NCBI GenBank assembly: GCA_029261055.1 | Contig: JAJDCA010000068.1 | Coordinates: 69,275 to 133,274 of the forward strand | Source of the DNA: Candidatus Omnitrophota bacterium | GTDB lineage: Bacteria; Omnitrophota; Gorgyraeia; Zapsychrales; Zapsychraceae | Direction: 5' to 3' | Length of the DNA stretch: 64,000 nucleotides | Shown here: in pieces, positions 1 through 64,000 of the stretch | Layout of the letters: each line of letters starts with the position of its first letter | How positions within the stretch are numbered: position 1 is the first letter of the stretch | Notes under the pieces: generated by a model | The model's input: only the letters and a program-made list of their open reading frames with translations | Databases searched by the model: none | What the model was told of the DNA's origin: nothing | Position numbers and translations under genes: made by a program

Positions 1-900
1 AACAGTATCAATACGGTTGTGCAGAACTTTCCAAGTTCCTTCTATATCTCCCAAAAATCTCAAGAAATCCAGACATACCAGGTCACGTAAAAAGTGCCCC
101 AATACACACCAAAAATAAGCTAATATAGAAAATTTATTTTTTTGGGCCAAGTAATACATGTTCTGTATCCAAACCCGCCTATACTTACGACGAAAAACTC
201 TTCCGGGAGGATCTTTTTCTTGATAACAAATCGATTTAGGTTGAAAAAAAAGTTTATAATCACGAGATATTCTATATGAAACATCGACATCATCTCCATG
301 CGCATAACCTCTCAGACGTTCATCAAAACGATACTTCTCAATAATCTCACGTCTCCAAAATGTACAACCACCAGAGACAAACTCTGTATCACAAAATTCT
401 TTCTTCCAATGAGGAAATGTCTGCGAACCACTAGCTAAAAATTTTCCATCTCCCTCATGCGGCATGAGAAAAAAGGCTTGAAAAGGTTTCCGGCGATACA
501 CCCATCCATCCACTGTTCCCATCCCACCTGCATACTGACATTGAGTATCCTTCTCAAAAACTTTAAGAATCTCTTCACAAAACAAATAATCAAGAGTGAT
601 ATCATCATCAAAAAAAACAACCAAATCCGTATCATCACAAGAATCTATCCCGATATGCCGTGCCAAAATAAGTGATTTTATCTTTCGATGAACATACTTT
701 TTCTTGATATTTCCTCTCGGAGGGTTCCATTCTTCAAATATATTCTGTGTCTTTTTATCATCACTCTGATCAATGACAATCACTTCATAAGGTAAAATGG
801 TTTGCTTTTCTACTGACTGAAGAAATTGCGGAATGAGTTGGAAACGATTGCATGTTGGAAGAATCAGACTGTACCGTAATATTTTGCTATCTTTGTCCAT
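1..900 (-). CDS. Family-2 glycosyltransferase (GT-A fold), 3'-truncated by the window edge
   Basis: I translated the reverse strand by hand. An uninterrupted frame runs from ATG (898-900) to position 1. It is absent from the supplied track because it has no stop inside the window. N-terminus MDKDSKILRYSLILPTCNRFQLIPQFLQSVEKQT...VIVIDQSDD...DLVVFFDDD shows the typical GT2 DxD and acidic motifs. Confidence 0.7.
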   Translation of the reverse strand, partial: MDKDSKILRYSLILPTCNRFQLIPQFLQSVEKQTILPYEVIVIDQSDDKKTQNIFEEWNPPRGNIKKKYVHRKIKSLILARHIGIDSCDDTDLVVFFDDDITLDYLFCEEILKVFEKDTQCQYAGGMGTVDGWVYRRKPFQAFFLMPHEGDGKFLASGSQTFPHWKKEFCDTEFVSGGCTFWRREIIEKYRFDERLRGYAHGDDVDVSYRISRDYKLFFQPKSICYQEKDPPGRVFRRKYRRVWIQNMYYLAQKNKFSILAYFWCVLGHFLRDLVCLDFLRFLGDIEGTWKVLHNRIDTV

Positions 901-910
901 AAGTTTTTAA

Positions 911-1609
911 TTAAACAACTAAACGTACTAAACAAAAAGCTTCGGCTTTCTCCACACCCACGGCCATTCCACGATAATTGGCCAATGTCTTTAACCCTTC
1001 ATTAGAACGAGGAAATGGAAAAGGTCTGGCCTCCCCTTCGTAACAGTGCCATGCTTCCATCTTCTTATCCCAGTATTGACTAATATCTACAAAAATATTG
1101 GGTTTAAAATATGGATTAAACTTCCATCCCCCACTGCAAATAATTTCAAATGTGTAAATTTCTTTTGGAATCCACTTCCGTGTTGGACGACAAGCAACTT
1201 CAACGGCCTCATATGTGATTCGATGATCTATATTAACTTCCGAAGGATTATGAGTAAAAAGAACCGTGGGCTGAAATGATTCCATTTCTTTTTCAATTTC
1301 TTTTACAATAGAAAGAAGAGGATGCGTATCAAATTGGGTACATAACATCTTCCCATATCGGACTCTTTCTATACCTAAAATCTCTAACGCGCTTTCTGCC
1401 TCTTTTTTTCTTTGAGCTGTTTGTTGAGCGAACTCCGGAGAATTATATTCTCCTACAGGGAACCGGGAAGAAACACCTTCCCCTAAAAAAATAACCGCTA
1501 TCTGAGCCCCTGCTTCTATTGCTTTAACCAAGGTCCCTCCACACCCTAATACCTCATCATCAGGATGTGCTGCTACCACTAAAAGGCGCGTTTTGGAATC
1601 AAAATACAT
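911..1609 (-). CDS. PIG-L/LmbE family N-acetylglucosaminyl deacetylase
   Basis: N-terminal LVVAAHPDDEVLGCGGT motif (AHPDDE, zinc-binding); 232 aa; AGGAGG Shine-Dalgarno 5 nt upstream of the ATG on the minus strand. Confidence 0.8.
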   Translation of the reverse strand: MYFDSKTRLLVVAAHPDDEVLGCGGTLVKAIEAGAQIAVIFLGEGVSSRFPVGEYNSPEFAQQTAQRKKEAESALEILGIERVRYGKMLCTQFDTHPLLSIVKEIEKEMESFQPTVLFTHNPSEVNIDHRITYEAVEVACRPTRKWIPKEIYTFEIICSGGWKFNPYFKPNIFVDISQYWDKKMEAWHCYEGEARPFPFPRSNEGLKTLANYRGMAVGVEKAEAFCLVRLVV

Positions 1610-1749
1610 TCTTCCTCCTTGATTTCATTTTAATCCAGCCCAATATATAATATTCGCAATACAAATCCGTAACCTTTTAAACTGTATTTTATGACAAGAA
1701 GGACCTTTTCAAAATAGGAACGTTTGTTTTACAAATGCTATTTTAAAAA

Positions 1750-2523
1750 TTATTCCCCACCGGCAACCGTTAAAATGCTTCCAGAGATATATGCACTTTC
1801 TTCAGATGCTAAAAAATAAACAGATGAGGCTATTTCATTGGGGTCAGCTAATCTCTTCAAAGGAATTAAGTCGATCCTTTTCTCAATATTTTTATTAGGG
1901 TTTAACTTTAAAAAGTCTGTATCCGTTAAACCAGCTCGAATAGCATTGACCAAAACATTATAAGGAGCTCCGGACTTCGCAAAAGAAATTGTCATAGCCT
2001 CTACTGCAGCTTTTGAAATAGTATAATGTGCAGAAATTGGATTTCCGCCGTATTTAACTCCAATACTGCTAATATTTATAATTCGACCACCGGCGCTTTC
2101 TTTCATATGCTTTAATGCAAATTGTGATAATAAAAATGATGCTTTTAGGTTTACATTTAAGACATAATCAAAATCTTCCTCTTTTATGCTTTCGATACTC
2201 TCAGAAATCGACATAGTCCCTGCATTATTAAAGAGAACATCCAATTTCTTGCATTTATCCATACATTGAGAGAAGACCTTCTCTACATTCTCAGATTGAG
2301 AAAGATCACTTTGAATCATTTCTAATTTTTCATGATTCAGTGCTCTGAGATTATCATCTGATCTAAAATAGTGCGCAAAAACAGTATACCCTTTTTCTAA
2401 AAAAAGTTTCGTTGTGGCTAATCCAATTCCACCATTAGCGCCTGTAATAAGAATAGTTTTACTGCTCATTGATATTTGCCCACTTTTCGAAATTAGGCCT
2501 CCCCATGACATCTCCGATGACAT
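1750..2523 (-). CDS. Short-chain dehydrogenase/reductase (SDR); true start probably the internal Met near 2469
   Basis: TGANGGIGLATTKLF Rossmann motif and YTISK (YxxxK) catalytic motif. The track start overlaps the upstream gene by 64 nt; the internal Met (MSSKTILITGANGG) gives an 11-nt overlap typical of coupled genes. Confidence 0.85.
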   Translation of the reverse strand: MSSEMSWGGLISKSGQISMSSKTILITGANGGIGLATTKLFLEKGYTVFAHYFRSDDNLRALNHEKLEMIQSDLSQSENVEKVFSQCMDKCKKLDVLFNNAGTMSISESIESIKEEDFDYVLNVNLKASFLLSQFALKHMKESAGGRIINISSIGVKYGGNPISAHYTISKAAVEAMTISFAKSGAPYNVLVNAIRAGLTDTDFLKLNPNKNIEKRIDLIPLKRLADPNEIASSVYFLASEESAYISGSILTVAGGE

Positions 2524-3379
2524 TACATTTATTACATGGGTTAAAATTACGATTTTCTTGGGAAAGCAATTTTCTTGCGGCTTGATACCTCTTACTTATC
2601 CAAAGTTCCCATAAATTCTTTTCAGATAAATTTCCAACGATATATCCCTTACCCCAATCATGCGGACACAAAATCATATCTCCATTATAGTCAACAAGGG
2701 TTTGATAAAATGGATAAAAACACTTTCTTTTTAATGGTAATTGCTCAATATCATCGTTTGTCTTATCTTGAAATTTATCAATTTCAATTACACCGGCCCG
2801 ATTTGAGAAGATAATTCCGTAATCGCCGTTGTTCTCATCAAAATATCTTCGCCTTAATACAAATTGACTCTCTGACAAATTTAGTGCATTTCTCATATTT
2901 AGAAATTCATCGTATGCACTTGGGCCGTCATAAATACTGATAGTAACTGTATCTAGGCCTTCTTCAAATAGCCTTACTAGTTTTTCGGTTCTTTTTTTAA
3001 AGATATCTCCATTGCTGTTTATTTCTAAACGCGCCTTCGGTAGAATGGTCTTGCTAATCTTGACCAATTCAGGAAGGTCTTTACTCAAAAAAGGTTCAGA
3101 AAAGGCTGAAATCAGGAGAGTCCCATCATAGTTAATCCCCTCTAAATCTTTCATTATTTTTGTGAATAACTTAATTGAGATTCCTTCATGTCTATTTGTA
3201 TAAAAAGACTCGTTAGAGACAGGGCAAAAACTGCAACTTCTATTACAAGCTCCGTAGACATTAAATTCGACAATAGTAAAAACGGGAAAACCATCAATTG
3301 TTCTTAAATTTCCGTCGTTTTCAACAAATTTTTGTTTCCTATAAATGCTCTGATCTGCAACATTATTCAATTTATTCAC
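2459..3379 (-). CDS. Radical SAM enzyme with a C-terminal Cys-rich (SPASM/twitch-like) region; BtrN-like dehydrogenase candidate
   Basis: CNRSCSFCP = canonical CxxxCxxC AdoMet-radical cluster motif near the N-terminus. Downstream cysteines (CPHDWG...CNKCN) suggest an auxiliary Fe-S cluster. Motif order (CNRxCxxCP...NGD...CNxCN) resembles aminocyclitol dehydrogenase BtrN, from memory. GTG start with GAGGAG SD. Confidence 0.65.
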   Translation of the reverse strand: MNKLNNVADQSIYRKQKFVENDGNLRTIDGFPVFTIVEFNVYGACNRSCSFCPVSNESFYTNRHEGISIKLFTKIMKDLEGINYDGTLLISAFSEPFLSKDLPELVKISKTILPKARLEINSNGDIFKKRTEKLVRLFEEGLDTVTISIYDGPSAYDEFLNMRNALNLSESQFVLRRRYFDENNGDYGIIFSNRAGVIEIDKFQDKTNDDIEQLPLKRKCFYPFYQTLVDYNGDMILCPHDWGKGYIVGNLSEKNLWELWISKRYQAARKLLSQENRNFNPCNKCNVIGDVMGRPNFEKWANINEQ

Positions 3380-3400
3380 TTTTTAGTCTCCTCAATAAAC

Positions 3401-3422
3401 CAAAAAAATCGCCTACGGCGAT
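3401..3422 (-). terminator. Intrinsic-terminator-like hairpin (ATCGCC-GTA-GGCGAT) followed on the minus strand by TTTTTTT, only ~22 nt upstream of the RBS of the radical SAM gene
   Basis: Read directly: forward caaaaaaATCGCCTACGGCGAT; the minus-strand RNA would be AUCGCCGUAGGCGAUUUUUUUGG then GAGGAG SD and GUG start. Confidence 0.5.
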
Positions 3423-3444
3423 AACCTGAGGCGTATTTTTGGTG

Positions 3445-3475
3445 CCGATAGGAAATTATATAATTTCCTATACGG
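3445..3475 (-). promoter_or_regulatory. Long AT-rich palindrome (perfect 24-bp ATAGGAAATTATATAATTTCCTAT, 3448-3471, extendable to 31 bp with one bulge): candidate operator or leader hairpin
   Basis: Read directly; it is centred in the 200-bp intergenic leader. A TTGACA hexamer lies ~60 nt upstream of it in the minus-strand sense. Confidence 0.45.
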
Positions 3476-3580
3476 TAAAAAAATATTCTGATTTATAGTT
3501 TTCTGAATGTCAAGGACAATTTGAATCGGAAGCTTATCCTATTTTTCAAAATTTAAAATACACTCATCTCCGAGAATTCC

Positions 3581-4678
3581 TCATCCCAATAGCACGGGTT
3601 GATACAACTCAAAATAGGATAAAATCTGGTTTTTAAGCCGCTCATCGAAAGGAACTTGAACTTTGAACATATCTCCAGCGCCACGTGTTAAAATGCATCC
3701 CACATTATTCCCAGTATTTTTTTTATCGCGCGAAAGTGCCTTCATGTAATCATCCGCACATTGCCGGGTTAAACGAAAATCTGGCAAATTCTTCTCTAAT
3801 ATTTTATGCAGAGCCGCGCGAGATTCCTCTTTAAGATAACCCAACGCAACAGATAAATGATTAGCGATATCCATACCCATAGTTACCGCTTGCCCATGAT
3901 TAATGCTGTAAGAGGTGACCGCTTCAATCGCATGGCCGAACGTATGGCCGTAATTAAAAACATTGCGCTTGTCTTTATCAAATTCATCAATTTCCACCAT
4001 TGCCTTTTTAATTTTTAAACTCTCTTCAATATACTCTGCCAAACTTTCCGGAGATTTAAGACACTCTGTATAACTTCTGATCAATTTTTCCGCCAAATCA
4101 ACTCGACCATCTACTAGGTAAAAATGGAGAATCTCACCTATGCCAGATTTGATTTCACTCTGCGGGAGTGTTTTAAGAAAATTTGCATCTATAAAAATTT
4201 CTTTCGGCGGATAAAATGCGCCCAAAAGATTTTTATAAGAACTGAAGTTAATGGAGCTTTTACTACCAATACAACTGTCGGCTTGAGAGAGCAGCGTCGT
4301 CGGAATAAAAACCCAGTCAATGCCTCTGTAGAGAACCGTACTGACAAACGCCGTAACATCCTGAATAATACCGCCACCCAATGCTATCAGTGTATGGTTT
4401 TTGCGAAAACCTTGACCAACCAGCCACAATAAAATCTCCTCGCACTTTTTTAGAGTTTTGTGTTCCTCTAAAGCTTCAACCACGTGAATACAACGTTCAT
4501 CAACCAAGTCCTTAAGACGATCATTGACCATATCTATGACAACTTTGTCAGCAATAACAAACACTTCATCACGATCCTTACCATCAAATGCGGCGATAAA
4601 ATCCTGAACAAAGAGCACCTGATAATCTTGTACCCGAGATTTAACTACGAAGTCCTCATGCATCAATAAATCCCCCAT
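3581..4678 (-). CDS. 3-dehydroquinate-synthase-like sugar phosphate cyclase superfamily enzyme
   Basis: GGGIIQDVTAFVSTVLYRGIDWVFIPTTLLSQADSCIGSKSSIN and NYGHTFGHAIE closely follow the DHQS nucleotide-binding and metal-binding signatures (GGGVxGD...RGI.F..VPTTLLAQVDSS.GGKT; N.GHTFGHAIE). 365 aa. Confidence 0.7.
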   Translation of the reverse strand: MGDLLMHEDFVVKSRVQDYQVLFVQDFIAAFDGKDRDEVFVIADKVVIDMVNDRLKDLVDERCIHVVEALEEHKTLKKCEEILLWLVGQGFRKNHTLIALGGGIIQDVTAFVSTVLYRGIDWVFIPTTLLSQADSCIGSKSSINFSSYKNLLGAFYPPKEIFIDANFLKTLPQSEIKSGIGEILHFYLVDGRVDLAEKLIRSYTECLKSPESLAEYIEESLKIKKAMVEIDEFDKDKRNVFNYGHTFGHAIEAVTSYSINHGQAVTMGMDIANHLSVALGYLKEESRAALHKILEKNLPDFRLTRQCADDYMKALSRDKKNTGNNVGCILTRGAGDMFKVQVPFDERLKNQILSYFELYQPVLLG

Positions 4679-5396
4679 CCACCGTGATATTTTTCCCCGT
4701 CAAATATGTATTAACATCGCTAGCTAAAAACAAGACCACCTTGGCTATTTCACCCGGATCGGCAAATCTCCCCACCGGTACGCGAGCGGTCAATTCCTCC
4801 ATTTCGTGCTTCTTTAGATTTTTTTTGGTTAAATCCGTGAGGACAAATCCGGGGGAAACCGAATTCACCAAAATACCGTGCGGCGCCAACTCATTGGATG
4901 CCGCCATCGTAAACCCGCGCAAGCCAAATTTTGTCGTCGTATAAATGGAGCGTTTAGGTTTACTGACCACCCCAAAAATCGAAGCAATATTAACGATCCG
5001 TCCGTACTTATGCTTCTTCATCATCGTGCTGACCGCTCTTGTTACGAGGAACGGTCCTTTTAAATTCACATCCACCATTTGATCCCATTCTTCCTCGGTG
5101 GCATCTTGAATAAAATTAAGCGCATTAATCCCAGCATTGTTAATACAAATATCAATACGTTTTTGTTTCTCTAATTCCCTAATAAAGGACTTCGTGCTTC
5201 GATCATCAGAAAAATCAACGCAGTAAAATGTCTTTCTAGGCTCACCTCCGGCGTTTAATTTCTCAATCTGAGTAGCATTTGTCCCTGTTAAAATCAAATC
5301 TGCCCCAAGACCGGCAAGTTCATCGGCAATGGCCTTCCCAATGCCGCGTGTCGCTCCGGTAACAAGAGCTTTTTTCCCTTTGAAATCTATTTTCAT
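4656..5396 (-). CDS. SDR family oxidoreductase (FabG-like ketoreductase)
   Basis: KKALVTGATRGIGKAIA glycine-rich motif and SDR-length Rossmann domain (246 aa). Confidence 0.85.
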   Translation of the reverse strand: MKIDFKGKKALVTGATRGIGKAIADELAGLGADLILTGTNATQIEKLNAGGEPRKTFYCVDFSDDRSTKSFIRELEKQKRIDICINNAGINALNFIQDATEEEWDQMVDVNLKGPFLVTRAVSTMMKKHKYGRIVNIASIFGVVSKPKRSIYTTTKFGLRGFTMAASNELAPHGILVNSVSPGFVLTDLTKKNLKKHEMEELTARVPVGRFADPGEIAKVVLFLASDVNTYLTGKNITVDGGFIDA

Positions 5397-5408
5397 ATTA
5401 AAATTTCA

Positions 5409-6380
5409 TTATGATTTTCGTTGGGCAAATGCCCTGATTAAATTTTCCACCGCCTCAACCTCCATGCGCCAACGGCATTCACGTGTGTAAGATCCAACAT
5501 GGGGTGTTAAAATGACTTGTTCGTACTTTAATAAGGCGCCATTGTAAGGCTCATCGACAAACACATCTAGCCATGCGCCGGCAATCCGCCCATCATCAAG
5601 GGCCTTTAAAAGAGCCTCTTCTTCAACAAGTTCCCCCCTGGCAGCGTTAAGTATAAGCCCTCCAGGCTTCATTAGAGCAAATTCATTACCCCCAAGAATG
5701 CATTGATCACCGCTGCTGTGAATCGTCACAATATCTGCTTTAGGCAGTGCCTCCTCAAGAGTTATGCATTCAACATTGGCTCCTCCGGAAAAAAACGGAT
5801 CGACAACAAGCCATCTTGCACCAAAGGCATCAAGTAAGGAAGCGATCTTTCTACCGATACGCCCGAATCCGATAATAACAACCGTCTTACCCTCCAATAA
5901 ACCGCCGATGCGCTTATTCCATTGACCAGCGTGGAGATCCTTGTTCATTTGATGCACCATGCGCAATAAATTAAGCATCGCCGCCAACGTTAATTCCGCC
6001 ACAGACGCTACCGGAACATCCGGCGTCGAGCACACAGTAATATCTAATTCTTCAGCCGCCTGCTGATCGACATTCGACATCCCTGATCCACAACGTGAAA
6101 TAACCTTTAAATCTGACTGCTCCATCACCTCACGGTCAAGGGGTTCAAGTCCCGCGATAAGCCCGGTCACACCATCCTTTAAGAGTTTTAGTAGCTCCTG
6201 CTTATTTAACCGCCGCTTAACGGGATTACCGATCACCGTCGCGCCTGACTTTTTTAGGTTATCCATCGGCGCTGAATCAAGTGCAGCAAAAGTTGACGGA
6301 CCTATAAGAATTTTCTGCCCCTTAAGCACTGGCACGACCGATTCTCCTATTTGATCATTCAAATGTGCCGGTTGGTTCAC
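5409..6380 (-). CDS. D-isomer-specific 2-hydroxyacid dehydrogenase family (NAD-dependent)
   Basis: GKTVVIIGFGRIGRKIA GxGxxG NAD-binding motif in mid-protein. Catalytic-domain layout typical of the D-2-hydroxyacid/phosphoglycerate dehydrogenase family. 323 aa. Confidence 0.8.
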   Translation of the reverse strand: MNQPAHLNDQIGESVVPVLKGQKILIGPSTFAALDSAPMDNLKKSGATVIGNPVKRRLNKQELLKLLKDGVTGLIAGLEPLDREVMEQSDLKVISRCGSGMSNVDQQAAEELDITVCSTPDVPVASVAELTLAAMLNLLRMVHQMNKDLHAGQWNKRIGGLLEGKTVVIIGFGRIGRKIASLLDAFGARWLVVDPFFSGGANVECITLEEALPKADIVTIHSSGDQCILGGNEFALMKPGGLILNAARGELVEEEALLKALDDGRIAGAWLDVFVDEPYNGALLKYEQVILTPHVGSYTRECRWRMEVEAVENLIRAFAQRKS

Positions 6381-7449
6381 AGAAAGGCTCCTTATGATTA
6401 ATCATGCTCATCATCGGATCGGTAATGTTATACTTCTCCCGCCATGCAGGGTCTGCATAATAAATTTTAAAAACCGTACACATGGTTTCCAAGGCCTCAC
6501 GGCTTGTCCCGTGCACAATCGGCGTCTTGTTAATAATAGCATCAGCAAATTCTTCAATCTCCCGCCGCCATGAATGATCCTCCAAATAATTAACGACGCT
6601 CTCCCGAAGAGAGCCAAAATCTGACTCACTTCGCTCACCGATTGTTAAGCGTTCTTCTCCGTAACTCTTACTTCCTGAAAGAATGCCTTCTAAACATAAA
6701 AATCCGTTTGTTAACGTAATATCCAATGAGAACCGGTGTTGCCATTGTGTAGCACTGGAATGCAAAATCGCTATACGTCCATTGGCATCCTTTAAAAGCG
6801 CATAGGCATTGTCTTCCACATCATGTTTCCAATAACTGTTGGAAATATGACTGTTCACTTCAACAAAATCTCCACAAAAAAGGCGCAACAAATCTACCAT
6901 GTGAATACCTTGATCTAACAAAATCCCTCCACCGGAGAATTTACGCTGTGCTCGCCATCCGGAGGAATATGAAACAATTTTACTTTTTCCGTAAACACCC
7001 CTGATGTTAATTATTTCACCAAGCTTCCCGGAACGTACCATCTTAAGCGCTTCACAAACCGAATCATGATAACGATGATTAAAACCGTATTTCAAAAACA
7101 GTCCTGGGTGCTCTTTCTCAACGGCAATAACATGTTCAATATCAGCCACGTCACGTCCTGGAGGCTTTTCACAGAAAACATGCAATCCCAACTTTAAACC
7201 AGCAATAGTCACTTCCGGCGCTAAATAATTTGGTAGGCAAACAAATAGTGCATCCAGATCTTCAGATAAAAGCTTTTTGTATTCGTTGTAGCAACGTGTT
7301 CCGTCGGTCAACGTACACGACTCTTTAAACGTTTTGTCGCAAACTGCAGTAACCTTTAAATATTCAAATTCATTAATAACCTTGTGGCGTCGTTTGCCAA
7401 CCAAACCGTAACCGGCAATCCCGATTTTATAAACTTTCTCACTGGACAC
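6355..7449 (-). CDS. Gfo/Idh/MocA family NAD(P)-dependent sugar oxidoreductase
   Basis: N-terminal KIGIAGYGLVGKRRHK Rossmann motif and ...EKP... motif characteristic of Gfo/Idh/MocA (inositol/sugar dehydrogenase) proteins. GTG start with AGAGGAAA SD. Confidence 0.8.
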   Translation of the reverse strand: MSSEKVYKIGIAGYGLVGKRRHKVINEFEYLKVTAVCDKTFKESCTLTDGTRCYNEYKKLLSEDLDALFVCLPNYLAPEVTIAGLKLGLHVFCEKPPGRDVADIEHVIAVEKEHPGLFLKYGFNHRYHDSVCEALKMVRSGKLGEIINIRGVYGKSKIVSYSSGWRAQRKFSGGGILLDQGIHMVDLLRLFCGDFVEVNSHISNSYWKHDVEDNAYALLKDANGRIAILHSSATQWQHRFSLDITLTNGFLCLEGILSGSKSYGEERLTIGERSESDFGSLRESVVNYLEDHSWRREIEEFADAIINKTPIVHGTSREALETMCTVFKIYYADPAWREKYNITDPMMSMINHKEPFCEPTGTFE

Positions 7450-7606
7450 GAATTTCCTCTAGTTGAATCAAGGGTATGAATCCCAGGGCAAGCCCTGGAC
7501 CCTATCAGCCGCAGCGAGCTGCGGGGGATTAAACCCGTTGGAGATTGGCTAAATAATTTTTTCAGCCAATCTCTTAATTAAATTAGCTTCGCGCTTAAAT
7601 AAAACC
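7450..7606 (-). other. GC-rich structured intergenic element (three consecutive stem-loops) between the stop of the 525-aa ORF and the RBS of the oxidoreductase gene
   Basis: Seen directly on the forward strand: inverted repeats GAGATTGGCT(13 nt)AGCCAATCTC and CCGCAGC-GA-GCTGCGG, plus CCAGGGC-AA-GCCCTGG nested inside AGGGT...ACCCT. It is much more GC-rich than the flanks. No U-tract follows any hairpin. Confidence 0.5.
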
Positions 7607-16798: not shown

Positions 16799-17566
16799 TT
16801 ATGCCTTAGCTGTTTTTTGTATAACATGTTCGTTAATTTTCTTCCACTTAGGATTCTTCTCAATAAGATTAAAAATATCTTCAATGGAAAATTCAGGATT
16901 GCGAGGATAAAGGTTCTCAATAATTTTGCTAACTAATTGAAAATCTTCAGGCGCATCAACCGTCCACCGATGATCTTTTTGATTTTTCTTATTACCGTAA
17001 GGACAAGCCCCTAATCGGAATATTTGAGGATTCCAATACAAATATGGCGTTACATGTTCTCGTTCAGGTGCAGTCTTTGCATTTTTATGGGCCTTGTCCA
17101 AGGCCTCAAATGAAAATATTTCAGAACCCATCCCTAACGGATAACTACGCCCCGGGACATCTGAGATAAAATCATACTTTTCCAAATAATACTGTTCAAT
17201 TAATTTATCAATTTCACCGGGATCAATTAAAGGACAATCTGAGGTGACTCTTACAATAGCATCCGCTTGCATCTCCTGAGCTGCCATAAAGTATCTCTCC
17301 AACACATTGTCTTCGGAACCACGAAATGTCTTAACAGATAAACTTTCACAAAGATCCAGTATAGGCTGTTCCTGAGATTTAACCGTCGTTGCCACACAAA
17401 TGTCATCGGCCCTTTGAACCCGCTTTAATCTTTCTAACAAATATTCAAGCAGGGATTTTCCCATGACTTCCTTCATTACCTTGCCTGGTAATCGTGTTGA
17501 ACCCATTCTGGCTTGTACAATAATAACTACCTTCATATTTTCCTTAAATTCCTTTAGCTCATTCAT
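16799..17566 (-). CDS. Acylneuraminate/nonulosonate cytidylyltransferase family (NeuA/PseF/SpsF-like CMP-sugar synthetase)
   Basis: VVIIVQARMGSTRLPGKVMKEV...RGSEDNVLERY motif pattern of the CTP_transf_3 family. 255 aa. Confidence 0.85.
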   Translation of the reverse strand: MNELKEFKENMKVVIIVQARMGSTRLPGKVMKEVMGKSLLEYLLERLKRVQRADDICVATTVKSQEQPILDLCESLSVKTFRGSEDNVLERYFMAAQEMQADAIVRVTSDCPLIDPGEIDKLIEQYYLEKYDFISDVPGRSYPLGMGSEIFSFEALDKAHKNAKTAPEREHVTPYLYWNPQIFRLGACPYGNKKNQKDHRWTVDAPEDFQLVSKIIENLYPRNPEFSIEDIFNLIEKNPKWKKINEHVIQKTAKA

Positions 17567-19398
17567 AAAAAAACTTTTAAATTTTCTTCATTCGGTTCTC
17601 GAAAATAATCATGTAAAACCTGTTGTGATATTTTCGTAAAAACGCCATTCCCTTTTTCATACATACAATCAATCGTACCAAGCTGCTGTTTTATTTGCGA
17701 AACGGTATTAACCGGTTCCAACAGATAATCCGAAGCTGCAAGGGGATCATAAAAAAATGTATTATCGGGAATGACACGAATCACAGGTATTTCAAAGCAA
17801 ACAGCCTCGAGTATTGTGATAGTCCCTCCTGTAGAAATAACAGCGTGTGATTTGGCAAACCATTCCTGTATACCCCCCTCATCAGCGAATATAGTGTCCT
17901 GCATATTGATCTTATGTAAATAATTTTTCAGTATTTTTTTCGATAACACCGGATGACTCCTAATACAAACTGTATATCCTTCTAACCCTTTCACAGCTTC
18001 TTTTACTTTGTCAACAAGTTCAAAAGCAAGATTATAACTAAACGTTAATGGCAATAAAAGAATTTTTTTGTTTTGACCAACGCGACACGTCTTTTGATTA
18101 TTATTTTTACAAGTATGCACAGATGAAATACGCAAATTGGGGCCATCTTCTAAAATATCCTTCGGAAATCTTGCCCGTTCATGCAGATTCCTATAGATCT
18201 GGCTGCTACAAACAATTCTGTCAGGTAACGGATGATAGTCTTTCTCATCAGGGGCCATATGAACCGTCAGCTGATTCGGATAAATTGCGGTATGCTGGAA
18301 CCCGGTAATATTTGTATCAGGATAATGCTTCCGACAAGATAAAACAAATTGTTTCTCTGATGCATTATTTTCATAGGCATAATAAAATTTGTCCACTTCA
18401 AAACCTTGCTGTCTTAATCGCCTCAACACAAAACCGCTTAAGTTCAAAATACATAATGATACGTCAAAACCTTGCTTTCGTAATGCCTCATTAAATAAAG
18501 GAGAAACATCTGTTTCTCGGATTTTAATCTCTTTGACATGCCTGTGAAATACCTTATATCCATTATATATTGACCTTACGTAGTCTGAAAATTTAAGATA
18601 ATGTTCGGGAATTAAAAAAGGCTGGTCATGATTTTTCAAATAGGCGTATATTTCCTTTGTCATTGATATATTAAAAAACATGGGCAAAATCCAGACGTCG
18701 CACCCCTTGGAGCGCAACCATCCTGGCAAATGCCCAAAGTTTCTGTCTTGAAATCCTTTTGAATCTTTAAGCGTCCCCTCAGTAATCCAACTTCGGATAA
18801 CAACACGTTTTTGGGCTGGCGCTTTTTTCTTCAATACTGGTTTAGGCACTTTAAGCGAAAGAATATAATTTCTTGTAATCTTCACAAAAAAACTGCCGAT
18901 CTGCATAAAATGATGCACAAAATTTTTCAAAGAATCTGCCCATTTATGAAATTTACCAGCATCTACCCGATACCCCTGCTCCTTTGCTATTTTGGATAAA
19001 CACGAAGACAATGCAGGGCTATTCACAATAAAAATAACATCTTTGTCCACCTTTGATAAAATTCGCTTTGCACAAATAAGGTATGTAATATTGAGAACTA
19101 ATGATATTGCGGAAGTACTTTTGGAAGCTATCTGCCCTCCCCACCATTCATAAGAATTATATTTTTTATTCAAGCCGAAAATTAATTCTACGATAGACTC
19201 TTTAAGCTCTTGAAACGTTTGATCAAAAATACCCGACAAATTTCTGATATCTATGACATGCTCAAATTTTTCCTTTAAGTTTGTATAATAACTATAATCA
19301 TCGTTTAAATAATAACAGAGCGAGTGGTTATTATCTACTTTTGAGAGCACTGACATACTTTTGTTAAAAGGGATAATTGTGACTTGTTTTGAAGGCAT
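17563..19398 (-). CDS. Large hypothetical protein (611 aa) with a GT-B-like C-terminal domain (TagF/KpsS-like glycosyl- or glycerophospho-transferase candidate)
   Basis: C-terminal ...CIRSHPV...SHAVISTGGTITILEAVCFEIPVI resembles the C-terminal nucleotide-binding half of GT-B/TagF-type enzymes. The N-terminal 400 aa are unassigned. Confidence 0.3.
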   Translation of the reverse strand: MPSKQVTIIPFNKSMSVLSKVDNNHSLCYYLNDDYSYYTNLKEKFEHVIDIRNLSGIFDQTFQELKESIVELIFGLNKKYNSYEWWGGQIASKSTSAISLVLNITYLICAKRILSKVDKDVIFIVNSPALSSCLSKIAKEQGYRVDAGKFHKWADSLKNFVHHFMQIGSFFVKITRNYILSLKVPKPVLKKKAPAQKRVVIRSWITEGTLKDSKGFQDRNFGHLPGWLRSKGCDVWILPMFFNISMTKEIYAYLKNHDQPFLIPEHYLKFSDYVRSIYNGYKVFHRHVKEIKIRETDVSPLFNEALRKQGFDVSLCILNLSGFVLRRLRQQGFEVDKFYYAYENNASEKQFVLSCRKHYPDTNITGFQHTAIYPNQLTVHMAPDEKDYHPLPDRIVCSSQIYRNLHERARFPKDILEDGPNLRISSVHTCKNNNQKTCRVGQNKKILLLPLTFSYNLAFELVDKVKEAVKGLEGYTVCIRSHPVLSKKILKNYLHKINMQDTIFADEGGIQEWFAKSHAVISTGGTITILEAVCFEIPVIRVIPDNTFFYDPLAASDYLLEPVNTVSQIKQQLGTIDCMYEKGNGVFTKISQQVLHDYFREPNEENLKVFL

Positions 19399-19434
19399 TT
19401 TTTCGACAAATTTAATAAATTTATTATGTTACGA

Positions 19435-20331
19435 CTACGTATTTATAAATTTTTTGTTCTCTGCTTTTGACCGGAACTGGTTAACATGATTTTTCACTCG
19501 TATCACACCCGCAGGGCTTTCCAACCATCTCTTTAGCCCTCCTAATTTTCCCGCTAAAACAGAGTATACAAGCGGCGTTTTAAGCTGCGGACATTTCGTG
19601 AACCGCACGGTATATCGCGCATAATCCCTTTGACCAACCAATTCCGGATCCATATACTGACCATCATTAGGATTTGTTGAAATAGATTCTTGCTTCCCCC
19701 AATAAAGGATACGGATATGGTTAAACCCTTCTTCTAAAGCAACATCGACGATTTCGGAAACGCTGATAATATCAAAATATACCAAACCTTTGCCACCGTT
19801 ATTATGAAAACCTTTATCTAAATCAGAAATCGTGCCCTCCTCGACACACCCCACAAAAGTCGTGCAAAAACTAATATTAATATGTTTTAAAACTTTTTTG
19901 ATTTGTTCCACAGGGTCTGGCATATGGTGGATAGCATGACGCTCATATCCATAATCATAATTTCGGTTAAATTCATATTTAGTAAAATCTGCTTGCACCC
20001 AATTGGCATCTGGAAACCGCTCGCAGGACTTGGAAAAACCCTTGTCAGAAACTTCAATTCCTGTGTAGTCACGTGTATCAATAATCCTCGAATTTTTCAA
20101 AAACTGATACCCCTGCCCCATGGCAGATCCAATTTCGACAATGCTCTTATTTTCGACAGGATTTTCAACCGTATAATAAAATGAGCGGTTAGGCCGTGTG
20201 AAATCATTGTCAAAGGGCCAATGAATCCAGCTCCATTGAGCATCAATGTATTTTCCATATGCATCATGTGCCCACACTTGACCTAAATCCTGTTGGTAAT
20301 ATTTTTCTTTATGATTCATAGCTCCCTCCAT
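19435..20331 (-). CDS. Putative class I SAM-dependent methyltransferase
   Basis: SIVEIGSAMGQGYQFL (motif I) ... GIEVSD (post I) ... ANWVQADFTKY (motif II) spacing typical of Rossmann MTases. 298 aa. Confidence 0.5.
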   Translation of the reverse strand: MEGAMNHKEKYYQQDLGQVWAHDAYGKYIDAQWSWIHWPFDNDFTRPNRSFYYTVENPVENKSIVEIGSAMGQGYQFLKNSRIIDTRDYTGIEVSDKGFSKSCERFPDANWVQADFTKYEFNRNYDYGYERHAIHHMPDPVEQIKKVLKHINISFCTTFVGCVEEGTISDLDKGFHNNGGKGLVYFDIISVSEIVDVALEEGFNHIRILYWGKQESISTNPNDGQYMDPELVGQRDYARYTVRFTKCPQLKTPLVYSVLAGKLGGLKRWLESPAGVIRVKNHVNQFRSKAENKKFINT

Positions 20332-20338
20332 TATGGTT

Positions 20339-21370
20339 TTATTCCAATAAATCCCAACTCAACGCGGTTCCTTTTTTAAGGTTTTCGCGTACCTTACGCC
20401 CAATAATCTCGGAAAAAACATCAGGTTTTAATCCTTGCGACGGACGAATGCTCCGGACATTTTTTTCATTAATAACATCCCCTTGAACCATATCTTCAAC
20501 AATAAAGAGTGACCGACGATATTTTTTACTTATAGACTCCCTGCCCTGCGGACCATATTTAACCTCGCCTAAGGCTTTTTCAACCGTTCTGATAGCATCA
20601 ACCATTTCCTTAAATTCATCCGGCTCCAAGGAAAATTCAGAGTCGGGACTTTTAACATTGCGGGAAACCGTTAAATGCCGTTCTATAACTGATGCCCCCA
20701 TGGCAACTGCCGCGACAGAGATATCCCTACCCATCGTGTGATCCGAAAGGCCCGTAACAATATCTAACGTCTGCGATAAATGTGGAAGGGCTTTAAGATT
20801 AATTTCATCAGGTTTTGCCGGATAAGTAGCAGTACATTTAAGCAAAGCGACTTGATCATTGCCCGACTCATTAACAGCCTTAACCGCCGCCTTAATTTCT
20901 TCCAGAGTTGCCATACCCGTTGACAAAATGACTGGCTTATTCCTTGAAGCAACATTCCTGATTAATGGGATATCGATGATCTCAGATGAAGCAATTTTAT
21001 AAGCAGGCACATTCATTTTTTCTAAAAAATCAACGGCCGTCGAATCAAATGGTGAAGAAAACAAATCAATTTTTAATTTCTCTGACGCACTCTTAAGTTC
21101 CGGATACCATTCCCATGGGGTATGGGCCTCTTTAAACAGATCATATAATGATTGGCCTTTAAAAATAAAATTCTCATTCTGACAGTCGATGGTCATCGTA
21201 TCAGGGGTATAGGTCTGTATCTTGACAGCATCTGCCCCCGCATTTTTTGCCGCTTCCATGATCTTAAGAGCATTCGCTAAATTCTGACCATGGTTGGCAG
21301 ACATTTCCGCAATTATATATACTGGTTCTCCAGGACCGATCGTGCGATTATTTATTATTATTGATTTCAT
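20339..21370 (-). CDS. NeuB-family nonulosonic acid synthase (sialic/pseudaminic/legionaminic acid synthase) with C-terminal SAF domain
   Basis: IGPGEPVYIIAEMSANHGQNLANALKIMEAAKNAGADAVKIQTY is the canonical NeuB/PseI N-terminus. C-terminal SAF/antifreeze-like domain. 343 aa. Confidence 0.9.
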   Translation of the reverse strand: MKSIIINNRTIGPGEPVYIIAEMSANHGQNLANALKIMEAAKNAGADAVKIQTYTPDTMTIDCQNENFIFKGQSLYDLFKEAHTPWEWYPELKSASEKLKIDLFSSPFDSTAVDFLEKMNVPAYKIASSEIIDIPLIRNVASRNKPVILSTGMATLEEIKAAVKAVNESGNDQVALLKCTATYPAKPDEINLKALPHLSQTLDIVTGLSDHTMGRDISVAAVAMGASVIERHLTVSRNVKSPDSEFSLEPDEFKEMVDAIRTVEKALGEVKYGPQGRESISKKYRRSLFIVEDMVQGDVINEKNVRSIRPSQGLKPDVFSEIIGRKVRENLKKGTALSWDLLE

Positions 21371-22122
21371 TGTGCTACAACCTCGCCTGCAACGATCAGA
21401 CTTTCTCTGCCTGATCGAATGATCTCACTGCTTTGTTCTCCCTCATTGAATAACACATCAATTCCGCAAGCAAATGGCATAAATGGTTTATACACTTGCG
21501 AATACTCAGGATGATTAAACTGATGATAAAAAACTGAAACCCCGCCCGCTACAAATGCATGATAATCATCTACCAAGTACCCCTCAGAGCCTCGGGGAGA
21601 AATGTAACAATCAGCATCCAAGGCCTTCATTATATTAATGATTTTTTCTGAGCGTTTCCCATCGATATTAAGTTCCGAGGCCATAACAAATTCTGCTTTA
21701 ATTTTAAATTGCTTACACATCCATTTAATCATTTCAATGTTAAACTGGCATAAATCCCCCGTTGAGGCAACTCTGTGAAACAGTTCAGAAAACTCTTTAA
21801 AATAACGGTCGTACTCCTTGGCTTTTTGATAATTATGGGTTATTTGCTTAAGGTGTTTATCAATGAAAATCGCATCTTTTAATTCAACATCTTTGATCAA
21901 CTGACCGAACCGCCCCTTTATCAATACGGGAACTGTCATCCACTCCAAACCATTATTGGTTCTTATACGGTTGCGCTGCTGCCAAGTTTGCTTAACAAAT
22001 TGAACATTATCAAGGAGTACAAAAACATCAACCATATCTATTAAATCAAAATACCCTATCCAAGGAAGGTAGGTCGGCTGCATAATCGCTACCGTTTTGC
22101 CTATTTTTTTTTGCGGATCCAC
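21367..22122 (-). CDS. WbqC-like family protein (O-antigen cluster protein of unknown function)
   Basis: N-terminus VAIMQPTYLPWIGYFDLI matches the conserved start of WbqC-like proteins. 251 aa. Confidence 0.55.
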   Translation of the reverse strand: MDPQKKIGKTVAIMQPTYLPWIGYFDLIDMVDVFVLLDNVQFVKQTWQQRNRIRTNNGLEWMTVPVLIKGRFGQLIKDVELKDAIFIDKHLKQITHNYQKAKEYDRYFKEFSELFHRVASTGDLCQFNIEMIKWMCKQFKIKAEFVMASELNIDGKRSEKIINIMKALDADCYISPRGSEGYLVDDYHAFVAGGVSVFYHQFNHPEYSQVYKPFMPFACGIDVLFNEGEQSSEIIRSGRESLIVAGEVVAQ

Positions 22123-22127
22123 TTTTT

Positions 22128-23054
22128 CTATTCCTCTAAAACTGCTAATCCCGCCCCGGTTAATCCGTAATTATTACCATTATAAAACATGTACTTTCTG
22201 CCATCATAATCAAAAACATAGCCATACTCGATCATTTCACTATCCCAGCCTGATGGAGAAACATCCATGTCCACCTGATCATCTTTTCTGGTCCACTGAA
22301 TCCCGTTGGGTGATTCCGCGTAACCTATCCTGTAAGGATTTCCACCTTTTTTATAAGAATAGTACATTTTATAAATACCTTGATCTTTAATAACACAGGG
22401 ACGGGCCAAAGCCGATTCATTGCCAAGAGGTGATTCAACACATACCGTGCCTTGCTGATCCCAATCAACGCCGTTTTGTGACTCAGCATATTTAATATTG
22501 TAATAAGGCAAATCCGCATGTTCCCATTTATAACCCGAAACATACCACATTCTCCAAAGGCTGCCTTCCTTAAGAACACATGGTGCCGTTAAAATCATAA
22601 ACGGCTCACGATCCGTCAGCCGTAAAATTGGAGCCCTTGAGAACCTTTTAAAGCTAAGCCCACCATCCTCGCTTATGGCAAGACCTGTAATAAGCCCCAT
22701 TCTAGTCGTCGAACGCGGCTTCCATCCTATGTAATAAAGGTATTTCTTCCCATTATGATTGACGATCCAAGATGGTGTAACCCCATTATCATCAAAACAA
22801 CCCAGATTTCCAGGAGATAATACTGGTTTTTGACTGTACTCCAAAACTTTTGGCTGACCACTTACATCGACAACCGCAAAGCCGACATGCGATCTATTGA
22901 ACTCATCTCTTCCGCAAAAATAGACTCGGAAGATCGAGCCTTCCACATGATCCGCTATGGGGACCATGGCATGCGTTCGCATCCACTCGAGCTGCTTTTG
23001 AGGCTCAATGATTAATCCATATTTTTTCCATTTCAATTTAGAAATTATTTTCAT
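22128..23054 (-). CDS. Five-bladed beta-propeller glycoside-hydrolase-like protein (GH43/GH32/GH130-like fold)
   Basis: Repeated aromatic-rich blade motifs (KYLYYIGW, RMWYVSGY, YKMYYSYK, RKYMFYNGNN) with conserved Asp/Glu positions. 308 aa. Confidence 0.4.
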   Translation of the reverse strand: MKIISKLKWKKYGLIIEPQKQLEWMRTHAMVPIADHVEGSIFRVYFCGRDEFNRSHVGFAVVDVSGQPKVLEYSQKPVLSPGNLGCFDDNGVTPSWIVNHNGKKYLYYIGWKPRSTTRMGLITGLAISEDGGLSFKRFSRAPILRLTDREPFMILTAPCVLKEGSLWRMWYVSGYKWEHADLPYYNIKYAESQNGVDWDQQGTVCVESPLGNESALARPCVIKDQGIYKMYYSYKKGGNPYRIGYAESPNGIQWTRKDDQVDMDVSPSGWDSEMIEYGYVFDYDGRKYMFYNGNNYGLTGAGLAVLEE

Positions 23055-23719
23055 GCAACTTTTGCCTTAATGACATCACTGGATAAACGCAAGGCCTCCG
23101 TTTGCTGCCCTCGAAAGACCTGTTTATCTTTTGTGCTCTTTAATATTAAGGCGCCGGCGCCGATAATGCATTTTTCACCAATCGTAATAGCATCTCTAAT
23201 TGTTGCATTGACACCAAAATAACAATACGGTTCGATCACGACACATCCCGAAATAACAACATGTGATGCGACAAAACAATGGTCTTTGATAATGCTATGA
23301 TGCCCGACATGATTACCGCTCCATAAAATAACATTATTTCCTATCCTTACCGACGGTTGAATGACATTATTCTCAAATATAAAACAATTCTCGCCAATCT
23401 CAACTTCAGGACTCACTTGCGCATGAGGACTCACATAACTGATAAATCTGTAGCCCATGGATTTGGCAGCCAAATATTTTTCTGCCCGTAATTCATTTAA
23501 ATGTTTAGCTCCTATAGGCACAAACATGACAAATTCATCCGGTGGATAATCATTTACGACATCTTCAAAATTAACCACGGGAATACCACGAAAATTTTTC
23601 TCCACATTATATTTACCGTCCACTGTGAAGGCAACAACCTCCAACGAGGGATCTTGCGCAAGATATACATGAGCAATTTCTGCCATTTGGCCATTTCCAA
23701 AAATAATAACTTTTTTCAT
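23051..23719 (-). CDS. NeuD/PglD/PseH-like sugar N-/O-acetyltransferase (left-handed beta-helix, hexapeptide repeats)
   Basis: KKVIIFGNGQMAEIA N-terminal Rossmann-like domain followed by hexapeptide repeats (IGNNVILWSGNHVGHHSII...); 222 aa. Confidence 0.85.
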   Translation of the reverse strand: MKKVIIFGNGQMAEIAHVYLAQDPSLEVVAFTVDGKYNVEKNFRGIPVVNFEDVVNDYPPDEFVMFVPIGAKHLNELRAEKYLAAKSMGYRFISYVSPHAQVSPEVEIGENCFIFENNVIQPSVRIGNNVILWSGNHVGHHSIIKDHCFVASHVVISGCVVIEPYCYFGVNATIRDAITIGEKCIIGAGALILKSTKDKQVFRGQQTEALRLSSDVIKAKVA

Positions 23720-23721
23720 AT

Positions 23722-24819
23722 TTAAACCCCTATCATTTCAATAATCCGGTTAACACCATGAGAATCTAATAATTTTTGTCCCGAATGACTCATTTGATTT
23801 CTCTCTTCATAATTATTCAAAAGATTTTTTAGTTCCAAGGCTATAAAATCTGCCTCGATGTCTGAGTTCATTCCCAAATATTTCATGGAACCATAGCGGA
23901 TAAAATATTCATTAATTTGAGCATGATCCTTATTCAAAGAAATTTGTACAGACGGGGTTCCCGTAATCGCAAGTTCATATTTGGTCAACCCTGAACTTGT
24001 CAGGGCCACATCGCACCAGAGCATATGTTCAATAAGGGATTCCGGTCGATCAATAATCATAATATGCTGCTCCGAAGATGCTGCCCTACACCTGATTTTA
24101 TCTTCGAGAGCCACTTTAAAATTAGGCCCAATGACCACGCGGATTTCTAAATTCAGATCACCGATCATAGCTAAAGCTTCAAGAATTTTAACGGTAATAT
24201 TTAAAGGGTCCGCTCCTCCCAGTGTTACAAGAACCCTGTCGGCATTTGCTCTTATTTCCCTTTGGGCACAGCGTCCATTTCTATATTCTTGAGAAAAAAT
24301 GTAATATTTTGGCCCAGTCAAATACATTGATTCCTTCTTCATTTCCAAAATTAAATCATCAGCCCCAAAATAAGGTACAACAATCACATCGGCAGCTGCC
24401 TTTATTTTAGGCATAAGGGCATTATCCCCCATCCCGTCAATCAAAATTGTCTTTCCTTGCCTCTTAAGACCGTTAGCATATGCCGTTGCCCCTTCTAAAT
24501 CTTTAAAAGCATACAATGTTGCGATATCTAATATAAAACCCGCAATCTCACCGTTGATTTGTTGGTTGATAAAATCAACTTCATTAGCCCAATTGACAGC
24601 CTCCGGAACTTTAATAAAGTTTAACTTTGAGTCGAGCAATATGTTCTCAATATTGGGATTAATATGTTTCGCAACAAAATACACACACGACTTTGCCTCT
24701 ATCAGCTGTCGGCCAAAGGCGTAACACCTGTTAAAATGCCCCATCCCGACAACTTCATCAGCGTCAAAACGAATGAGAAATATTTTTTTTCTACTCATGT
24801 TAATCGCACCTCTATTCAC
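23722..24819 (-). CDS. PseG/SpsG-like UDP-sugar hydrolase (MurG-like GT-B fold)
   Basis: IFLIRFDADEVVGMGHFNRC fits the PseG signature R-x-D-x(5)-G-x-GH-x-xRC. Glycine-rich GT-B C-terminal half. Likely real start at the internal MSRKKIF. Confidence 0.7.
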   Translation of the reverse strand: MNRGAINMSRKKIFLIRFDADEVVGMGHFNRCYAFGRQLIEAKSCVYFVAKHINPNIENILLDSKLNFIKVPEAVNWANEVDFINQQINGEIAGFILDIATLYAFKDLEGATAYANGLKRQGKTILIDGMGDNALMPKIKAAADVIVVPYFGADDLILEMKKESMYLTGPKYYIFSQEYRNGRCAQREIRANADRVLVTLGGADPLNITVKILEALAMIGDLNLEIRVVIGPNFKVALEDKIRCRAASSEQHIMIIDRPESLIEHMLWCDVALTSSGLTKYELAITGTPSVQISLNKDHAQINEYFIRYGSMKYLGMNSDIEADFIALELKNLLNNYEERNQMSHSGQKLLDSHGVNRIIEMIGV

Positions 24820-25831
24820 TTTCCCTGATATGTTTTTCCAACCACTCGTAGATGCTAATACCTTTCTTTTTTGCCTTCTCTGCCAAAATTGACTTAGCTT
24901 CCTCAGTAACCCCTTCTATTTTTCCAAAATAACGCGTCCTAATGGACCCACCCCGTTTACCCTTATGCGGAACATCAATGTTAACCGTCGGAAAATTTTT
25001 GTCCTTTATAAAATTGATAAAATAAAAACAATTTTCTAATACCCACGACACATTCACATGATTAGCATTTTTCGGTAAAAGGTGAAGGGGCGTATCCGCT
25101 GACCATAAACTGTTATTCTCCACCATCATTTTATAATACTCAGACTCCTTCAACCATGGGGCTATGCCTTCATCCCCGAAAGCAACCGTTCCACCGTGTC
25201 TGATCACCCTTGTCATCTCAGAAATTGCCTTTTTCAAATCAGGCATAAAATTTATCCCTCCAAAATGAAAAGAAGCATCAAATGAGTCATCCGCATAAGG
25301 TAAATTCGTTGCATCAGATATGGATAATATAATATTTGTAAAACCGTTCTTGGAAAGTGCATTACCCGTATGGACAACCATTTCCTTGCTGATATCCTGC
25401 GCATGGATTTCTAGATTGCAACCCTCATAATTTTTCGCAAGAGCCAGAACATCATCACCATTGCCGCACCCCGTCACTAGAACCTTTGCCTCATCATGCA
25501 ATTCGCATTTTTTTAATAGGCTTTCCCTAAAAGTTTCTTCCTTGGTAATAAATGTCAAAAAAAGCCAATCCAGAAAATTCCTATAAATATCATTTTGTCC
25601 GGGGCCATGATAGAATTTTTCATTCAAATCCTTATTTTCATTAAGCACTTGGCCAGAGAAATCAATGATCAGATGCCCCTTTGAAAGCTCTAAAGGATAC
25701 CTGCACCCTTGCGTGCATTGAAAAAATTTATCATTAACCGAAAGTTGTTTTTTATGAACCGGGCAAATAAAATCATCCACTATCCTATTGAATGATTTAT
25801 TCCCGTAATGTTTTAATTCGAAAGAACTCAT
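24812..25831 (-). CDS. Class I SAM-dependent methyltransferase with N-terminal Trm112-like zinc-ribbon
   Basis: CPVHKKQL...CTQGC zinc-ribbon, then VLVTGCGNGDD (motif I) and DASFHFG (motif II-like). 339 aa. Confidence 0.7.
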   Translation of the reverse strand: MSSFELKHYGNKSFNRIVDDFICPVHKKQLSVNDKFFQCTQGCRYPLELSKGHLIIDFSGQVLNENKDLNEKFYHGPGQNDIYRNFLDWLFLTFITKEETFRESLLKKCELHDEAKVLVTGCGNGDDVLALAKNYEGCNLEIHAQDISKEMVVHTGNALSKNGFTNIILSISDATNLPYADDSFDASFHFGGINFMPDLKKAISEMTRVIRHGGTVAFGDEGIAPWLKESEYYKMMVENNSLWSADTPLHLLPKNANHVNVSWVLENCFYFINFIKDKNFPTVNIDVPHKGKRGGSIRTRYFGKIEGVTEEAKSILAEKAKKKGISIYEWLEKHIRESE

Positions 25832-26973
25832 GGCTCAATCACCCGTCCAGTCAATAGAAACTCTTTGATCTGTTTGGTTAGTAATTGTACTTTTGCCTCA
25901 TCATAACTGGGATCAACCCATAAATTAACCACTTCCTGTTCCAGTTTATTAGCAATAGGGAATTGCTCTCGGCCTTGCAAACGCCCCGTTGGAGTCCATT
26001 CCGTGATGGAAGGATACCAAGAAGAAATGTCAAACCCGATACTACGAACGTATTGCAATAATTCATCACGGCGATTAGCATCAACACGAAAAGTAAACCG
26101 CCATGGCACGCCTGATTGAGCGCAAAAAAATTGCACCGATGATATACCCTGCAACTCCCGGAGATACAAATCCTGCATTTTTATTCTTCTGGCAACCTCT
26201 CCTTCCAATGTATCTAATAAACTCAAAGTGTGTGCAGCGGCACCATCGATGCGCTGATAAAGAAACAAAGACTGAAAAAGATCTGGAAATTGATCAAACA
26301 TTTGAAAAAACTTCGGATCCTTCTGGCCTAACTCCGTAACCATATAATACAATTTCTTAAAATCATCTTGTAAGATTTGCGAATTCTTTGTTTGTTCCGG
26401 AATACGACGTTCCCAATCACGAGCCCTACGCGCTATAGATGCATCATCTGTAATAAACCCTCCCCCATCACCGGCATCAAGAATTTTTGAATATCCAAAA
26501 GAAACAACAGAAAAATCCCCTTTCGAACCAAACGAAGAACCATCTGTATACCGGCCTCCCAATGCCTGGGCCAGATCTTCTATAAGAAAAACATCATGTT
26601 TTTTACAAATTGCTTTAAGCCTCTCGACATCTGCCGCATTTCCGTACAAATGTACAGCCAGAACAGCGCCGATATCCCGGTCGTTTTTCAACATTTCATC
26701 AACAGCATTCGGGTCAATGGTTGCGTCTTCTTCCCTTACGTCACAAAACACCGGAATTCTCCCTGCATAATAAACGGCCAGCATAGGCTGAACACACATC
26801 AACGCGGGCAATAAAATTTTTGGGCGCTGATCAGGACATAATTTATACGCAAGATAAAGCGCTGATGTCCCGTTACCAGTCCATACACAACAGTCTCGCC
26901 CCAATAATTTGGCTAATTGACGTTCACACTCTTCGACAGAACTTAATACATTGTTATTTACGTTCATGCTCAT
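25828..26973 (-). CDS. DegT/DnrJ/EryC1/StrS family PLP-dependent sugar aminotransferase (PseC-like candidate)
   Basis: Fold-type I pattern with the SFGYSK segment (Schiff-base Lys) ~190 aa from the start and VFLIEDLAQALG upstream of it. 381 aa. Confidence 0.75.
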   Translation of the reverse strand: MSMNVNNNVLSSVEECERQLAKLLGRDCCVWTGNGTSALYLAYKLCPDQRPKILLPALMCVQPMLAVYYAGRIPVFCDVREEDATIDPNAVDEMLKNDRDIGAVLAVHLYGNAADVERLKAICKKHDVFLIEDLAQALGGRYTDGSSFGSKGDFSVVSFGYSKILDAGDGGGFITDDASIARRARDWERRIPEQTKNSQILQDDFKKLYYMVTELGQKDPKFFQMFDQFPDLFQSLFLYQRIDGAAAHTLSLLDTLEGEVARRIKMQDLYLRELQGISSVQFFCAQSGVPWRFTFRVDANRRDELLQYVRSIGFDISSWYPSITEWTPTGRLQGREQFPIANKLEQEVVNLWVDPSYDEAKVQLLTKQIKEFLLTGRVIEP

Positions 26974-27656
26974 AAATCTTTATTGACCGCATTTAAAATA
27001 AACGTATCATTTGTATATGTAAAATAATCCAGCGTAACTCGCCCAACACTGATATCCGAAAAATATTTTGAGAAGTAACTTTTGATATACCCAGGCGAAT
27101 CAAAATAGAAAAATACTTGTCCCTTACGAAAATCACTTTCCAAACCAATTTTATAACAGTGTGCATCGACGATTTGACTCCCCTGTAAAATCGTGTGCTT
27201 AGGCGCAACAGTAGACAACAAAAGCCATCCTCCAGGCTTTAAAACCCGGTGATATTCTTCAATAGCTTTCATAATCTTCTGCTCACAACCTTCATAGTGA
27301 ATAACGTCCCAAGAAACGATATAGTCAAAAAAGTTGTCTTCAAAAGGTAAATTAGAATTTGTACCAACACGAAAATCAGATTTATACCCAAACGACTCCA
27401 ATTGTTCCATACCTTGCCGGCATATTTCTTCTTCCACTTCTACCCCATATACATCCATCCCTAAACTTCCTAAAAAAATTGAATTATTTCCTGTCCCAAA
27501 TCCAACATCAAGGGCTTTCATCCCCTCATAGCCCTGTTGTTTATACGCCGGCATATACGTCCCTTTAAAAAAACGTATGAGGCTTTCATTGGGATACACC
27601 ATTCCTTTTTTTTCCTGACAATAAAAATTATTCCACTTCGTAAATGCTTGGTTCAT
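26970..27656 (-). CDS. Class I SAM-dependent methyltransferase
   Basis: ALDVGFGTGNNSIFL (motif I), YGVEV (post I), DYIVSWDVIHY (motif II/III). 228 aa. Confidence 0.75.
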   Translation of the reverse strand: MNQAFTKWNNFYCQEKKGMVYPNESLIRFFKGTYMPAYKQQGYEGMKALDVGFGTGNNSIFLGSLGMDVYGVEVEEEICRQGMEQLESFGYKSDFRVGTNSNLPFEDNFFDYIVSWDVIHYEGCEQKIMKAIEEYHRVLKPGGWLLLSTVAPKHTILQGSQIVDAHCYKIGLESDFRKGQVFFYFDSPGYIKSYFSKYFSDISVGRVTLDYFTYTNDTFILNAVNKDL

Positions 27657-27690
27657 CCTTTACTCCTTTCAAAAATTATTTTAATTAATC

Positions 27691-29874
27691 CTAATTGCAA
27701 AGCGTTCCTTGCTGAACTGTACTAATATCCTCTGAAATTTTTTTGGATATAATTTTATCTTTTCCCCATATTTTACCATACCGCTGTGCAGCGTCCGCCA
27801 GAACAGTTTCACGCGGTAAACCCGCCTTAAACCCTTCGATCAGCCATTCTAAATAGGTCCCCATCCTCTCAGCTGCACGGCCATCCCTAAAGGGATCAAG
27901 TTCGTTTAATATGTTGGACCAATCTCCAAACATTGGTATTCCTCCGGGACGATTCCAATGCTCCTCACAAGCATTCCAAAGGCTGTCTATATCTTTAAAA
28001 ATAACCTTATCCTTTTTCAGCTTATACAATGGGCTTCGAGGCATTCCTTCATAATCCAAAAATAGTGTAGGTGTTCCTGCTAAAGCAGCTTCGACTCCTG
28101 CGGTAGCAGCAAAAAAATGCCCATGAATAGCCACATCCGCTCCTAAAGAAGCTGCCACCGGAGGATACGATCCTTGAAGAACTCCACCCTCATAAATAAA
28201 ACATCTCCCCGTTTTTTCAGCAGACTTCAAAAGATCAGAAACAGATCCTAATTTTGATCTCAATGTTGCTGGATTTTTTGGTTTTAAAATAAGGCCAAAC
28301 CATGGATTTTCCAGCACCTTGTTAAGCAAATAGGAATAATTTTCAATCGTTGTTTTATAAGCAAAATTCCATCTGGGATGATTCGTAGGATTTTCGTCAA
28401 AATAAGCTGCAATTCTGTTAGCCCCGTGGCTTGTAAGAGAATTGCGAACATCATTTGCCTGTTTTTGCAAAAGGGTAAATCGATAATCTCCCAAATACCC
28501 AACGATAATATAATAGGGAATTGACGAACGCTGATCACACCCTTTATGTGCGCCATATTCTGAAAAACCAAAAACGACATCTGCTGTTGTATATGTCCAA
28601 GGAGTCGGAAAATGCTCAAACGAACGTTGATAAACGGCACCCACTCCACCAGTATCCTGAAGGGCATCGAGGATAACGCTGTGATCAGAAATATGTTTAT
28701 TCCAAGAGACATGCGTCTTTATATTATGACGTGTGATAAAATCAACCCAAAAATTATACCTTGCATGATAATTTTTAATATATTGTTGCACCCATCTCTG
28801 AGCAAAAACATGTTCCTCATCTCTAATTATATCGTCAGCTTGATCCGTATTATCCGTCTGCTGCTTATGTCTGAAAACATCAACATCAGGAGTAGCTGCT
28901 GCCCGAGAATTAATGGCTACAGCGGACAATCCATATTTTTTAATTTCTTTTAACTCCTTATCTGCAATGGGGGCTCTAGGAAGACCGAAATAAATTAGTA
29001 TATCTTTCGCGGAAAGAGATGATTCCTGACAAAAGAATAAATCTGAATACAGTTCGGGAGAATCAAAATTAAGATGCCCGTAATATTCAACCAAAACGCG
29101 CGGCCGCAGCCCTACTTTTTCACCTCTCTCTTGTTTAAAAACATTTTTAGTACTATCTGCTAAATTAAATTTCTTTAAAGTCATCATTTTCAGCACGTAA
29201 TATTTCACAACCATTCCGTAATATATTATCTGTTTTATAAATGATTTAAAACCATTGAAGATTAGAAAATATTTTTTGATATAAAAATAGTGTGCTCCTG
29301 TCGATATAATATTTATTTTTCTCTTTTGCGCAAATTGCTCTAATTCAGAAGACCAAGGCCTTTCATACATAAAATAATATACATTTTGACCAGAAGCCTT
29401 AACGATGCCATTGGAATTCTCTCTATAATCGATAATCCGAATGAAATAAATAAGCTCTAACATCGACGACATATTCCTGGCTTTTAAATCACACTCTAGC
29501 ATACACCGACTTAAAAATGGCTGCAGCCTATGAGCTGCCTTGTATTGTTTTAGCACTTTTTGAATTACAGGATTATCTTTGAAATTATCTTGAATGCCTA
29601 TGGCATCTTCTATTGTTTTCATCCAAATTAAATTACCATCGTGATCCCGCGTTTCTCCTTGACTAAACTTTACTTGTTCAACCTGTATTTTTATAGGCCG
29701 CAAAATTAAACGTGCAAATAATAAACCTGGCCCGGAATTATTGAAATAATATATTTTTTCATTTTCCTGAAATGTTCTGAATCTATTTTTAAAGAAATAA
29801 GGTAAAATACTAAACACCAAAGTGCAAACTGTAAGATCTTCTATATAAAATGTAGACGATTTCATATTATTCAT
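27691..29874 (-). CDS. Large hypothetical protein (727 aa), possible GT-B/TagF- or KpsC-like capsule/glycan polymerising transferase
   Basis: C-terminal KPKNPATLRS...YEGGVLQGS...AIHGHFFAATAGVEAALAGTPTLFLD resembles GT-B C-terminal halves. The rest is unassigned. Same overall architecture as 17563-19398. Confidence 0.3.
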   Translation of the reverse strand: MNNMKSSTFYIEDLTVCTLVFSILPYFFKNRFRTFQENEKIYYFNNSGPGLLFARLILRPIKIQVEQVKFSQGETRDHDGNLIWMKTIEDAIGIQDNFKDNPVIQKVLKQYKAAHRLQPFLSRCMLECDLKARNMSSMLELIYFIRIIDYRENSNGIVKASGQNVYYFMYERPWSSELEQFAQKRKINIISTGAHYFYIKKYFLIFNGFKSFIKQIIYYGMVVKYYVLKMMTLKKFNLADSTKNVFKQERGEKVGLRPRVLVEYYGHLNFDSPELYSDLFFCQESSLSAKDILIYFGLPRAPIADKELKEIKKYGLSAVAINSRAAATPDVDVFRHKQQTDNTDQADDIIRDEEHVFAQRWVQQYIKNYHARYNFWVDFITRHNIKTHVSWNKHISDHSVILDALQDTGGVGAVYQRSFEHFPTPWTYTTADVVFGFSEYGAHKGCDQRSSIPYYIIVGYLGDYRFTLLQKQANDVRNSLTSHGANRIAAYFDENPTNHPRWNFAYKTTIENYSYLLNKVLENPWFGLILKPKNPATLRSKLGSVSDLLKSAEKTGRCFIYEGGVLQGSYPPVAASLGADVAIHGHFFAATAGVEAALAGTPTLFLDYEGMPRSPLYKLKKDKVIFKDIDSLWNACEEHWNRPGGIPMFGDWSNILNELDPFRDGRAAERMGTYLEWLIEGFKAGLPRETVLADAAQRYGKIWGKDKIISKKISEDISTVQQGTLCN

Positions 29875-29875
29875 T

Positions 29876-32068
29876 TTAAATTGATGTTGTGTTAGAAAAG
29901 ACTTCTTTTGCTACATCATCTCTGACCAACCCCTTGACTCCACTGATAACACCCTTCACATCTTTGTCAGACATCGTAGGATAAAGAGGAATGGATAAGC
30001 ACCCTTTATAATACTGTTCTGCTACTGGACAATTGCCCCAATCTGTTCCAAAATTCTTTCTATAATATGGCTGCGTGTATACAGGAATATAGTGGGCCTG
30101 CGTTTGTATTCCCTTTTTCAATAATTCAGCCATAACATGAGCTCTGCCTATCCCAATCTTCTTGAAATCAAACAAAAGAACATACAGGTGAAAATTACTG
30201 TCACAAAATTCTTCCTCGAAAGGAACCGTCAACCATTCAATGTCTTTGAAGGCGGCGTTATATTGTTCAACGATCTCGCGCCTTTTCTGACAAAATTTAT
30301 CCAATTTTTTTAATTGAGAAATGCCCAAAGCACACTGAATTTCCGTCATCCGATAATTGTGCCCCAAAAATTTTTGTTCATAATACCATCGTTTTCTTAT
30401 TGGTTCGTCACCGTCCTCGCCCTTTTCAAAGGCATCTTCTCTACAAACAAATTCTTCAGAATTGCCGGTAATTCCATGTGATCGCAAGGTAATCAATTTC
30501 TTGTACAAATTATTATCACTAGTCAATACAGCCCCTCCCTCGCCCGTCGTAATATGTTTAACCGGATGAAAACTCATCACTGCCATGTTTGAGTGTTTGC
30601 ATAAACCCACCTTTGCATTTTTGTAACGAGATCCTAAAGCATGACAGGCATCTTCGATAATATATATTTTATGTCCATATTTTTTTTCACCTGCTTTAAC
30701 AATATCTAAAATGGCCTCCATATCACAGCTCTGTCCGGCAAAGTGGACGGGAATCACCGCCTTGGTTTTTTCATTAATTTTTTTCTCAAGTTCCACAGGG
30801 GACAGATTGTACGTACGAGGGTCGATATCGACAAAAACAGGTTTTCCACCGCAATAAACAGCACAATTCGCCGAGGCAACAAAGGTATTGGGAGATGTAA
30901 TCACCTCATCGCCAGAGCCGACCCCTGCCGCCAAACACGCAATATGTAACGCCGATGTCCCGGAATTGACCGAAACAGCAAAAGAAGCCTCGGTTACTCC
31001 GCATACAGCCGACTCAAATTCCTGAATTTTAGGGCCCTGTGTAATGGATTTTGATTTTAAAACATCGACAACCGCAGCAATATCATCCTCATCAATACAC
31101 TGCCGTCCATATGGAATCAAATCCGAGGATGCTGGATAAATATTCTTACATTCCCAGCTTGATCTTATAATACCCGGAAATCCCTTTTTAAAATCTTCCA
31201 CAAAAGAATCTATGGAACTAGACATGGAGGGAATATTGATCGAGAGATCATCAGCTAATTTACTTATATCCAAACTCAAATTTTTGCATCGCTTTGCTTT
31301 AAAACGAAAGTCATCCAGCAAAATGGGATTGATCAAACTTTTATCAAAATCCAACCGATCTGCAATTTCTAAAATAAACTCGTATTTCGACATCGAGGTA
31401 CTACTTGCGCAATTATATATTCCAGATATGTCCTTCTTGATAGCCGCGTCTAGGACCTTTGCCAATTCGAATGTATACATTGCCGAGAAAATGCAGTCCG
31501 TAAATCCCTGTATTTTATTTTTGCGACTAAGCTCATTAATAGCCCACTCTCCCAGACTCAATTTATCCTGGATATTCCACCCAAAAAAATTAGTTCTTAA
31601 AATTAATACATTTTCTCTTTTTAAAGCCTCCTGTTCAGATTTATATTTGGTCTTCCCATAACAATTAACTGGATGGATTAGATCTCCCTCAGAAAAATGG
31701 CCCTTCTTACCGTCATAAACAAGATCTGTAGAAATAGAAATAAATTTCATTTGATGGTCGTTGAGACTTTCAACCAAATTCCTCGTTCCTAATACATTAA
31801 TTCTTTCAGCATCCTGCGGGCTTACTTCACAAGTGTCCACATCCGCCTGGGCCGCACAATGAATAATGATTTCGGGTTTAATTTCCTCAATGAGCCCGTG
31901 CACATCTTTGCAGGAGGTCAGATCCATGCCTACCGTACGGATCCCGTCCATTTCGCATTGATGTGTATGGTATAACCCCACAATGTCGTAGGTGTCTTTA
32001 AGGCAATACGCGATATTATTCCCTAGTAATCCGCTGATCCCTGTAATTAACATTCGTTTTTTTTGCAT
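29876..32068 (-). CDS. Fusion protein: N-terminal RmlD-like NAD(P)-dependent sugar reductase/epimerase + C-terminal DegT-family PLP aminotransferase
   Basis: N-term MLITGISGLLGNNIAY...YHTH (RmlD-like Rossmann, ~300 aa). C-term IPYGRQCIDEDDIAAV...GDEVITSPNTFVASANCAV...VFVDID...SFHPVKHIT (DegT motifs incl. Lys). 730 aa. Confidence 0.75.
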   Translation of the reverse strand: MQKKRMLITGISGLLGNNIAYCLKDTYDIVGLYHTHQCEMDGIRTVGMDLTSCKDVHGLIEEIKPEIIIHCAAQADVDTCEVSPQDAERINVLGTRNLVESLNDHQMKFISISTDLVYDGKKGHFSEGDLIHPVNCYGKTKYKSEQEALKRENVLILRTNFFGWNIQDKLSLGEWAINELSRKNKIQGFTDCIFSAMYTFELAKVLDAAIKKDISGIYNCASSTSMSKYEFILEIADRLDFDKSLINPILLDDFRFKAKRCKNLSLDISKLADDLSINIPSMSSSIDSFVEDFKKGFPGIIRSSWECKNIYPASSDLIPYGRQCIDEDDIAAVVDVLKSKSITQGPKIQEFESAVCGVTEASFAVSVNSGTSALHIACLAAGVGSGDEVITSPNTFVASANCAVYCGGKPVFVDIDPRTYNLSPVELEKKINEKTKAVIPVHFAGQSCDMEAILDIVKAGEKKYGHKIYIIEDACHALGSRYKNAKVGLCKHSNMAVMSFHPVKHITTGEGGAVLTSDNNLYKKLITLRSHGITGNSEEFVCREDAFEKGEDGDEPIRKRWYYEQKFLGHNYRMTEIQCALGISQLKKLDKFCQKRREIVEQYNAAFKDIEWLTVPFEEEFCDSNFHLYVLLFDFKKIGIGRAHVMAELLKKGIQTQAHYIPVYTQPYYRKNFGTDWGNCPVAEQYYKGCLSIPLYPTMSDKDVKGVISGVKGLVRDDVAKEVFSNTTSI

Positions 32069-32079
32069 TTCTTGCCCTT

Positions 32080-33873
32080 TTATGCCTTGGCCATTTTACG
32101 AAACTGTTGGTTGCCTGCTAAAAGCTCCTCATACGTGCCTTGATCAAAAATTTTGCCTTGCTCAAGCATATAGATAACATCACACTCCTTCACAGTACTC
32201 AACCTATGCGCAATAAAAACAATGGTCTTTTTATGCGTTAAATTATGAACAGAGTCCAAAATGGCATCTTCCGTAATCCCGTCAAGAGCGCTCGTGGCCT
32301 CATCAAACACTAATAATAATGGATCATGATAAAGTGCTCTGGCAATGCCTATCCGTTGCTTTTGGCCTCCACTAAGACGAATCCCCCGTTCCCCCACTTC
32401 CGTTTCGTATTTGTGGGAAAGTTCTTGTGTAACAAAATCATGAATATTGGCTAATCGTGCCGCCCGTTCAACAGCCTTGTGATCAATTTCATCATCCCTA
32501 ATACCAAACGCAATGTTGCGCGTAATCGTATCATCACAAAGATAGATATTCTGGGGAACATATCCAATATTCGCCTGCCAACCACGTAAATTCTCTGTTG
32601 TCAATACTGTACCATCCACCGTAATTGTTCCCTGCTGCGGACGTAATAAACCAAGAAGAACATCAATAATCGTTGTTTTACCTGCACCGGTATCTCCAAC
32701 GAACCCAACGGTTGTATTTGCTTTAACGATTAAACTTAAATTCTTTAAAACAGACTTCTGCGCTTTTGGATATTGAAAGGTAACATTTTGAAATTCAATC
32801 TTGCCTAAAAACGGCAGCGCCTGCGTAGGTCCTAATTGTTTCTTCTCCCCCCCATGCGAGCAGTTAAAATAATTATGATAAATTTTATCCAGTGTCGCGC
32901 GGCCAAACCGCATTGAGGTAATATCACTAAAAATTTGGTGTAATGCTGGTAAAAGACGATAGGCAGCAAACGCATAAAGGCCGATCAAAGGAATAATCTG
33001 TTGATAATCATTCTTTACCCTAATCAAACAAATCGTTATAAGCAATATTCCCCCGAACCCTAAGACTTCAAAGGCATACCGTGGAAATTGCGAAATCAAA
33101 AATTGCGAAGAATAACAGCGGATAATTTTTTTTGTCGGATCGGAATAACCCTCAATAAATTTTTCCTCTGTTCCCAAAATCTTGATATCTTTTATTCCAC
33201 CAAAAGCTTCATTCAACGATTTATACATTTTTTTACTGTGTTCCATAAGTTCCTCACCCGAACGGGAGAGCCTCTTTCTACAAAACATGTAAATAACCGC
33301 GTATCCCCCGCCAATAAGCAGCAAAACCATTGTCGCTACCACAGGATCCACAATCATCAATAAGCCCAATGTTAATAAGGCCAGCAGGACTCTCGCCATC
33401 AGCTGCATAAATGGAATAAGCGTGCTGCTCACAACTCGGGCCACCTCTGATATTAAATAAGCCGTTAACTCAGAACTATTGCGATTAAGAAAAAACACAT
33501 ACGGTTCATACAGGTATTGGGATAACAGGCGAGTCGATATAATATGATGTTTTAACCATGTAAACCGCAATAATGCTATCATGGTCATGGCACGAAAACT
33601 ATTACTAGCAAGCAAAATAACAAACGATGCCATTCCAAGAGCCATGAAAAAATGACTATCGTCCGTAAATCCCATATTGTCATAGAGCCACTTTAGCTTG
33701 CTATTTGTCTGGATCACTTCCGGATTCGAAATGACACTGAGAAACGGAAAGATCGAAGCAATTCCCACAATATCCAACAAGGACATAAGGATAATCATCA
33801 CGATCAATCCATAAAGCCCTTTGTTTTCACCTATGGTCAGCAATGTCCAAATTTTTTTAAATCTTTCCAACAT
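32080..33873 (-). CDS. ABC exporter, fused transmembrane + ATP-binding domains (MsbA/type-I exporter-like)
   Basis: Six predicted TM helices N-terminally. GDTGAGKTT Walker A, LSGGQKQRIGIARAL signature, LLVFDEATSALD Walker B. 597 aa. Confidence 0.9.
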   Translation of the reverse strand: MLERFKKIWTLLTIGENKGLYGLIVMIILMSLLDIVGIASIFPFLSVISNPEVIQTNSKLKWLYDNMGFTDDSHFFMALGMASFVILLASNSFRAMTMIALLRFTWLKHHIISTRLLSQYLYEPYVFFLNRNSSELTAYLISEVARVVSSTLIPFMQLMARVLLALLTLGLLMIVDPVVATMVLLLIGGGYAVIYMFCRKRLSRSGEELMEHSKKMYKSLNEAFGGIKDIKILGTEEKFIEGYSDPTKKIIRCYSSQFLISQFPRYAFEVLGFGGILLITICLIRVKNDYQQIIPLIGLYAFAAYRLLPALHQIFSDITSMRFGRATLDKIYHNYFNCSHGGEKKQLGPTQALPFLGKIEFQNVTFQYPKAQKSVLKNLSLIVKANTTVGFVGDTGAGKTTIIDVLLGLLRPQQGTITVDGTVLTTENLRGWQANIGYVPQNIYLCDDTITRNIAFGIRDDEIDHKAVERAARLANIHDFVTQELSHKYETEVGERGIRLSGGQKQRIGIARALYHDPLLLVFDEATSALDGITEDAILDSVHNLTHKKTIVFIAHRLSTVKECDVIYMLEQGKIFDQGTYEELLAGNQQFRKMAKA

Positions 33874-33878
33874 CCCTT

Positions 33879-35054
33879 TTACCTCAATTCTTCAAAGTTA
33901 TTTAAATTAAATTCACTCAAAAAACGTTCTTTTATACTTTTATTACTCGGGCCGTATGGAAGAATCAATTTTTCCGATCTGTCCATGGATTTGGGATGAA
34001 CAACTTTTTTTCCACGAAAAGAAGATTCCGTACGATTGACATTTTCATCAACAAAAAAAAGATTTTTATCGCCTAAAATTCCATCAACAAATGCAGCCGT
34101 CACAGTAGTTCCCAGAACGCCAATATTGGATTCATCAGAAATTGCTTCCAATTTTTCCTTTTGCTCGCGCAAATATTGAATAATCTGATAAATATTTAAA
34201 TCTTCTTTGGGGGGGGATGCTCTATGGCGATCTGTCAATTTTGAAATAACTACCACATCCCGCGGGAAGCAATCATTCTCAATGAAAGTACAGTCAAACC
34301 CATTTTGACTTAAAATATTTTTTAAAATACAAGGTGTAAAATAAAAATACTGATCGGCCAGAAGGAGTGAATAGGGATTCATCGACATATCGGGCATCTG
34401 TATAAACAATTTTCCTTCCGGCTTGATCAATCTTTGAATGTGTTTAAATAATCCATGCATATCCTTTATGTACATCATGGAACACGACAAACAGATCAAA
34501 TCAAATTTTTCCTTAATATTTTCCAATCCGGATGACCAAAATGTAAAATTCTTTTGTTCAGGAAAAAGTGGCTTTAGGTATTCATTAACATCAAACCCAT
34601 GAAATTGCGCCTCAGGAACACGATCAGAGAGTTCACGAAGCAACTCACCGTCAAAACATCCAATATCTAAAATTTTTGTTGTATTCGTGTTCGATAAATA
34701 CCCTTTTAAAATTTCTGCCTGTAAATATGACCGTGTTACCCTTTTGTTTATGTCTTTTACAAAGTACGTCTGATTGGTAATCTGTCCTTGGGCATAATCA
34801 GAACTTTCATAAATGGCATCAATTTTCTTCTGCTGTGAGAAATCAAGAATGTTAACCAGTAACTGGCATCGAGGACATCGGCCAATGACTCCATTTTCAC
34901 CAAGATCAATAAAACCAAAATGTTGAAATAAAGGTAATTCAACCTTTATAAGCTCCAAGGACACCTCACAAAAAGGACACTCCTTATTTAGAAAATCCTT
35001 AGAATCAGTTTCAAAGTCAATATTTACTTTTGAAGATGAAAAACTTGTCATCAT
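33879..35054 (-). CDS. Zinc-ribbon SAM-dependent methyltransferase, C-methyltransferase-like (TylC3-type architecture) candidate
   Basis: N-terminal CPFC...CPRC zinc-ribbon, central ILDIGCFDGELL motif I, extra C-terminal domain. 391 aa. Confidence 0.5.
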   Translation of the reverse strand: MMTSFSSSKVNIDFETDSKDFLNKECPFCEVSLELIKVELPLFQHFGFIDLGENGVIGRCPRCQLLVNILDFSQQKKIDAIYESSDYAQGQITNQTYFVKDINKRVTRSYLQAEILKGYLSNTNTTKILDIGCFDGELLRELSDRVPEAQFHGFDVNEYLKPLFPEQKNFTFWSSGLENIKEKFDLICLSCSMMYIKDMHGLFKHIQRLIKPEGKLFIQMPDMSMNPYSLLLADQYFYFTPCILKNILSQNGFDCTFIENDCFPRDVVVISKLTDRHRASPPKEDLNIYQIIQYLREQKEKLEAISDESNIGVLGTTVTAAFVDGILGDKNLFFVDENVNRTESSFRGKKVVHPKSMDRSEKLILPYGPSNKSIKERFLSEFNLNNFEELR

Positions 35055-35956
35055 TGATTCACCTGAACTGTATAACTTTTATTTTTATTCCACATGTCCG
35101 TAACTTGTTTTATACATTGTTCAATCGATGTAAATTTATAATTTATCTCCTGATCCAATCTCTTTGTCACCAGCGTCGTATTTTTAGGGCGTAAAAATGG
35201 TTCTCCCAAATCATCTAATGACATTCGTTGAACATTTTTTGAACTTACCCCCAAACAGTCAGCCATTTTTACGGCTAAATCATATCTGGACCATACCTCG
35301 GGCGAGCTAACATTGACCACACCAGTAACATTGTTCTTCTGCAATAATTGAATCGCATTGATCACATCCGAAAGAAGTGTGATGGAAAATATCTGGTCAT
35401 ACGCAGCACGGATAGTTCCTCCTGAGATTAAAACGGAAGCCATGTCATCAAGAATTGTTCTATCGCCATACTCAAGCGTAAAAATTTTGGTTAGCCGCAC
35501 TATCAAATAATTTTCTTTACAAATTTCTTTCATACGCCGTTCAATCTCGGCCTTTTGTTTCCCATATTCATTAACTGGATTTAAAGGTGCCTCGTCATCA
35601 TAAGAGCCTTTCTTCCCGTCAAATACTGTGTCGCTTGAAAAATATATAGGTTTAATACCTTCTTTGACTAACTGTTGAATGAGCTGAATCGTCCCCTCCG
35701 TCATTCGTTTTGTATATTCTTTTTCGTTCTCACAAACTTTCAATCCAGTTATTGCAGCACAAATAATAGCAGCTTTATGACCAGACTCAGCAAGCTTCAA
35801 TGCAGCGATATCAGGATCAAGTAGATTCAAATAATCCCAATCCCCTTTTGTTGATTGCCTCGTCGTTCCAATACAATCAGGATGGGCCTTCTTGCATTCC
35901 GAATACAAAGCGTTTCCGATAAACCCTGTTCTACCGATAATTGCTGTTTTTATCAT
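35051..35956 (-). CDS. NAD(P)-dependent epimerase/reductase (RmlD-like extended SDR)
   Basis: MIKTAIIGRTGFIGNAL Rossmann start; 301 aa; RmlD-like length and YxxxK. Confidence 0.7.
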   Translation of the reverse strand: MIKTAIIGRTGFIGNALYSECKKAHPDCIGTTRQSTKGDWDYLNLLDPDIAALKLAESGHKAAIICAAITGLKVCENEKEYTKRMTEGTIQLIQQLVKEGIKPIYFSSDTVFDGKKGSYDDEAPLNPVNEYGKQKAEIERRMKEICKENYLIVRLTKIFTLEYGDRTILDDMASVLISGGTIRAAYDQIFSITLLSDVINAIQLLQKNNVTGVVNVSSPEVWSRYDLAVKMADCLGVSSKNVQRMSLDDLGEPFLRPKNTTLVTKRLDQEINYKFTSIEQCIKQVTDMWNKNKSYTVQVNQ

Positions 35957-37032
35957 AAAGCAAACTCTACTGTGGGCTTTTTTTCAATCTGCATTCTCCA
36001 CATTTTTTCAATTAAACGCAAATCTTCCAAGGCATCTTCTCCCGAAGTAAGGGTCTCTGACCTTTCTAAAACATAATCTACAAACGCCTCAGCCTGCCTT
36101 TTAAAAGCCCATGTCCAATTTGATTGAGGCTTCACTATGTTCGGTTGCTCACCGGCGATATAAAGCTCGACATTAGCCGCCACATTCCTCAAAAGAGGAG
36201 GAGGTGTTTTGATTAATAAATTTCCCCCCTCAAAAAATAACTCAACCTCTTCATGCCAATAATGATAATTCGACCGGCCGGTTTCTAAAGAAACAACACA
36301 GGGGCCTAAATTAAGCGCGGCCAATCTTCCTTTCAGCCAGGTAAAATTCACATATTGCGGCTCAGGATTTTGGTCAAACAAATATCTGAGAAGATTGGTA
36401 TTATGGGAATAAGTATTTAAATAACCAGAAAAATGGAGTTCGTATTCTTTGGGAATCCATGCAGGAGCTATTTCACTTCCGCCATCGGGATAGCTGACTT
36501 GTTCATCCGTTGTAATATGCCCACCGGCATTCGCAAATGAGTCTCCCATAAAGCATGTGGCCCTTACAAAAATAAGGTCCCCTAATTTTTTAGTAACCAT
36601 AATATCATTAAACATCTGCTTTGCTTTCTGAATACCTTCATCATACCTTTTCATGTACCCAACGACATACTTAACATTTTTCGCCTTAGCTGTTGCCACT
36701 AATTTTTCTCCTTGCTCTAAAGTGCATGCCATAGGCTTCTCGGTTAAGACATGTTTACCGGCCAAAAGACAATCCAGAGCAACGGAGTATGTATACGGTC
36801 TGGGTGTTACCACAATAACCGCCTGAACTTCTGGGTCGTCCAATAACTGCTGATGCGTTTCATAAGTTCTGGGAATTTGATATCTTAATGCAACCTTTTC
36901 CCGCAAAGACGGTCTCATTTCCGCAAGGGCGACAACTTCACAATCCTTGATCTCGACATAATTCATCAAATGAGCGACCTGCCCCATATAGCCAGCACCG
37001 ATCATACCGATTTTTAATTTTTGGCTAGACAT
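35953..37032 (-). CDS. Gfo/Idh/MocA family sugar oxidoreductase
   Basis: LKIGMIGAGYMGQVAH Rossmann motif; VLTEKPMA (EKP motif); 359 aa. Confidence 0.8.
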   Translation of the reverse strand: MSSQKLKIGMIGAGYMGQVAHLMNYVEIKDCEVVALAEMRPSLREKVALRYQIPRTYETHQQLLDDPEVQAVIVVTPRPYTYSVALDCLLAGKHVLTEKPMACTLEQGEKLVATAKAKNVKYVVGYMKRYDEGIQKAKQMFNDIMVTKKLGDLIFVRATCFMGDSFANAGGHITTDEQVSYPDGGSEIAPAWIPKEYELHFSGYLNTYSHNTNLLRYLFDQNPEPQYVNFTWLKGRLAALNLGPCVVSLETGRSNYHYWHEEVELFFEGGNLLIKTPPPLLRNVAANVELYIAGEQPNIVKPQSNWTWAFKRQAEAFVDYVLERSETLTSGEDALEDLRLIEKMWRMQIEKKPTVEFAL

Positions 37033-38330
37033 AAAATTTCCTCTTTGGCAGACAACTCTTTAAGCTCTTCTTCCCAATTTTGAATGTCAATCACTTTCAC
37101 TTCAGGACAACAAAGAACAAAATGTCCACCGTTTTTTAAATATTCCATATTATCAATGATAATTTTTTTCGCATGGACCCAGGCCAAAATAATCGTATAC
37201 TTTGGCATTCTCGAATATAATTCTTTAGTAGGAAGAACTTTAATTTTATCCCCGGGAGAATATCTGTTCACTTTTTGAGGATGATCATCAACTATAAAAC
37301 TGATATCCTTTCCAAACTTAAATTGAGCCGTCAGAGTTGGTCCGCTTCTTGCCGCCCCATACCCAGCAATAGTGGCCCCTTCCTCATGCCATTTCTTTAT
37401 TAAGTCAGCCATTTCCTCTCTTAAAGAAATCAGCCTATCAGAAAATTTTCTAATAAGTTCCGGCTGGTCAAAGCCTCTTTGAACTTCATAATTGATATAT
37501 TCGGGAACATTTTTTTCTATTTCACGGGGACCTCCCTTAAGCTGGGCTACTCCGATAAAAGAACCCCCTTGAAAGTGGTTTCTTTCTACAGAAATAAGCT
37601 CCATACCATTTCGCTCCAAAAACTGCTGCATAGGTTTCACCGAATGATGCGATAAATGCTCGTGAATGACAGCTCCTAAAACTAAACCATCGATGATATC
37701 AACCAAATATTGAACCTCAAAAACAAAAATCCCATCAGGTGCCAACAGGCCCTCGATGCTTCTAGCCAAATCGTTTAATTGATCAGAATGCGCAAAAGCA
37801 TTAAAACAACAAACGACATTTGCTTTTCCATTTTTTTGAACAATATCTTTAGCCAAATCTAACGTCAAAAAGTCAATAATTGTCGGAACACCGGCTTCTA
37901 TAGCCTCTTTAGCAATGGTTTCGGCAGGATCAACTCCTAAAACATTCATCCCTTGTTTTTTAAAACCCTGTAAAAGCGTCCCGTCATTGCTTCCAACGTC
38001 AACAGCCAGGGCACTACTTTTGATTTTATATTTCTGAAAAGTCTTTTCAGCTACATCATGAAGATGATCCACAATCACTTGGGCTTGCCCCGAACGAAAC
38101 GTAAAATCATCCCATAAAACATTGGGATCAATGCAATCAAAAATTTGAACGTGACCGCACTCCCGGCACATATACAAATCAATGGCGTATAAATGGCACT
38201 CCTCGTTTAATTGATCTTCCATCAGATATTTCTCTGTAAGAGGTATCGGTTCTAAAGGAACAGCAAGTTCAACGTTGTCACTTTCACAAAGGCGACATGT
38301 TGTTCTTTTATAATTTTTTGCTTTCATCAT
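37014..38330 (-). CDS. NDP-hexose C-methyltransferase-like (zinc-ribbon + class I MTase + C-terminal C-MT domain)
   Basis: CRLCES...CRECGHVQ zinc-ribbon, VDVGSNDGTLL motif I, long C-terminal domain. Architecture typical of TylC3/EvaC-type sugar C-methyltransferases. 438 aa. Confidence 0.65.
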   Translation of the reverse strand: MMKAKNYKRTTCRLCESDNVELAVPLEPIPLTEKYLMEDQLNEECHLYAIDLYMCRECGHVQIFDCIDPNVLWDDFTFRSGQAQVIVDHLHDVAEKTFQKYKIKSSALAVDVGSNDGTLLQGFKKQGMNVLGVDPAETIAKEAIEAGVPTIIDFLTLDLAKDIVQKNGKANVVCCFNAFAHSDQLNDLARSIEGLLAPDGIFVFEVQYLVDIIDGLVLGAVIHEHLSHHSVKPMQQFLERNGMELISVERNHFQGGSFIGVAQLKGGPREIEKNVPEYINYEVQRGFDQPELIRKFSDRLISLREEMADLIKKWHEEGATIAGYGAARSGPTLTAQFKFGKDISFIVDDHPQKVNRYSPGDKIKVLPTKELYSRMPKYTIILAWVHAKKIIIDNMEYLKNGGHFVLCCPEVKVIDIQNWEEELKELSAKEEILCLAKN

Positions 38331-38397
38331 TTCTCCTTCACAATTAGTGCTAATAATGATTTTCCTCGGGGCAAGCCTCGGGGAATTAGACCCTTTT

Positions 38398-38423
38398 GGA
38401 ATTTCTTTAAAACTAGAAATTCC
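38398..38423 (-). promoter_or_regulatory. Inverted repeat GGAATTTC(10 nt)GAAATTCC in the 96-bp spacer between the aminotransferase and C-methyltransferase genes
   Basis: Perfect 8-bp arms seen directly. Sequence flavour similar to the 3448-3471 palindrome (GGAAATT...AATTTCC). No U-tract follows. Confidence 0.3.
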
Positions 38424-38426
38424 TAA

Positions 38427-39560
38427 TTAAACTCCTAAAGGTGTAACTTTTTTCGTAGTAAAGAATTCGCTAACCGTTTGGATAACAAAATCAACCTGCT
38501 CATCATTAAGATTTTCATGGCACGGCAAGCTTAATGTTCTCTCCAAAATCCTGCGGGCAACAGGCACATCTGCACCCTTCAAATGAGAATACACCGACGC
38601 ATCACAAACCAAAGGTATGTGATAAATCTTATTCTCAATTTGCTTCTCAGTTAAATACCTTTTCAATTCATCGCGCATATCTGTTTGAATCGGATACGTA
38701 AAATACGTACGCGCATCGTCTGTTCCTGTTTGCGGACATTTTACATATCCTGACAATGCTTGGGTATAGCGTCCAGCGATCTCGTTAATTCGCGCCATTT
38801 TTTGTGGTAAACGTCTCAACGCCACCAATAACATGGTCGCTTGAATGGTATCCATTTTATGATTCAATGATACGTAGTGAGCTTCATTGGTAATCATTTT
38901 CTTAGGATCCGATTTAGTTCCCGCATGTCTTAACATACGGATTGTCTCATAAATTTTTTGATCATCTGTAACTACAACGCCGGCCTCCCCATAGCTGGCG
39001 AGAGGCTTCATAGAATTCATACTAAAGGCTCCTACCTTTGAAAATGAACCAGATTTTTTTGATTGATATTCAGCCCCAAATGCCTGTGCAGCATCCTCAA
39101 TGACAAAAATTTTATGTTTTTCAGCAATTGCACAAATTCTGTCCATTTCACACATGGAACCACAATAGTGCATGGACACAATCGCTTTTGTCGCCTTAGT
39201 GATTGCCTGCTCAATCAGATCAGGATTAATATTGAAATCATCGCGAACATCGACAAATACTGGCGTTGCCCCGCACGCAGCAATGGCATGCACCGTGATG
39301 ATCCAAGTCAATGGTGTTGTAATGACCTCATCACCTGGGCCGATTCCAATACTTTTTAAGGCCAAAAAAAGAGCACTGCTGCCAGATGAAACGCCGACAG
39401 CATAACGCGTTCCAACAAATTGCGCGATTTCTTTTTCAAATGCACCAACCTCTGGTCCTAACATAATCATTCCATGCTTTAAAACCTTATCCACAGAATC
39501 TAATAATTCTGAACGTAATTCATTATCTTCAACAGCAAGACTAAAAATGGGAACTTTCAT
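38427..39560 (-). CDS. DegT/DnrJ/EryC1/StrS family PLP-dependent sugar aminotransferase
   Basis: GPGDEVITTPLTWIITVHAIAACGATPVFVDV...FVIEDAAQAFGAEY...SFSMNSMKPL (Lys). 377 aa. Confidence 0.85.
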   Translation of the reverse strand: MKVPIFSLAVEDNELRSELLDSVDKVLKHGMIMLGPEVGAFEKEIAQFVGTRYAVGVSSGSSALFLALKSIGIGPGDEVITTPLTWIITVHAIAACGATPVFVDVRDDFNINPDLIEQAITKATKAIVSMHYCGSMCEMDRICAIAEKHKIFVIEDAAQAFGAEYQSKKSGSFSKVGAFSMNSMKPLASYGEAGVVVTDDQKIYETIRMLRHAGTKSDPKKMITNEAHYVSLNHKMDTIQATMLLVALRRLPQKMARINEIAGRYTQALSGYVKCPQTGTDDARTYFTYPIQTDMRDELKRYLTEKQIENKIYHIPLVCDASVYSHLKGADVPVARRILERTLSLPCHENLNDEQVDFVIQTVSEFFTTKKVTPLGV

Positions 39561-41227
39561 TCTACTCCTATTCCTGTTTCTTTAGTTTTAAGATTCAACC
39601 CACTATTCGCATCCTGAGGCAATAACGCCACATATTGACGCAACCAGTTCCTTCCGATTCGGGCATGGGCAACCACACACTCTTTGCCATAATGCTTACC
39701 GCAATCTGAAGCTACTGATTTAAACTGCATTTGTAATCTCTCATCCCTCTCACTGTATTGCCTAGTTCCAGCAAATCTTTCCAACATCTCATCCACTAAT
39801 TCCTTAATATCGTCTTCATTATTATTTACGATTTCAACATCTTCTTTGTCATAACTAGCCGTAACATCAGCCATTGCTAAAGGAGGGACAAGCAATTCTG
39901 AAAATTTCACTGGGCGGCCTTCACGGCTCCTTATTAAAAGTTTTGGTATAAATAAATCTTCACTTGTCAGAAAATAAATTCCGCAGGTCGGTAATGAATT
40001 GGTCATAACAATGGGTTTCCCAAACGTTATCGCAAAAAGATGTAAACCTGAAGCTGTCGTCACAAAAAATCGACATTGAGCACATAAAAAGACATCCATC
40101 CAGTCACTTTTAGCTTCACTATGAGCATAATCAATAACACGGGGCATCTTAGGCATTGGTTTCATGGTAGAATCCCCCATGCGAAACACCCAACCCCCGG
40201 CATCCGTCACGGCTTTCATGGCTGATTGATATGTATCAATATCGGCATCACGGAAATCATTTCCCCGTGAATCTTTATCCTTCCATCCGCTTTCCCTCAC
40301 ATGAAAACAGACAAACCAGTCATTTTCGCTCAAACCAAAGGCTTTAAGACTCTGCAATCCTCGTTGACGATGCATATCCGTAATTTTTAATACGGGCTCT
40401 CGTTTCTCTCTAATCCATTGCTCACATACAGACCCAAGCGCCAAAAAACTTTTTCGTACTTCCCCATGTAAAAACATATAATGATTTAGTGGAATTTCAA
40501 ACCGCTTTTCTAAAGGCTTAAGCAATTGAATCATATCTGAATCAGTTATAACGGTTATATAAGGGCGCCAACAATTTAGATAACTGAGATTGTTAACAGA
40601 TTCTTTGTGGTCAACAAGCAAAATTATTTTTTTTTCGGGACGCAACCCAAGCTTTCCTGCCTTAATATAAATATCCAAATGTTCATAATTACCTATACTA
40701 CCCATGCTTAAATAGCTCGGAAGAAATTCAATTTCCAAGTCATCATACTGATTCAATTCAGCCATTTTCTGCCGAAATTCTGCATCTTTTTGGCACATTT
40801 CATGCATTGCTTCCAACTTTCCCTGATTATAATAAAGGGTCCTTAATTTTTGATTCGCGTTCAACCAATCCAGATCATCATTTGGTGAGGGCTTCTGATC
40901 TACAATTTTCTTAAAATACCCAATCGTTTGTTCTTCCAAATCTTTAATAGCTCTGTCGCTAGGATTTGCTTGTGACTTAATTTTCTTTAACTTTCTTAGG
41001 TTTCTTTCTCCCATAAAGCAGTAAGCATTGGGCCAATCCATATCAAGCAATACCGTCAACGGCGCACTAATAGACATAAAAAGCAGCCAAAACAGTTTTA
41101 CAATTTTTCGAAACACTACAAGCATGCCGCCTTTACGTATATGCCCCAATTGTCGCTCACCCCAAACAATCATTTTTCTCAATATAGTCATCATTTTAAA
41201 CTGTTTGCTCCCGAAGAGTCCCACCAA
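39557..41227 (-). CDS. Membrane-anchored putative glycosyltransferase, paralog A of a tandem pair (TIGR04372-like domain; hedged)
   Basis: N-terminal TM helix. C-terminal ~250 aa (CFHVRESGW...FRDADIDTY...VFRMGD...VIDY...FLCAQCRFFV...LFIPK...SREGR) clearly homologous to the adjacent gene 41196-42386. 556 aa with an extra N-terminal domain. Confidence 0.4.
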   Translation of the reverse strand: MVGLFGSKQFKMMTILRKMIVWGERQLGHIRKGGMLVVFRKIVKLFWLLFMSISAPLTVLLDMDWPNAYCFMGERNLRKLKKIKSQANPSDRAIKDLEEQTIGYFKKIVDQKPSPNDDLDWLNANQKLRTLYYNQGKLEAMHEMCQKDAEFRQKMAELNQYDDLEIEFLPSYLSMGSIGNYEHLDIYIKAGKLGLRPEKKIILLVDHKESVNNLSYLNCWRPYITVITDSDMIQLLKPLEKRFEIPLNHYMFLHGEVRKSFLALGSVCEQWIREKREPVLKITDMHRQRGLQSLKAFGLSENDWFVCFHVRESGWKDKDSRGNDFRDADIDTYQSAMKAVTDAGGWVFRMGDSTMKPMPKMPRVIDYAHSEAKSDWMDVFLCAQCRFFVTTASGLHLFAITFGKPIVMTNSLPTCGIYFLTSEDLFIPKLLIRSREGRPVKFSELLVPPLAMADVTASYDKEDVEIVNNNEDDIKELVDEMLERFAGTRQYSERDERLQMQFKSVASDCGKHYGKECVVAHARIGRNWLRQYVALLPQDANSGLNLKTKETGIGVE

Positions 41228-42386
41228 GCAATTCTTTATTCTGCCTTAAATACTGAGCTCCGATTAACCCAAAGAATTTTTTTCTATTATTACCCTCAAC
41301 AATATTTCTGAATCTTTGCTGCAACTCCTTATCCTCTTGTGTTTCAACCCATGTTCCGTTCAGACGTTTTTCCATTTCCAACGAAACGTCCAGAATCTCT
41401 TGTGGAGTATTGTTGACCATTTCTATCCCAGCTTTCTGAAATTGTTCGGTCGTGCCGTATTGGGCAATCTCAGTATTAAGCATTTCATCAAGGGTCAGAA
41501 AACGCTTTTCCCTTGATAAAAAAAGTTTTTTGGGAATGAACAATTGACCGCTTGTAACCAAATGAATAGGGCTAAAGGGCACAAAATCGATCCAGACAAC
41601 CGGCCGCCTAAATATCATAGGCACTTCCGCCAATCCGTCCGACCCGGCAATAAAAAAATGGCAGTGCGCACTTAAATACACATCAAGAAAATCTGTTCCT
41701 CCGATAGCCCCATAATCAATGACCTTTGGATGAACCATCTTAAATTTTTTCTCAACATATCGTCCCATTCTGACGGCAAAATAACCTTTACTTACTAGTT
41801 TTTCAACAGCAGGAACATAATTATCGATATCCGCATTACGATAATCATGATAATCCCAATTTATATGAGCTAGGTGTTTCTTTAAATAACCTGCCTCACG
41901 TGTGTGAAAACAAATAAATGGTTTGTCAAGCGGCACTCCTAATTCTTTGAGTTGTTCTTGGCCGAATTTCAATTCGTTCTCAGTAAAACTTAAATTGGGC
42001 AATGTATTAACTGTTGAATCATCATATACCCTGGTCATGTAGGGAACGACGTGTTTTTCCCATCCAGGAATGCCTCTATTGACTTTATCAACCCAAAAAG
42101 CAAAAGGATATATCGGAATCGATCTTTCTATCATTTTCTTAACCTGGGTGTTAGAAATTTTGTCCTTCCAAAAACAACAAAAGTCTATAGTTCGCGGAAC
42201 ATTCAGGCCCGCCTTACGGCGACAAACAAATGCATCAAAATGCGGCAGTACGCATCCGATCTTGAAGATAGGAAATCTACAAATCCGCACAGCCACCAAC
42301 GGCGACAGAATCCTCATTAACAAAACCAACGGCATTGCCAACAACATTAATATAAATTTTTTAATTTTCGAATCAGACGTCGTCAT
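41196..42386 (-). CDS. Membrane-anchored putative glycosyltransferase, paralog B of the tandem pair
   Basis: CFHTREAGY...YRNADIDNY...AVRMGR...VIDY...YLSAHCHFFI...LFIPK...SREKR aligns motif-for-motif with paralog A. N-terminal TM helix. 396 aa. Confidence 0.4.
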   Translation of the reverse strand: MTTSDSKIKKFILMLLAMPLVLLMRILSPLVAVRICRFPIFKIGCVLPHFDAFVCRRKAGLNVPRTIDFCCFWKDKISNTQVKKMIERSIPIYPFAFWVDKVNRGIPGWEKHVVPYMTRVYDDSTVNTLPNLSFTENELKFGQEQLKELGVPLDKPFICFHTREAGYLKKHLAHINWDYHDYRNADIDNYVPAVEKLVSKGYFAVRMGRYVEKKFKMVHPKVIDYGAIGGTDFLDVYLSAHCHFFIAGSDGLAEVPMIFRRPVVWIDFVPFSPIHLVTSGQLFIPKKLFLSREKRFLTLDEMLNTEIAQYGTTEQFQKAGIEMVNNTPQEILDVSLEMEKRLNGTWVETQEDKELQQRFRNIVEGNNRKKFFGLIGAQYLRQNKELLGGTLREQTV

Positions 42387-43338
42387 AACTTTTTCCCATC
42401 GCTATTTCAAAAGGCGCCCCCTCGCTCTCTACGGAATGAATAATCCTTTTGACTAATTGTTCTGGCTGTAAATTGAACGCTTCCAATAATAAATCTTGGT
42501 CTCCATAGGTTTGGACAAAAGCATCCGGTAATCCCCACCGATAAATAGGAGGAAGTTCAGCAGGCACACTGTGATCAATCAAGAGTTCCAAGCATGCACT
42601 TCCTAATCCGCCAATTAATGTATGCTCCTCAACGATAAATACCTTCCTGGCCTTCTTGACATAGTCAACAATGTTTTTATCCAAGGGCTTAACAGTATGA
42701 ACATGCAATACACCGCACTCTATTCCCTTATCAGAAAGCTGTTGAGCAGCCGTTAACGCTCTATGCGTCATAGCACCATTGGCAATGATCAATATCGCTC
42801 CTTCACGCATCAAAATCGACTTACCAATTTCAAAACCTGCCTTATCATCACTGACAATCGGTCGACCGTACTTAGCGCATCGAATATAAATCGTACCCGG
42901 CCACGTCAGCGTGTGAGGCATTAAACGGGTCATTTCATCAGCATCGCAGGGAACAACAACAGTCATATCCGGAATCGCCCTCATGATAGCCACATCTTCG
43001 ATTGCCGTGTGCGTGGGCCCAAGATGCGCCGTTGTTAAACCACCGCCCATCCCTACTACCCGAATAGGCCGTTTTTGCAAACAAGCATCCAGGGCGATCT
43101 GTTCATAGGTCTTTCTGGTATTAAACGTCGCGTGATTCAATATATAAGGAATATAACCCTCGGCCGCCAAACCCGTCGCCATTCCGGCAATGTTAGCTTC
43201 CGATATCGGTTCTACAAAATATCTACTTTGTATTTCCTCACTGAGTTCTACGCCAGGTCCATGGTCGCAACCGATCAAAACCACATTAGGGTTTGTCTTG
43301 GCCATCTCACTGATCATATTCATGCACGCTCTAAACAT
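42373..43338 (-). CDS. Transketolase, C-terminal section (pyrimidine-binding + C-terminal domains), split-type
   Basis: GYIPYILNHATF...VVGMGGGLTTAHLGPTHTAIEDVAIMRAIPDMTVVVPCDADE is the transketolase central/C-terminal signature. Its start codon overlaps the stop of the N-terminal subunit gene. Confidence 0.9.
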   Translation of the reverse strand: MFRACMNMISEMAKTNPNVVLIGCDHGPGVELSEEIQSRYFVEPISEANIAGMATGLAAEGYIPYILNHATFNTRKTYEQIALDACLQKRPIRVVGMGGGLTTAHLGPTHTAIEDVAIMRAIPDMTVVVPCDADEMTRLMPHTLTWPGTIYIRCAKYGRPIVSDDKAGFEIGKSILMREGAILIIANGAMTHRALTAAQQLSDKGIECGVLHVHTVKPLDKNIVDYVKKARKVFIVEEHTLIGGLGSACLELLIDHSVPAELPPIYRWGLPDAFVQTYGDQDLLLEAFNLQPEQLVKRIIHSVESEGAPFEIAMGKSYDDV

Positions 43339-44180
43339 TAATAATCCTCCAAGGCCACATACATTTGATTAATCAAATCGTCGCTGATTTTATTTTTCCA
43401 ATGCCATGCAGAATCATTTTCAGCAAAAGAAATTCCTTTCCCCTTTACTGTATGACAAATAATAGCCATAGGATTTTTCTTCGGTTTTTCTTCAAAGACG
43501 CTTTCAAGTTCCTGGATATCATGCCCGTTAACTTCCTTCACCTCGAAGCCAAAACTACTCCATTTATCAGCTAAAGAACCAAAACATGAAATATCTTTGG
43601 TGTAGCCGGCCAATTGAACTTTATTATCATCAATTATAGTGATGAGATTAGTTAAATTGTGTTTAGAAGCACTTAAAGCTGCCTCCCAAATAGAGCCTTC
43701 ACCCATTTCACCATCACCCAATAACACAAAAACCCTATTATTTCTTTTCCTCATTAACGCGCCCTTAGCCATACCAACCCCAATGGACAGACCATGCCCC
43801 AATGCTCCCGTGGTTGCTTCTATGCCCGGCACCAATTCTTCACAACATCCGCCAAGTCTCGAACCTTCCTTGCTATAGGTACTCAACTCATCTTTCGAAA
43901 TAAATCCCTTATCTGCTAAAATCGCATAAAGCCCCAAACAGCCATGTCCTTTGCTTAAAATAAATCGGTCTCTCTCCGGCCAAGTAAGATCCCCGATTTT
44001 ATAATTCAATGTATTGTCGTATAATACCCTTACGATTTCAATCAATGATAACGCAGAACCAATATGGCCTTTTCTAGCTCCCTGTAAACCTCCAATAACA
44101 AGCCGCCTTAATTCTTTTGACCTACCATCCAGCTTTGAACTCTTTGCTTTTTCAGCTAATTCTGCTATTGCATTGGACAT
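43338..44180 (-). CDS. Transketolase, N-terminal section (thiamine-diphosphate-binding), split-type
   Basis: GHIGSALSLIEIVRVLY...LLGDGEMGEGSIWEAALSASKHNLTNLITIIDDNKVQ (TPP-binding GDG...N motif). 280 aa. Confidence 0.9.
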   Translation of the reverse strand: MSNAIAELAEKAKSSKLDGRSKELRRLVIGGLQGARKGHIGSALSLIEIVRVLYDNTLNYKIGDLTWPERDRFILSKGHGCLGLYAILADKGFISKDELSTYSKEGSRLGGCCEELVPGIEATTGALGHGLSIGVGMAKGALMRKRNNRVFVLLGDGEMGEGSIWEAALSASKHNLTNLITIIDDNKVQLAGYTKDISCFGSLADKWSSFGFEVKEVNGHDIQELESVFEEKPKKNPMAIICHTVKGKGISFAENDSAWHWKNKISDDLINQMYVALEDY

Positions 44181-45189
44181 AAGGTAATTCCTTGTAAGAT
44201 TCGTAGACGGATTTTGTTAAATTCCGCACACGTTCCAGCTGTTTACTTCGTTCCGTATCACCATTTGATTTAAGCAGTTGATATCCCGGTTGAAATGGAT
44301 TCAACATAATCATGCACCATTTTAATCCAAAGAGTGGATATAATGATTTGAGCCTACTAAAAAACTTCTCATCTTTACCAAAAATATTTATAAATCCATC
44401 AAACAACGCCTGTTTCTTTTCATCATTCAGATTCATCCCCGGATGTTGAAGGGTGTCAGCAACCAACTTAACCGGATCATCCCATCCGAAGAACTCAAAA
44501 TCGAGAAAATAATAATTATCATCTTTGCATAAAATATTGTGAAAACCAAAATCCACGATGCTTAAAGTTCGCTGTTCAAATGCAATATCTTCATCAAAAT
44601 TTAATCCGCAGCGCTTGTATTCTTCCTGAGCCCATGTAGAAACTTCATTAAATATGGGCATAAAATTTTGATCGATAAATTTATCTAATTGCGGATATTT
44701 ACTTCTCGATGATTCAATGCGATCTAATCGAGTATTAATTTGGTTAACAATGTCATTTCCAGTTAAGGTAGCATCCGTTGCCCGCCTTACTTCACAATCT
44801 TTAGTGCGCAGTGCAATGCCATGAACCTTTTGAATAAACTTCATAACATCATACATTTCTTTGACACCGTACTCATGTACCTTCTCCCCGTCAATCCATT
44901 CCATTAAAACACAATTCCTCCCTTGATCTTTAGCGATGATTTTCGGAGTTGATGTTATTTCGTTCCTAGAAAACAATTCGAGCGCCGTTGTCTCTGCTTC
45001 CCATCTCACCTTTTTTCCATTTTTGTCCGACCTGAAAAATTTAAGAGCATAGGTTTTACCGGCATTCTCTATACGGTAAATGCGGCTATTTCTTCCCCCT
45101 TCTATCCCAACAATATTGATATCCGTAGCTCCGCACATCTCACTTGCTATAATTTTTACTTGTTCAATATTATTTTCTGCACTGCACAT
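44152..45189 (-). CDS. Aminoglycoside-phosphotransferase/choline-kinase-like (APH fold) small-molecule kinase
   Basis: Brenner/HGD-like region IVDFGFHNILCKDDNYYFLDFEFFGWDDP (catalytic and Mg-binding DFE...D motifs of the APH/ChoK fold). 345 aa. Paralog of 59307-60422. Confidence 0.7.
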   Translation of the reverse strand: MCSAENNIEQVKIIASEMCGATDINIVGIEGGRNSRIYRIENAGKTYALKFFRSDKNGKKVRWEAETTALELFSRNEITSTPKIIAKDQGRNCVLMEWIDGEKVHEYGVKEMYDVMKFIQKVHGIALRTKDCEVRRATDATLTGNDIVNQINTRLDRIESSRSKYPQLDKFIDQNFMPIFNEVSTWAQEEYKRCGLNFDEDIAFEQRTLSIVDFGFHNILCKDDNYYFLDFEFFGWDDPVKLVADTLQHPGMNLNDEKKQALFDGFINIFGKDEKFFSRLKSLYPLFGLKWCMIMLNPFQPGYQLLKSNGDTERSKQLERVRNLTKSVYESYKELPYVQCNSRIS

Positions 45190-45204
45190 AATAAAGTATC
45201 CTCT

Positions 45205-45984
45205 TTAAATTCTTCCGCCACTGATCGGCATGATCGAGCCAGAGGCAAATGAGGCTTTGTCCGAAGCTAAAAATACCACAAAAGGCGATATTTCTTCGGC
45301 ATCGGCAAACCGACCTATCGGATAATATTGATTAATAAATTCGTTAACAAGCTGCTGATTTTGATCTTTCAACTTATCCCAATATTTTCCTTGAGACAAA
45401 ACAACGCCAGGCATAACACCGCTTACCACAACATTATCCTTCGCCATCTCGCGCCCCAACCCTTTCACATAAGCATTCAAATAGGCTTTTGCCGCCGCGT
45501 AAGGAAGGGCGCCACCAAAAGGCTCACTTAATGGCTCGCCCAGTTCGGCAGATATTGATGATATATGAACGACTCGTCCCCAACTTCGAGCTTGCATCTC
45601 CGGAATCAAAATCGCATTCATCTCAATAGCGACACCTACATTAAATCGCCAAACTGAGTTCCAATCCTCAACCTTTCCTAATGGATTCTTTTGGCCCAGG
45701 GCGCCGCCAACATTATGTACGACAATATCAATATTCTTATGTTTGGAAATCAACTCCTGCGCAACACGCGTCGGCTCTCCAGGTTCTCTTAAATTTGAAA
45801 CAATATAGTCATGACCTTTGGCCGTTCCGCCGATTTCATCTATCTTTTGTTTCAATCTACCTTCATCACGAGAAACAATAGTAAGCATACAATTTTCATT
45901 TGCAAAATCCTTAGCTATGGCAGCACCGATCCCCTTGCTGCCTCCCGTAATTAATACTCTTTTTCCCTTTATGCCTAAATCCAT
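45205..45984 (-). CDS. SDR family oxidoreductase
   Basis: KRVLITGGSKGIGAAIA motif; YAAAKAY (YxxxK). 259 aa. Confidence 0.85.
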   Translation of the reverse strand: MDLGIKGKRVLITGGSKGIGAAIAKDFANENCMLTIVSRDEGRLKQKIDEIGGTAKGHDYIVSNLREPGEPTRVAQELISKHKNIDIVVHNVGGALGQKNPLGKVEDWNSVWRFNVGVAIEMNAILIPEMQARSWGRVVHISSISAELGEPLSEPFGGALPYAAAKAYLNAYVKGLGREMAKDNVVVSGVMPGVVLSQGKYWDKLKDQNQQLVNEFINQYYPIGRFADAEEISPFVVFLASDKASFASGSIMPISGGRI

Positions 45985-46005
45985 AAAAACAATTCCCTCT
46001 AGCCT

Positions 46006-47049
46006 TTAAAATTTAACAACACAACGCCCCGGAACATCTCCCCTCATATTCTCTATCGCATCATTAATATTTTCAAAATCACCCACATAGGAAACTAATT
46101 TTTCAAGCTGCAACTTGCCGTCATTGTGTAATTGAAAATATTCCGGTATTGCCTCATCAGGATACGTCCCTCCGCCTAGCGTTCCAATAATATTTCTCTC
46201 ATGCATGACGGCATGAGCTTCAACTTTCATTTGATGACCTTTCGGCGGAACTCCAACTATGTAACATTCCCCTGGAATAGAAGTCATCTCAGCGCCTTCT
46301 TCAAGAGCTTTAATAACACCAACGCAAACCAAAACCTTGCTGGCACCTTTTCCTCCTGTTATTTCGAGAACACGCTCTAAGGCACTTTCTTTACCCACAT
46401 TAATAGTATTCGTCGCTCCAAACTCTTTTGCCATATCAAGAGCTCTCTCATTAATATCAATGGCAATCAGCTTTTTAGGTTTCTTAGAATAAGCCGCCTG
46501 AATAGCGCATAAACCAACTCCTCCACACCCATAAATGACGACAGTATCATCTGACTTTACTTTTGCCTTGTTTAAGGCAACTCCGACACCGGTTGTGACA
46601 ACACACCCAAATAAAGCAGCCACTATAGGATCACTATCCTTAGGAATAACTGTTAAACGATTTTCAGAAACGACAGCATATTCATTAAAAGTGGTCACCC
46701 ATCCGGAATTAACTCGGGCACCATTTCTATAATACAATGGCGTCTCAGACTGAATGCCGCTTCCCTTTCTCCAATGCAAGACGACCATATCTCCAACTTT
46801 TGCTTTTGTCACCTTTGGCCCGATATCGATCACCTCAGCACTTCCTTCATGTCCCAGCAGATGAGGGATAAACGCATCCGGCGCTTTGCCGTCTATTTCA
46901 TCCGTTTGCTTGCCGCAAATACCGCTGTATTTCATTTTGACCAGGATCTGGCCGTCCATTAACGGCCCCTTAAATTCAATTTCATCAATTTCCAAAGGCT
47001 TACCAATTCCTGTAAGAATTGCCGCTTTAAAAACTACCGGATAATTCAT
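46006..47049 (-). CDS. Zinc-dependent medium-chain alcohol/polyol dehydrogenase (MDR family)
   Basis: SGICGKQTDE...LGHEGSAEV (catalytic Zn ligands) and GCGGVGL Rossmann motif. 347 aa. Confidence 0.85.
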   Translation of the reverse strand: MNYPVVFKAAILTGIGKPLEIDEIEFKGPLMDGQILVKMKYSGICGKQTDEIDGKAPDAFIPHLLGHEGSAEVIDIGPKVTKAKVGDMVVLHWRKGSGIQSETPLYYRNGARVNSGWVTTFNEYAVVSENRLTVIPKDSDPIVAALFGCVVTTGVGVALNKAKVKSDDTVVIYGCGGVGLCAIQAAYSKKPKKLIAIDINERALDMAKEFGATNTINVGKESALERVLEITGGKGASKVLVCVGVIKALEEGAEMTSIPGECYIVGVPPKGHQMKVEAHAVMHERNIIGTLGGGTYPDEAIPEYFQLHNDGKLQLEKLVSYVGDFENINDAIENMRGDVPGRCVVKF

Positions 47050-47081
47050 CTAAATTCTCTCCTTAAGTAAAATTTCTATTC

Positions 47082-47942
47082 TTATGTCAAAACAAGCCCA
47101 AAAATATTCTTTAGTTTATTAGTATTTAAGTTTTGCACTAACGGACTTGCCTTTCCTGCAACAGGTATAATTTTATCTTTCCAATCATCCTTTCCCATCT
47201 CATCGCATAAAGCGCACAGCCTATCGTAGTAATTCATTAACCTAGTCCCAACGTGATACGTACCGTAATTTGTATCATTAATAAAAATCTCAAATAAATT
47301 AAGCAGCTCCTCCAACCGTAAAAAACATCGTTCCACATTATTAAATACCGTTACTTTCTTCCCGCTTCTAAGATCAATAATTGCCTTATCTATGAAAGAG
47401 CCCCGGCCAGTTCTTGTAGAAATACTGAAATGATCTCCCAGGGAATGAACGATAGGAAGTCTCACAATATGAAATTTATCAGTTTTTTCTTTAATCATTT
47501 CTTCGCATTCATATTTAAGATGCGCATAAAGCCATAACGGATTCACACCGGTCTCTTCGTCTGGGTTCGGATCGGAGCCATCAAAAACTTTATCTGTCGA
47601 TGGAAAGATAATATGCGCGTCATCCGATAAATTATTAACAATATTTTGTGTAATCCCTATATTAGCTGCCCTTGCATTTTCAGGATTTTCTTCATTTCGC
47701 CTGGGAGATAAAAAAGCTGCGAAGTGAAATATTATAGTTGGTTTAACCTTATCGAATATCTCTTTGACTTTTTTCCCGTCTCTTAAATCTGCCTCTATAA
47801 AACCTTTACTGCTGTCACCTTCCTTTAAATGAAAAGTGACACCCGTGGAATCATAGTTTTTTAGTTTTTCAAATAAACCTCTTCCTATAAAGCCGCCCGC
47901 ACCAGTAATTAATATTCTTCCTGAATTTATTCTATTTTCCAT
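47082..47942 (-). CDS. NAD-dependent epimerase/dehydratase family protein (extended SDR)
   Basis: RILITGAGGFIGRGLFEKL; YAHLK (YxxxK). 286 aa. Confidence 0.75.
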   Translation of the reverse strand: MENRINSGRILITGAGGFIGRGLFEKLKNYDSTGVTFHLKEGDSSKGFIEADLRDGKKVKEIFDKVKPTIIFHFAAFLSPRRNEENPENARAANIGITQNIVNNLSDDAHIIFPSTDKVFDGSDPNPDEETGVNPLWLYAHLKYECEEMIKEKTDKFHIVRLPIVHSLGDHFSISTRTGRGSFIDKAIIDLRSGKKVTVFNNVERCFLRLEELLNLFEIFINDTNYGTYHVGTRLMNYYDRLCALCDEMGKDDWKDKIIPVAGKASPLVQNLNTNKLKNIFGLVLT

Positions 47943-47946
47943 ACCC

Positions 47947-48981
47947 CTAATCCATTGAAATTATAACGCGGCCCGTTTCACCGCTACGGACTGCATCCAA
48001 CGCTTCATTAATTTCGTCTAATTTAAATTCATGTGTAATCAAATCAGCGAGTTTTAATTTTCCGACATTGTATAGCTGAACATACCGTGGAATTTCAATA
48101 TGAGGGTCAGCACTGCCACCATGAGAACCGGTTAAAACTTTCTTAAAATGTAGCGGCAAAGAATAAATGGAAATATCATCACCTTTACGCGGTACGCCAA
48201 CAAGGATTGTCTTTCCGTCAGGACGGGTCATCTGATAAGCCATTTCGATGACCCGTGCATTTCCCGTTGTGTCGATTACTACATCTGCACCCTTATCTCC
48301 GACAATTTTATAAATTTCCTCTTTCCAGGAATCAGAATCCTTTGAATTAAAACAATGCGTTGCCCCAAACTTCTTTGCCGCCTCTAATTTTAAATCAAAA
48401 ACATCTACGCCGATAATCGGATGCGCAGAAACCAATTCTGCAGCTTGAACTAAATTTAAGCCAACCCCTCCGATTCCAATAATTACCACCGATTGTCCAA
48501 TTTTGACATGTGCATCATTATTGATCACACCCATGGCTGTTGTGACCGAACAACCAAATAAAGGGGCCAGCTTCATATCAAAATCATCAGGGATAGGTGT
48601 TAACCGATTTTCTGAAATAATGGCGTGATCGCTAAATGTCGTTACCCAACCGGCATTGACGGTACGACCATCCCATTGATATTTTGGTGGTTCCGATTGT
48701 AAGCCGTCACTCGGCCGCCAGTGCATAACGACATGGTCTCCCTTTTTCACTGTTTTGACTCCAGGGCCAACATTCAAAACAATTCCTGATCCTTCATGCC
48801 CTAACAAATGCGGCAAGAATTTGTCCGGACCTTTGGTTCCCATGATCTCGTTTATCTGCGCCCCACAAATACCGCTGTAAGAAATTTTCACTAAAACCTG
48901 TCCAAATTCCAAAGTTTCTGGCATTTCCAATTCAGCCAGAACTAATGGTTTATTCAACTCAACTAAAACAGCTGCTTTCAT
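47947..48981 (-). CDS. Zinc-dependent medium-chain alcohol/polyol dehydrogenase (MDR family), paralog of 46006-47049
   Basis: SGICGAQINE...LGHEGSGIV; GIGGVGL Rossmann. 344 aa. Confidence 0.85.
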   Translation of the reverse strand: MKAAVLVELNKPLVLAELEMPETLEFGQVLVKISYSGICGAQINEIMGTKGPDKFLPHLLGHEGSGIVLNVGPGVKTVKKGDHVVMHWRPSDGLQSEPPKYQWDGRTVNAGWVTTFSDHAIISENRLTPIPDDFDMKLAPLFGCSVTTAMGVINNDAHVKIGQSVVIIGIGGVGLNLVQAAELVSAHPIIGVDVFDLKLEAAKKFGATHCFNSKDSDSWKEEIYKIVGDKGADVVIDTTGNARVIEMAYQMTRPDGKTILVGVPRKGDDISIYSLPLHFKKVLTGSHGGSADPHIEIPRYVQLYNVGKLKLADLITHEFKLDEINEALDAVRSGETGRVIISMD

Positions 48982-50207
48982 TATTTTTTTCCTCTCATCT
49001 GATGATTTATAACATCGGCAATTTTCTTGGCAACAATACTATTTCCTAAATCTGCCATATGGGCAAAATCAATATAAACTGTTGTATTTTTATCTTTTGA
49101 TTGAAAAATTTTCTGAAGATCATAAAAATCTTCTTGATTCTCTTTTTCCTCTACAATTTTGTATATTTTCTGGTTAAACTCTAACCTTCCTTCCTCCATA
49201 TCCAAAAATTTAACTTCCTCTTCACTTGCAGATAAATGCGCTCCGGCCATAGGTTGCCAAAAAAAGGCAACCTTAAAGCCATATATAGTAGCTAATTTTC
49301 GAACCATGTCTATACTATTAAAATAATGGTCCGCCGTATCCTTTGGAAATGTCAAAAGCTTTTGCTCAAGACGATCCTTATCTGTCACTGGTCCTTCTTT
49401 GAATTTTTCTTCGTCGTCTAATTCGTTCCACTCATTCCATGCTCGCCATTTTCTTCTTAATTTCCTTGTAAATTCATACATGTTTATTCTTGTATCTATA
49501 TAGCCTCTAATAAATTTCTTTAAATAATCCCTATTACTTTTTATTTCAATGTCATGCTTATATCGTTCTCGTTTTGCCGAAAAATCTGCAGCCTCTCCTA
49601 CTCTACTGTTTACGAAACTGGCATGAATATCATTAACGCCATCAAAAAATATAACATAATCTGGAATTTGATTGTTTTTTATAAGCAGCAATAAGGCTAC
49701 CGCTTCCTGAAAAAAACTATAACCTTGTTGTCCGTAATTAACCACATAATATTGTTCTTCCCCATTACCCTTATTTAAGAATTTCGAAATGAAAGATGGT
49801 ATGGTATAATCATCTCTTGCTCCCATTCCCCACAAAACTGAACCGCCAAAACAATATACTGATTTCGCTTTTGATTTATCGATGTCATTAGGATTCCAGG
49901 TGTTACGAATCCCTTCAGAAGAAACATTAATATACTTCCCCTTAAAAGGCCCAGACTTCCATCCTACATATGACTCATACGTAGGGTGCCCCACGGCTAT
50001 GTGCTCTTTAAAATATTCCTCAGCCCAGTTGGTATCCTTATAAACAGAAAGATCCAGTCTTGGCTCTCGCGTCGCTTTTGGACCTGTATATCGAACATGC
50101 ATTATTATACGATTCGTAACATCAAAAATTATCATAAGAATTATTATACAAAAAACTAAATACCCGATATATTCAAATACCCCTTTTAACTTGGAAAACT
50201 TTTTCAC
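48981..50207 (-). CDS. Membrane-anchored SGNH-like protein (DltD/AlgJ/AlgX-like partner of MBOAT acyltransferase)
   Basis: N-terminal TM anchor (YIGYLVFCIIILMIIF) followed by a ~380-aa extracytoplasmic domain with SGNH-like blocks (VYCFGGSVLWG; FFDGVNDIH). Sits immediately downstream of the MBOAT gene. Confidence 0.5.
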   Translation of the reverse strand: MKKFSKLKGVFEYIGYLVFCIIILMIIFDVTNRIIMHVRYTGPKATREPRLDLSVYKDTNWAEEYFKEHIAVGHPTYESYVGWKSGPFKGKYINVSSEGIRNTWNPNDIDKSKAKSVYCFGGSVLWGMGARDDYTIPSFISKFLNKGNGEEQYYVVNYGQQGYSFFQEAVALLLLIKNNQIPDYVIFFDGVNDIHASFVNSRVGEAADFSAKRERYKHDIEIKSNRDYLKKFIRGYIDTRINMYEFTRKLRRKWRAWNEWNELDDEEKFKEGPVTDKDRLEQKLLTFPKDTADHYFNSIDMVRKLATIYGFKVAFFWQPMAGAHLSASEEEVKFLDMEEGRLEFNQKIYKIVEEKENQEDFYDLQKIFQSKDKNTTVYIDFAHMADLGNSIVAKKIADVINHQMRGKK

Positions 50208-50232
50208 GGTTTTCTCCTCTTTAGAATTAGCC

Positions 50233-51675
50233 TTAAAATTGAAAATAAATAAATGGTGTTTCTAATTTAAAACGTCCGAAAATTAAAAAACAAAATAGTG
50301 TACTATAATAAAAAAAACATTGCAGCCATAACGGTTTCTGAAATAGCCAAACCCTGACAGCTATACGTCTTTGCCCCAGATGGATAAGTTCCATAAAAAT
50401 AATAGCAACAAGTGCTACAATAATTTCATTAATTTCCAGGCCTAAATCATATGTCATGAATTGAAATTTAATATTTGTAAACAAATGTGTCAAAATATAC
50501 ATTGCATCACTTAAAGAGTTAGCCCTAAAAAATATAAGGGTAAAACACCAAAATCCAAATGTTAATCCCATTGCAGTGGTATTAAATATTAACGAAGGCA
50601 CCCTTTCTTCTAACCTCTTTATGGGTTTCTTCATCACAACCTCCAAAGATACAGCTACCCCGTGTAGCAGCCCAAATATGACAAAATTCCATGCAGCCCC
50701 ATGCCACAATCCACAAAGAAAAAAAGTTAATGTTAAAGAACAAAGCAGCCCCCATTGTCCCAAATGCCGTGTTTGTATAAGTAAGGGCGTATAAAGATAA
50801 TCATTAAGCCATGTTGACAAAGAAATGTGCCATCGCCGCCAAAAATCTGACATAGATTTTGCCATATACGGAAAATTAAAATTCTTCATAAGCCGATACC
50901 CCATAACTTCGGCTGCCCCAATAGCGATGTCTGAATAACCAGAAAAATCACAATAAACTTGAAAAGCAAAAAGAATCGTCGCAATGATTAATGGAGCCCC
51001 TGTAAAGTCGTGCGCATTATTATAAACTTGATTGACCAGCACTCCGACACGATCAGCGATAACTATCTTTTTTAAAAATCCCCAAGCCATTAAAAGCAAG
51101 CCGCTTTTAACCCTTTGATAATCGAAGCGTTGCTCCTTATAAAATTGAGGTAAAAGATGTGTGGATCGCTCAATCGGTCCGGCAACTAGCTGTGGGAAAA
51201 ACGTCACATACAAAGCAAATATTCCCAAATGTTTTTCTGGTTTCTGATTTCCTCGATAAACTTCAATGGTATAACTTAAAGTTTGAAACGTATAAAATGA
51301 TATTCCAATAGGCAAAAGAATCTCAAATGCGGGGACATTGTAAAAAATATTAAAATGATTGAAAAGAACTCTTGCCGAGTCATTGAAAAAATTAAAATAT
51401 TTAAATGCAAATAAAATTCCAAGATTAGATACTAAACTTAAAATCAAAAATTTCTTACGTTTTACTTTTTCAATTGTTTTCCCCATTTGAAAGCCGGCAT
51501 AATAGTCGATGATTGTCGAAACCATAATCAACAACACATATTCCGGCTTCCAACACATATAAAAATAATAGCTGGCACCTAATAAAAGAATCCATCGAAA
51601 CCTATGTGGTATTAAAAAATAAGCGAAAACAACACAAGGAAAAAACAAAAGAAATTGTAAAGAATTAAATAACAT
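50233..51675 (-). CDS. MBOAT family membrane-bound O-acyltransferase (AlgI/DltB-like)
   Basis: MLFNSLQFLLFFPCVVFAYFLIP... polytopic protein with the conserved MBOAT His-containing core (RRWHISLSTWLNDYLYTPL; LWHG). 480 aa. Confidence 0.9.
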   Translation of the reverse strand: MLFNSLQFLLFFPCVVFAYFLIPHRFRWILLLGASYYFYMCWKPEYVLLIMVSTIIDYYAGFQMGKTIEKVKRKKFLILSLVSNLGILFAFKYFNFFNDSARVLFNHFNIFYNVPAFEILLPIGISFYTFQTLSYTIEVYRGNQKPEKHLGIFALYVTFFPQLVAGPIERSTHLLPQFYKEQRFDYQRVKSGLLLMAWGFLKKIVIADRVGVLVNQVYNNAHDFTGAPLIIATILFAFQVYCDFSGYSDIAIGAAEVMGYRLMKNFNFPYMAKSMSDFWRRWHISLSTWLNDYLYTPLLIQTRHLGQWGLLCSLTLTFFLCGLWHGAAWNFVIFGLLHGVAVSLEVVMKKPIKRLEERVPSLIFNTTAMGLTFGFWCFTLIFFRANSLSDAMYILTHLFTNIKFQFMTYDLGLEINEIIVALVAIIFMELIHLGQRRIAVRVWLFQKPLWLQCFFYYSTLFCFLIFGRFKLETPFIYFQF

Positions 51676-51696
51676 TTTTAAATTTGATCAGATTAT

Positions 51697-52977
51697 TTAT
51701 CTAATAATAGTAGTAATTTTCTTAGCAAGCTCTTCAGAATAAATACGATTCCCTTTTTCATTAAAATGAGGATCATTAAAAAGATGCAAAAAGTCTTTAT
51801 TTTTCTTCTGAACAACAGGAGTACTATCTAAATAATGAATTTTTAGTTGTGCCGCCCAGTTTCGTAAAGTTTTCGTATTATCCTCGTGCCGTGTTGTAGA
51901 AACTTCGCAGGAATGTTCATGGCCATCATTAAAAGGAAAATTTTCTTTTAGAACATTTGAACAATATTCCTCATCCTGGCCATAAACTACACTCACACTT
52001 GGAATATACGATAATAAAATGATTGATTCAGGACTTACTTCTCTAATATCATTGACAACTTTTGAAAACTCCACAAATGTCTTAGAAAGGTCATCGGAAG
52101 TCATTTCAGTTTCCAATGGCACAGGCGGGAAAAAATGAGCCAGAACCTGACGAAACACTGTTCTGAATATTGACATAAGCTCTCCATATCGTGAAAATTT
52201 TCTCTCCGGCCATGTTAATGTATTTGAGACATCCTTTAAGTGGGCAGGAATGCCGGGCGTATATTCAGCTGTAGCGACTGTAGTAAACCCACCATGAAAA
52301 TTCAAAACCACTATTTTCGGATCATCTTTAAAATAAGTTGAATTTACATAACGCTTAAATTGCAAACCCCAATGAGGAATACCTTGTCCTCCAATACCTA
52401 AGGAATATATTTTAAACGGATCCAAAAACTCTCGAAGATACTCTGTTATAGTTACTGTTGATGATCCTGAAATAAAAGAAGACCCTAAAAGAACAACATC
52501 CATTTTTTCATTATCACTAATGTATCCGGGTAAATTCCTATAACCGAATTCATCATTGATAGAAATATAGCTTGGGTTATTACTACTTGGATTATAAAAC
52601 CAAATATTCCCATCATACATATAAACAGGTTTTTCCTTGTGCGTAAGCTTATATTTAGCTTGCGCATCTTTCGATAGTTTTTTTGTAACTATATTTTTAG
52701 GCAGCCACGGGCTGCCCCAATATAACAAATTATCCACTAATAATCCCAAAGGAAGCAACACTATTAAATTAATAATTATAATTAAACTAATCTGGCGACT
52801 AAATAAACCAACGATTACCACACACACACCAACCCCTATCATTAACCACTGAGCCGGACCAAAAAAATCTTTCGGCCCATCACTAATTCCAAGATCCGCA
52901 GCAAATACTGCAATTAGAACCAATAACACTCCGAATATAATTACACACCCTGATAATAAATATTTCTTATAAACCAC
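51697..52977 (-). CDS. Membrane-anchored SGNH-like protein (second DltD/AlgJ-like partner)
   Basis: Two N-terminal TM helices, then an extracytoplasmic domain with VVLLGSSFISGSS (block I-like) and a late DPHFN (DxxH) motif. 426 aa. Confidence 0.5.
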   Translation of the reverse strand: MVYKKYLLSGCVIIFGVLLVLIAVFAADLGISDGPKDFFGPAQWLMIGVGVCVVIVGLFSRQISLIIIINLIVLLPLGLLVDNLLYWGSPWLPKNIVTKKLSKDAQAKYKLTHKEKPVYMYDGNIWFYNPSSNNPSYISINDEFGYRNLPGYISDNEKMDVVLLGSSFISGSSTVTITEYLREFLDPFKIYSLGIGGQGIPHWGLQFKRYVNSTYFKDDPKIVVLNFHGGFTTVATAEYTPGIPAHLKDVSNTLTWPERKFSRYGELMSIFRTVFRQVLAHFFPPVPLETEMTSDDLSKTFVEFSKVVNDIREVSPESIILLSYIPSVSVVYGQDEEYCSNVLKENFPFNDGHEHSCEVSTTRHEDNTKTLRNWAAQLKIHYLDSTPVVQKKNKDFLHLFNDPHFNEKGNRIYSEELAKKITTIIR

Positions 52978-53002
52978 TACTTGTTCCTTTTTTTAGCAGC
53001 CT

Positions 53003-53722
53003 CTAAATAACATCGGCAGCTGAGTTCATTATTAAATTAATACCATTAATCTGTTGAGATGACTTTATGAGAAAACTGACGGATTCAGCGACTTCATCAG
53101 GAGTTAATAATTTCTTTAGCGGATGGTTACCAATCATGCTTTCAATTACACGCTCATCAGTATCACACGTAAAATGTGTTTTCATAAAAGAAGGTGAAAT
53201 GCAGTTGGCTGTAATATTAAAATGGGCGTTTTCTTTTGCCCAGGATTTACTTAATGAAGCTAGATAGGCCTTATTGGCCACATATTCAGACCAACCTATG
53301 GGGGGCGAATTAAGACAAGCGGAGCTAAGAATGGTTATAATTTTACCAAATTCTTTCTTCCTGAATTGGGTGATAGCTTCTTGAGTAATTTTAATTACAG
53401 GCATAATATTATTTTGAAATTTTTTTTCAAAAACATCAGCTTCCATTTTATGAAAGTGATTCTTCGTCATCCCGGTGGACGCATTATGAATTAAGCCATC
53501 CAGATCAAAATCCTTCATTTGATCAATGAGCGAATTTAGGCTATGGATATCTTCAAAGTTACATTGAATAGATTTTGTGTTAGAATTTTCTTTTTCTATT
53601 GTACGAGCCTTTTCTACAGAAGAATTATACGTAAAAAAAATTTTATTGGATTGTTCGCAAGATAATTTTCGTGTAATTTTTTCACCTAATCCCGAGGCCC
53701 CTCCGGTAATTAAAATATTCAT
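53003..53722 (-). CDS. SDR family oxidoreductase
   Basis: MNILITGGASGLGEKIT motif; YVANKAY (YxxxK). 239 aa. Confidence 0.8.
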   Translation of the reverse strand: MNILITGGASGLGEKITRKLSCEQSNKIFFTYNSSVEKARTIEKENSNTKSIQCNFEDIHSLNSLIDQMKDFDLDGLIHNASTGMTKNHFHKMEADVFEKKFQNNIMPVIKITQEAITQFRKKEFGKIITILSSACLNSPPIGWSEYVANKAYLASLSKSWAKENAHFNITANCISPSFMKTHFTCDTDERVIESMIGNHPLKKLLTPDEVAESVSFLIKSSQQINGINLIMNSAADVI

Positions 53723-53789
53723 TAGATGACTCCTATCTGGATATTTCCGTCTGCCATTTTCTGATTAACTTCATATTGATCCCCCTTAT

Positions 53790-54035
53790 TCATTCGTTGC
53801 TCTGGATCCTTTTTTTAATAGCGACACACATCTCTCCCACATTTCTAAAGCTTTGGATTTCAGCTGATGTAAATCGAATATTAAAATGTTTTTCTATTCC
53901 CACAACGATTTGAATATTATTAAGCGAATCCCAGGCTTTAATGTCATTGACCGTCGTTGAGTCTTCGAGGATAATATTCTTCTCTTCAAGAACATTAATA
54001 AATATAGTGTTGACTTGATTTAATACGTCTGTCAT
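53790..54035 (-). CDS. Acyl carrier protein
   Basis: 81 aa, acidic. IKAWDSLNNIQIV contains the DSL phosphopantetheine-attachment motif at the usual position. Confidence 0.7.
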   Translation of the reverse strand: MTDVLNQVNTIFINVLEEKNIILEDSTTVNDIKAWDSLNNIQIVVGIEKHFNIRFTSAEIQSFRNVGEMCVAIKKRIQSNE

Positions 54036-54049
54036 AAAATAGTCCCTCC

Positions 54050-54979
54050 TTAAGTATGTTTAATTTTTAAAAATGCTCCATAAAGTTCAGTTATTTTGAG
54101 TCTTTCGGCCTTTTCTTTTGGAACATCTTCTGCATAAAAGTTTATGAACTTAACTACTTCTAATCCTGCCTGATCAATCATATTTTCAATTTCTTGTATA
54201 TTATGAAATAAATAAATGTGGTCTATCGTTGGAGCATTCGTGGGGGTTGTCATGAATATATGCCCATCATCCGATAACAACTCTTTTGCTTTAGAAAGTA
54301 ATGCTGCAGGATCCTCAAGATGTTCCAGTATTTCACCCATGGTAATAAAATCATAGGTCTGATCAAGTGGAAACGTTAAAACATCTTGTACAATGTATCG
54401 AATTTTAGGCTTATTAATAAAACTCTTGGAAATTTCCACAGCTGTGGGACTAATATCAACTAAATCAAAACAGACATCATTTTCGAGAATATTAATGGCC
54501 TCTGCAATATATAAACCATGTCCTCCACCTATTTCAAGATAATTTTTAGTATTCTTATTGAATTTTGAAAAAGAATCTATAAAAAACGAAAGCATTTTGT
54601 AATGATGGCTCCATAAAAATTGAGAAAGAAGTAAACCATGCATGTAATACTCCATCACATTAGGATTGTTGTAAACTCGTTGATTAACTTCATCAAATGA
54701 TTTGCTCGAATATTCGCCTGTTCGTACAAATTGTATCTGTTCATAGTTTATATCTGCTATCATTTTGAGATAACATTCCATTCCATAATGGATGTCATTA
54801 CCTTGCTGTTTTAACAATTGAATGTATTTATTAAAGAACTTATTGGCCCTTTCCGTGTCTTGATTAGTAAAAGATTGTATATTCTTGCGAATTTTTTTTG
54901 CATGTAAGGGGTCTTTTGATTCAAGAATAGAAACAATTTGTTGAAGATAATTTTGCACTAATTCTCCTTTATATAACAA
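54050..54979 (-). CDS. Class I SAM-dependent methyltransferase
   Basis: YLEIGGGHGLYIAE (motif I), DLVDIS (post I), FITMGEILEH (motif II/III). 309 aa. Confidence 0.65.
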   Translation of the reverse strand: MLYKGELVQNYLQQIVSILESKDPLHAKKIRKNIQSFTNQDTERANKFFNKYIQLLKQQGNDIHYGMECYLKMIADINYEQIQFVRTGEYSSKSFDEVNQRVYNNPNVMEYYMHGLLLSQFLWSHHYKMLSFFIDSFSKFNKNTKNYLEIGGGHGLYIAEAINILENDVCFDLVDISPTAVEISKSFINKPKIRYIVQDVLTFPLDQTYDFITMGEILEHLEDPAALLSKAKELLSDDGHIFMTTPTNAPTIDHIYLFHNIQEIENMIDQAGLEVVKFINFYAEDVPKEKAERLKITELYGAFLKIKHT

Positions 54980-56673
54980 TTACGAGGCTTAAATTCTTTA
55001 ACGTCTAAATACCAAAAATCATCATTTTTTTTAAAACCAAGGTCTTGAAAAAGAGGCTGCACTAAATTATTTTTAGCAGTAGCGATGCATTCTCCGACGA
55101 TTCGTTGAATATTATATTCTTTCGAAACGGCCATTATTTTATTTAAAACAAAATATTCAACTGTCCTTTTTATCACCCTGCAGCTCATAATCCATGTGTC
55201 AATGAAGAAAGTATTATCTCTTTTTTCTAATATGATAATGCTAATTAATCCATAATCTCCAAATTTATCCTGTAGATTAAAAACAAGGGTCATAAAATTA
55301 TCGGATTCAGATATCCTTTTGATGTCTTGTTCCGTATATCGAATCGTTCTTAAATTAAATTGATTAGATCTTTGAGTTAATTGAGCCACTCTGGGAATAT
55401 TAAATTCATTAAATTCACATACTGAAGAAATCATTCTTAAATTTAAAAGATATTCATCAATATTCGTAAATGAAACTTCTTCAACTTTTCGTTTTTCCTC
55501 CTGTTGATACTGTTGAGTACGATTTTTATCACTTTGTGAATAAGAGGATGTTTCAAACATGTTTAAAGAACTAAGGCACTCTACATATTCAGCAGGATCT
55601 TCGGGTAATTCAGGCACCATTAGTTCTGGAATATGTTTTTTAACGAGATCGCGCTCAAATGGATTGTCATCAATAAAGACCATCGAATCGAACCCTATAT
55701 TTAACACACTCTGAATATGTTTAATATTGTCAATTTTATTGTTCCAATTGGCCACAAAGATTGCAATATCGTCTAGGCGAAGTATCATCTCAGGATGTTT
55801 TAAAAAAGGTTCTTTGGCAATCTTTTCATCATTCTTGCTACAAATGGCCAAGAGTATTCCCCGCTGTTTTAATTGCTTAACCCACCATTGCAGTTCAGAA
55901 AAAGCTTTACCAATACCTAAATCACCTATTTCGATGTTCGCCAAACCATCATCGCCAATGACTCCCCCCCACAATGTATTATCCAAATCCAGTATCAAAC
56001 ATTTTTTAATCTTACCCATTAAGGATTGAATAATATCAAGCGTGTTTTTTGCTATCAAAGGAAGAAAATCCATGCTAAACACCATATCGGCATTAACATA
56101 GTTTCTTGCATCAAAAATAAACTTATGGCCGTACTGATTTTGTAAAGCGCAGACATCATTAATAAAAAAATTGTCTAAGTTTCGACACATATTCATTAAT
56201 TCAACATTAAATTTTCTTACTTGAAATAGGAAAGAGGCGGACACCTTATTGGAATAATTTCCGAAAATATTATCATTGGGTTCTAAAAGATTAAAACAGA
56301 TTATTTTGGCGGGAAGTTTTGTATTAATCGCTGCCACGAGTCCGGTGATTTTTTTTATTTCGTCATCGGCAAAATTGGATTTATCCTGAGTATTAAGTTT
56401 ATAAAAAGTATTTTTTAATTTTTGACTAGATTTAAAGATGACAATATATTCTGGTTTAAAAGAATATAATTTTGATGATGTATCTAAAATCTCACTTTCG
56501 ATTTGATCATATTCAGCTTCATAAATTTGACAATTGATTTGAACTTCATATCCATACCCTTTGAGAGCTTGAACGAACAGTTGTGTTGCGGTGTCTCCTA
56601 ATAGAGCAACTTTTACAAGTTTAGATTTTGAAAAATCTTTTCTTAAATTTTTTTTTAAATCTAGTAAATTCAT
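54958..56673 (-). CDS. FkbH-like protein: HAD-IIIC phosphatase-like domain + C-terminal GNAT-like acyltransferase domain (glyceryl-ACP loading enzyme family)
   Basis: CLILDLDNTLWGGVIGDDGLANIEIG...LKQRGILLAICSKNDEKIA is the FkbH/HAD-IIIC core. C-terminal GNAT-like block (LVFNLQDKFGDYGLISIII). 571 aa. Confidence 0.7.
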   Translation of the reverse strand: MNLLDLKKNLRKDFSKSKLVKVALLGDTATQLFVQALKGYGYEVQINCQIYEAEYDQIESEILDTSSKLYSFKPEYIVIFKSSQKLKNTFYKLNTQDKSNFADDEIKKITGLVAAINTKLPAKIICFNLLEPNDNIFGNYSNKVSASFLFQVRKFNVELMNMCRNLDNFFINDVCALQNQYGHKFIFDARNYVNADMVFSMDFLPLIAKNTLDIIQSLMGKIKKCLILDLDNTLWGGVIGDDGLANIEIGDLGIGKAFSELQWWVKQLKQRGILLAICSKNDEKIAKEPFLKHPEMILRLDDIAIFVANWNNKIDNIKHIQSVLNIGFDSMVFIDDNPFERDLVKKHIPELMVPELPEDPAEYVECLSSLNMFETSSYSQSDKNRTQQYQQEEKRKVEEVSFTNIDEYLLNLRMISSVCEFNEFNIPRVAQLTQRSNQFNLRTIRYTEQDIKRISESDNFMTLVFNLQDKFGDYGLISIIILEKRDNTFFIDTWIMSCRVIKRTVEYFVLNKIMAVSKEYNIQRIVGECIATAKNNLVQPLFQDLGFKKNDDFWYLDVKEFKPRNCYIKEN

Positions 56674-56857
56674 TTACTCTACACCCCAATTCCCGACTAT
56701 TCATGTTGACTACACATAGGATAAGACGCCTATCCATAGCTTTTAAAATCAGATTTAGGGACTTTACAAGTTTTAACGGATACTACTGCTTAGACAACAT
56801 TTAAATTTCCGACAAATAATTTAGATGTAGTCGAAGTACTACTTTACCTTGATTGAT

Positions 56858-57520
56858 TTATTCAAAATATATAAATTCATAATCACCGGTATATCCGAAA
56901 TGCTCATAGAGCCAAATCCATTCATCTTTATCAAAGAACGATTCACACGTCAAAGCCCAACACTGCAAATTAAACTGTTCTAATTCGTTTCTATAACTCT
57001 CCAGCATAATATATTTATTTTTGCCGACACGTTCGACTTCTTTGACCGCTGTTTCTAACTCAAAAATGCGTAGGTTATGAAAACAGCCCAATGTGATGAC
57101 CAAATCGAAATAATTATCCTCAAAAGGATATGGGTCTTGGGCCTTTTGAATGCGCAAACAATCACGGACTTCTTGGGGTGCATCGGCAACTCCATGTTTG
57201 GAAATGTCAAATCCCACAATTTCCGCCTTCGGGAGCAGTTTTTTAAATTCACTCATTAAATGCGCCTTACCGCATCCCACATCAAGAATTTTTGCATCCT
57301 CTTTAAGGTCATAAATTTCGATAAATTTCTGGGCAACTACTTTCCAGCGTCCATCATATTTATATCCACCGTATCCATAGCGCCGGTCACCATCCCAATA
57401 ATCAGATTCATATTCTTTAGCTTTGAGCATGCAATGGACTTTTTCATCCACCATGCGGTCAATATAGGCTCTCTTTGTTTGCGTGTGTAAAGGTGTGACG
57501 ATTTCGAGTAACTTACTCAT
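56858..57520 (-). CDS. Class I SAM-dependent methyltransferase
   Basis: ILDVGCGKAHLMSEF (motif I), VGFDIS (post I), DLVITLGCFHNL (motif II/III). 220 aa. Confidence 0.7.
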   Translation of the reverse strand: MSKLLEIVTPLHTQTKRAYIDRMVDEKVHCMLKAKEYESDYWDGDRRYGYGGYKYDGRWKVVAQKFIEIYDLKEDAKILDVGCGKAHLMSEFKKLLPKAEIVGFDISKHGVADAPQEVRDCLRIQKAQDPYPFEDNYFDLVITLGCFHNLRIFELETAVKEVERVGKNKYIMLESYRNELEQFNLQCWALTCESFFDKDEWIWLYEHFGYTGDYEFIYFE

Positions 57521-57542
57521 TGATGAACTCCTTTTTTATTTT

Positions 57543-58487
57543 TTATGCCCCTAGTTTAATCTGTGCCCCTCGCGCCTCTTTGATGGACGCAACTAAATTC
57601 TCTTCGGTGATCCCATAATGCTTCAATTGATCATTTTGAGAACCGTATATATCGGGAAAAACATCCGGAATGCCGATCCTCTTAAAATTTTTAGGTGCTT
57701 CAAAATTTGCTTCCGCAACGATCTCAGCAACTGCACTGCCTAAACCCCCAATCGTGGAATGCTCCTCAATAACTACGATTATGGGTATTCGTTCACAATA
57801 GTTCAATATAGTTTCCGTATCTAGCGGTTTGATCGTATGATTATGCAGGATTGTCGTTTCAATCCCTTCCGCACTAAGCAACTCGGCTGCCTTTTGTGCA
57901 ATGCCAAGCGTGATCCCTGTTGTAATGACAACGGCATCTTCACCCTCTCTCGCTACGATCGCCTTGCCTATTTCAAAAGAATTGTCATCAGAAGTCACAA
58001 TAGGGTCATATCCTTTAGCCATTCGGATATAAATCGGTCCAGGATAATCTACAGTTTGGGGCATTAACCGACGCATCTCATCGGCATCGGCTACCGCAAT
58101 AACAGTCATATTCGGAATAGAGCGCATAATTGCGATATCGTCAATTGCCAAATGCGTCGGTCCCAGCGGGGCATACACTAAACCACCTCCATTGGCAATC
58201 AAACGAATATTGGCCTTATGCAGACAGGCGTCGAGAACAACTTGCTCAAAGCAGCGCCGTGAAAGAAATGTTGCGATCGTATTCACATAAACAATCTTGC
58301 CTTCTATCGCTAAACCGCATCCTATCCCGACCAAATTTGCCTCACTGACACCTTCCATAAAAAATCGTTCCGGGATATTCTCTTTAAACTCTTTTAAAGT
58401 TTCAAAACTAAGATCTGACCCAATAAAAAAAATGCGTTCATCTTTTTGCGCAAGTTCATACACTGCGTTAAGGCATGTTTTACGCAT
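57543..58487 (-). CDS. Transketolase, C-terminal section (second split-transketolase pair)
   Basis: RLIANGGGLVYAPLGPTHLAIDDIAIMRSIPNMTVIAVADADE; paralog of 42373-43338. Its start overlaps the stop of the N-terminal subunit gene by 1 nt. Confidence 0.9.
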   Translation of the reverse strand: MRKTCLNAVYELAQKDERIFFIGSDLSFETLKEFKENIPERFFMEGVSEANLVGIGCGLAIEGKIVYVNTIATFLSRRCFEQVVLDACLHKANIRLIANGGGLVYAPLGPTHLAIDDIAIMRSIPNMTVIAVADADEMRRLMPQTVDYPGPIYIRMAKGYDPIVTSDDNSFEIGKAIVAREGEDAVVITTGITLGIAQKAAELLSAEGIETTILHNHTIKPLDTETILNYCERIPIIVVIEEHSTIGGLGSAVAEIVAEANFEAPKNFKRIGIPDVFPDIYGSQNDQLKHYGITEENLVASIKEARGAQIKLGA

Positions 58488-59323
58488 TAAGCAATCTCCA
58501 ATTCTTTCAAAAGTCCTGAAATATCTTCATCTGTTAGATTGCTGACGTGATGCCATTGTAAATTGTTTTCAGCATAACTAATCCCTTTTCCCTTCACTGT
58601 ATGACAAATAATCGCATTAGGCTTATCAGATTCAAAGGGAAGTTCTAATAATGTTGATTTTAATGCTTTAACATCATGACCATCGACTTCTCGCGTTGCA
58701 AATCCAAACGCCTTCCATTTATCGGCAAAAGGCTCAAGATCTAAAACTTCGTGAGTAGAAGCATACGACTGATGCTTATTGTAATCAATCATAACCGTAA
58801 GGTTCTTTAACTTATGTTTTCCGGCGCATAATGCAGCTTCCCAAACTGAGCCTTCATTACATTCTCCATCACCGACAATAACAATCGTTCGATAATCAGC
58901 TTTTTCATAACGAGCATTTAAAGCCATTCCAATACCCAAAGATAAACCGTGCCCTAAACTCCCCGTCGAAACTTCAATACCGGCAACCTTATGTTCCGGA
59001 TGACCGCCTAAAATGCCGTCAACTTTACAAAACTTCCATAATTCTGATTCGGGTATAAATCCCTTTTCCGCAAGCATCACATAAAGAGCAATACAGCCAT
59101 GCCCTTTACTTAAAATACATCGATCACGATGAAACCATTCAGGATTTTTTGAATCAAACGTAAGAATATCGTCGTAAAGAACGCGTAATATTTCAATAAC
59201 CGAAAGTGACGCCCCAATATGCCCTCTTCCTCCGGCCTCCAATGTTTTAACAATCATTTTCCTTAAATCTTTTGATCTTTGATCTAATCCCACGTTAATC
59301 TCTCCATTACAATAATGTGTCAT
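58487..59323 (-). CDS. Transketolase, N-terminal TPP-binding section (second pair)
   Basis: GHIGASLSVIEILRVLY...VGDGECNEGSVWEAALCAGKHKLKNLTVMIDYNKHQ; paralog of 43338-44180. Confidence 0.9.
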   Translation of the reverse strand: MTHYCNGEINVGLDQRSKDLRKMIVKTLEAGGRGHIGASLSVIEILRVLYDDILTFDSKNPEWFHRDRCILSKGHGCIALYVMLAEKGFIPESELWKFCKVDGILGGHPEHKVAGIEVSTGSLGHGLSLGIGMALNARYEKADYRTIVIVGDGECNEGSVWEAALCAGKHKLKNLTVMIDYNKHQSYASTHEVLDLEPFADKWKAFGFATREVDGHDVKALKSTLLELPFESDKPNAIICHTVKGKGISYAENNLQWHHVSNLTDEDISGLLKELEIA

Positions 59324-60422
59324 AAGGAAACTTGCTGTATGTATCTTTCATCGTCACAAGCATATTTTTGGCTTTTAAAAGCTGCTTTTTAAGAATGTTG
59401 TTTTTGCTTAAAGTTTCTATTTGCGCAAAATGACGCCGTTGAAAATCCCCTGGTATAAATTCGTTCAAAAAAATAAGACACCATTTCAGGCCAAAGAAAG
59501 GATAGGTAACTTTGATCCTATCCTTTAATCGTTCACATTCCTTAAATAATTTAAGTCCGCTTGTTACAAACTGTTGCTTAAGATTTCGATCAAGCATCAT
59601 CGCTGGATGAAGTAAAAAATCTGAAATAGTTTTAGCTGGATCATCCCATCCAAAATGTTCAAAATCCAAGAAGACAATACGCCCGCTCTTATCTCTGAGA
59701 GCATTATGAAAACCAAAATCCGATGGGCTCAATATCTTCTCTCTCTCACTTATACTTTCATCAAATGATATCCTGGAATCTGAAAGCCTCTTCTTTGCCC
59801 ACTGTATTAATATTTCCCAAAATGGAATGAACTCGCAGTCTAAATAATTCCTAAGGACTTCGTATTCTTCTCCAGGCTCCTTAACTTCCTTAAGCCGGTT
59901 TACCCTCGCTTGAATATTATCATTAATTTCCTGGACTGAAAAAAAAGCTTCCGAAGCTACACGCGGAAAATCTGCATCGACACCCCTTAACCTTTTCAAG
60001 TCTGCCAGAAACTCAAGTGCGCAGACGATATCTTGACTTTTAATTTCTTCAGGAGAAATTTTTTTTCCTTCAATAAATGTATAAATAGCACAATTTCCAT
60101 CTTTATCCATAGTGATCGGCTGTGGAATAGATCTGAGGCCGTTATTCCAAAGAAAACTCAAGCTTGAAAACTCAACCGTAAGCCGGTCTCTTGTATTAGC
60201 GGCATCACAGTAATAAAATTTTAAGACATATTTTACATTATCAACTGATTTAATTTGATAAACACGACTATTAAGCCCTCCTCCAATTCTTTTGGAATCA
60301 GTTATTGGCATTGAAAGCAGCCGACAAGCGATACTTTTGACATCAGCATCCTCGAGGCTTTTTTTATTTTGCAAAGAAATAGCCATAAATATCTTTCCAT
60401 TCCCTGAAGGCTTTGACATCAT
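59307..60422 (-). CDS. APH/choline-kinase-like small-molecule kinase (paralog of 44152-45189)
   Basis: LSPSDFGFHNALRDKSGRIVFLDFEHFGWDDP catalytic region aligns with the first kinase; 371 aa. Confidence 0.7.
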   Translation of the reverse strand: MMSKPSGNGKIFMAISLQNKKSLEDADVKSIACRLLSMPITDSKRIGGGLNSRVYQIKSVDNVKYVLKFYYCDAANTRDRLTVEFSSLSFLWNNGLRSIPQPITMDKDGNCAIYTFIEGKKISPEEIKSQDIVCALEFLADLKRLRGVDADFPRVASEAFFSVQEINDNIQARVNRLKEVKEPGEEYEVLRNYLDCEFIPFWEILIQWAKKRLSDSRISFDESISEREKILSPSDFGFHNALRDKSGRIVFLDFEHFGWDDPAKTISDFLLHPAMMLDRNLKQQFVTSGLKLFKECERLKDRIKVTYPFFGLKWCLIFLNEFIPGDFQRRHFAQIETLSKNNILKKQLLKAKNMLVTMKDTYSKFPYDTLL

Positions 60423-60978
60423 TTAGCACAGATTTTTTTTTGGCAAAAAGAATCCTCTCCACATGAACTGGAAAGGAATCCTCTAAAAATGTCTCTTCCA
60501 AATCATCAATAAAATGAGTGCATCCCAACTGTTTAATCCTCTCAATCTTTTCACGTCTTGTCGATTCAAAAAAAACCCTGTCTGGAGTCAGCCCCAAACC
60601 GTTTTCATCAAAGAATCGATTATTTTTCATCCAATGCATCGCTGTAACTCTAAGATTAATTTCGTTTTCATCCATCGAGGCGAATTGGGTTTTATGGCTA
60701 ACGATGGACACACAAATTTTAGCGTTACGGCAAGCATCAAAAAATGGTTTTATACCCTCAAAAAGCATTGCATCCTTCATACCCTGTCCGTATATAAAAG
60801 CCTGCAATTTTTGCCATTCAAGCTCACCATCGGGTAATTCTCTAATCTTATTGCGAATATTTTGTTTGTCTTTTTCAGTCTCCGGGGTAATGAAACCAGA
60901 TTGAAGCGCTCTGTCATAAAGAGTATTTTCATAATTGACAATAGTATTATCAAAATCTATTCCGATAATACGACTCAT
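60364..60978 (-). CDS. HAD-superfamily hydrolase (sugar-phosphate phosphatase candidate)
   Basis: IIGIDFDNTIV (DxDxT motif I); 204 aa. Overlaps the upstream kinase gene by 59 nt in another frame. Confidence 0.6.
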   Translation of the reverse strand: MSRIIGIDFDNTIVNYENTLYDRALQSGFITPETEKDKQNIRNKIRELPDGELEWQKLQAFIYGQGMKDAMLFEGIKPFFDACRNAKICVSIVSHKTQFASMDENEINLRVTAMHWMKNNRFFDENGLGLTPDRVFFESTRREKIERIKQLGCTHFIDDLEETFLEDSFPVHVERILFAKKKSVLNDVKAFREWKDIYGYFFAK

Positions 60979-61015
60979 ACTACAGCCCTTGTTTGAACGC
61001 CTCCATAAAGAACTC

Positions 61016-62041
61016 TTAAGATATGTTGCATTGGGTTTCCGTCTTTAATGTTTTTATATTAAAGTATTTAGGATTATTCATAGAATCCTCAAACTTATTA
61101 TTCCGAAACGCCTTAATCAGATCACGTACAGCATCTTCCAACGTGTGCGTCGGAACAAAATTTAATTCTTTTTTAATTTTCTCCGAGGATATTCGATAAG
61201 AACGAATATCATCAGACGGCGTTGTCTCAATCGTAGGCTCGTCACGATCAGGGATTTCTTGTTTAACCACATCGTGTACGATTTGGGCAATGTCAGCAAT
61301 GCTCCGGTTTTGATAGCCGGCATTGTAAATTTTTCCGGCAATTTTTTCTTTGGGTAACTCAAGAAGCATAACGTAAAGATCTGTAATATCTTCAATATGA
61401 ATATTTGGACGCTCTTGTTTACCGCCGAAAACCTTTATATGATTATTGTTATACGCATGGTTTGTTAAAATATTGACCGACAGATCAAATCTTTGCCGAG
61501 GCGAATACCCACAGACAGTTGCCGGACGAATCGTTACTGTCGTAAATTCATCCGATTGATATTTGGTAAGGATAGGCTCACACAAACCTTTATATTTATT
61601 ATAATCTGTAATCGGCAGAAGCGGATGATCTTCCGTAACTTGCTCAGCTTCACTAATACCGTACACACTGCAGGTTGAAGCATAAATAAATTTTTTTATA
61701 CCACTTTCCTTGCTGATTTGAACAAGCGGTTCAAAGGCATCATAATTGACTTTCTTGCTAAGCTCGGGATCAAGTTCAAACGTTGGATCATTAGATATGC
61801 AAGCAAGATGAATGACAGCATCACAACCGTGCAAACTTGATTTTAACAGGTCATGATCACAAATATCCCCCTTAATCTCTTCTAAATCGGTTTTATTTTC
61901 TATTCCATCAAAAACATCTTCCCCATAAGTGTATAAATCTAATACCTTCACATAATATCCTTGGTTCAATAACTTAGGCACTAAAATGGCACCCACATAT
62001 CCAGCTCCACCGGTAACTAAAACTGTTTGTTTTCTATTCAT
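61016..62041 (-). CDS. NAD-dependent epimerase/dehydratase (UDP-glucose-4-epimerase/HldD-like extended SDR)
   Basis: VLVTGGAGYVGAIL Rossmann motif, STCSVYG, YNKYK (YxxxK). 341 aa. Confidence 0.8.
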   Translation of the reverse strand: MNRKQTVLVTGGAGYVGAILVPKLLNQGYYVKVLDLYTYGEDVFDGIENKTDLEEIKGDICDHDLLKSSLHGCDAVIHLACISNDPTFELDPELSKKVNYDAFEPLVQISKESGIKKFIYASTCSVYGISEAEQVTEDHPLLPITDYNKYKGLCEPILTKYQSDEFTTVTIRPATVCGYSPRQRFDLSVNILTNHAYNNNHIKVFGGKQERPNIHIEDITDLYVMLLELPKEKIAGKIYNAGYQNRSIADIAQIVHDVVKQEIPDRDEPTIETTPSDDIRSYRISSEKIKKELNFVPTHTLEDAVRDLIKAFRNNKFEDSMNNPKYFNIKTLKTETQCNIS

Positions 62042-62059
62042 AAATTCCCCTTTCTAGTT

Positions 62060-63646
62060 CTACTTTAATAACCTTGTAATAAATTTAATTAAATCTACTG
62101 AATTGACAGGTTCTCTATTGCATACGATTTGAACAGCTAAAGATCCCACCGTATTGCCGATAAAGGACACCAACTCTTGAGGCATTCCCACCGCAAAGCA
62201 CGGAGCGACAAACGCAAAAAAAGCGTCGCCTGCACCGATCGCATCGACAACATTACTCGAAAATGCAGGGGTCTCATGAAAACCATATTCTTTCGAAAAA
62301 CAAACTGAACCATGCGAGCCTCTTGTAGCAATAATATGCTCACACCCTATTTTCTGATATATATCTTTGGATAACGTTCGCACATCTCCAAATTTATCAT
62401 GGGTCGCAAAACGTAATTCCATTTCATCAATACACACACAATGCGCATGTGGATATTTTGTGACAAGATTAAACCCTGCATTAGACCCATTTGTTTGTGC
62501 GTTAATAGCTAAATACTTTGATTTCTTGGACAATAAATTAATAATTTTTTTGGTCAATAGTCCATGACCAAAATCTGAAACAATTACGGCATCATAATTC
62601 TTAATTGTTTTTTTTAAATGTTGGATAATTTTTGATTCTTCCTGTCGGCTAATATCTTTATCGTCCATATAACAAATCTCAAACAATTTCTGACTTGAAT
62701 ATTTATTAACAAACCTTCTTTTAATGACAGTACTGGAATCGGAACGATAAAAGAAAATAGGATTGATATTATTATTTAGCCGGCTTTGAATAAAGTCCTG
62801 ATGCGCCCGTTTTTCTCCTAACACCGTCAGCAAATCAACATTCTCGCACACACTGGCGACATTGTTAGCCGTTGCCAAAACACCGCCGGCAAACATTTCC
62901 TTAGAATCATACTTATTAACAACGACGTCGGCCTTAGATGATTTCCCCATGGGTAAACAATAATGATATTCATCAACAATGGCGTCACCAATCACCAATA
63001 CTTTTAATTTTTTTAACGACTCTAAAGATTTCTTAATATTATCAATGCTATACCTTTTTCCAATAGCCTTTAAATATTTCACAGTCCTTGGCGGATACAC
63101 ATCGAGATGATTATTAATGATACTCGAGGAGCTAAACGTAATATCATCCGTAAAAACTAATCTTCCGCCTACAGACTTGATGGCATCTTCTTCATCATAA
63201 ATTTTTCCGGTAACATCTTCTTCTTTGGCCTTATATTCAACGCCCTTGGCATAAACATTCGGCCTTATTTTTTTTATAAATTCAATAGCTGTTGGGGCAT
63301 CCACTACAGACACAAAATCAATGGCCGCCAAAGAAGCTAAAGTCTCCGCGCGTAATTTTTCATTAAAAACAGGACGACCAGGGCCTCTTTTGACAAATTT
63401 ATCTTTTGTCGTAGAAACAACTAATACATCGCCTTCTTTTTTGGCCATATTAAAATGCCGTATATGACCAAGATGCACAATATCAAACACTCCATGGCAA
63501 AGGACAACTTCTTTTCCCTTTTTTTTGCAATTACTAATAATCTTGGCTAAGGAGTCAACTGATTTAATTTTTTTTGAAGTTTTGCTATCCATGTTCATTA
63601 TTTTTTTAATTACAAATGGTGAGTAAACGAAGACCTTCAGCTTCAC
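62060..63646 (-). CDS. Bifunctional sugar-phosphate nucleotidyltransferase (N-terminal, cytidylyl/adenylyltransferase-like HxGH fold) + pfkB-family sugar kinase (C-terminal); HldE/RfaE-like in reversed domain order
   Basis: N-term VVLCHGVFDIVHLGHIRHF (HxGH nucleotidyltransferase motif). C-term pfkB kinase with VVDAIGAGDAF signature. 528 aa (true start may be the internal MNMDSK). Confidence 0.7.
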   Translation of the reverse strand: MKLKVFVYSPFVIKKIMNMDSKTSKKIKSVDSLAKIISNCKKKGKEVVLCHGVFDIVHLGHIRHFNMAKKEGDVLVVSTTKDKFVKRGPGRPVFNEKLRAETLASLAAIDFVSVVDAPTAIEFIKKIRPNVYAKGVEYKAKEEDVTGKIYDEEDAIKSVGGRLVFTDDITFSSSSIINNHLDVYPPRTVKYLKAIGKRYSIDNIKKSLESLKKLKVLVIGDAIVDEYHYCLPMGKSSKADVVVNKYDSKEMFAGGVLATANNVASVCENVDLLTVLGEKRAHQDFIQSRLNNNINPIFFYRSDSSTVIKRRFVNKYSSQKLFEICYMDDKDISRQEESKIIQHLKKTIKNYDAVIVSDFGHGLLTKKIINLLSKKSKYLAINAQTNGSNAGFNLVTKYPHAHCVCIDEMELRFATHDKFGDVRTLSKDIYQKIGCEHIIATRGSHGSVCFSKEYGFHETPAFSSNVVDAIGAGDAFFAFVAPCFAVGMPQELVSFIGNTVGSLAVQIVCNREPVNSVDLIKFITRLLK

Positions 63647-63692
63647 TCAGGCTGAGTTCTGCGCCTGCCGAAGAACGAAGCGCGTTGAACCA

Positions 63693-64000: not shown

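What the first reader, a model, noticed from the sequence alone, without database searches (positions are those of the whole stretch)
2459..7449. Cyclitol/aminocyclitol-like enzyme block inside a surface-glycan locus
Five consecutive genes encode a DHQS-like sugar-phosphate cyclase, a BtrN-like twitch/SPASM radical SAM enzyme, a Gfo/Idh/MocA dehydrogenase, two SDRs and a D-2-hydroxyacid dehydrogenase. The DHQS-like fold is the scaffold of 2-deoxy-scyllo-inosose synthase and sedoheptulose-7-P cyclases. BtrN-type radical SAM dehydrogenases and inositol-dehydrogenase-like Gfo/Idh/MocA enzymes are the classic partners in aminocyclitol pathways. Here they sit in an LPS/capsule-type cluster. The cluster also carries aminotransferases, dedicated transketolases (a route to C7 ketose phosphates), kinases and nucleotidyltransferases. 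This suggests a carbocyclic (cyclitol-like) or otherwise rearranged sugar is built and attached to a cell-surface polymer. I do not know this to be described.
Basis: partly seen in the sequence, partly recalled or inferred. Interest (0 to 1): 0.75.

Follow-up and report, generated by a model that had tools for sequence, protein, structure and literature searches.

The report
AroB-like enzyme block for acidic sugar
The genes are real and belong to a widespread but biochemically uncharacterised cassette in which a dehydroquinate-synthase-like enzyme and several dehydrogenases probably build an unusual CMP-activated acidic sugar, possibly a carbocyclic one, for a cell-surface polymer; it is not an aminoglycoside-type aminocyclitol pathway.

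Summary
The DHQS-like protein (3581-4678) passes NCBIfam TIGR04425, [quoted passage not shown], and fails the aroB cutoff. It still keeps every AroB catalytic, metal and phosphate residue, and the Lys/Arg pair I recall as the carboxylate ligands. The radical SAM protein is BtrN-like, with all four auxiliary-cluster cysteines.

Comparative genomics changes the interpretation. The conserved unit is GFO, GmhA-like isomerase, 2-hydroxyacid dehydrogenase, SDR and DHQS-like. It almost always sits with a KdsB-like CMP-transferase and often with an HpcH aldolase, across many phyla. The BtrN-like gene travels as a separate rSAM+SDR pair beside KdsB-like genes. It was never next to a DHQS-like gene in 40-45 other loci. 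The window is therefore a mosaic, and a GC3 step suggests the DHQS module was acquired horizontally.

My best reading is a CMP-activated C7 sugar acid. The DHQS-like enzyme eliminates phosphate from a DAHP-like 7-phosphate and the SDR reduces the product. Whether the ring closes to a carbocycle is unresolved. I found no published characterisation. Interest is moderate to high. Novelty: a new variant of a known kind.

The parts
3581..4678 (-). DHQS-like enzyme of family TIGR04425 ('AroB-related putative sugar phosphate phospholyase (cyclizing)'). The real start is probably M6 at 4663.
   Evidence: Pfam DHQ_synthase + DHQS_C. TIGR04425 425.5 bits against cutoff 400; aroB 272.7 against cutoff 305. 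All AroB catalytic, metal and phosphate residues are kept, as are the Lys/Arg equivalent to K250/R264. The AF2 model has pLDDT 90 and TM 0.84 to AroB.
4656..5396 (-). SDR1, a FabG-like ketoreductase whose gene overlaps the start of the DHQS-like gene (translational coupling inferred).
   Evidence: adh_short_C2 3e-56. An orthologous SDR lies immediately upstream of the DHQS-like gene in 41 of 50 related loci. It is 67% identical to the L001 partner.
5409..6380 (-). D-2-hydroxyacid dehydrogenase, phosphoglycerate-dehydrogenase-like.
   Evidence: 2-Hacid_dh_C 2e-44. Best PDB hits are PGDHs (1wwk, 1.8e-45). It is 55-65% identical to the cassette orthologues in L001 and L003.
6355..7449 (-). Gfo/Idh/MocA oxidoreductase. 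The EKP motif is present.
   Evidence: Pfam. Best PDB hits are inositol dehydrogenases, aldose oxidoreductases and GFOR. It is 59-66% identical to cassette orthologues.
2459..3379 (-). BtrN-like radical SAM enzyme with a CX3CX2C motif plus a four-Cys twitch auxiliary-cluster domain.
   Evidence: BtrN (4m7t) at E 2.8e-19 over residues 33-288, with the auxiliary-cluster Cys aligned. C45, C49, C52, C220, C238, C282 and C285 are invariant in 32 homologues.
1750..2523 (-). SDR2, the reductase partner of the radical SAM gene.
   Evidence: adh_short_C2 8e-50. It is 81% identical to the SDR that follows the rSAM gene in L172. An SDR is present with the rSAM gene, usually directly downstream, in 30 of 45 loci.
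9963..10799 (-). KdsB-like CMP-(ulosonic acid) synthetase.
   Evidence: CTP_transf_3 1e-48. NF009905 280 bits against cutoff 255. A CTP_transf_3 gene is present in about 15 of 18 type-A loci.
10748..11548 (-). HpcH/HpaI class II pyruvate aldolase.
   Evidence: HpcH_HpaI 5.5e-39. Best PDB hits are GarL, YfaU and HpaI. It is 49-59% identical to the aldolases of L001, L088 and L172.
7607..9184 (-). Unknown 525-aa protein inserted in the cassette. Whether it takes part in the pathway is unknown.
   Evidence: No Pfam or NCBIfam hit. Only 19 homologues exist, all in glycan loci. A confident model has no full-length structural match.
9198..9953 (-). Methyltransferase (Methyltransf_24), probably a tailoring enzyme.
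   Evidence: Pfam 2e-7. Other methyltransferases occupy a similar position in L003, L005 and L088.
11741..13573 (-). NodU/CmcH-type O-carbamoyltransferase, probably a tailoring enzyme.
   Evidence: Carbam_trans_N 2e-105 and Carbam_trans_C 3e-72. The same family lies inside the cassette in L001.
911..1609 (-). PIG-L/LmbE-type de-N-acetylase, peripheral to the block.
   Evidence: PIG-L 3e-24. It recurs near the rSAM gene only in L110.

Best explanation
The block is part of a pathway for a CMP-activated acidic (2-ulosonic-acid-type) sugar destined for a surface glycan. It is a mosaic of two modules attached to an HpcH-aldolase/KdsB-like core.

Module 1 is GFO, 2HADH, SDR1 and the DHQS-like enzyme. 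In relatives it also includes a GmhA-like isomerase, which is missing here and is presumably supplied by a housekeeping GmhA.

Proposed route; every step is inferred from family chemistry and none is shown:
1. Sedoheptulose-7-P is isomerised to an aldoheptose-7-P.
2. GFO oxidises C1 to give heptonate-7-P.
3. The PGDH/PdxB-like 2HADH makes the 2-keto acid.
4. The DHQS-like enzyme binds this DAHP-like carboxylate/7-phosphate substrate and runs the DHQS half-reaction: NAD+-mediated oxidation, beta-elimination of phosphate, then re-reduction.
5. The coupled SDR1 reduces the carbonyl that results.
6. The KdsB-like enzyme makes the CMP ester.

My preferred product, by a small margin, is a terminally deoxygenated (7-deoxy) heptulosonic acid that remains a normal glycosyl donor. 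Ring closure to a DHQ-like carbocycle is the main alternative.

Module 2 is the BtrN-like rSAM plus SDR2. It oxidises a secondary alcohol of the sugar without NAD, and the SDR re-reduces the ketone. The net result is epimerisation or, less likely, deoxygenation.

The role of the HpcH aldolase is unresolved. It may add pyruvate or hydroxypyruvate.
For: - Domain and family assignments.
- A conserved cassette, HpcH / CTP_transf_3 / GFO / SIS / 2HADH / SDR / DHQS-like, occurs in Scalindua, Omnitrophota, Syntrophales, Cytophagaceae, Acidobacteriota, Patescibacteria and Coxiellaceae.
- At HMM sensitivity, about 15 of 18 close loci hold all five of GFO, SIS, 2HADH, SDR and DHQS-like. About 15 hold a CTP_transf_3 and 10 hold HpcH.
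- An SDR lies directly upstream of the DHQS-like gene in 41 of 50 loci.
- Residues R130, D146, K152, N162, E194, K250, R264, N268, H271, H275, H287 and K356 (A. nidulans numbering) are invariant in all 50 glycan-locus homologues.
- The cassette isomerase is GmhA-like, with the phosphate loop and both His ligands kept (PDB 5ltz, 2.6e-26).
- 2HADH is closest to phosphoglycerate dehydrogenases. GFO is closest to inositol and aldose dehydrogenases.
- In the nearest relative of the rSAM gene (L172), 2HADH-epimerase-HAD phosphatase occupies the place of GFO-2HADH-SDR1-DHQS-like. This suggests the DHQS-like enzyme is the phosphate-removing step.
- GC3 is 0.37-0.45 across 3581-7449 and 0.27-0.34 in the flanks.
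- The rSAM gene is BtrN-like. It pairs with an SDR in 30 of 45 loci and with KdsB-like genes in 22 of 45.
- The aldose-P to aldonate-P to 2-keto-aldonate-P logic has a precedent in Epd/PdxB of PLP biosynthesis (established knowledge).
Against: - No step has been tested biochemically.
- Every characterised member of the AroB superfamily cyclises its substrate. A non-cyclising outcome would be unprecedented, and the enol-pyranose intermediate of DHQS is known to cyclise spontaneously.
- HpcH has no necessary role in the proposed route, yet it is present here and in 10 of 18 relatives.
- The window lacks the isomerase gene.
- The roles of R264 and K250 as carboxylate ligands come from my memory of the DHQS structure papers. 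I did not re-verify them here.
- GFO enzymes can oxidise many positions, so the C1 assignment is a guess.
- In L016 the HpcH unit and the DHQS unit each have their own 2HADH and CTP_transf_3. The single-pathway reading of the window is therefore not secure.
Confidence: 0.45

Rival explanations
1. True carbocycle. The DHQS-like enzyme completes the full DHQS-type reaction on a heptulosonate-7-P, or on a DAHP epimer made by HpcH from pyruvate plus a tetrose-4-P. The product is a DHQ-like cyclitol carboxylate. SDR1 reduces its ring ketone. GFO (inositol-dehydrogenase-like) and the BtrN-like enzyme then tailor the ring hydroxyls. The tertiary C1-OH/COOH centre mimics the anomeric centre of Kdo and is CMP-activated, or the cyclitol acid is attached as a substituent.
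For: All characterised superfamily members cyclise (established knowledge), and NCBI names the family '(cyclizing)'. All DHQS catalytic residues are kept. The best PDB hits of GFO are inositol dehydrogenases. BtrN, the only solved relative of the rSAM protein, acts on a cyclitol. The strict SDR partner fits reduction of a cyclitol ketone.
Against: Glycosyl transfer from a CMP ester of a saturated tertiary carbocyclic alcohol has no precedent and is chemically hard. Yet a KdsB-like gene is the most constant neighbour. The rSAM and GFO genes also occur in CMP-sugar loci that have no DHQS-like gene, so they are not cyclitol-specific. No ligase or acyltransferase that could attach a cyclitol acid is conserved.
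Confidence: 0.25
2. The block is an aminocyclitol (2-deoxystreptamine-like) pathway, analogous to BtrC + BtrS + BtrN (+ BtrD deacetylase), that feeds a surface polymer.
For: A DHQS-like gene, a BtrN-like gene and a PIG-L deacetylase lie side by side. DegT aminotransferases exist elsewhere in the window.
Against: The DHQS-like protein is closer to AroB (2.9e-49) than to DOIS (1.7e-35), and it keeps the residues equivalent to AroB K250/R264. There is no aminotransferase in the block or in the conserved cassette. The rSAM and DHQS-like genes never co-occur elsewhere. The adjacency is a recent mosaic junction, marked by a GC3 step and a 200-bp gap. The conserved partner is a CMP-transferase.
Confidence: 0.05
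3. The DHQS-like protein is simply a second, ordinary 3-dehydroquinate synthase. It makes DHQ from DAHP for a quinate- or shikimate-derived decoration, or it has no role in the glycan at all.
For: All AroB ligand residues are conserved. It is about 30-40% identical to AroBs, with TM 0.84.
Against: It falls below the aroB cutoff and above the TIGR04425 cutoff. It separates from the sampled AroBs in 100 of 100 NJ bootstraps, although those AroBs come from a single phylum. Family-specific substitutions occur next to ligand residues: Ser to Cys after D146, GGK to G(S/A)K, HGE to HG(Q/I/L), KA to KK, and K197 to His. Its glycan-locus neighbourhood is fixed across phyla.
Confidence: 0.07
4. The DHQS-like protein acts only as a metal/NAD-dependent dehydrogenase, like its superfamily relatives glycerol-1-P dehydrogenase and glycerol dehydrogenase, without eliminating phosphate. 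Phosphate would be removed by an unlinked phosphatase.
For: There are weak Fe-ADH_2 and G1PDH profile hits. Related cassettes of type C use a HAD phosphatase.
Against: The residues used by DHQS for phosphate binding and elimination are all invariant. Type-A cassettes lack any phosphatase. Similarity to AroB is far greater than to G1PDH (272 against 36 bits).
Confidence: 0.08

Closest known systems
3-Dehydroquinate synthase (AroB, TIGR01357)
   Same: Same fold (TM 0.84) and about 30-40% identity. The metal ligands, phosphate ligands and the K250/R264-equivalent residues are identical. The first three chemical steps are therefore probably the same: oxidation, phosphate elimination and re-reduction.
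   Different: It scores below the aroB cutoff and forms a separate clade. It carries family-specific substitutions beside ligand residues. Its context is a glycan locus with a coupled SDR, not an aromatic amino-acid operon. The substrate is probably a different C7 sugar-acid phosphate.
NCBIfam TIGR04425, 'AroB-related putative sugar phosphate phospholyase (cyclizing)' (hypothetical equivalog)
   Same: The window protein passes the curated cutoff (425.5 against 400), as do relatives from Coxiellaceae, cyanobacteria and others.
   Different: The family has no experimentally defined function. The window copy lacks the usual GmhA-like neighbour and is uniquely juxtaposed with a BtrN-like gene.
Butirosin/neomycin 2-deoxystreptamine genes (BtrC DOIS, BtrS, BtrN, BtrD)
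   Same: A DHQS-superfamily enzyme, a BtrN-type twitch radical SAM enzyme and a PIG-L-type deacetylase lie in a row. The four auxiliary-cluster Cys of BtrN are conserved.
   Different: There is no adjacent aminotransferase. The cyclase-like enzyme is AroB-like, not DOIS-like. The two genes are not conserved partners. The pathway ends in a CMP-transferase inside a polysaccharide locus.
Kdo pathway (KdsD isomerase, KdsA synthase, KdsC phosphatase, KdsB CMP-transferase) and NulO pathways
   Same: There is a sugar-phosphate isomerase in relatives, a C-C bond-forming enzyme that makes a 2-keto acid, a phosphate-removal step and a KdsB-like CMP-transferase (NF009905 above cutoff).
   Different: The condensing enzyme is a class II pyruvate aldolase (HpcH), not a PEP-dependent KdsA/NeuB. 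The isomerase is GmhA-like. Phosphate is apparently removed by a DHQS-like lyase, not by a HAD phosphatase. Three extra dehydrogenases are present.
Sedoheptulose-7-P cyclases (EEVS ValA, DDGS, EVS)
   Same: Same superfamily, and a heptose-phosphate origin is plausible because relatives carry a GmhA-like partner.
   Different: They are much more distant in sequence (ValA 5e-25, DDGS 6e-22, against AroB 3e-49). The window protein keeps the Arg/Lys that in DHQS hold the carboxylate. This last point rests on memory and was not re-verified.
Epd/PdxB steps of PLP biosynthesis
   Same: They offer a precedent for converting an aldose phosphate to an aldonate phosphate and then to a 2-keto-aldonate phosphate. 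The second step uses a D-2-hydroxyacid dehydrogenase that is PGDH-like, as the cassette enzyme is.
   Different: The chain length differs (C4 against a proposed C7), and the first dehydrogenase here belongs to the GFO family. This is an analogy only.

Membership tests
Sugar phosphate cyclase / DHQS superfamily | Two-domain DHQS fold (DHQ_synthase N-terminal + DHQS_C) | tested here: met
   Pfam 5e-36 and 1e-30. AF2 model with pLDDT 90 and TM 0.79-0.85 to DHQS, DOIS and ValA.
Sugar phosphate cyclase / DHQS superfamily | Metal ligands (E194, H271, H287) and phosphate/catalytic residues (R130, K152, N162, N268, H275, K356) | tested here: met
   All are present in the window protein (E182, H245, H261, R118, K140, N150, N242, H249, K319/320). 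All are invariant in 50 glycan-locus homologues.
Bona fide AroB (TIGR01357) | Score at or above the curated equivalog cutoff | tested here: not met
   272.7 bits against a cutoff of 305. Ten relatives score 238-277.
Bona fide AroB (TIGR01357) | Clusters with housekeeping AroB sequences | tested here: not met
   The glycan-locus proteins split from 27 AroBs in 100 of 100 NJ bootstraps. Mean identity to them is 0.30. Caveat: all the AroBs sampled come from Campylobacterota.
Bona fide AroB (TIGR01357) | DAHP carboxylate ligands (K250, R264) | tested here: met
   K224 and R238 are invariant. Their role as carboxylate ligands is recalled from the DHQS structure literature and was not re-verified.
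TIGR04425 AroB-related putative phospholyase | Score at or above the curated cutoff | tested here: met
   425.5 bits against a cutoff of 400.
TIGR04425 AroB-related putative phospholyase | Conserved glycan-locus neighbourhood with an upstream SDR | tested here: met
   SDR1 overlaps the start of the DHQS-like gene. The same arrangement is found in 41 of 50 loci.
2-Deoxy-scyllo-inosose synthase / aminocyclitol pathway | Closer to DOIS than to DHQS | tested here: not met
   DOIS 2d2x at 1.7e-35 against AroB 3clh at 2.9e-49.
2-Deoxy-scyllo-inosose synthase / aminocyclitol pathway | A linked inosose aminotransferase (BtrS-type) | tested here: not met
   There is no aminotransferase in 900-13600 or in the conserved cassette. 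The nearest DegT is at 25828.
Sedoheptulose-7-P cyclases (EEVS/DDGS/EVS) | Sequence affinity to ValA or DDGS and their active-site fingerprint | tested here: not met
   ValA 5.3e-25 and DDGS 5.8e-22, both far weaker than AroB. The 14-residue fingerprint itself could not be scored because the reference paper is not held.
BtrN-type radical SAM dehydrogenase | CX3CX2C radical SAM cluster motif | tested here: met
   C45-x3-C49-x2-C52 is invariant.
BtrN-type radical SAM dehydrogenase | Twitch domain with four Cys for one auxiliary [4Fe-4S] cluster | tested here: met
   C220, C238, C282 and C285 align with the four Cys of the BtrN C-terminal (twitch) domain in 4m7t, which by my recollection ligate its auxiliary cluster. 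They are invariant in 32 homologues.
BtrN-type radical SAM dehydrogenase | Oxidises a cyclitol (2-deoxy-scyllo-inosamine) hydroxyl | not testable with these tools
   Only about 30% identity to BtrN. The genomic partners are an SDR and KdsB-like genes, and in 15 of 40 loci a DegT, never a DHQS-like gene.
CMP-ulosonic acid (Kdo/NulO-type) pathway | KdsB/NeuA-family cytidylyltransferase | tested here: met
   NF009905 280 bits against cutoff 255; kdsB TIGR00466 170 against 155.
CMP-ulosonic acid (Kdo/NulO-type) pathway | PEP-dependent KdsA/NeuB-type synthase for this sugar | tested here: not met
   The only NeuB homologue in the window is a PseI (449 bits) in a separate pseudaminic-acid gene set. 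The cassette carries an HpcH pyruvate aldolase instead.
CMP-ulosonic acid (Kdo/NulO-type) pathway | The product is a 2-keto sugar acid transferred to a glycan | not testable with these tools
   Inferred only from gene content.

The most novel reading that the evidence does not exclude
The cassette makes a carbocyclic analogue of a 2-ulosonic acid. This would be a DHQ-like cyclitol carboxylate derived from a heptose phosphate. It would be reduced, tailored by an inositol-dehydrogenase-like enzyme and a BtrN-like radical SAM enzyme, CMP-activated at its tertiary hydroxyl, and built into a cell-surface polymer in many uncultured phyla.
Probability: 0.2. Interest if true: 0.9.

Novelty: new variant of a known kind. 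Interest (0 to 1): 0.6.

Why it matters
The AroB superfamily is known for primary aromatic metabolism and for secondary-metabolite cyclitols. Here a distinct branch is hard-wired to CMP-sugar genes in surface-glycan loci. It occurs from Planctomycetota and Omnitrophota to Patescibacteria, Coxiellaceae and Thaumarchaeota.

Either outcome would be new glycobiology:
- a phosphate-elimination route to terminally deoxygenated ulosonic acids, parallel to the NDP-sugar 4,6-dehydratase logic; or
- a carbocyclic sugar acid on the cell surface.

The cassette is small, five to seven soluble enzymes with a plausible central-metabolite substrate. The question can therefore be tested directly in vitro.

Tried and rejected
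- **Literature.** All ten full-text searches found no description of the cassette. They combined dehydroquinate synthase, sugar phosphate cyclase, BtrN, HpcH, KdsB, cytidylyltransferase, nonulosonic, O-antigen and bradyrhizose. The bradyrhizose paper says its genes are unknown and lists no DHQS-like gene.
- **Cyclase fingerprint.** The Kean et al. 2014 paper on the cyclase fingerprint is not held. The 14-residue EEVS/DDGS/DOIS fingerprint could not be scored.
- **Exact look-up of the 365-aa DHQS-like protein** failed because of a start-codon difference. The source genome is in NCBI (a 202.5-kb contig) but carries no name, so the organism remains unidentified.
- **Missing isomerase.** tblastn across all 64 kb found no SIS homologue.
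- **K197-to-His substitution.** I tested whether it tracks the presence of GFO, SIS and 2HADH. It does not do so cleanly.
- **Structure prediction** of the DHQS-like protein does not discriminate DHQS from DOIS or ValA.
- **Promoter and terminator scans** give counts no higher than shuffled sequence. A hairpin plus T-run at 3422-3408 in the DHQS/rSAM gap may mark the module junction, but this is not significant.
- **Rfam** found nothing in the window.
- **Transketolase idea rejected.** The transketolases are unlikely to feed this block. They lie 35-50 kb away and are absent from all related cassettes.

Full report
**Observation**

The window is one long minus-strand glycan locus with about 38% GC. 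The reported interval holds five intact genes:
- a radical SAM/SPASM protein (2459-3379);
- a DHQS-like protein (3581-4678);
- an SDR (4656-5396);
- a D-2-hydroxyacid dehydrogenase (5409-6380);
- a Gfo/Idh/MocA oxidoreductase (6355-7449).

A second SDR (1750-2523) and a PIG-L deacetylase (911-1609) follow them. Upstream in the transcription direction lie:
- an unknown 525-aa protein (7607-9184);
- a methyltransferase (9198-9953);
- a KdsB-like cytidylyltransferase (9963-10799);
- an HpcH/HpaI aldolase (10748-11548);
- an O-carbamoyltransferase (11741-13573).

The only correction is that the second SDR lies outside the stated coordinates.

**The DHQS-like protein**

It passes NCBIfam TIGR04425, [quoted passage not shown], a hypothetical equivalog, at 425.5 bits against a cutoff of 400. 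It fails the aroB model at 272.7 against 305.

Among solved structures it is closest to AroBs. H. pylori 3clh scores 2.9e-49, DOIS 1.7e-35, ValA 5e-25 and DDGS 6e-22. A confident AF2 model (pLDDT 90) has the DHQS fold but does not discriminate between these enzymes.

I aligned 50 glycan-locus homologues and 27 housekeeping AroBs. Every DHQS catalytic, metal and phosphate residue is invariant in both groups. So are the Lys and Arg that, as I recall from the DHQS-carbaphosphonate structures, hold the DAHP carboxylate.

The glycan-locus group differs at neighbouring positions:
- D-S-C instead of D-A/S-S;
- G-S/A-K instead of GGK;
- HG(Q/I/L) instead of HGE;
- KK instead of KA;
- His instead of K197 in most close relatives.

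This group separates from the sampled AroBs in 100 of 100 NJ bootstraps. The AroBs sampled all come from one phylum. I conclude that the chemistry is the same as in DHQS and that the substrate is probably DAHP-like, with a carboxylate and a 7-phosphate, but is not DAHP itself.

**Conserved neighbourhood of the DHQS-like gene**

Only a 4-kb Logan contig and an unnamed 202-kb NCBI contig carry the identical protein. The next relatives are at most 59% identical.

Three relatives with long contigs (an unnamed 338-kb metagenome contig, Ca. Scalindua rubra and Omnitrophota) show the same order: HpcH, CTP_transf_3, GFO, SIS, 2HADH, SDR, DHQS-like.

I scanned species-representative genomes and did my own ORF, BLAST and HMM analysis. 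Two groups emerged.
- **Type A** (at least about 43% identity). GFO, a GmhA-like SIS, 2HADH, an SDR and the DHQS-like gene co-occur in about 15 of 18 loci. A CTP_transf_3 is present in about 15 and HpcH in 10. NeuB is present instead of HpcH in two.
- **Type B** (36-42% identity). An ALS-like TPP enzyme, an SDR and a DHQS-like gene occur with an FGGY kinase, an HMGL-like or HpcH-like aldolase, a HAD or a NeuB-like gene.

An SDR lies immediately upstream of the DHQS-like gene in 41 of 50 loci. Hosts include Syntrophales, Cytophagaceae, Acidobacteriota, Dehalococcoidia, Patescibacteria, Thaumarchaeota, Balneolaceae, Coxiellaceae and Lachnospiraceae.

The cassette isomerase is GmhA-like, with the phosphate loop and both His ligands conserved. 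The window has no such gene anywhere.

**The radical SAM protein**

BtrN is the only significant solved relative (E 2.8e-19, full length). The CX3CX2C motif and the four auxiliary-cluster cysteines are invariant in the family. "BtrN-like twitch enzyme" is therefore correct.

Among 45 loci of at least 6 kb from a metagenome scan:
- 30 have an SDR with the rSAM gene, usually directly downstream;
- 22 have a KdsB-like gene;
- 16 have a 2HADH;
- 11 have HpcH;
- none has a DHQS-like gene;
- by the HMM survey of 40 loci of at least 8 kb, 15 have a DegT.

In Campylobacterota, for example Aliarcobacter butzleri, the order is fixed: HpcH, KdsB-like, methyltransferase, rSAM, SDR, 2HADH, epimerase, PF04199 cyclase, HAD.

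The closest relative with context is L172, whose rSAM is 71% and whose SDR is 81% identical to the window's. Its order is HpcH, CTP_transf_3, unknown, 2HADH, epimerase, HAD, GT2, rSAM, SDR. Compared with L172, the window has GFO-2HADH-SDR1-DHQS-like where L172 has 2HADH-epimerase-HAD.

The four genes at 3581-7449 have GC3 of 0.37-0.45, against 0.27-0.34 in the flanks. A 200-bp gap separates them from the rSAM gene. The DHQS/BtrN adjacency is therefore a lineage-specific mosaic, not a conserved aminocyclitol unit.

**Mechanism (inferred, nothing shown)**

The most economical assignment gives each conserved type-A enzyme its family-typical reaction.
1. The GmhA-like isomerase converts sedoheptulose-7-P to an aldoheptose-7-P.
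2. GFO oxidises C1. Aldose 1-dehydrogenases are common in this family.
3. The PGDH/PdxB-like 2HADH makes the 2-keto acid. This parallels the Epd/PdxB steps of PLP synthesis.
4. The DHQS-like enzyme then sees a DAHP-like heptulosonate-7-P. It removes the phosphate by oxidation, elimination and re-reduction.
5. The coupled SDR reduces the new carbonyl.
6. The KdsB-like enzyme makes the CMP donor.

The order of steps 3 and 4 decides the product. If the lyase acts before the 2-keto group exists, the product is a 7-deoxy-heptulosonic acid. If it acts after, spontaneous aldol closure gives a DHQ-like carbocycle.

A CMP-transferase is almost always present, and glycosyl transfer from a carbocyclic tertiary centre is chemically difficult. 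For these reasons I slightly prefer the deoxy-sugar outcome. Superfamily precedent favours cyclisation.

The substitution of HAD by the DHQS-like enzyme relative to L172 supports the idea that this enzyme is the phosphate-removing step.

The rSAM+SDR2 pair most likely oxidises and then re-reduces a secondary alcohol, giving an epimer. In loci with a DegT, it probably prepares a ketone for amination.

HpcH is unexplained. L016 has separate HpcH-2HADH-CTP3 and 2HADH-GFO-SIS-SDR-DHQS-CTP3 units. The aldolase may therefore belong to a second, merged route, for example addition of hydroxypyruvate or pyruvate to an aldehyde.

**Comparison and novelty**

The block works like DHQS chemistry grafted onto a Kdo-type activation pathway.
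- It is not AroB: it fails the cutoff, forms a separate clade and sits in a different context.
- It is not DOIS or EEVS: the similarity is weaker, no aminotransferase is linked, and the K250/R264-equivalent residues are retained.
- It is a member of TIGR04425, a family that NCBI curators have named but whose function is unknown.
- Ten literature searches found no characterisation.

I rate it a new variant of a known kind. The window's combination with a BtrN-like module and its loss of the isomerase are local peculiarities.

**Limits**

- The organism is unidentified.
- No biochemical data exist.
- The carboxylate-ligand argument rests on recalled structural literature.
- The AroB outgroup was phylogenetically narrow.
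- The product structure is a hypothesis.

Noticed in passing
[not shown]
   Followed up: partly
window 16799-26973 (-): A separate pseudaminic-acid gene set. It holds PseI (20339-21370; TIGR03586 at 449 bits), a second CTP_transf_3 (16799-17566), WbqC (21367-22122), a hexapeptide acyltransferase (23051-23719) and a DegT (25828-26973). The KdsB-like/HpcH cassette therefore makes a second, different CMP-sugar.
   Followed up: partly
window 42373-45189 and 57543-60422 (-): There are two copies of a split transketolase (separate N-terminal and pyrimidine/C-terminal subunits). Each is followed by an APH-type kinase. The first also has an SDR and Zn-ADHs nearby. This looks like a duplicated module for a two-carbon transfer onto a sugar. 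It is unrelated to the conserved DHQS cassette.
   Followed up: no
window 50233-56673 (-): An FkbH-like protein (54958-56673), an MBOAT (50233-51675), an SDR (53003-53722) and a methyltransferase (54050-54979) lie together. This suggests a glyceryl- or acyl-carrier-based O-acylation of the polymer.
   Followed up: no
window 3581-7449: There is a GC3 step. The DHQS-like, SDR1, 2HADH and GFO genes have GC3 of 0.37-0.45, against 0.27-0.34 for the flanking genes. This is consistent with horizontal acquisition of the four-gene module.
   Followed up: yes
window 3380-3580: The 200-bp gap between the DHQS-like and rSAM genes holds, on the minus strand, a TTGACA-17-CAGAAT promoter-like site (3513-3485), a perfect AT-rich palindrome, and a GC hairpin plus T-run (3422-3408) just before the rSAM ribosome-binding site. 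Such matches are no more frequent than in shuffled sequence.
   Followed up: partly
L020-L054 (e.g. L042, Butyrivibrio sp. MB2005, 9926-11047): A second, more distant group of glycan-locus DHQS-like genes is always arranged as ALS-like TPP enzyme, SDR, DHQS-like. It is accompanied by an FGGY kinase, an HMGL-like or HpcH-like aldolase, a HAD or a NeuB-like gene. It is uncharacterised, and it occurs in cultured Lachnospiraceae that could be studied.
   Followed up: partly
L088/L089 (Aliarcobacter butzleri), L113, L120, L124, L129, L132, L166: A tightly conserved Campylobacterota cassette has the order HpcH, KdsB-like, (FkbM methyltransferase), BtrN-like rSAM, SDR, 2HADH, epimerase, PF04199 'cyclase', HAD. 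It appears to be an uncharacterised CMP-sugar pathway in a cultivable genus.
   Followed up: partly
L016 2000-13500 (Balneolaceae chromosome OZ252262.1): Two separable units lie side by side, each with its own 2HADH and CTP_transf_3. One is HpcH-2HADH-CTP3...HAD. The other is 2HADH-GFO-SIS-SDR-DHQS-like...CTP3. This suggests that the aldolase route and the DHQS route can be independent pathways.
   Followed up: partly

What the first reader, a model, noticed from the sequence alone, without database searches (positions are those of the whole stretch)
42373..45189. Duplicated [APH-like kinase + split transketolase N/C] three-gene module (copy 1)
Two paralogous cassettes lie in the same glycan cluster, 42373-45189 and 57543-60422. 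Each has a small-molecule kinase followed by a two-subunit transketolase with start/stop-overlapped subunits. The subunit and kinase sequences are clearly paralogous. Dedicated transketolases in a glycan cluster imply C2-ketol transfer to make a non-standard ketose phosphate, for example a heptulose or octulose, that is then phosphorylated and activated. Duplication suggests two different higher-carbon or branched sugars. Substrates are unknown.
Basis: partly seen in the sequence, partly recalled or inferred. Interest (0 to 1): 0.7.

Follow-up and report, generated by a model that had tools for sequence, protein, structure and literature searches.

The report
Atypical split transketolase–kinase sugar module, twice
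The two kinase-plus-split-transketolase cassettes are real and belong to a widespread, uncharacterised sugar-building module whose transketolases have a rebuilt substrate pocket, so they most likely add two-carbon units to make unusual long or branched surface sugars rather than do housekeeping metabolism.

Summary
Both cassettes sit at the stated coordinates, in the order APH-fold kinase, transketolase N subunit (TKN), transketolase C subunit (TKC). The N/C junction is TAATG in both. Paralogy is clear (32/50/45% identity, E 5e-57 to 4e-92).

They are not a local duplication. Copy 2 is a "His-type" and copy 1 a "Cys-type", in which the donor-C1-OH histidine is replaced by cysteine. These are old paralogues, and both also occur together in other organisms.

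Both belong to a distinct transketolase subfamily. Cofactor and catalytic residues are intact. Three canonical acceptor-site residues are replaced almost universally: Ser→Gly, His→Gly, Asp→Leu. Two cationic phosphate-binding positions remain.

The kinase family (~2,950 clusters at 50% identity) is almost always linked to a HAD phosphatase and this transketolase. The phosphatase is sometimes fused to the kinase. The linkage sits inside a GmhA/HldE-like nucleotide-heptose pathway with a methyltransferase and SDRs. Loci include O-antigen-like clusters, plasmids and flagellin-glycosylation islands.

Best reading (~0.45): the kinase adds a phosphate handle, the transketolase extends the sugar phosphate by two carbons, and the phosphatase removes the handle. 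Main rival (~0.22): C2 branching of an NDP-keto sugar. A housekeeping role is unlikely. Substrates remain unknown.

The parts
44152..45189 (-). APH1: APH-fold small-molecule kinase of copy 1 (345 aa)
   Evidence: PF01636, 43.6 bits against a cutoff of 23.2. ATP-binding Lys and the D213/N218/D230 catalytic set are invariant in the family alignment. The AF2 model (pLDDT 89) has a generic APH/choline-kinase fold with no close solved relative. It overlaps the TKN1 start by 29 nt.
43338..44180 (-). TKN1: transketolase N (ThDP/PP-domain) subunit, Cys-type
   Evidence: PF00456, E 4e-43. Best solved match is 6YAK, the split transketolase N chain, E 3.7e-56. ThDP/metal ligands are kept, but the equivalent of human His110 (yeast His103) is Cys, motif LGGCCEE. 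This motif is shared by a monophyletic clade and by 49 of the top 120 database hits.
42373..43338 (-). TKC1: transketolase C (Pyr + C-terminal domain) subunit of copy 1
   Evidence: PF02779 + PF02780. Matches 6YAJ at E 1.6e-43. Signature is Gly/Gly/Leu at the Ser345/His416/Asp424 equivalents, with the activating Glu kept. TAATG junction with TKN1.
45205..47942 (-). Tailoring trio that travels with Cys-type transketolases: SDR259 (45205-45984), Zn-ADH (46006-47049), RmlD-like reductase (47082-47942)
   Evidence: Pfam/NCBIfam. The same order lies upstream of the Cys-type TK in L003, L005, L084 and L085. L083 has the Zn-ADH directly upstream and the SDR259-type gene about 4 kb further upstream.
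39557..42386 (-). Two TIGR04372-family glycosyltransferases directly downstream of TKC1 (41196-42386, overlapping TKC1 by 14 nt; 39557-41227)
   Evidence: NCBIfam TIGR04372, 227 and 221 bits against a cutoff of 45. Homologues lie next to the module in other loci and in S. carbinolicus pDCAR1.
62060..63646 (-). HldE-like bifunctional enzyme with reversed domain order (N-terminal nucleotidyltransferase, C-terminal PfkB kinase)
   Evidence: PF01467 at residues 50-154 and PF00294 at 215-506. Best NCBIfam matches are HldE domain II (104 bits) and domain I (136 bits), both below the equivalog cutoffs. Present in 88% of complete module loci.
61016..62041 (-). SDR341: GalE/HldD-like extended SDR
   Evidence: PF01370. 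It has STCSVYG and YxxxK but not the Asp-Glu dehydratase dyad. Present in 79% of complete module loci.
60364..60978 (-). HAD-fold phosphatase (204 aa, DxDxT motif DFDNT, long cap insertion)
   Evidence: Only a weak HAD-IB match (TIGR01489, E 6e-4). No Pfam or PDB sequence match. Adjacent to the kinase in 52 of 52 complete loci and fused to it in at least 11 database proteins and in L045 and L080.
59307..60422 (-). APH2: APH-fold small-molecule kinase of copy 2 (371 aa)
   Evidence: PF01636, 36.3 bits against a cutoff of 23.2. 32% identical to APH1. Catalytic residues are invariant.
58487..59323 (-). TKN2: transketolase N subunit, His-type
   Evidence: PF00456, E 5e-45. Matches 6YAK at E 1.8e-67. 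All of the His37/77/110/258, Asp155 and Asn185 equivalents are kept. It lies inside a 67-member His-type clade.
57543..58487 (-). TKC2: transketolase C subunit of copy 2
   Evidence: PF02779 + PF02780. Matches 6YAJ at E 1.3e-60. Arg2 aligns with human Arg318. Ser345→Glu, His416→Gly, Asp424→Leu, Arg474→Lys. TAATG junction.
56858..57520 (-). MT220: class I SAM methyltransferase directly downstream of TKC2
   Evidence: Pfam. Present in 81% of complete module loci, usually next to TKC.
47947..48981 (-). ADH344: Zn-dependent MDR alcohol dehydrogenase that pairs with MT220 in other loci
   Evidence: PF08240/PF00107. MT220 and ADH344 are adjacent in many loci, for example L013, L049, L054, L082, L083 and L085.

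Best explanation
Both cassettes encode active, dedicated members of a distinct subfamily of two-subunit ThDP-dependent transketolases. Each is translationally coupled to a family-specific APH-fold sugar kinase. Together they form the core of a widespread, uncharacterised 'sporadic carbohydrate cluster' module: HAD phosphatase, kinase and split transketolase, embedded in a GmhA/HldE-like nucleotide-heptose pathway with SDRs, Zn-ADHs and methyltransferases.

Most likely mechanism (inferred, not shown): the kinase puts a phosphate handle on a free or tailored aldose. The transketolase binds that phosphate with its retained Arg/Lys pair and transfers a two-carbon ketol unit onto the aldehyde. This makes a longer 2-ketose phosphate, for example heptose + C2 = C9. 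Its rebuilt pocket (Ser→Gly, His→Gly, Asp→Leu) accepts an aldose that canonical transketolase would reject. The HAD phosphatase removes the handle, as KdsC or NANP do after Kdo-8-P or Neu5Ac-9-P synthesis. GmhA/HldE-like enzymes isomerise and nucleotide-activate the sugar. SDR, ADH and methyltransferase enzymes tailor it, and TIGR04372 glycosyltransferases (GT41 enzymes in flagellar islands) transfer it.

Copy 2 (His-type) would transfer a hydroxylated C2 unit (glycolaldehyde). Copy 1 (Cys-type) lacks the histidine that reads the donor C1-OH, so it probably uses a different donor or C2 unit. The cluster would therefore make two different products, or perform two successive extensions.
For: Shown:
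- Architecture and paralogy.
- Cofactor and catalytic residues are intact in 74 TKN and 76 TKC sequences.
- The acceptor-site signature is near-universal: Arg318eq R in 74/76, Ser345eq G in 64/76, His416eq G in 69 and A in 7, Asp424eq L in 74/76, Arg474eq K in 68/76. The closest solved split transketolase (6YAK/6YAJ) keeps Ser/His/Asp.
- In 52 loci with flanks on both sides, kinase linkage is HAD 100%, TKC 98%, TKN 96%, HldE-like 88%, MT220 81%, SDR341 79%, GmhA-like SIS 60%.
- HAD-kinase fusions exist.
- SIS is GmhA-like, and the HldE-like enzyme's best matches are HldE domains I and II.
- Cyanobacterial loci also carry a near-equivalog GmhB, so the HAD/kinase/TK trio is an extra unit and not the heptose phosphatase.
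- The Cys-type is a monophyletic, populous clade.
- Both types co-occur in L083 and L085.
- The core SDRs lack the dehydratase dyad, so no core enzyme obviously supplies a stable NDP-4-keto acceptor.

From established knowledge:
- The yeast His103, Asp477, Ser386, His469, Arg359 and Arg528 equivalents bind the donor C1-OH, the acceptor C2-OH and the phosphate.
- Condensation on an omega-phosphorylated aldose followed by a HAD phosphatase operates in the Kdo pathway (KdsA/KdsC) and in KDN-9-P synthesis. Mammalian Neu5Ac synthesis adds the kinase step (GNE kinase/NANS/NANP).
- GmhA/kinase/GmhB/NT-like enzymes process an octulose-8-P built by a dedicated transaldolase in lincosamide biosynthesis (LmbR/N/P/K/O).
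Against: - No substrate has been identified and nothing here is biochemical.
- The kinase has no informative relative.
- If the Cys-type uses a non-hydroxylated donor, its 1-deoxy-ketose product could not be isomerised by a GmhA-like enzyme.
- In L016 the transketolase pair is replaced by a PDH-E1 alpha/beta pair, and L003 carries such a pair as well. Characterised sugar-pathway relatives of that family branch NDP-keto sugars.
- Some Cys-type transketolases (L083, L084, L089) have no adjacent kinase or HAD.
- GmhA-like SIS is found near only 60% of modules.
- A module with both a PfkB and an APH kinase has one kinase more than the simplest scheme needs.
- The pocket changes would also fit a bulkier NDP-linked acceptor.
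Confidence: 0.45

Rival explanations
1. C2 branching (or distal-end extension) at the nucleotide-sugar level. An SDR oxidises an NDP-heptose or NDP-hexose to a keto or aldehydo sugar. The split transketolase then adds a hydroxyacetyl unit (His-type) or an acetyl-like unit (Cys-type), giving a branched-chain sugar. ADH/SDR enzymes reduce the new ketone and the methyltransferase methylates it.
For: - A 2025 review records that split-gene transketolases are proposed, though unproven, to transfer hydroxyacetyl to a keto sugar in miharamycin/amipurimycin biosynthesis. It also records that two-subunit E1-type enzymes (alphaKADH2, e.g. KbDH) add acetyl branches to keto sugars, with later reduction or methylation of the branch.
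- In L016 an E1alpha/E1beta pair follows SDR341 and no TKN/TKC is present. L003 has both an E1 pair and a Cys-type TK.
- The acceptor pocket is enlarged and less polar.
- Ketoreductase-type ADH/SDR genes and a methyltransferase flank both copies.
Against: - It gives no role to the two most faithful partners, the kinase and the HAD phosphatase (100% linkage, with fusions).
- The core SDRs look like epimerases and lack the dehydratase dyad.
- Transketolase addition to a ketone has never been demonstrated.
- The retained Arg/Lys pair fits a simple phosphate ester at least as well as a nucleotide.
Confidence: 0.22
2. Chain shortening as in the aminoshikimate (AHBA) pathway. The HAD enzyme releases a tailored sugar from its nucleotide and the kinase phosphorylates it. 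After isomerisation, the transketolase uses it as a donor, removing C1-C2 to leave a modified, shorter aldose phosphate.
For: - The gene order HAD, kinase, TKN, TKC mirrors the RifM (HAD), RifN (kinase), Orf15A/B (split TK) logic of rifamycin AHBA synthesis (own knowledge).
- A GmhA-like isomerase and DegT aminotransferases are frequent neighbours.
- In S. carbinolicus, PseB and PseC lie immediately upstream of HAD and the kinase.
Against: - Neither aminoDAHP synthase nor AHBA synthase was identified among the module's conserved neighbour families; neighbours without a window homologue were only sampled.
- RifN is a ROK-type kinase, not an APH-fold one (own knowledge).
- The linked HldE-like activation enzymes argue that the longer sugar is the product.
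- The signature changes lie on the acceptor/C4 side of the site and are also compatible with synthesis.
Confidence: 0.08
3. Polyol-phosphate route. The transketolase makes a ketose phosphate, a Zn-ADH reduces it (as TarJ reduces ribulose-5-P), and the TagD-superfamily nucleotidyltransferase domain forms an NDP-alditol used to add alditol-phosphate substituents.
For: Zn-dependent MDR dehydrogenases sit next to both copies. The nucleotidyltransferase domain belongs to the cytidylyltransferase-like family. The TarJ/TarI precedent is own knowledge.
Against: The ADH is present in only about 31% of complete modules. The nucleotidyltransferase and PfkB domains match HldE far better than TagD (E 7e-30 against 3e-7). 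GmhA-like and GmhB-like genes imply an aldose-1-phosphate intermediate.
Confidence: 0.07
4. Ordinary transketolase activity: housekeeping enzymes, or extra copies that merely boost sedoheptulose-7-P supply for the linked heptose pathway.
For: Sedoheptulose-7-P is the substrate of GmhA, and the cluster carries GmhA/HldE-like genes. All cofactor residues are intact.
Against: - Three residues invariant in canonical enzymes for binding R5P/E4P-type acceptors are replaced in nearly all module members.
- Copy 1 also lacks the donor C1-OH histidine.
- The module is plasmid-borne in Crocosphaera and Solidesulfovibrio.
- Obligate linkage to a kinase and a phosphatase would be pointless for S7P supply.
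- The S. carbinolicus locus also holds a third split transketolase pair that keeps the canonical His and Asp (the Ser position is not clearly kept) in the same cluster.
Confidence: 0.05

Closest known systems
Split-chain transketolase of Carboxydothermus hydrogenoformans (PDB 6YAK/6YAJ)
   Same: Two-subunit architecture, with an N chain carrying the ThDP/PP domain and a C chain carrying the Pyr and C-terminal domains. It is the best solved match to all four subunits (E 1.6e-43 to 1.8e-67). Cofactor ligands and the activating Glu are shared.
   Different: The solved enzyme keeps the canonical Ser/His/Asp acceptor residues. The window enzymes have Gly(Glu)/Gly/Leu, with Lys in place of the second Arg, and copy 1 has Cys in place of the donor-binding His. 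No kinase or HAD partner was examined or is implied for the solved enzyme.
Split-gene transketolases proposed for miharamycin/amipurimycin sugar branching, and alphaKADH2 (E1 alpha/beta) sugar-branching enzymes such as KbDH
   Same: Two-subunit ThDP enzymes inside sugar-tailoring clusters that add a C2 unit, followed by reduction or methylation of the new group. E1 alpha/beta pairs occupy the equivalent position in L016 and L003.
   Different: Those act, or are proposed to act, on keto sugars of Streptomyces secondary metabolites. The review lists only 13 such transketolases, all from Streptomycetes. A kinase/phosphatase partnership is not a feature I know of for them, and the review text I read does not address it. 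The present family is spread over many phyla in surface-glycan and flagellar loci.
ADP-heptose pathway (GmhA, HldE, GmhB) and the lincosamide octose pathway (LmbR/N/P/K/O)
   Same: A GmhA-like SIS isomerase, a PfkB kinase plus nucleotidyltransferase, and in cyanobacteria a GmhB, are linked to the module. In lincomycin biosynthesis a dedicated pentose-phosphate-type C-C enzyme builds the ketose phosphate that these enzymes activate (own knowledge).
   Different: The HldE-like protein has reversed domain order and scores below the equivalog cutoffs. The C-C enzyme here is a transketolase (C2) and not a transaldolase (C3). An additional APH kinase and a capped HAD are present.
Kdo-8-P / Neu5Ac-9-P / KDN-9-P synthase systems with HAD phosphatases (KdsC, NANP)
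   Same: The same logic: an omega-phosphorylated aldose undergoes C-C condensation at C1 and a HAD phosphatase then removes the handle. The products are used for both surface polysaccharides and protein glycosylation (own knowledge).
   Different: Those systems use PEP (C3) with aldolase-type synthases and give 2-ulosonic acids activated as CMP-sugars. Here a ThDP enzyme would add C2 to give a neutral 2-ketose.
AHBA pathway RifM (HAD) / RifN (kinase) / Orf15A-B (split transketolase)
   Same: The same trio of enzyme classes in one sugar-derived pathway (own knowledge).
   Different: The kinase fold differs (ROK against APH). No aminoshikimate genes travel with the module, and the direction is probably synthetic rather than degradative.
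TIGRFAM/NCBIfam 'sporadic carbohydrate cluster' families TIGR04323 (LIC12192 family) and TIGR04324 (2OG-Fe(II) oxygenase)
   Same: In about 29% of complete module loci these two families lie within the fetched flanks; in L018 and L087/L088 they sit directly downstream of TKC. Curators had therefore already noticed a recurrent carbohydrate neighbourhood.
   Different: These are name-only computational families. No function or paper was found. The window itself lacks both families.

Membership tests
Transketolase superfamily (ThDP-dependent, TK-like) | Transketolase_N, Transket_pyr and Transketolase_C domains | tested here: met
   All four subunits are above the Pfam gathering scores.
Transketolase superfamily (ThDP-dependent, TK-like) | ThDP/metal-binding GDG...N motif, cofactor-activating Glu, and catalytic His equivalents (human His37, His77, His258) | tested here: met
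   Conserved in both window copies and in 73-76 of 74-76 module homologues.
Canonical transketolase EC 2.2.1.1 (pentose-phosphate enzyme) | Acceptor/phosphate site: Ser386, His469, Asp477, Arg359, Arg528 (yeast numbering) | tested here: not met
   Ser→Gly/Glu, His→Gly and Asp→Leu. Arg359eq is kept and Arg528eq is Lys. The Ser position lies next to an indel, so that single column is less certain.
Canonical transketolase EC 2.2.1.1 (pentose-phosphate enzyme) | Donor C1-OH histidine (yeast His103 / human His110) | tested here: inconclusive
   Present in copy 2 (GGHPEH). Replaced by Cys in copy 1 (GGCCEE) and throughout its clade.
Canonical transketolase EC 2.2.1.1 (pentose-phosphate enzyme) | NCBIfam equivalog score | tested here: not met
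   Best scores are 176-253 bits against cutoffs of 488 or more. Half-length subunits could not reach these cutoffs anyway.
Canonical transketolase EC 2.2.1.1 (pentose-phosphate enzyme) | Catalyses Xu5P + R5P <-> S7P + GAP; sole or housekeeping tkt of the genome | not testable with these tools
   Only the 64-kb window is available. This needs an enzyme assay and the whole genome.
Split-chain transketolase | Separate N and C subunit genes, adjacent and co-translated | tested here: met
   TAATG junctions in both copies. Best PDB matches are 6YAK/6YAJ.
APH / choline-kinase-like small-molecule kinases (PF01636) | Family HMM match, bilobal kinase fold, and the catalytic Lys and Asp/Asn/Asp set | tested here: met
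   Pfam 43.6 and 36.3 bits. Invariant K50, D213, N218, D230. AF2 model pLDDT 89; Foldseek hits to APH, choline, homoserine and N-acetylhexosamine kinases at TM 0.5-0.6.
Any characterised APH subfamily (aminoglycoside, choline, MTR, NahK, homoserine kinase) | Close sequence or structure relationship that would allow substrate transfer | tested here: not met
   No NCBIfam model passes. The best PDB profile hit is E 5.7e-5 over about 100 residues. Structural identity is 10-16%.
HldE (heptose-7-P kinase / heptose-1-P adenylyltransferase) | PfkB domain I and nucleotidyltransferase domain II at equivalog score, in the order kinase then transferase | tested here: not met
   Both domains are present and are the best matches, but the scores are 136 against 345 and 104 against 181.5, and the order is reversed.
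alphaKADH2 / YerE-type sugar-branching ThDP enzymes | E1_dh (alpha) + E1 beta, or an acetolactate-synthase-like fold; an NDP-keto-sugar acceptor | tested here: not met
   The window enzymes belong to the TK family; the E1_dh match is only secondary. True E1 alpha/beta pairs occur in L016 and L003. The acceptor is not testable.
AHBA-type phosphatase/kinase/transketolase set | Co-occurrence with aminoDAHP synthase, aminoDHQ synthase/dehydratase and AHBA synthase | tested here: not met
   None was identified among the neighbour families sampled from the related loci. An AroB-related cyclase lies 37 kb away in the window, but it does not travel with the module.

The most novel reading that the evidence does not exclude
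The module is a transketolase-dependent route to a nine-carbon, sialic-acid-like neutral ketose. The precursor would be a heptose-7-phosphate, possibly amino- and methyl-tailored, plus a C2 ketol unit, and the product a non-2-ulose. Bacteria would use it as they use nonulosonic acids, on flagellin in alphaproteobacterial flagellar islands with a TPR-GT41 transferase, and in O-antigen or capsule-like polymers. The Cys-type paralogue would add a second, non-hydroxylated C2 unit. This would be a new class of higher-carbon sugars and a new biosynthetic role for transketolase.
Probability: 0.15. Interest if true: 0.85.

Novelty: new variant of a known kind. Interest (0 to 1): 0.62.

Why it matters
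Transketolase is textbook central metabolism. Here a large family, spread across many phyla, has a conserved rebuilt acceptor pocket. The linked kinase family has about 2,950 clusters at 50% identity, and more than 580 genomic loci were found. The transketolase is hard-wired to its own kinase and phosphatase inside surface-glycan, plasmid and flagellin-glycosylation loci. No paper on it was found in the searchable library.

Working out its substrates would probably reveal one or two unknown higher-carbon or branched sugars on bacterial surfaces and flagella. It would also give the first biochemical role for a split transketolase in glycan synthesis. It could further supply biocatalysts with altered acceptor stereo-preference (Asp→Leu) and altered donor preference (His→Cys), traits that enzyme engineers currently try to create by mutagenesis. 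Cultured carriers exist, so the question is directly testable: Solidesulfovibrio carbinolicus DSM 3852 and Crocosphaera watsonii WH 8501.

Tried and rejected
- **Literature.** Ten full-text searches were run on combinations of transketolase with O-antigen, heptose, branched sugar, Leptospira rfb, flagellin and pseudaminic acid, plus 'split transketolase', TIGR04372, TIGR04323/LIC12192 and miharamycin. They found no study of this module. Only the ThDP review PMC12247030 was relevant. Krug et al. 2024 is not held in the library.
- **Organism identity.** No names are attached to the exact proteins. The closest synteny is to an Omnitrophota MAG (L003) and to L085.
- **HAD as the GmhB analogue.** Rejected as a general explanation, because cyanobacterial loci carry a near-equivalog GmhB in addition.
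- **SDR332/SDR341 as NDP-sugar 4,6-dehydratases.** Rejected. The motif is S-S/T-x-S-x-Y-G, with the Asp-Glu dyad in only 1 of 103 members.
- **Correlation between the N-terminal Arg of TKC and an adjacent kinase.** It holds only within the small Cys-type clade (4 with, 3 without). It does not hold in the His-type, so it was not used as evidence.
- **Kinase substrate by homology or fold.** Uninformative.
- **HAD against the PDB by sequence.** No match.
- **Metagenome scan aimed at Cys-type loci.** It returned mostly His-type and only one new Cys-type locus, L089.
- **Housekeeping tkt in the same genome.** Could not be checked.

Full report
**Observation**

- Copy 1: kinase 44152-45189, transketolase N subunit (TKN1) 43338-44180, C subunit (TKC1) 42373-43338.
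- Copy 2: kinase 59307-60422, TKN2 58487-59323, TKC2 57543-58487.

Pfam assigns PF01636 (APH) to both kinases, PF00456 to both N subunits, and PF02779 + PF02780 to both C subunits. The copies are clear paralogues: TKC 45% identity (E 2e-89), TKN 50% (4e-92), kinase 32% (5e-57). The N and C genes share one base (TAATG) in both copies. The kinase genes overlap the TKN starts. All 56 ORFs of 150 aa or more in the window are on one strand, and most of those scanned are glycan-biosynthesis genes. GC content is 38%.

**What the transketolases are**

The closest solved structures are the two chains of the split transketolase of Carboxydothermus hydrogenoformans, 6YAK/6YAJ (E 1.6e-43 to 1.8e-67).

I mapped active-site positions through the printed alignments to human transketolase. 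I then checked them on MAFFT alignments of 74 TKN and 76 TKC homologues from related loci. Residue roles come from established transketolase structural work and are my own knowledge. Human/yeast numbering is His37/30, His77/69, His110/103, His258/263, Arg318/359, Ser345/386, His416/469, Asp424/477, Gln428/His481, Arg474/528.

- **Kept almost without exception:** the GDG...N ThDP/metal motif, the activating Glu, and the His37, His77 and His258 equivalents. These are therefore not pseudo-enzymes.
- **Rebuilt in a conserved way:** the acceptor site.
  - Ser345eq is Gly in 64/76 (Glu in TKC2).
  - His416eq is Gly in 69 and Ala in 7.
  - Asp424eq is Leu in 74/76.
  - Arg318eq stays Arg in 74/76.
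  - Arg474eq becomes Lys in 68/76.
- The C. hydrogenoformans enzyme keeps Ser/His/Asp.

In canonical enzymes the lost Asp reads the D-configured C2-OH of the acceptor. The lost Ser and His help hold its phosphate. The pocket is therefore larger and less polar, but still has two cationic residues for an anionic group.

**Two types, not a local duplication**

TKN1 carries Cys where the histidine that binds the donor C1-OH should be (LGGCCEE against GGHPEH in TKN2).
- The substitution defines a monophyletic clade in a neighbour-joining tree: the window, L003, L005, L083b, L084 and L085b. L089, fetched later, is also Cys-type.
- It is seen in 49 of the 120 best database hits to TKN1, as LGGC[CS]E.
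- TKN2 lies within a 67-member His-type clade.
- Each copy is much closer to orthologues in other phyla (distance 0.26-0.29) than to the other copy (0.54).
- Both types occur together in other organisms, with the same companions (L083, L085).
- Cys-type transketolases travel with an RmlD-like reductase, a Zn-ADH and a FabG-like SDR (window 45205-47942). His-type ones travel with a 220-aa methyltransferase (56858-57520) and often a second Zn-ADH (47947-48981).

**The module**

A profile of the kinase found more than 582 loci in species-representative genomes, and I fetched 80 of them. It also found 2,952 clusters at 50% identity with E ≤ 1e-30 among 1.84 billion representatives. The family has no NCBIfam model and no close solved relative. 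Its AF2 model (pLDDT 89) is a generic APH/choline-kinase fold.

tblastn with all window proteins, plus de novo clustering of locus ORFs, show a conserved neighbourhood. Among 52 loci with at least 6.5 kb on both sides of the kinase, the linkage frequencies are:

| Partner | Frequency |
|---|---|
| HAD phosphatase | 100% |
| TKC | 98% |
| TKN | 96% |
| HldE-like enzyme (nucleotidyltransferase + PfkB) | 88% |
| MT220 | 81% |
| SDR341 | 79% |
| Second GalE-like SDR | 67% |
| GmhA-like SIS isomerase | 60% |
| RmlD-like reductase | 50% |
| Second methyltransferase | 50% |
| DegT aminotransferases (often two) | 33% |

In the window organism, the SIS gene, the second SDR and a PseB-like dehydratase lie just beyond the window end (L002).

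The HldE-like protein (62060-63646) has reversed domain order. Its best matches are HldE domains I and II, below the equivalog cutoffs. SIS matches GmhA at 96 bits against a cutoff of 209.

**Informative variants**

1. The HAD phosphatase and the kinase are fused in Chlorobium (L045), in a Woesearchaeota MAG (L080) and in at least 11 database proteins.
2. Cyanobacterial loci (Microcoleus; Crocosphaera watsonii plasmid pCW1) carry a near-equivalog GmhB (164 bits against a cutoff of 178) in addition to the module HAD. The HAD/kinase/TK trio is therefore a unit added to a heptose-activation pathway, and not part of that pathway.
3. In a Rhodospirillales chromosome (L016), HAD, the kinase and SDR341 are followed by a PDH-E1 alpha/beta pair in place of TKN/TKC. 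The Omnitrophota locus closest to copy 1 (L003) has both an E1 pair and a Cys-type transketolase.
4. In one alphaproteobacterium (L087/L088, a 5.18-Mb contig), a compact 12-gene module sits between a FlaEY-domain protein and a cluster of flagellin, FlbT and FlaF. It lies next to a 981-aa TPR + GT41 glycosyltransferase, which marks a flagellin-glycosylation island. Related FlaEY-type genes flank the module in 12 loci.
5. In L018 and L087/L088 the two genes after TKC are TIGR04324 and TIGR04323, the 'sporadic carbohydrate cluster' families. Curators had therefore noticed the neighbourhood. No paper was found.
6. A cultured carrier exists: Solidesulfovibrio carbinolicus DSM 3852 plasmid pDCAR1. 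There PseB and PseC precede HAD, the kinase and a His-type TK. A third pair that keeps the canonical His and Asp lies in the same cluster.

**Mechanism**

*Shown:* the enzymes are intact. They have a family-specific acceptor pocket. They are physically tied to a small-molecule kinase and a capped HAD phosphatase. They live inside a heptose-type nucleotide-sugar pathway used for surface or flagellar glycans.

*Inferred:* I favour a phosphate-handle chain-extension scheme (about 0.45).
- The kinase phosphorylates an aldose.
- The transketolase binds that phosphate with the retained Arg/Lys pair.
- It adds a C2 ketol unit to C1 of an acceptor that canonical enzymes would reject, because of a non-D or substituted C2, or a longer chain.
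- The HAD removes the handle.
- GmhA/HldE-like enzymes isomerise and activate the longer sugar.
- SDR, ADH and methyltransferase enzymes tailor it.

This mirrors the sequence of condensation on an omega-phosphorylated aldose followed by a HAD phosphatase in Kdo, Neu5Ac-9-P and KDN-9-P synthesis. It also mirrors the lincosamide octose pathway, where a dedicated transaldolase feeds GmhA/kinase/GmhB/NT-like enzymes. Both parallels are my own knowledge. The scheme explains the fusions, the retained cationic pair and the near-obligate linkage. The core SDRs lack the dehydratase dyad, so no core enzyme obviously supplies an NDP-4-keto acceptor.

**Rivals**

- **C2 branching of an NDP-keto sugar (about 0.22).** It has literature precedent as a proposal for split transketolases, and as fact for E1-type enzymes. 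It is supported by the E1 replacement and by the enlarged pocket. It leaves the kinase and the phosphatase unexplained.
- **AHBA-like chain shortening (about 0.08), a polyol-phosphate route (about 0.07) and plain S7P supply or housekeeping (about 0.05).** These are less likely, for the reasons given under each rival.
- The remaining probability is 'something else'.

Points the favoured model does not explain:
- The Cys-type may make 1-deoxy products that cannot be isomerised.
- Some Cys-type loci lack the kinase.
- The module carries one more kinase than the simplest scheme needs.

**Comparison and novelty**

By domain content and cofactor site these proteins are members of the transketolase superfamily and of the split-chain architecture. 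They fail the canonical EC 2.2.1.1 acceptor-site test. Copy 1 also fails the donor-histidine test.

The kinases are members of the APH superfamily but of no characterised subfamily. I rate the finding as a new variant of a known kind. It is a distinct, widespread and biochemically unexplored transketolase/kinase/phosphatase module for glycan synthesis.

- The enzymes are indeed dedicated.
- Different products for the two copies are probable.
- A non-standard ketose phosphate is plausible.
- The 'duplication' is ancient co-occurrence rather than a local event.
- The unit is larger than three genes.
- The kinase probably acts before the transketolase.

**Limits**

There is no biochemistry here and no whole genome, so the housekeeping-tkt test was not possible. 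The Ser345 column lies next to an indel. The neighbour-joining tree is simple. The locus samples are biased by the search patterns used to fetch them.

Noticed in passing
window 3581-4678 (-), with neighbours 4656-5396, 5409-6380, 6355-7449, 2459-3379: An AroB-related 'putative sugar phosphate phospholyase (cyclizing)' passes its cutoff (TIGR04425, 425 bits against 400). It sits beside an SDR, a phosphoglycerate-dehydrogenase/hydroxypyruvate-reductase-like 2-hydroxyacid dehydrogenase, a GFO/IDH/MocA oxidoreductase and a radical SAM/SPASM protein. This may be a cyclitol or carbasugar branch of the same glycan cluster. The 2-hydroxyacid dehydrogenase could in principle supply (phospho)hydroxypyruvate, the irreversible transketolase donor, but that is pure speculation.
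   Followed up: partly
window 20339-24819 (-): Part of a pseudaminic-acid-type pathway. PseI is above its equivalog cutoff (449 bits against 340), next to a WbqC-family protein, a NeuD-like acetyltransferase and a PseG-like hydrolase. The cluster therefore also makes a classical nine-carbon nonulosonic acid.
   Followed up: partly
window 9963-11548 (-) and 16799-17566 (-): A KdsB-like CMP-ulosonic-acid synthetase (280 bits against 255) lies next to an HpcH/HpaI class II 2-keto-3-deoxy-acid aldolase, and a second, divergent CMP-sugar synthetase lies further along. This suggests an aldolase-based route to another 3-deoxy-2-ulosonic acid. A carbamoyltransferase is adjacent at 11741-13573.
   Followed up: no
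window 48981-56673 (-), between the two cassettes: An FkbH-like protein (54958-56673), a methyltransferase (54050-54979), an 81-aa uncharacterised ORF with no Pfam hit whose size and position suggest a carrier protein, an SDR (53003-53722), an MBOAT (50233-51675) and two weak GDSL/SGNH-like proteins (48981-50207, 51697-52977). This looks like a glyceryl/acyl-carrier-protein system for O-acylating the glycan.
   Followed up: no
window 29876-32068 (-): A 730-aa fusion of an RmlD-like reductase domain and a DegT/DnrJ aminotransferase domain. Next to it lie a 727-aa protein with no family match (27691-29874) and an ABC exporter (32080-33873).
   Followed up: no
window 37014-38330 (-): An NDP-hexose C-methyltransferase (Methyltransf_14 with a zinc-binding N-terminal domain). 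A C-methyl-branched sugar is therefore also made in this cluster, independently of the ThDP enzymes.
   Followed up: no
L169 (Solidesulfovibrio carbinolicus pDCAR1) 4965-6733: A third split transketolase pair sits in a glycan cluster that also holds the His-type module. It follows a FabG-like SDR and keeps the canonical His and Asp acceptor residues (the Ser position is not clearly kept). Glycan clusters can therefore recruit more than one transketolase subfamily.
   Followed up: partly
L045, L061, L075 (Chlorobium/Chlorobiaceae): The module's C subunit is truncated to about 167 aa (Pyr domain only), and HAD and the kinase are fused. L075 also carries a second, more divergent TKN/TKC pair 9 kb upstream.
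   Followed up: no
window 17563-19398 (-): A weak match to TIGR04326, the 'O_ant_LIC13510' surface-carbohydrate family. Together with the TIGR04372 glycosyltransferases, it links this cluster to gene families first defined in Leptospira O-antigen regions.
   Followed up: no

What the first reader, a model, noticed from the sequence alone, without database searches (positions are those of the whole stretch)
48981..56673. Carrier-protein-dependent MBOAT acylation module (FkbH loader - ACP - MBOAT - two DltD/AlgJ-like SGNH proteins)
In transcription order: FkbH-like HAD/GNAT enzyme, MTase, acyl carrier protein, SDR, SGNH membrane protein, MBOAT, SGNH membrane protein. FkbH proteins are known to load a glycerate-derived unit onto a dedicated ACP. 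MBOAT (DltB) plus a carrier protein (DltC) plus an SGNH-like DltD is the logic of D-alanylation of teichoic acids. The composition here suggests an analogous trans-membrane transfer of an ACP-bound glyceryl/hydroxyacyl group, possibly reduced and methylated by the SDR and MTases, onto the surface glycan. This would differ from acetyl-type AlgI/AlgJ O-acetylation. Such an FkbH-ACP-MBOAT combination looks non-canonical.
Basis: inference. Interest (0 to 1): 0.7.

Follow-up and report, generated by a model that had tools for sequence, protein, structure and literature searches.

The report
Carrier-protein-fed MBOAT glycan acylation cassette
Seven tightly packed genes inside a large surface-sugar gene cluster look like a machine that builds a small glycerate-derived acid on a carrier protein and passes it through a membrane enzyme onto a cell-surface sugar polymer; until now the only such carrier-protein route known in bacteria was the D-alanine (Dlt) system.

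Summary
On the minus strand, 56673 to 48981 encodes an FkbH-type loader, a SAM methyltransferase, an 81-aa ACP (Ser37 in WDSL), a FabG-like SDR, a 3-TM SGNH protein, an MBOAT and a 1-TM SGNH protein. The genes are tightly packed and form a low-GC island. (1) In 80 related FkbH loci from many phyla, an ACP directly follows FkbH in 58. MBOAT genes start at about 0.25 per kb within 2 kb downstream, against 0.02 per kb or less at 3-10 kb. (2) ACP-linked MBOATs, including this one, replace the usual Y-I-P-L-G-G-N-R segment before the catalytic His with Y-T-P-L-x-I-x-x-R. That segment aligns to DltB helix HC, where DltC docks. (3) The window's MBOAT has this signature although its nearest relatives (55-58% identity) are GG-type and lack an ACP. 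Three corrections apply. The MBOAT has PatA/AlgI architecture, with a fused C-terminal FIYFQF shuttle, not DltB+DltX. The SGNH proteins are generic SGNH folds, not specifically DltD/AlgJ-like. Only one methyltransferase belongs to the cassette. This copy also shows wear: the MaoC dehydratase gene is reduced to a 23-codon remnant, and the 426-aa SGNH protein has lost its block III Asn. I found no published description.

The parts
54958..56673 (-). FkbH-like loader (571 aa): FkbH_N domain, HAD-IIIC phosphatase domain (DLDNT, D229/D231), and a C-terminal FkbH domain with invariant Cys498 (MSCRV)
   Evidence: Pfam FkbH_N 234 bits. NCBIfam TIGR01686 309 bits, above the 147 cut-off. PDB 3SLR BF1531 E 4e-129 over residues 5-381. 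Invariant residues in alignment A1.
54050..54958 (-). SAM-dependent methyltransferase (302 aa from the ATG; the start overlaps the FkbH stop by 1 nt)
   Evidence: Methyltransf_23 65 bits; weak UbiG/BioC/NodS hits. The gene call is 302 aa. Homologues (40-52% identity) occupy the same cassette position in about 20 loci.
53790..54035 (-). Dedicated acyl carrier protein (81 aa), phosphopantetheine site Ser37 in WDSL
   Evidence: PP-binding 22.5 bits (cut-off 20.8). W35-D36-S37 is invariant in cassette ACPs. Best PDB match 2LML, 'putative ACP', E 3e-25. FAS ACPs score 1e-8 to 1e-3; DltC scores only 0.017.
53722..53793 (-). Remnant of a MaoC-like dehydratase gene: 23-codon mini-ORF MNKGDQYEVNQKMADGNIQIGVI*. 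It keeps the N- and C-termini and both translational-coupling overlaps (ATGA with the ACP stop, TAATG with the SDR start).
   Evidence: tblastn and direct comparison with 30 cassette MaoC proteins (for example L009: MKKGDQFSHQF...QKLAKGRIQIGII). The family was identified as MaoC_dehydratas, 64 bits.
53003..53722 (-). FabG-like short-chain dehydrogenase/ketoreductase (239 aa)
   Evidence: adh_short 109 bits; 3-oxoacyl-ACP reductase models 125 bits, below cut-off. It is 50-63% identical to cassette SDRs, which elsewhere nearly always follow a MaoC gene. TGGASG and Y147xxxK151 are present.
51697..52977 (-). Membrane-anchored (3 TM) periplasmic SGNH protein (426 aa). Ser167 and His404 are kept. 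Block I is GSS instead of GDS. Block III GND is replaced by GFT.
50233..51675 (-). MBOAT (480 aa): catalytic His325, C-terminal acyl-shuttle motif FIYFQF (Tyr477), and non-GG 'YTPLLIQTRH' segment at the position of DltB helix HC
   Evidence: Pfam MBOAT 82 bits. NCBIfam DltB 159 bits, below the 375 cut-off. Alignment to DltB 6BUG/8JEM. C-terminal motif. Signature analysis. DltC docking residues from PMC11035591.
48981..50207 (-). Membrane-anchored (1 TM) SGNH protein (408 aa) with all catalytic blocks (Ser123, G-x-N192-D, D380-x-x-H383). Membership in the module is probable but not certain.
   Evidence: AlphaFold pLDDT 78.7, best match CgnD 8A2N. Profile E 4e-12 to CgnD. Same low GC as the cassette. 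A homologue sits beside an FkbH-MT-ACP-VOC-MBOAT cassette in L048. Other homologues lie in non-MBOAT contexts (L168, L169).

Best explanation
This is a carrier-protein-dependent MBOAT-SGNH system for O-acylation of a surface glycan.

Proposed steps (all inferred):
1. The FkbH-like enzyme takes a glycolytic C3 unit, 1,3-bisphosphoglycerate by analogy, and loads it as glyceryl thioester onto Ser37-phosphopantetheine of the dedicated ACP.
2. The methyltransferase O-methylates the unit while it is on the ACP. The SDR may modify it further. In ancestral cassettes a MaoC dehydratase plus this SDR would convert glyceryl to a lactyl-type unit, but the dehydratase is deleted here. The likeliest product is therefore an O-methylglyceroyl group.
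3. The acyl-ACP docks on the cytoplasmic face of the MBOAT, at the helix-HC-like segment YTPLLIQTRH.
4. His325 catalyses transfer of the acyl group to Tyr477 in the fused C-terminal FIYFQF shuttle on the periplasmic side.
5. A membrane-anchored SGNH protein takes the acyl group on its Ser (the 426-aa partner, the catalytically complete 408-aa protein, or both) and esterifies a hydroxyl of the glycan made by the surrounding locus.

What is shown: gene content, motifs, folds, synteny statistics and the sequence signature. What is inferred: substrate identity, acyl-ACP use by the MBOAT, the order of the SGNH steps, and the acceptor.
For: Domains and motifs are.

Synteny:
- A 56%-identical MBOAT sits in a self-contained FkbH-MT-ACP-VOC-MBOAT-partner operon with no other transferase.
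- In 80 FkbH loci from Bacteroidota, Ignavibacteria, Planctomycetota, Omnitrophota, Bdellovibrionota, Clostridia and Verrucomicrobiota, the ACP directly follows FkbH in 58.
- MBOAT starts are 0.25 per kb in the first 2 kb downstream (37 loci, all on the same strand), against 0.02 per kb or less at 3-10 kb.
- Minimal FkbH-ACP-MBOAT-partner cassettes exist.

Sequence signature:
- 57 of 66 ACP/FkbH-linked MBOATs lack the PLGG(N/S)R segment, against 9 of 77 unlinked ones (Fisher p 2e-20). At clade level the counts are 11/15 against 6/29 (p 0.001).
- The window and L002 carry the linked states at the top discriminating columns, which were learned without them (R303, F334, K353, the insertion at 300, T296, G309). 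Their nearest relatives are all GG-type.
- This segment aligns to DltB M302-K312. That region is helix HC, which contacts DltC Met36/Val39/Glu40 (PMC11035591).
- Annotated DltBs also lack GG there.
- ACP-linked MBOATs with loaders other than FkbH (L011, L158, L164) are also non-GG.

Mechanism and chemistry precedents:
- The FxYxxF shuttle mechanism comes from PMC12148441.
- FkbH chemistry comes from PMC7489565.
- FkbH-MT-carrier modules give O-methylglycerate (PMC10143770).
- A di-O-methylglyceroyl sugar occurs in C. jejuni, whose flagellar glycosylation locus holds an FkbH-domain gene.
Against: - The window MBOAT's closest relatives (53-58% identity) stand in MBOAT+SGNH pairs with no ACP nearby.
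- At least 7 FkbH-ACP cassettes have no MBOAT. Some carry a KAS III-like enzyme instead, so the ACP product can be used by other transferases.
- Nine linked MBOATs are GG-type.
- The locus also encodes NeuB, CMP-transferases and aminotransferases. A cytoplasmic N-acylation of a nonulosonic acid, as in C. jejuni, is therefore conceivable.
- The MaoC gene is deleted and the 426-aa SGNH protein has lost its block III Asn. The cassette may be altered or decaying.
- Homologues of the 408-aa protein occur without an MBOAT.
- I did not verify that characterised acetyl-CoA users (PatA, AlgI) carry PLGG.
- There is no structure of the ACP-MBOAT complex and no biochemistry.
Confidence: 0.62

Rival explanations
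1. There are two independent modules that merely sit side by side. FkbH-MT-ACP-SDR make an O-methylglyceroyl (or related) thioester that a cytoplasmic transferase elsewhere in the locus attaches to a nucleotide sugar, for example N-acylation of a nonulosonic acid as in C. jejuni. The MBOAT and SGNH proteins are an ordinary acetyl-CoA-dependent O-acetylation pair.
For: - Nearest MBOAT relatives are stand-alone MBOAT+SGNH pairs.
- The MBOAT has PatA/AlgI architecture with a fused FxYxxF motif. PatA uses acetyl-CoA (PMC12148441).
- FkbH-ACP cassettes without an MBOAT exist, some with a KAS III-like enzyme.
- The window holds NeuB, two CMP-type cytidylyltransferases, DegT aminotransferases and a hexapeptide transferase.
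- In C. jejuni the di-O-methylglyceroyl group is amide-linked on CMP-Pse.
Against: - The MBOAT enrichment immediately next to FkbH-ACP is 12- to 50-fold over the same loci's own flanks, and all downstream cases are co-directional.
- Minimal four-gene cassettes hold no other transferase.
- The docking-helix signature separates ACP-linked from unlinked MBOATs and is present in the window.
- The whole seven-gene block is a single compositional island.
Confidence: 0.18
2. The cassette was acquired horizontally and is now partly decayed in this genome. It either does nothing or makes a simplified product through a crippled relay.
For: - An in-frame deletion of about 106 codons in MaoC leaves a 23-codon remnant.
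- The 426-aa SGNH protein is the only one of 24 family members with GSS/GFT instead of GDS/GND.
- The block is a low-GC island.
Against: - All other genes are full length with catalytic motifs intact.
- The deletion is in frame and preserves both coupling overlaps, so downstream translation is kept.
- A catalytically complete second SGNH protein is present.
- Cassettes without MaoC or SDR are common and presumably functional.
Confidence: 0.12
3. The system is carrier-protein dependent as proposed, but the acceptor is not the locus glycan. It could be another envelope molecule such as peptidoglycan, a lipid or a protein.
For: No acceptor-specific domain was found in either SGNH protein. Homologues of the 408-aa family occur in non-glycan contexts, such as CgnD in a peptide pathway and a carbamoyltransferase/SxtJ cluster.
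Against: The cassette is embedded in a 64-kb co-directional glycan locus. Related cassettes sit among glycosyltransferases, flippases and sugar-nucleotide enzymes.
Confidence: 0.06

Closest known systems
Dlt teichoic acid D-alanylation system (DltA, DltC, DltB, DltX, DltD)
   Same: A small carrier protein bearing an acyl thioester on phosphopantetheine sits next to an MBOAT and membrane-anchored SGNH protein(s). The MBOAT segment that aligns to the DltC docking helix HC lacks the Gly-Gly found in ACP-less relatives. The catalytic His is conserved.
   Different: - There is no DltA-type adenylating ligase; the loader is an FkbH/HAD enzyme.
- The carrier is an ACP-type protein, not a DltC-type one.
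- The MBOAT scores 159 against a 375-bit DltB cut-off.
- The MBOAT carries the FxYxxF shuttle fused at its own C-terminus, rather than on a DltX microprotein.
- The cargo is a hydroxy acid, not D-alanine.
- The hosts are mostly Gram-negative lineages, and the acceptor is presumably a polysaccharide.
PatA/PatB, AlgI/AlgJ/AlgX and WssH-type MBOAT-SGNH O-acetylation systems
   Same: The MBOAT architecture is the same: extra C-terminal helices ending in FxYxxF, and a catalytic His. The partner is a periplasmic SGNH protein on a TM anchor. Overall sequence similarity is highest to this group. The Tyr-shuttle mechanism is taken from PMC12148441.
   Different: Those systems are described as lacking a carrier protein and using acyl-CoA (PMC12148441). 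Here a dedicated ACP and its loader are in the operon, and the PLGG(N/S)R segment is replaced. The SGNH proteins belong to different, small families: 71 representatives at 50% identity clustering for the 426-aa protein and 14 hits for the 408-aa protein.
FkbH/ACP 'glycerate utilisation' modules of polyketide and non-ribosomal peptide pathways (tetronates, methoxymalonyl-ACP, AerB OMT-FkbH-PCP)
   Same: An FkbH-type HAD enzyme sits with a stand-alone ACP. There is optional O-methyltransferase and oxidoreductase tailoring of the ACP-bound C3 unit.
   Different: The downstream user is not a PKS, an NRPS or a FabH-like tetronate synthase. It is an MBOAT that would export the unit to the cell surface. 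The tailoring enzymes are an SDR, MaoC or VOC rather than FkbK/FkbI types.
Campylobacter jejuni flagellin glycan with a 2,3-di-O-methylglyceroyl group (locus with the FkbH-domain gene cj1302)
   Same: A glycerate-derived, O-methylated acyl decoration of a surface glycan is encoded in a glycosylation locus that holds an FkbH-domain gene. The window also encodes a nonulosonic acid pathway.
   Different: In C. jejuni the group is amide-linked on the CMP-sugar, that is, added in the cytoplasm. No MBOAT is implicated there. From memory, not checked here, that locus has FabH-like and ACP genes instead.

Membership tests
Dlt D-alanylation system | DltA-type adenylating D-alanine-carrier protein ligase | tested here: not met
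   No AMP-binding domain appears in any of the seven genes or their neighbours (Pfam scans). The loader is FkbH/HAD-IIIC.
Dlt D-alanylation system | DltB equivalog MBOAT | tested here: not met
   NCBIfam TIGR04091 scores 158.8 bits against a cut-off of 375. The protein is 480 aa with two extra C-terminal helices.
Dlt D-alanylation system | DltC-type carrier protein | tested here: not met
   The cassette ACP profile hits DltC (6BUG_A) at only E 0.017, against 6e-8 for FAS-type ACPs and 3e-25 for 2LML.
Dlt D-alanylation system | Separate DltX microprotein carrying the FxYxxF shuttle | tested here: not met
   The motif FIYFQF is fused to the MBOAT C-terminus. Annotated DltBs lack it.
Bacterial MBOAT-SGNH polymer O-acyltransferases (PatAB/AlgIJX type) | MBOAT with a conserved catalytic His | tested here: met
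   Pfam MBOAT scores 82 bits (cut-off 27). His325 aligns with DltB His336.
Bacterial MBOAT-SGNH polymer O-acyltransferases (PatAB/AlgIJX type) | C-terminal FxYxxF acyl-shuttle motif on the MBOAT | tested here: met
   The protein ends in FIYFQF (Tyr477). The motif is present in 135 of 146 related MBOATs examined. The motif definition comes from PMC12148441.
Bacterial MBOAT-SGNH polymer O-acyltransferases (PatAB/AlgIJX type) | Adjacent membrane-anchored extracytoplasmic SGNH protein with a Ser-His(-Asp) triad and oxyanion residues | tested here: met
   Both flanking proteins are SGNH folds behind N-terminal TM helices. The 408-aa protein has all blocks. The 426-aa protein keeps Ser167 and His404 but lacks the block III Asn.
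Bacterial MBOAT-SGNH polymer O-acyltransferases (PatAB/AlgIJX type) | Acyl-CoA donor with no carrier protein | not testable with these tools
   The donor cannot be determined in silico. Synteny and the docking-segment signature argue for an ACP donor.
FkbH family glyceryl-ACP loaders | HAD-IIIC domain with DxDxT, plus the FkbH C-terminal domain, scoring above the family threshold | tested here: met
   TIGR01686 scores 309 bits (cut-off 147). TIGR01681 scores 65 bits (cut-off 36). D229-L-D231-N-T is present.
FkbH family glyceryl-ACP loaders | Conserved active-site Cys for the acyl-enzyme intermediate | tested here: met
   Cys498 in MSCRV is invariant in 20 homologues. That this Cys is the catalytic one rests on my memory of the OzmB/FkbH literature, not on a test here.
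FkbH family glyceryl-ACP loaders | Dedicated stand-alone ACP encoded nearby | tested here: met
   The ACP lies one gene downstream here. It directly follows FkbH in 58 of 80 related loci.
FkbH family glyceryl-ACP loaders | Uses 1,3-bisphosphoglycerate to form glyceryl-S-ACP | not testable with these tools
   This is inferred from family membership (PMC7489565).
Acyl carrier proteins | PP-binding fold with Ser in the DSL motif | tested here: met
   PF00550 scores 22.5 bits (cut-off 20.8). Ser37 in WDSL is invariant in the family. No PPTase gene was found in the window.

The most novel reading that the evidence does not exclude
FkbH-ACP-MBOAT-SGNH cassettes are a second, widespread class of carrier-protein-dependent envelope acylation systems. 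The FkbH loader family was seen in at least 565 species-representative genomes, and about two thirds of the 80 loci inspected carry an adjacent MBOAT. These systems would install glycerate-derived hydroxyacyl esters (glyceroyl, O-methylglyceroyl, lactyl-type) on surface polysaccharides. A short segment before the catalytic His would predict donor type across bacterial MBOATs: PLGG(N/S)R for presumed acyl-CoA users, and a helix-HC-like hydrophobic-x-x-Arg segment for carrier-protein users.
Probability: 0.5. Interest if true: 0.82.

Novelty: new variant of a known kind. Interest (0 to 1): 0.72.

Why it matters
A 2025 mechanistic paper on bacterial MBOAT-SGNH pairs (PMC12148441) states that pathways other than Dlt lack a carrier protein because they use acyl-CoA. 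If the cassette works as proposed, four things follow.
- That generalisation would be wrong for a large, phylogenetically broad group of Gram-negative and other bacteria.
- Surface glycans would carry ester-linked hydroxy acids that are easily lost in standard structural work and may shape antigenicity, phage recognition and charge.
- A simple sequence signature would predict the donor type of uncharacterised MBOATs.
- The modular variants (plain, +MT/VOC, +MaoC/SDR) would be a natural toolkit of small-acid decorations.

Each step is directly testable with the assays already developed for Dlt and PatAB.

Tried and rejected
- **Literature.** I searched FkbH+DltB, FkbH+O-antigen, FkbH+Leptospira, BF1531, and MBOAT+ACP+SGNH. 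No description of this cassette turned up. FkbH+MBOAT returned only aeruginosin-type papers.
- **An ACP-specific MBOAT clade.** I expected the window MBOAT to fall in one, and it does not. Among its 80 closest metagenomic relatives only about 7 have an ACP, FkbH, MaoC or KAS III nearby. This led to the column-by-column signature test instead.
- **Direct similarity of the two SGNH proteins.** Pairwise searches against each other and against cassette partner proteins found nothing. Only profile-profile comparison links them.
- **The upstream methyltransferase 56858-57520 as a cassette member.** There are no homologues in related loci and its GC differs.
- **Promoter and terminator scan of the region.** Nothing exceeded the shuffled expectation.
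- **Organism identity.** It was not recovered. The cluster look-up gave no names. The weak hit to a Leptospira SGNH family (E 1e-3) is not enough, and L. interrogans plasmid/replicon MBOATs are only 36% identical.
- **PPTase in the window.** None was found.
- **Support for the glyceryl-to-lactyl (DH-KR-FkbH) precedent.** One paper I read did not contain it. That precedent rests on my memory.

Full report
**1. What is there**

The window is one long co-directional (minus-strand) gene array. The finding covers seven consecutive genes.

| Coordinates | Product | Evidence |
|---|---|---|
| 54958-56673 | FkbH-like protein | FkbH_N 234 bits; TIGR01686 309 bits against a cut-off of 147; HAD-IIIC. The DLDNT motif and Cys498 are invariant. 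The N-terminal two thirds match the structural-genomics entry 3SLR, 'uncharacterized protein BF1531', at E 4e-129. |
| 54050-54958 | Class I SAM methyltransferase | Its ATG overlaps the FkbH stop by one base. |
| 53790-54035 | 81-aa ACP | Passes the Pfam threshold. Carries Ser37 in W-D-S-L, invariant in 64 related ACPs. |
| 53003-53722 | FabG-like SDR | Intact cofactor and catalytic motifs. |
| 50233-51675 | MBOAT | His325 aligns with the catalytic His336 of DltB. |
| 51697-52977 (426 aa) and 48981-50207 (408 aa) | SGNH proteins | Score below Pfam cut-offs. AlphaFold models (pLDDT 90.8 and 78.7) are clear SGNH folds behind three and one N-terminal transmembrane helices, with positive-inside N-termini. 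The catalytic domains should therefore be periplasmic. |

Intergenic gaps are 25 nt or less, or the genes overlap. All seven genes have GC 0.31-0.345, while the flanking genes have 0.36-0.455.

**2. Surroundings**

The rest of the window encodes sugar-nucleotide chemistry:
- three DegT aminotransferases;
- C- and O-methyltransferases;
- WbqC;
- NeuB and two CMP-type cytidylyltransferases;
- a carbamoyltransferase;
- split transketolase pairs with APH-type kinases on both sides of the cassette;
- Zn-dependent dehydrogenases;
- a fused ABC exporter.

The cassette therefore sits in a surface-glycan locus. No PPTase gene is present. The organism could not be named.

**3. Is the combination meaningful?**

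*A self-contained operon elsewhere.* A 56%-identical MBOAT in another genome lies in a tight, self-contained operon: FkbH-MT-ACP-VOC-MBOAT-partner.

*Recurrence across phyla.* A scan of one genome per species with an FkbH alignment found at least 565 loci. I analysed the best 80, from at least seven phyla, with my own ORF calling and family clustering. An ACP directly follows FkbH in 58 of the 80.

*Positional enrichment.* MBOAT genes start at about 0.25 per kb in the first 2 kb downstream (37 loci, all on the same strand). There are 10 more within 1 kb upstream. At 3-10 kb in the same loci the rate is 0.02 per kb or less. That internal control rules out mere co-residence in polysaccharide loci.

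*Cassette variants.* The cassette is modular:
- FkbH-ACP-MBOAT-partner;
- with a MaoC-like dehydratase and the SDR;
- with the methyltransferase and a Glyoxalase_4/VOC protein.

MBOAT-less versions also exist. Some carry a KAS III-like enzyme instead.

**4. The MBOAT**

*Overall similarity.* By overall similarity the window's MBOAT is not in an ACP-specific clade. Its nearest relatives (53-58% identity) are MBOAT+SGNH pairs with no ACP.

*Architecture.* It ends in FIYFQF. This is the FxYxxF acyl-shuttle motif that PatA auto-acetylates on Tyr and that the Dlt system carries on the separate microprotein DltX (PMC12148441). Architecturally it is therefore PatA/AlgI-like, not DltB-like.

*Sequence signature.* I looked for alignment columns that separate ACP-linked from unlinked MBOATs, training without the window and its L002 relative. 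The top columns cluster just before the catalytic His.
- Unlinked enzymes read D-Y-L-Y-I-P-L-G-G-N-R ... W-G.
- Linked ones read D-Y-V-F-T-P-L-S-I-x-F-R-D ... F-G, with two extra residues.
- The window reads Y-T-P-L-L-I-Q-T-R-H ... F-G and so carries the linked states.

*Counts.* 57 of 66 linked MBOATs are non-GG, and 68 of 77 unlinked ones are GG (Fisher p 2e-20). After collapsing to maximal clades on a rough NJ tree, 11 of 15 non-GG clades contain linked members, against 6 of 29 GG clades (p 0.001). Several exceptions are explained. Some are a second MBOAT in the locus, where the one adjacent to FkbH/ACP is the non-GG copy (L022, L053, L079). Others lie on truncated contigs. ACP-linked MBOATs whose loader is not FkbH (L011, L158, L164) are also non-GG, so the signature tracks the carrier rather than the cargo.

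*Mapping to DltB.* In the HMMER alignment to DltB, this segment corresponds to M302-K312. This is the horizontal helix HC, on which DltC sits: Met302, Val305, Ile306 and Met309 contact DltC Met36 and Val39, and Lys312 forms a salt bridge (PMC11035591). Annotated DltBs also have an uninterrupted hydrophobic-then-basic segment there and no Gly-Gly.

This is independent, structure-informed support for ACP docking. I did not verify that PatA or AlgI themselves carry PLGG.

**5. The SGNH proteins**

*The 426-aa protein.* It belongs to a small family (71 representatives). By profile-profile comparison this family is homologous to the canonical gene found downstream of cassette MBOATs (96% probability). 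One member lies directly downstream of an MBOAT that is 58% identical to the window's. The window copy alone among 24 family members has GSS for GDS and GFT for GND. It keeps the nucleophile Ser167 and His404 but has lost the block III oxyanion Asn.

*The 408-aa protein.* It has all SGNH blocks but only 14 detectable homologues. One sits beside an FkbH-MT-ACP-VOC-MBOAT cassette (L048). Another lies between a kinase and a transketolase pair. A third is in a carbamoyltransferase-SxtJ-DUF5989 cluster. Its best structural match is CgnD. Its membership in the relay is probable, given position and GC, but unproven.

Neither protein is specifically DltD- or AlgJ-like.

**6. A deletion**

The 67-nt spacer between the ACP and the SDR holds a 23-codon mini-ORF, MNKGDQYEVNQKMADGNIQIGVI*. 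Its ends match the N- and C-termini of the cassette MaoC dehydratases. It keeps the ATGA overlap with the ACP stop and the TAATG overlap with the SDR start. The window's cassette therefore descends from an FkbH-MT-ACP-MaoC-SDR type (as in L008 and L041) by an in-frame loss of about 106 codons.

Elsewhere MaoC plus SDR would plausibly turn glyceryl-ACP into a lactyl-type unit. This parallels the DH-KR-FkbH-ACP loading module proposed for bryostatin, which I cite from memory. Here that route is broken. The likeliest cargo is therefore an O-methylglyceroyl group, and the SDR's role is unclear.

**7. Mechanism and rivals**

The best explanation (confidence about 0.6) has five steps:
1. FkbH loads a glycerate unit on the ACP (PMC7489565).
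2. The methyltransferase modifies it. FkbH-MT-carrier modules give O-methylglycerate (PMC10143770).
3. The acyl-ACP docks on the HC-like segment.
4. His325 moves the acyl group to Tyr477.
5. An SGNH Ser passes it to a glycan hydroxyl.

The main rival (about 0.18) is that the two halves are independent. In that case the ACP product would go to a cytoplasmic N-acylation, as in the C. jejuni di-O-methylglyceroyl-pseudaminic acid, and the MBOAT would simply acetylate. A decayed cassette (about 0.12) and a non-glycan acceptor (about 0.06) are also possible.

**8. Comparison and novelty**

The system works like Dlt in using a carrier protein with an MBOAT and SGNH proteins. It fails every membership test for Dlt: no DltA, no DltC-type carrier, below the DltB cut-off, and no DltX.

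It meets the structural tests for the PatAB/AlgI-type MBOAT-SGNH family. It differs in having a dedicated carrier and loader, and in the docking segment. The 2025 mechanistic paper states that other MBOAT/SGNH pathways lack a carrier protein. My literature searches found no description of FkbH-ACP-MBOAT cassettes.

I rate it a new variant of a known kind. It is widespread and directly testable.

Noticed in passing
window 53722-53793 (-): A 23-codon mini-ORF between the ACP and the SDR is the remnant of a MaoC-like dehydratase gene. An in-frame internal deletion removed about 106 codons. The N- and C-termini and both translational-coupling overlaps are retained.
   Followed up: yes
window 51697-52977 (-): The 426-aa SGNH protein is the only one of 24 family members with GSS instead of GDS (block I) and GFT instead of GND (block III). 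The oxyanion Asn is lost, while Ser167 and His404 remain.
   Followed up: yes
window 48981-56673: The seven cassette genes form a low-GC island (0.31-0.345, against 0.36-0.455 in the flanks). The island lies between two similar sugar-pathway sets (APH kinase plus a split transketolase pair at 57543-60422 and at 42373-45189), which suggests insertion as a unit.
   Followed up: partly
window 11741-13573 (-); L169 5717-10327: The window has a NodU/CmcH-type carbamoyltransferase far from the cassette. A 38%-identical homologue of the 408-aa SGNH protein lies in a carbamoyltransferase-MTase-SxtJ-SGNH-DUF5989 cluster. The closest solved structure to the 408-aa family is CgnD, from the crocagin pathway.
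   Followed up: partly
window 20339-21370, 16799-17566, 9963-10799 (-): NeuB-type synthase and two CMP-type cytidylyltransferases are present. The locus therefore also makes nonulosonic and/or Kdo-like acids, a possible alternative target for a glycerate-derived acyl group.
   Followed up: no
L017 6227-7114; L039 3759-4604: In two Bacteroidota loci the cassette ACP is fused to a hexapeptide-repeat (LbH) acyltransferase-like domain directly upstream of the MBOAT. That MBOAT is of the GG (PLGGNR) type.
   Followed up: no
L046, L047, L066, L075 (about 12000-13200): Flavobacteriaceae loci have FkbH-ACP followed by a KAS III/FabH-like protein instead of an MBOAT. This recalls the FabH-like users of glyceryl-ACP in tetronate pathways.
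   Followed up: partly
L011 16773-18468; L164/L165 4891-9398; L158, L159: ACP-MBOAT pairs occur with other or no visible loaders: a second ACP-MBOAT-partner unit, ACP-KASIII-KASIII-SDR divergent from an MBOAT, and ACP-MaoC-MBOAT. Their MBOATs also lack the PLGG segment, which hints at further cargo types.
   Followed up: partly
L044, L047, L050, L060, L062, L075, L087: A family of about 400 aa (f11) recurs in FkbH loci, several of them without an MBOAT. It gives a weak hit (E 2.5e-7 in a small database) to the 426-aa SGNH family profile.
   Followed up: no
window 2459-3379 and 3581-4678 (-): A radical SAM/SPASM protein and a 3-dehydroquinate-synthase-like protein lie at the downstream end of the glycan locus. 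Their function there is unexplained.
   Followed up: no

What the first reader, a model, noticed from the sequence alone, without database searches (positions are those of the whole stretch)
57543..60422. Second copy of the kinase + split-transketolase module adjacent to a heptose-like activation set
This copy lies directly downstream of an HAD phosphatase, an epimerase and a reversed-order nucleotidyltransferase/pfkB-kinase fusion (62060-63646). The fusion resembles HldE/RfaE with swapped domain order. Together these look like a self-contained route ketose-P -> sugar-1-P -> NDP-sugar fed by the transketolase. No SIS-type GmhA isomerase is visible, so it is not the textbook heptose pathway.
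Basis: inference. Interest (0 to 1): 0.6.

Follow-up and report, generated by a model that had tools for sequence, protein, structure and literature searches.

The report
Sugar-pathway transketolase–kinase cassette, duplicated
The flagged genes are one of two copies of a kinase plus two-piece transketolase set; it belongs to a widespread, uncharacterised gene cassette that sits beside heptose-type sugar-activation genes, and its transketolase has lost the residues that ordinary transketolases use to hold sugar phosphates, so it probably remodels a surface-glycan sugar rather than supplying its precursor.

Summary
Coordinates 57543-60422 (minus strand) encode an APH-fold kinase and the N- and C-subunits of a split transketolase. 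These are paralogous (32/50/45 % identity) to a first set at 42373-45189. Directly upstream lie an orphan HAD phosphatase, an SDR and a nucleotidyltransferase-PfkB fusion that matches HldE domains II and I in swapped order.

A gmhA-like SIS gene lies 0.7 kb beyond the window end on the same contig, and co-occurs in about half of related loci. The transketolase is not a canonical sedoheptulose-7-P feeder. In 74/74 orthologues the phosphate-binding His is Gly and the acceptor-binding Asp is Leu.

The genes form a conserved cassette: SIS, SDR, NT-PfkB, SDR, HAD, kinase, TK-N, TK-C, methyltransferase, Zn-ADH. It occurs in a wide range of bacterial lineages and in DPANN archaea (2,771 kinase cluster representatives). 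HAD-kinase and kinase-TK fusions exist.

My best reading (confidence 0.42) is that a heptose-type NDP-sugar is made, then tailored by a thiamine-dependent two-carbon transfer. This would be analogous to YerE/AviB1-B2 branching, but it uses a new transketolase subfamily bracketed by a kinase and a phosphatase. The chemistry is inferred, not shown. I found no published characterisation.

The parts
57543..58487 (-). Split transketolase, C-subunit (Pyr + C-terminal domains), copy 2. Non-canonical substrate pocket with motif 'ANGGGLVYAPLGPTH'.
   Evidence: Pfam. The closest solved structure is the C. hydrogenoformans split TK 6yaj (208 bits). Across 74 orthologues the pocket changes are: yeast-numbering His469 to Gly (74/74), Asp477 to Leu (74/74), Ser386 to Gly (67/74; Glu29 in this gene), Arg528 to Lys (73/74), with Arg359 kept.
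58487..59323 (-). Split transketolase, N-subunit (ThDP/PP domain), copy 2.
   Evidence: Transketolase_N, 154 bits; 6yak, 231 bits. All catalytic His residues and the GDG/N metal motif are kept in 77/77 orthologues. Family-specific extra His residues occur at positions 125, 241 and 259.
59307..60422 (-). Kinase with an APH/choline-kinase fold; an orphan family that partners the transketolase.
   Evidence: PF01636. The invariant residues K68, E84, D235, N240 and D253 are present. A profile search finds no solved relative by sequence. The AF2 model has pLDDT 87.6 and its nearest folds are choline kinases, LicA and macrolide/aminoglycoside phosphotransferases, at TM 0.5-0.6. There are 2,771 cluster representatives at E<=1e-30. 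Fusions to HAD and to TK-N exist.
60364..60978 (-). Orphan C1-capped HAD phosphatase (HADlike204); its gene overlaps the kinase start.
   Evidence: No Pfam hit and only a weak HAD-IB hit. HAD motifs I-IV are invariant or nearly invariant. The family has 2,028 members, all unnamed or named only 'hypothetical protein', none with a Pfam domain. The AF2 model has pLDDT 94.5 and its neighbours are generic HAD phosphatases. It is distinct from the GmhB-like HAD that co-occurs in 16/80 loci.
61016..62041 (-). Extended SDR of the epimerase/oxidoreductase type (Epim341).
   Evidence: Pfam Epimerase, 127 bits. The best NCBIfam match is galE (112 bits), below cut-off. It has 'ASTCSVYG' and YxxxK but no TDE dehydratase motif. 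It is present in 58/80 loci.
62060..63646 (-). Nucleotidyltransferase-PfkB kinase fusion; HldE-like with swapped domain order.
   Evidence: The nearest PDB entries are 3glv, HldC 5x9q and HldA 4e84. The HxGH and GAGD motifs are invariant. 573 tblastn-confirmed relatives were found in the metagenome scan; the swapped order itself was checked only in the 22 aligned orthologues and the Pfam-annotated loci.
63693..64000 (-). 3' part of a second SDR gene (Epim332). The gene runs off the window end and is followed outside the window by a gmhA-like SIS gene and pseB.
   Evidence: In L001 the gene is 5729-6727; SIS_2 is 5091-5732 and PseB is 4075-5118.
56858..57520 (-). Class I SAM methyltransferase (MT220), a conserved cassette member directly after TK-C.
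   Evidence: Pfam. Present in 66/80 loci at a fixed position.
47947..48981 (-). Zn-dependent alcohol dehydrogenase (ZnADH344). In other loci this cassette member directly follows MT220; here it is displaced by an inserted acylation block.
   Evidence: Pfam and NCBIfam. Present in 35/80 loci at about +3.4 kb. It is adjacent to MT220 in L084, L086 and L088.
45205..47942 (-). RmlD-like reductase (47082-47942), a second Zn-ADH (46006-47049) and a classical SDR (45205-45984) that lead into copy 1.
   Evidence: The same trio precedes the copy-1-type module in L088 and follows the cassette in L084.
42373..45189 (-). Copy 1 of the module: kinase 44152-45189, TK-N 43338-44180, TK-C 42373-43338. It is more diverged than copy 2.
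   Evidence: It forms its own small clade of about 50 proteins at >=44 % identity. TK-N1 has Cys in place of the 'GHP' His, and TK-C1 has Phe in place of the Arg359 equivalent. There is no HAD of its own.
39557..42386 (-). Two TIGR04372-family glycosyltransferases directly after copy 1; candidate transferases for the product.
   Evidence: NCBIfam, 227 and 221 bits against a cut-off of 45. Homologues follow the module in L088/L089 and in about 10 other loci.

Best explanation
The flagged genes are the core of a conserved glycan-precursor cassette. Its usual order is: gmhA-like SIS, SDR, swapped HldE-like NT-PfkB, SDR, orphan HAD, orphan APH-fold kinase, split transketolase N and C, methyltransferase, Zn-ADH.

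Proposed mechanism:
1. The SIS, PfkB kinase, a phosphatase and the nucleotidyltransferase make an NDP-heptose-type sugar from sedoheptulose-7-P. This step is inferred from homology.
2. One of the SDRs generates a carbonyl on that sugar. This step is inferred.
3. The specialised transketolase keeps all ThDP chemistry but has a widened, de-phosphate-specialised acceptor pocket. It transfers a two-carbon ketol (dihydroxyethyl) unit from a ketose donor onto that carbonyl. This is inferred by analogy with YerE and AviB1/B2.
4. The kinase and HAD bracket this reversible step. They act on the new ketol or on the donor and leaving aldose, which traps the product. This is inferred from the HAD-kinase and kinase-TK fusions.
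5. The Zn-ADH reduces the side-chain ketone and the methyltransferase caps a hydroxyl.

The locus carries a second, more diverged kinase-transketolase set with its own reductases, so a second C-C bond-forming step is likely.

What is shown: gene content, conservation, fusions and the active-site remodelling. What is not shown: the substrate, the site of attack and the order of steps.
For: - The cassette order is conserved in 80 kinase-seeded genomic loci from Omnitrophota, Planctomycetes, cyanobacteria, Acidobacteria, Verrucomicrobia, Nitrospirae, Desulfobacterota, Alphaproteobacteria and Woese-/Nanoarchaeota.
- HAD-kinase and kinase-TK-N fusions exist.
- TK-N keeps all catalytic and ThDP residues. 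TK-C has invariant replacements at the phosphate and acceptor ligands.
- NT-PfkB matches the HldE domains, and its nearest PDB hits (weak, 45-47 bits) include HldC and HldA. The SIS matches GmhA.
- The NT-PfkB/SIS unit occurs with and without the transketolase module, whereas the transketolase module nearly always has NT-PfkB nearby.
- Recurrent neighbours belong to families that are typical NDP-keto-sugar tailoring enzymes: DegT aminotransferase, TylC3-type C-methyltransferase and RmlD-type reductase.
- Sister loci have SDR-TK-MT sets without a kinase, and PDH-E1 alpha/beta-like pairs right after the SDR.
- Precedent exists for ThDP-dependent branching of NDP-4-keto sugars followed by side-chain reduction, in O-antigens and antibiotics (PMC4753412, PMC9306805).
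Against: - No biochemical datum exists for any member.
- Transketolases normally attack aldehydes, not ring ketones or NDP-sugars, and no transketolase-family enzyme is known to act on a nucleotide sugar.
- A kinase and a phosphatase are not needed in the known branching pathways.
- Arg359 and a Lys at the Arg528 position survive, so some phosphate binding may remain.
- The conserved SDRs lack a dehydratase motif, so how a carbonyl is produced is unclear.
- In L051 the HAD-kinase pair occurs with a PhyH-type dioxygenase and no transketolase or NT-PfkB. That shows the pair can serve another scaffold.
- The asymmetry of co-occurrence is equally expected for an optional feeder.
Confidence: 0.42

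Rival explanations
1. Feeder of a non-canonical ketose phosphate. The transketolase builds an unusual ketose from a non-phosphorylated or atypical aldose. The APH-fold kinase phosphorylates it. The SIS isomerase, PfkB kinase, HAD and nucleotidyltransferase then convert it to an NDP-sugar in the manner of the heptose pathway.
For: - Gene adjacency and conserved order.
- A kinase-TK fusion fits consecutive steps.
- Loss of the phosphate ligands fits a free-sugar acceptor.
- The window has no GmhB-type phosphatase, so HADlike204 could fill that role.
Against: - NT-PfkB/SIS units orthologous at 42-68 % identity work without any transketolase in about half of the loci.
- Sixteen loci carry a GmhB-like HAD in addition to HADlike204.
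- Some transketolase variants lack a kinase altogether.
- Two kinases and up to two phosphatases would serve a single activation.
Confidence: 0.2
2. Sialic-acid-like bracket. The kinase phosphorylates the distal hydroxyl of a free aldose. The transketolase extends that aldose at its reducing end by two carbons, giving a 2-ulose phosphate. The HAD removes the phosphate. This is the ManNAc kinase / Neu5Ac-9-P synthase / NANP logic with a C2 donor instead of a C3 donor.
For: - The HAD-kinase fusions and the kinase-TK fusions bracket the C-C bond step.
- Asp477 to Leu fits an acceptor whose C2 substituent is not a D-hydroxyl.
- The cassette abuts nonulosonic-acid genes in the window's contig, in L086 and in L051.
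- NANP-type phosphatases are among the HAD fold neighbours.
Against: - No NDP-sugar hydrolase and no CMP-type synthetase belongs to the conserved set.
- The role of the linked NT-PfkB would be unexplained.
- Nonulosonic-acid genes adjoin only a minority of loci.
Confidence: 0.15
3. Separate small-molecule branch. The transketolase, kinase, Zn-ADH and methyltransferase make a small phospho-alcohol or alditol phosphate. The cytidylyltransferase-like domain activates it, and it is attached to the glycan as a phosphodiester substituent.
For: - The kinase's nearest folds are choline kinases and LicA.
- The NT domain also resembles ethanolamine-/choline-phosphate cytidylyltransferases.
- Zn-ADH enzymes of the TarJ type reduce ketose phosphates (my own knowledge).
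Against: - The NT domain scores three times higher on rfaE domain II than on TagD and is fused to a heptose-kinase-like PfkB.
- SIS co-occurs with it.
- The HAD would undo the kinase step.
Confidence: 0.1
4. Ordinary pentose-phosphate transketolase paralogues that merely boost sedoheptulose-7-P supply for heptose synthesis.
For: The Pfam and NCBIfam best hits are transketolase.
Against: - Four of the five canonical substrate ligands checked are invariantly replaced.
- The genes are always coupled or fused to an orphan kinase and HAD.
- Scores fall below the equivalog cut-offs.
Confidence: 0.03

Closest known systems
ADP-/NDP-heptose pathway (GmhA, HldE or HldA+HldC, GmhB, HldD)
   Same: There is a SIS isomerase that matches GmhA, a PfkB kinase and a cytidylyltransferase-like domain that match HldE domains I and II, and SDRs related to HldD/GalE. 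All are adjacent to one another.
   Different: - The domain order is NT then kinase. The three heptose nucleotidyltransferase architectures listed in PMC11573728 do not include this order.
- All scores are below the NCBIfam equivalog cut-offs.
- GmhA Glu65 is Asp.
- No GmhB orthologue is in this locus.
- The unit is joined to six further conserved genes.
ThDP-dependent branching of NDP-keto sugars: YerE/YerF (yersiniose), ErwE/ErwF (erwiniose), AviB1/AviB2 and Pau11/Pau12 + Pau7
   Same: A ThDP enzyme is encoded inside a nucleotide-sugar cluster and followed by an NAD(P)H reductase. The two-component (alpha/beta) form is as in AviB1/B2. This logic occurs in O-antigen-type loci (PMC4753412, PMC9306805). 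E1-type pairs sit in the same position in sister loci.
   Different: - Here the enzyme belongs to the transketolase family proper (Transketolase_N 154 bits against E1_dh 33 bits), not the ALS-like or PDH-E1-like families.
- The expected donor is therefore a ketose (glycolaldehyde unit) rather than pyruvate.
- An obligatory kinase and HAD accompany it.
- The sugar backbone is heptose-type rather than 3,6-dideoxyhexose.
Split-chain transketolase (e.g. Carboxydothermus hydrogenoformans, PDB 6yak/6yaj)
   Same: The two-subunit architecture is the same. The closest solved sequences score 231 and 208 bits. The ThDP, metal and catalytic His residues are all present.
   Different: His469 to Gly, Asp477 to Leu, Ser386 to Gly/Glu and Arg528 to Lys, with new invariant His residues in the pocket. 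The genomic context is glycan biosynthesis, not central metabolism.
Mammalian/Bacteroides sialic-acid route (sugar kinase, 9-phosphate synthase, HAD phosphatase NANP)
   Same: A kinase and a HAD phosphatase bracket a C-C bond-forming step. Nonulosonic-acid genes are nearby in several loci.
   Different: The condensing enzyme is a transketolase (C2 unit) rather than a NeuB-type synthase (C3 unit from PEP). The kinase has an APH fold rather than a ROK/GNE fold.

Membership tests
NDP-heptose biosynthesis (GmhA/HldE/GmhB/HldD) | SIS-type sedoheptulose-7-P isomerase encoded with the pathway | tested here: met
   There is none inside the window. A SIS_2 gene lies 688-1329 bp beyond the window end on the same contig. 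It matches gmhA at 96 bits (cut-off 209) and GmhA structures at 64-77 bits, with the phosphate loop and both His residues conserved and Glu65 replaced by Asp. It is present in 39-40/80 related loci.
NDP-heptose biosynthesis (GmhA/HldE/GmhB/HldD) | Bifunctional HldE (kinase then adenylyltransferase) reaching the equivalog score | tested here: not met
   PRK11316 scores 184.6 against 521, rfaE_dom_I 135.6 against 345, and rfaE_dom_II 103.7 against 181.5. The order is NT (36-178) then kinase (208-508).
NDP-heptose biosynthesis (GmhA/HldE/GmhB/HldD) | GmhB-type heptose-1,7-bisphosphate phosphatase | tested here: not met
   The window has no homologue at E<=1. HADlike204 is a different, orphan HAD. 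A GmhB-like HAD occurs in 16/80 related loci alongside HADlike204.
NDP-heptose biosynthesis (GmhA/HldE/GmhB/HldD) | Conversion of sedoheptulose-7-P to NDP-glycero-manno-heptose | not testable with these tools
   This requires enzyme assays.
Canonical transketolase (EC 2.2.1.1) | ThDP/Mg2+ binding motifs and catalytic His residues of the PP domain | tested here: met
   The GH, SKGH, GHP, GDGE..EG, DYN and WH motifs are present in TK-N copy 2 and in 77/77 orthologues. Copy 1 lacks the GHP His, which is Cys.
Canonical transketolase (EC 2.2.1.1) | Sugar-phosphate and acceptor ligands (yeast Arg359, Ser386, His469, Asp477, Arg528) | tested here: not met
   His to Gly in 74/74, Asp to Leu in 74/74, Ser to Gly in 67/74 (Glu here), Arg528 to Lys in 73/74. 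Only Arg359 is kept.
ThDP-dependent sugar-branching enzymes (YerE; AviB1/AviB2) | Homology to the ALS-like (YerE) or PDH-E1 alpha/beta (AviB1/B2) families | tested here: not met
   The best Pfam hit is Transketolase_N at 154 bits. E1_dh scores only 32.8 bits and TPP_enzyme_C 16.7 bits. True E1 pairs are separate genes in L095, L123 and L128.
ThDP-dependent sugar-branching enzymes (YerE; AviB1/AviB2) | Encoded within a nucleotide-sugar cluster next to a side-chain reductase | tested here: met
   The SDR, NT-PfkB and SIS lie upstream; MT220 and a Zn-ADH or SDR lie downstream. This arrangement is conserved.
ThDP-dependent sugar-branching enzymes (YerE; AviB1/AviB2) | Acceptor is an NDP-4-keto sugar | not testable with these tools
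   This requires an in vitro assay.
APH / choline-kinase-like phosphotransferases (PF01636) | Pfam gathering score and the catalytic Lys/Glu/Asp-x4-Asn/Asp constellation | tested here: met
   36.3 bits against a cut-off of 23.2. K68, E84, D235, N240 and D253 are invariant. The fold neighbours are choline kinases and antibiotic kinases.
HAD superfamily phosphatases | Motifs I-IV and a Rossmannoid fold with a cap | tested here: met
   The DxDxT motif (D8, D10, T12), S94, K144 and D158/D159 are conserved. The AF2 model's Foldseek hits are HAD hydrolases at E 1e-6 to 1e-4. No Pfam model detects the family.

The most novel reading that the evidence does not exclude
A previously unrecognised transketolase subfamily performs two-carbon chain extension or C-branching on heptose-type nucleotide sugars. 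It is driven forward by a dedicated, sometimes fused, kinase/phosphatase pair. In this locus and in L088 two successive modules act, which would build a higher-carbon (C9 to C11) or doubly branched, methylated sugar for a surface glycan. This would be a new general route to higher-carbon sugars, present in many bacterial lineages and in DPANN archaea.
Probability: 0.3. Interest if true: 0.85.

Novelty: new variant of a known kind. Interest (0 to 1): 0.66.

Why it matters
If the model holds, transketolase-family enzymes join YerE- and E1-type enzymes as tools that bacteria and archaea use to build branched or chain-extended sugars. The logic would be new: a reversible ketol transfer trapped by a kinase/phosphatase pair.

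The cassette is very widespread, with 2,771 kinase cluster representatives across Omnitrophota, Planctomycetes, cyanobacteria, Acidobacteria, Verrucomicrobia, Nitrospirae, Desulfobacterota, Alphaproteobacteria and DPANN archaea. The glycans of most of these organisms are unknown, so the cassette points to an undescribed, common sugar.

It also gives a function-linked context for three unnamed families:
- the kinase, which has no solved relative detectable by sequence;
- the HAD, which no Pfam model detects;
- the swapped-order HldE.

NDP-heptoses are innate-immune agonists, which adds further interest to the last of these. Naturally evolved transketolases with Asp477 to Leu and His469 to Gly are also relevant to biocatalysis, where the equivalent positions are engineered to change acceptor scope.

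Tried and rejected
- **Literature.** Six full-text searches combining transketolase with O-antigen, heptose, kinase, nonulosonic acid, Leptospira rfb or phosphoheptose isomerase found no paper describing this cassette. The Brachyspira and Histophilus hits concern housekeeping genes.
- **Exact look-up.** The 371-aa kinase was not found. The 370-aa form was. The closest NT-PfkB relatives (68 %) are from Omnitrophota and Planctomycetes MAGs.
- **Fold searches.** They place the kinase and HAD only in broad superfamilies, so substrate identity could not be derived.
- **Tree of NT-PfkB labelled by transketolase presence.** Segregation was only partial, so it does not separate the feeder and tailoring models.
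- **Rejected: housekeeping transketolase.** The active site argues against it.
- **Rejected: recent tandem duplication.** Identity is 32-50 %, the clades are separate, and both modules occur together in L088.
- **Rejected: HADlike204 = GmhB.** The two co-occur in 16 loci.
- **Rejected: SDRs as 4,6-dehydratases.** They have no TDE motif.

Full report
**Observation**

The window is a single, very long minus-strand glycan-biosynthesis locus with GC about 0.37. At the stated coordinates there are three genes:
- an APH-fold kinase, 59307-60422;
- a transketolase N-subunit, 58487-59323;
- a transketolase C-subunit, 57543-58487.

A first set lies at 44152-45189, 43338-44180 and 42373-43338. The two sets are clearly homologous but old: 32 %, 50 % and 45 % identity, with E-values of 5e-57 to 4e-92.

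Upstream of the flagged set are three further genes:
- a 204-aa protein with no Pfam hit but complete HAD motifs and a confident HAD-fold model;
- an epimerase-family SDR;
- a 528-aa fusion whose N-terminal part matches rfaE domain II and whose C-terminal part matches rfaE domain I.

The fusion scores on the rfaE domains far exceed its scores on TagD or ribokinase, yet fall below NCBI's equivalog cut-offs. Its nearest solved relatives, all weak matches (45-47 bits), include HldC and HldA.

**What lies just outside the window**

The same sequence is present on a Logan contig (L001). Window position 64000 corresponds to L001 position 6420. The truncated ORF at 63693-63935 is the end of a 332-aa SDR.

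Next to it, 688-1329 bp beyond the window edge, is a 213-aa SIS_2 protein. It matches gmhA (96 bits) and eleven solved phosphoheptose isomerases. The phosphate-binding loop and both His residues are conserved, and Glu65 is replaced by Asp. Beyond that lies a bona fide pseB (485 bits against a cut-off of 407).

Inside the window there is neither a SIS gene nor a GmhB-type gene.

**A conserved, widespread cassette**

The kinase has thousands of relatives: more than 5,000 90 %-clusters and 2,771 50 %-cluster representatives at E<=1e-30.

A scan of one genome per species returned 559 loci, of which I examined 80. They come from Omnitrophota, Planctomycetes, Microcoleus/Kamptonema, Bryobacterales and other Acidobacteria, Verrucomicrobia, Nitrospirae, Desulfobacterota, Rhodospirillales, and Woese- and Nanoarchaeota.

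Searching the window's proteins against the ORFs of these loci, and clustering all ORFs, gives one recurrent order: [SIS] [SDR-332] [NT-PfkB] [SDR-341] [HAD] [kinase] [TK-N] [TK-C] [MT-220] [Zn-ADH].

Occupancy in the 80 loci is:

| Gene | Loci |
|---|---|
| kinase | 80 |
| TK-N | 80 |
| TK-C | 78 |
| HAD | 68, plus about 10 fused to the kinase |
| MT-220 | 66 |
| NT-PfkB | 61 |
| SDR-341 | 58 |
| SIS | 39 |
| Zn-ADH | 35 |

Many of the missing genes are explained by contig ends.

HAD-kinase fusions (510-594 aa) and kinase-TK-N fusions (including P0081) occur repeatedly. Further recurrent neighbours are a DegT aminotransferase, a TylC3-type sugar C-methyltransferase, RmlD-type reductases, a GmhB-like HAD (16 loci, always in addition to the orphan HAD), radical-SAM and PhyH-type enzymes.

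In the window, the Zn-ADH (47947-48981) is separated from MT-220 by an FkbH / methyltransferase / ACP / SDR / SGNH / MBOAT / SGNH block with lower GC. Other loci lack this block.

The two-module layout is itself conserved. Contig OBEQ010474116 (L088) carries cassette, RmlD, Zn-ADH, SDR, kinase', TK', and a 400-aa protein with no Pfam hit at the position of the window's first TIGR04372 glycosyltransferase, in the same order. The copy-1 kinase forms its own small clade.

**The transketolase is not a normal one**

The N-subunit keeps every ThDP, metal and catalytic His motif (77/77 orthologues).

I aligned the C-subunit with the C. hydrogenoformans split transketolase and with human TKT. In all 74 orthologues examined it has an invariant 'GGG(L)VYAPLGPTH' in place of 'THAGLTVGEDG(A/P)(S/T)H'. 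In yeast numbering the changes are:
- the phosphate-binding His469 is Gly (74/74);
- Asp477, which hydrogen-bonds the acceptor's C2 hydroxyl, is Leu (74/74);
- Ser386 is Gly (67/74; Glu29 in this gene);
- Arg528 is Lys (73/74);
- only Arg359 survives.

New invariant His residues appear in the N-subunit pocket.

Copy 1 goes further. Its N-subunit has Cys in place of the 'GHP' His that binds the donor's C1 hydroxyl, and its C-subunit has Phe in place of the Arg359 equivalent.

This makes a simple role in supplying sedoheptulose-7-P very unlikely.

**Direction of dependence**

I seeded a metagenome scan with the swapped NT-PfkB. It found 573 relatives.

Among loci with at least 7 kb downstream, about 18 carry a transketolase module and about 16 do not. 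The no-TK loci still have SDR-332 and most also SIS beside NT-PfkB. So the heptose-like unit stands alone, and the transketolase module is an add-on that almost always needs that unit.

Near these units there is a radiation of other non-canonical split transketolases. All have His469 to Gly and most have Asp477 to Leu. Some come without a kinase or HAD but with an SDR in front and MT-220 behind (L123, L128). Only one locus (L110) has canonical residues.

In L095, L123 and L128 a PDH-E1 alpha/beta-like pair sits directly after SDR-341. That is the enzyme type proposed to install two-carbon branches on keto sugars in avilamycin and paulomycin (PMC4753412).

ThDP-dependent branching of NDP-4-keto sugars followed by side-chain reduction is an established theme in O-antigens (YerE/YerF, ErwE/ErwF; PMC9306805).

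**Mechanistic reading**

Shown:
- gene content, order and conservation;
- the fusions;
- an intact ThDP site with a remodelled acceptor and phosphate pocket;
- a catalytically complete kinase and HAD.

Inferred:
1. SIS, PfkB, a phosphatase and the NT domain make an NDP-heptose-type sugar.
2. An SDR creates a carbonyl. The two conserved SDRs are of the epimerase/oxidoreductase type and have no TDE dehydratase motif.
3. The transketolase adds a dihydroxyethyl unit.
4. The kinase and HAD act on the new ketol, or on the donor and leaving sugar. This makes a freely reversible transfer directional and would explain the fusions.
5. The Zn-ADH reduces and MT-220 methylates.

I put this at 0.42. The rivals are:
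- a modified feeder model (0.20);
- a sialic-acid-like kinase / condensation / phosphatase bracket on a free aldose (0.15), supported by neighbouring nonulosonic-acid genes and by L051, where the HAD-kinase pair sits in a pseB/CMP-synthetase cluster with a dioxygenase instead of a transketolase;
- a small phospho-alcohol branch (0.10);
- plain housekeeping paralogues (0.03).

Fold searches place the kinase among choline and antibiotic kinases, and the HAD among generic C1-capped phosphatases. They do not identify substrates.

**Comparison with the known, and novelty**

The activation half works like the NDP-heptose pathway but fails membership by NCBI's own cut-offs. Its domain order is also not among the three heptose nucleotidyltransferase architectures summarised by Tang and co-workers (PMC11573728).

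The transketolase half works most like the ThDP-dependent sugar-branching systems. However, it belongs to a different ThDP family and has an unprecedented kinase/phosphatase escort.

The library searches found no description of the cassette. I rate it a new variant of a known kind, with interest 0.66. The most novel reading not excluded is iterative two-carbon extension of nucleotide heptoses to higher-carbon sugars. I give it a probability of about 0.3, and it would be of high interest if true.

Noticed in passing
window 48981-56673 (-): An FkbH (54958-56673), methyltransferase, ACP (53790-54035), SDR, SGNH, MBOAT (50233-51675), SGNH block is inserted between MT220 and the Zn-ADH of the cassette. 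It has lower GC (0.32-0.35 against about 0.39) and is absent from nearly all related loci (FkbH in 2/80). It looks like an ACP-dependent (glyceryl-derived) O-acylation system for the glycan, with Dlt-like logic.
   Followed up: partly
window 42373-45189 (-): The copy-1 transketolase is more degenerate than copy 2. TK-N1 has Cys instead of the 'GHP' His (the donor C1-OH ligand) and TK-C1 has Phe instead of the Arg359 equivalent. This suggests a donor without a C1 hydroxyl. Copy 1 has no HAD of its own and is preceded by a Zn-ADH and a classical SDR.
   Followed up: partly
window 39557-42386 (-): Two adjacent TIGR04372-family glycosyltransferases have no Pfam hit but 221-227 bits on the NCBIfam domain. 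They directly follow copy 1, and homologues follow the module in about ten other loci.
   Followed up: partly
L001 4075-5118 (beyond window end); window 16799-17566, 20339-27656: A pseudaminic-acid-type pathway is split across more than 45 kb. pseB lies outside the window next to the SIS gene. NeuB (20339-21370), WbqC, a hexapeptide acyltransferase, DegT enzymes and a CTP_transf_3 synthetase (16799-17566) lie far downstream, with the whole transketolase cassette in between.
   Followed up: partly
window 9963-11548 (-): An HpcH/HpaI-type pyruvate aldolase (10748-11548) overlaps a second CTP_transf_3 cytidylyltransferase (9963-10799). This could be an aldolase route to a 3-deoxy-2-ulosonic acid. 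It could also be a source of hydroxylated 2-keto-acid donors of the kind used by ErwE-type ThDP enzymes (PMC9306805).
   Followed up: no
window 2459-4678 (-): A DHQ-synthase-like sugar-phosphate cyclase (3581-4678) lies next to a radical SAM/SPASM enzyme (2459-3379), SDRs, a D-2-hydroxyacid dehydrogenase and a GFO-family oxidoreductase. This would be a possible cyclitol or carbasugar branch within a polysaccharide locus.
   Followed up: no
window 29876-32068 (-): A 730-aa fusion joins an RmlD-type reductase (N-terminal) to a DegT aminotransferase (C-terminal). It sits next to an ABC exporter (32080-33873).
   Followed up: no
window 7607-9184, 13561-15609, 17563-19398, 23722-24819, 27691-29874 (-): Five large ORFs (365-727 aa) inside the locus have no Pfam hit. 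They are candidate novel glycosyltransferases or polymerases.
   Followed up: no
L128 12550-14609; L123 15380-16435; L095 14540-15634: In sister loci a PDH-E1 alpha/beta-like pair (E1_dh 226 bits) sits directly after the SDR-341 orthologue, in addition to a non-canonical transketolase pair. No E2 or E3 homologue was looked for. These loci therefore carry two different ThDP systems.
   Followed up: partly
L051 9381-11810: A HAD-kinase pair of this family is followed by a PhyH-type dioxygenase instead of a transketolase. It lies inside a pseB / DegT / CMP-synthetase cluster with no NT-PfkB within 10 kb, so the kinase/phosphatase pair is not tied exclusively to transketolase.
   Followed up: partly
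L110 1146-2955: This is the only split transketolase found next to a swapped NT-PfkB unit that keeps the canonical His/Glu-Asp/Arg substrate residues. It would be the one candidate for a genuine sedoheptulose-7-P-supplying transketolase.
   Followed up: no
L020, L026, L041, L050: The cassette, including HAD-kinase and kinase-TK fusions, is present in DPANN archaea (Woesearchaeota, Nanoarchaeia) at about 44 % kinase identity to this window. This implies inter-domain transfer of a glycan pathway.
   Followed up: no
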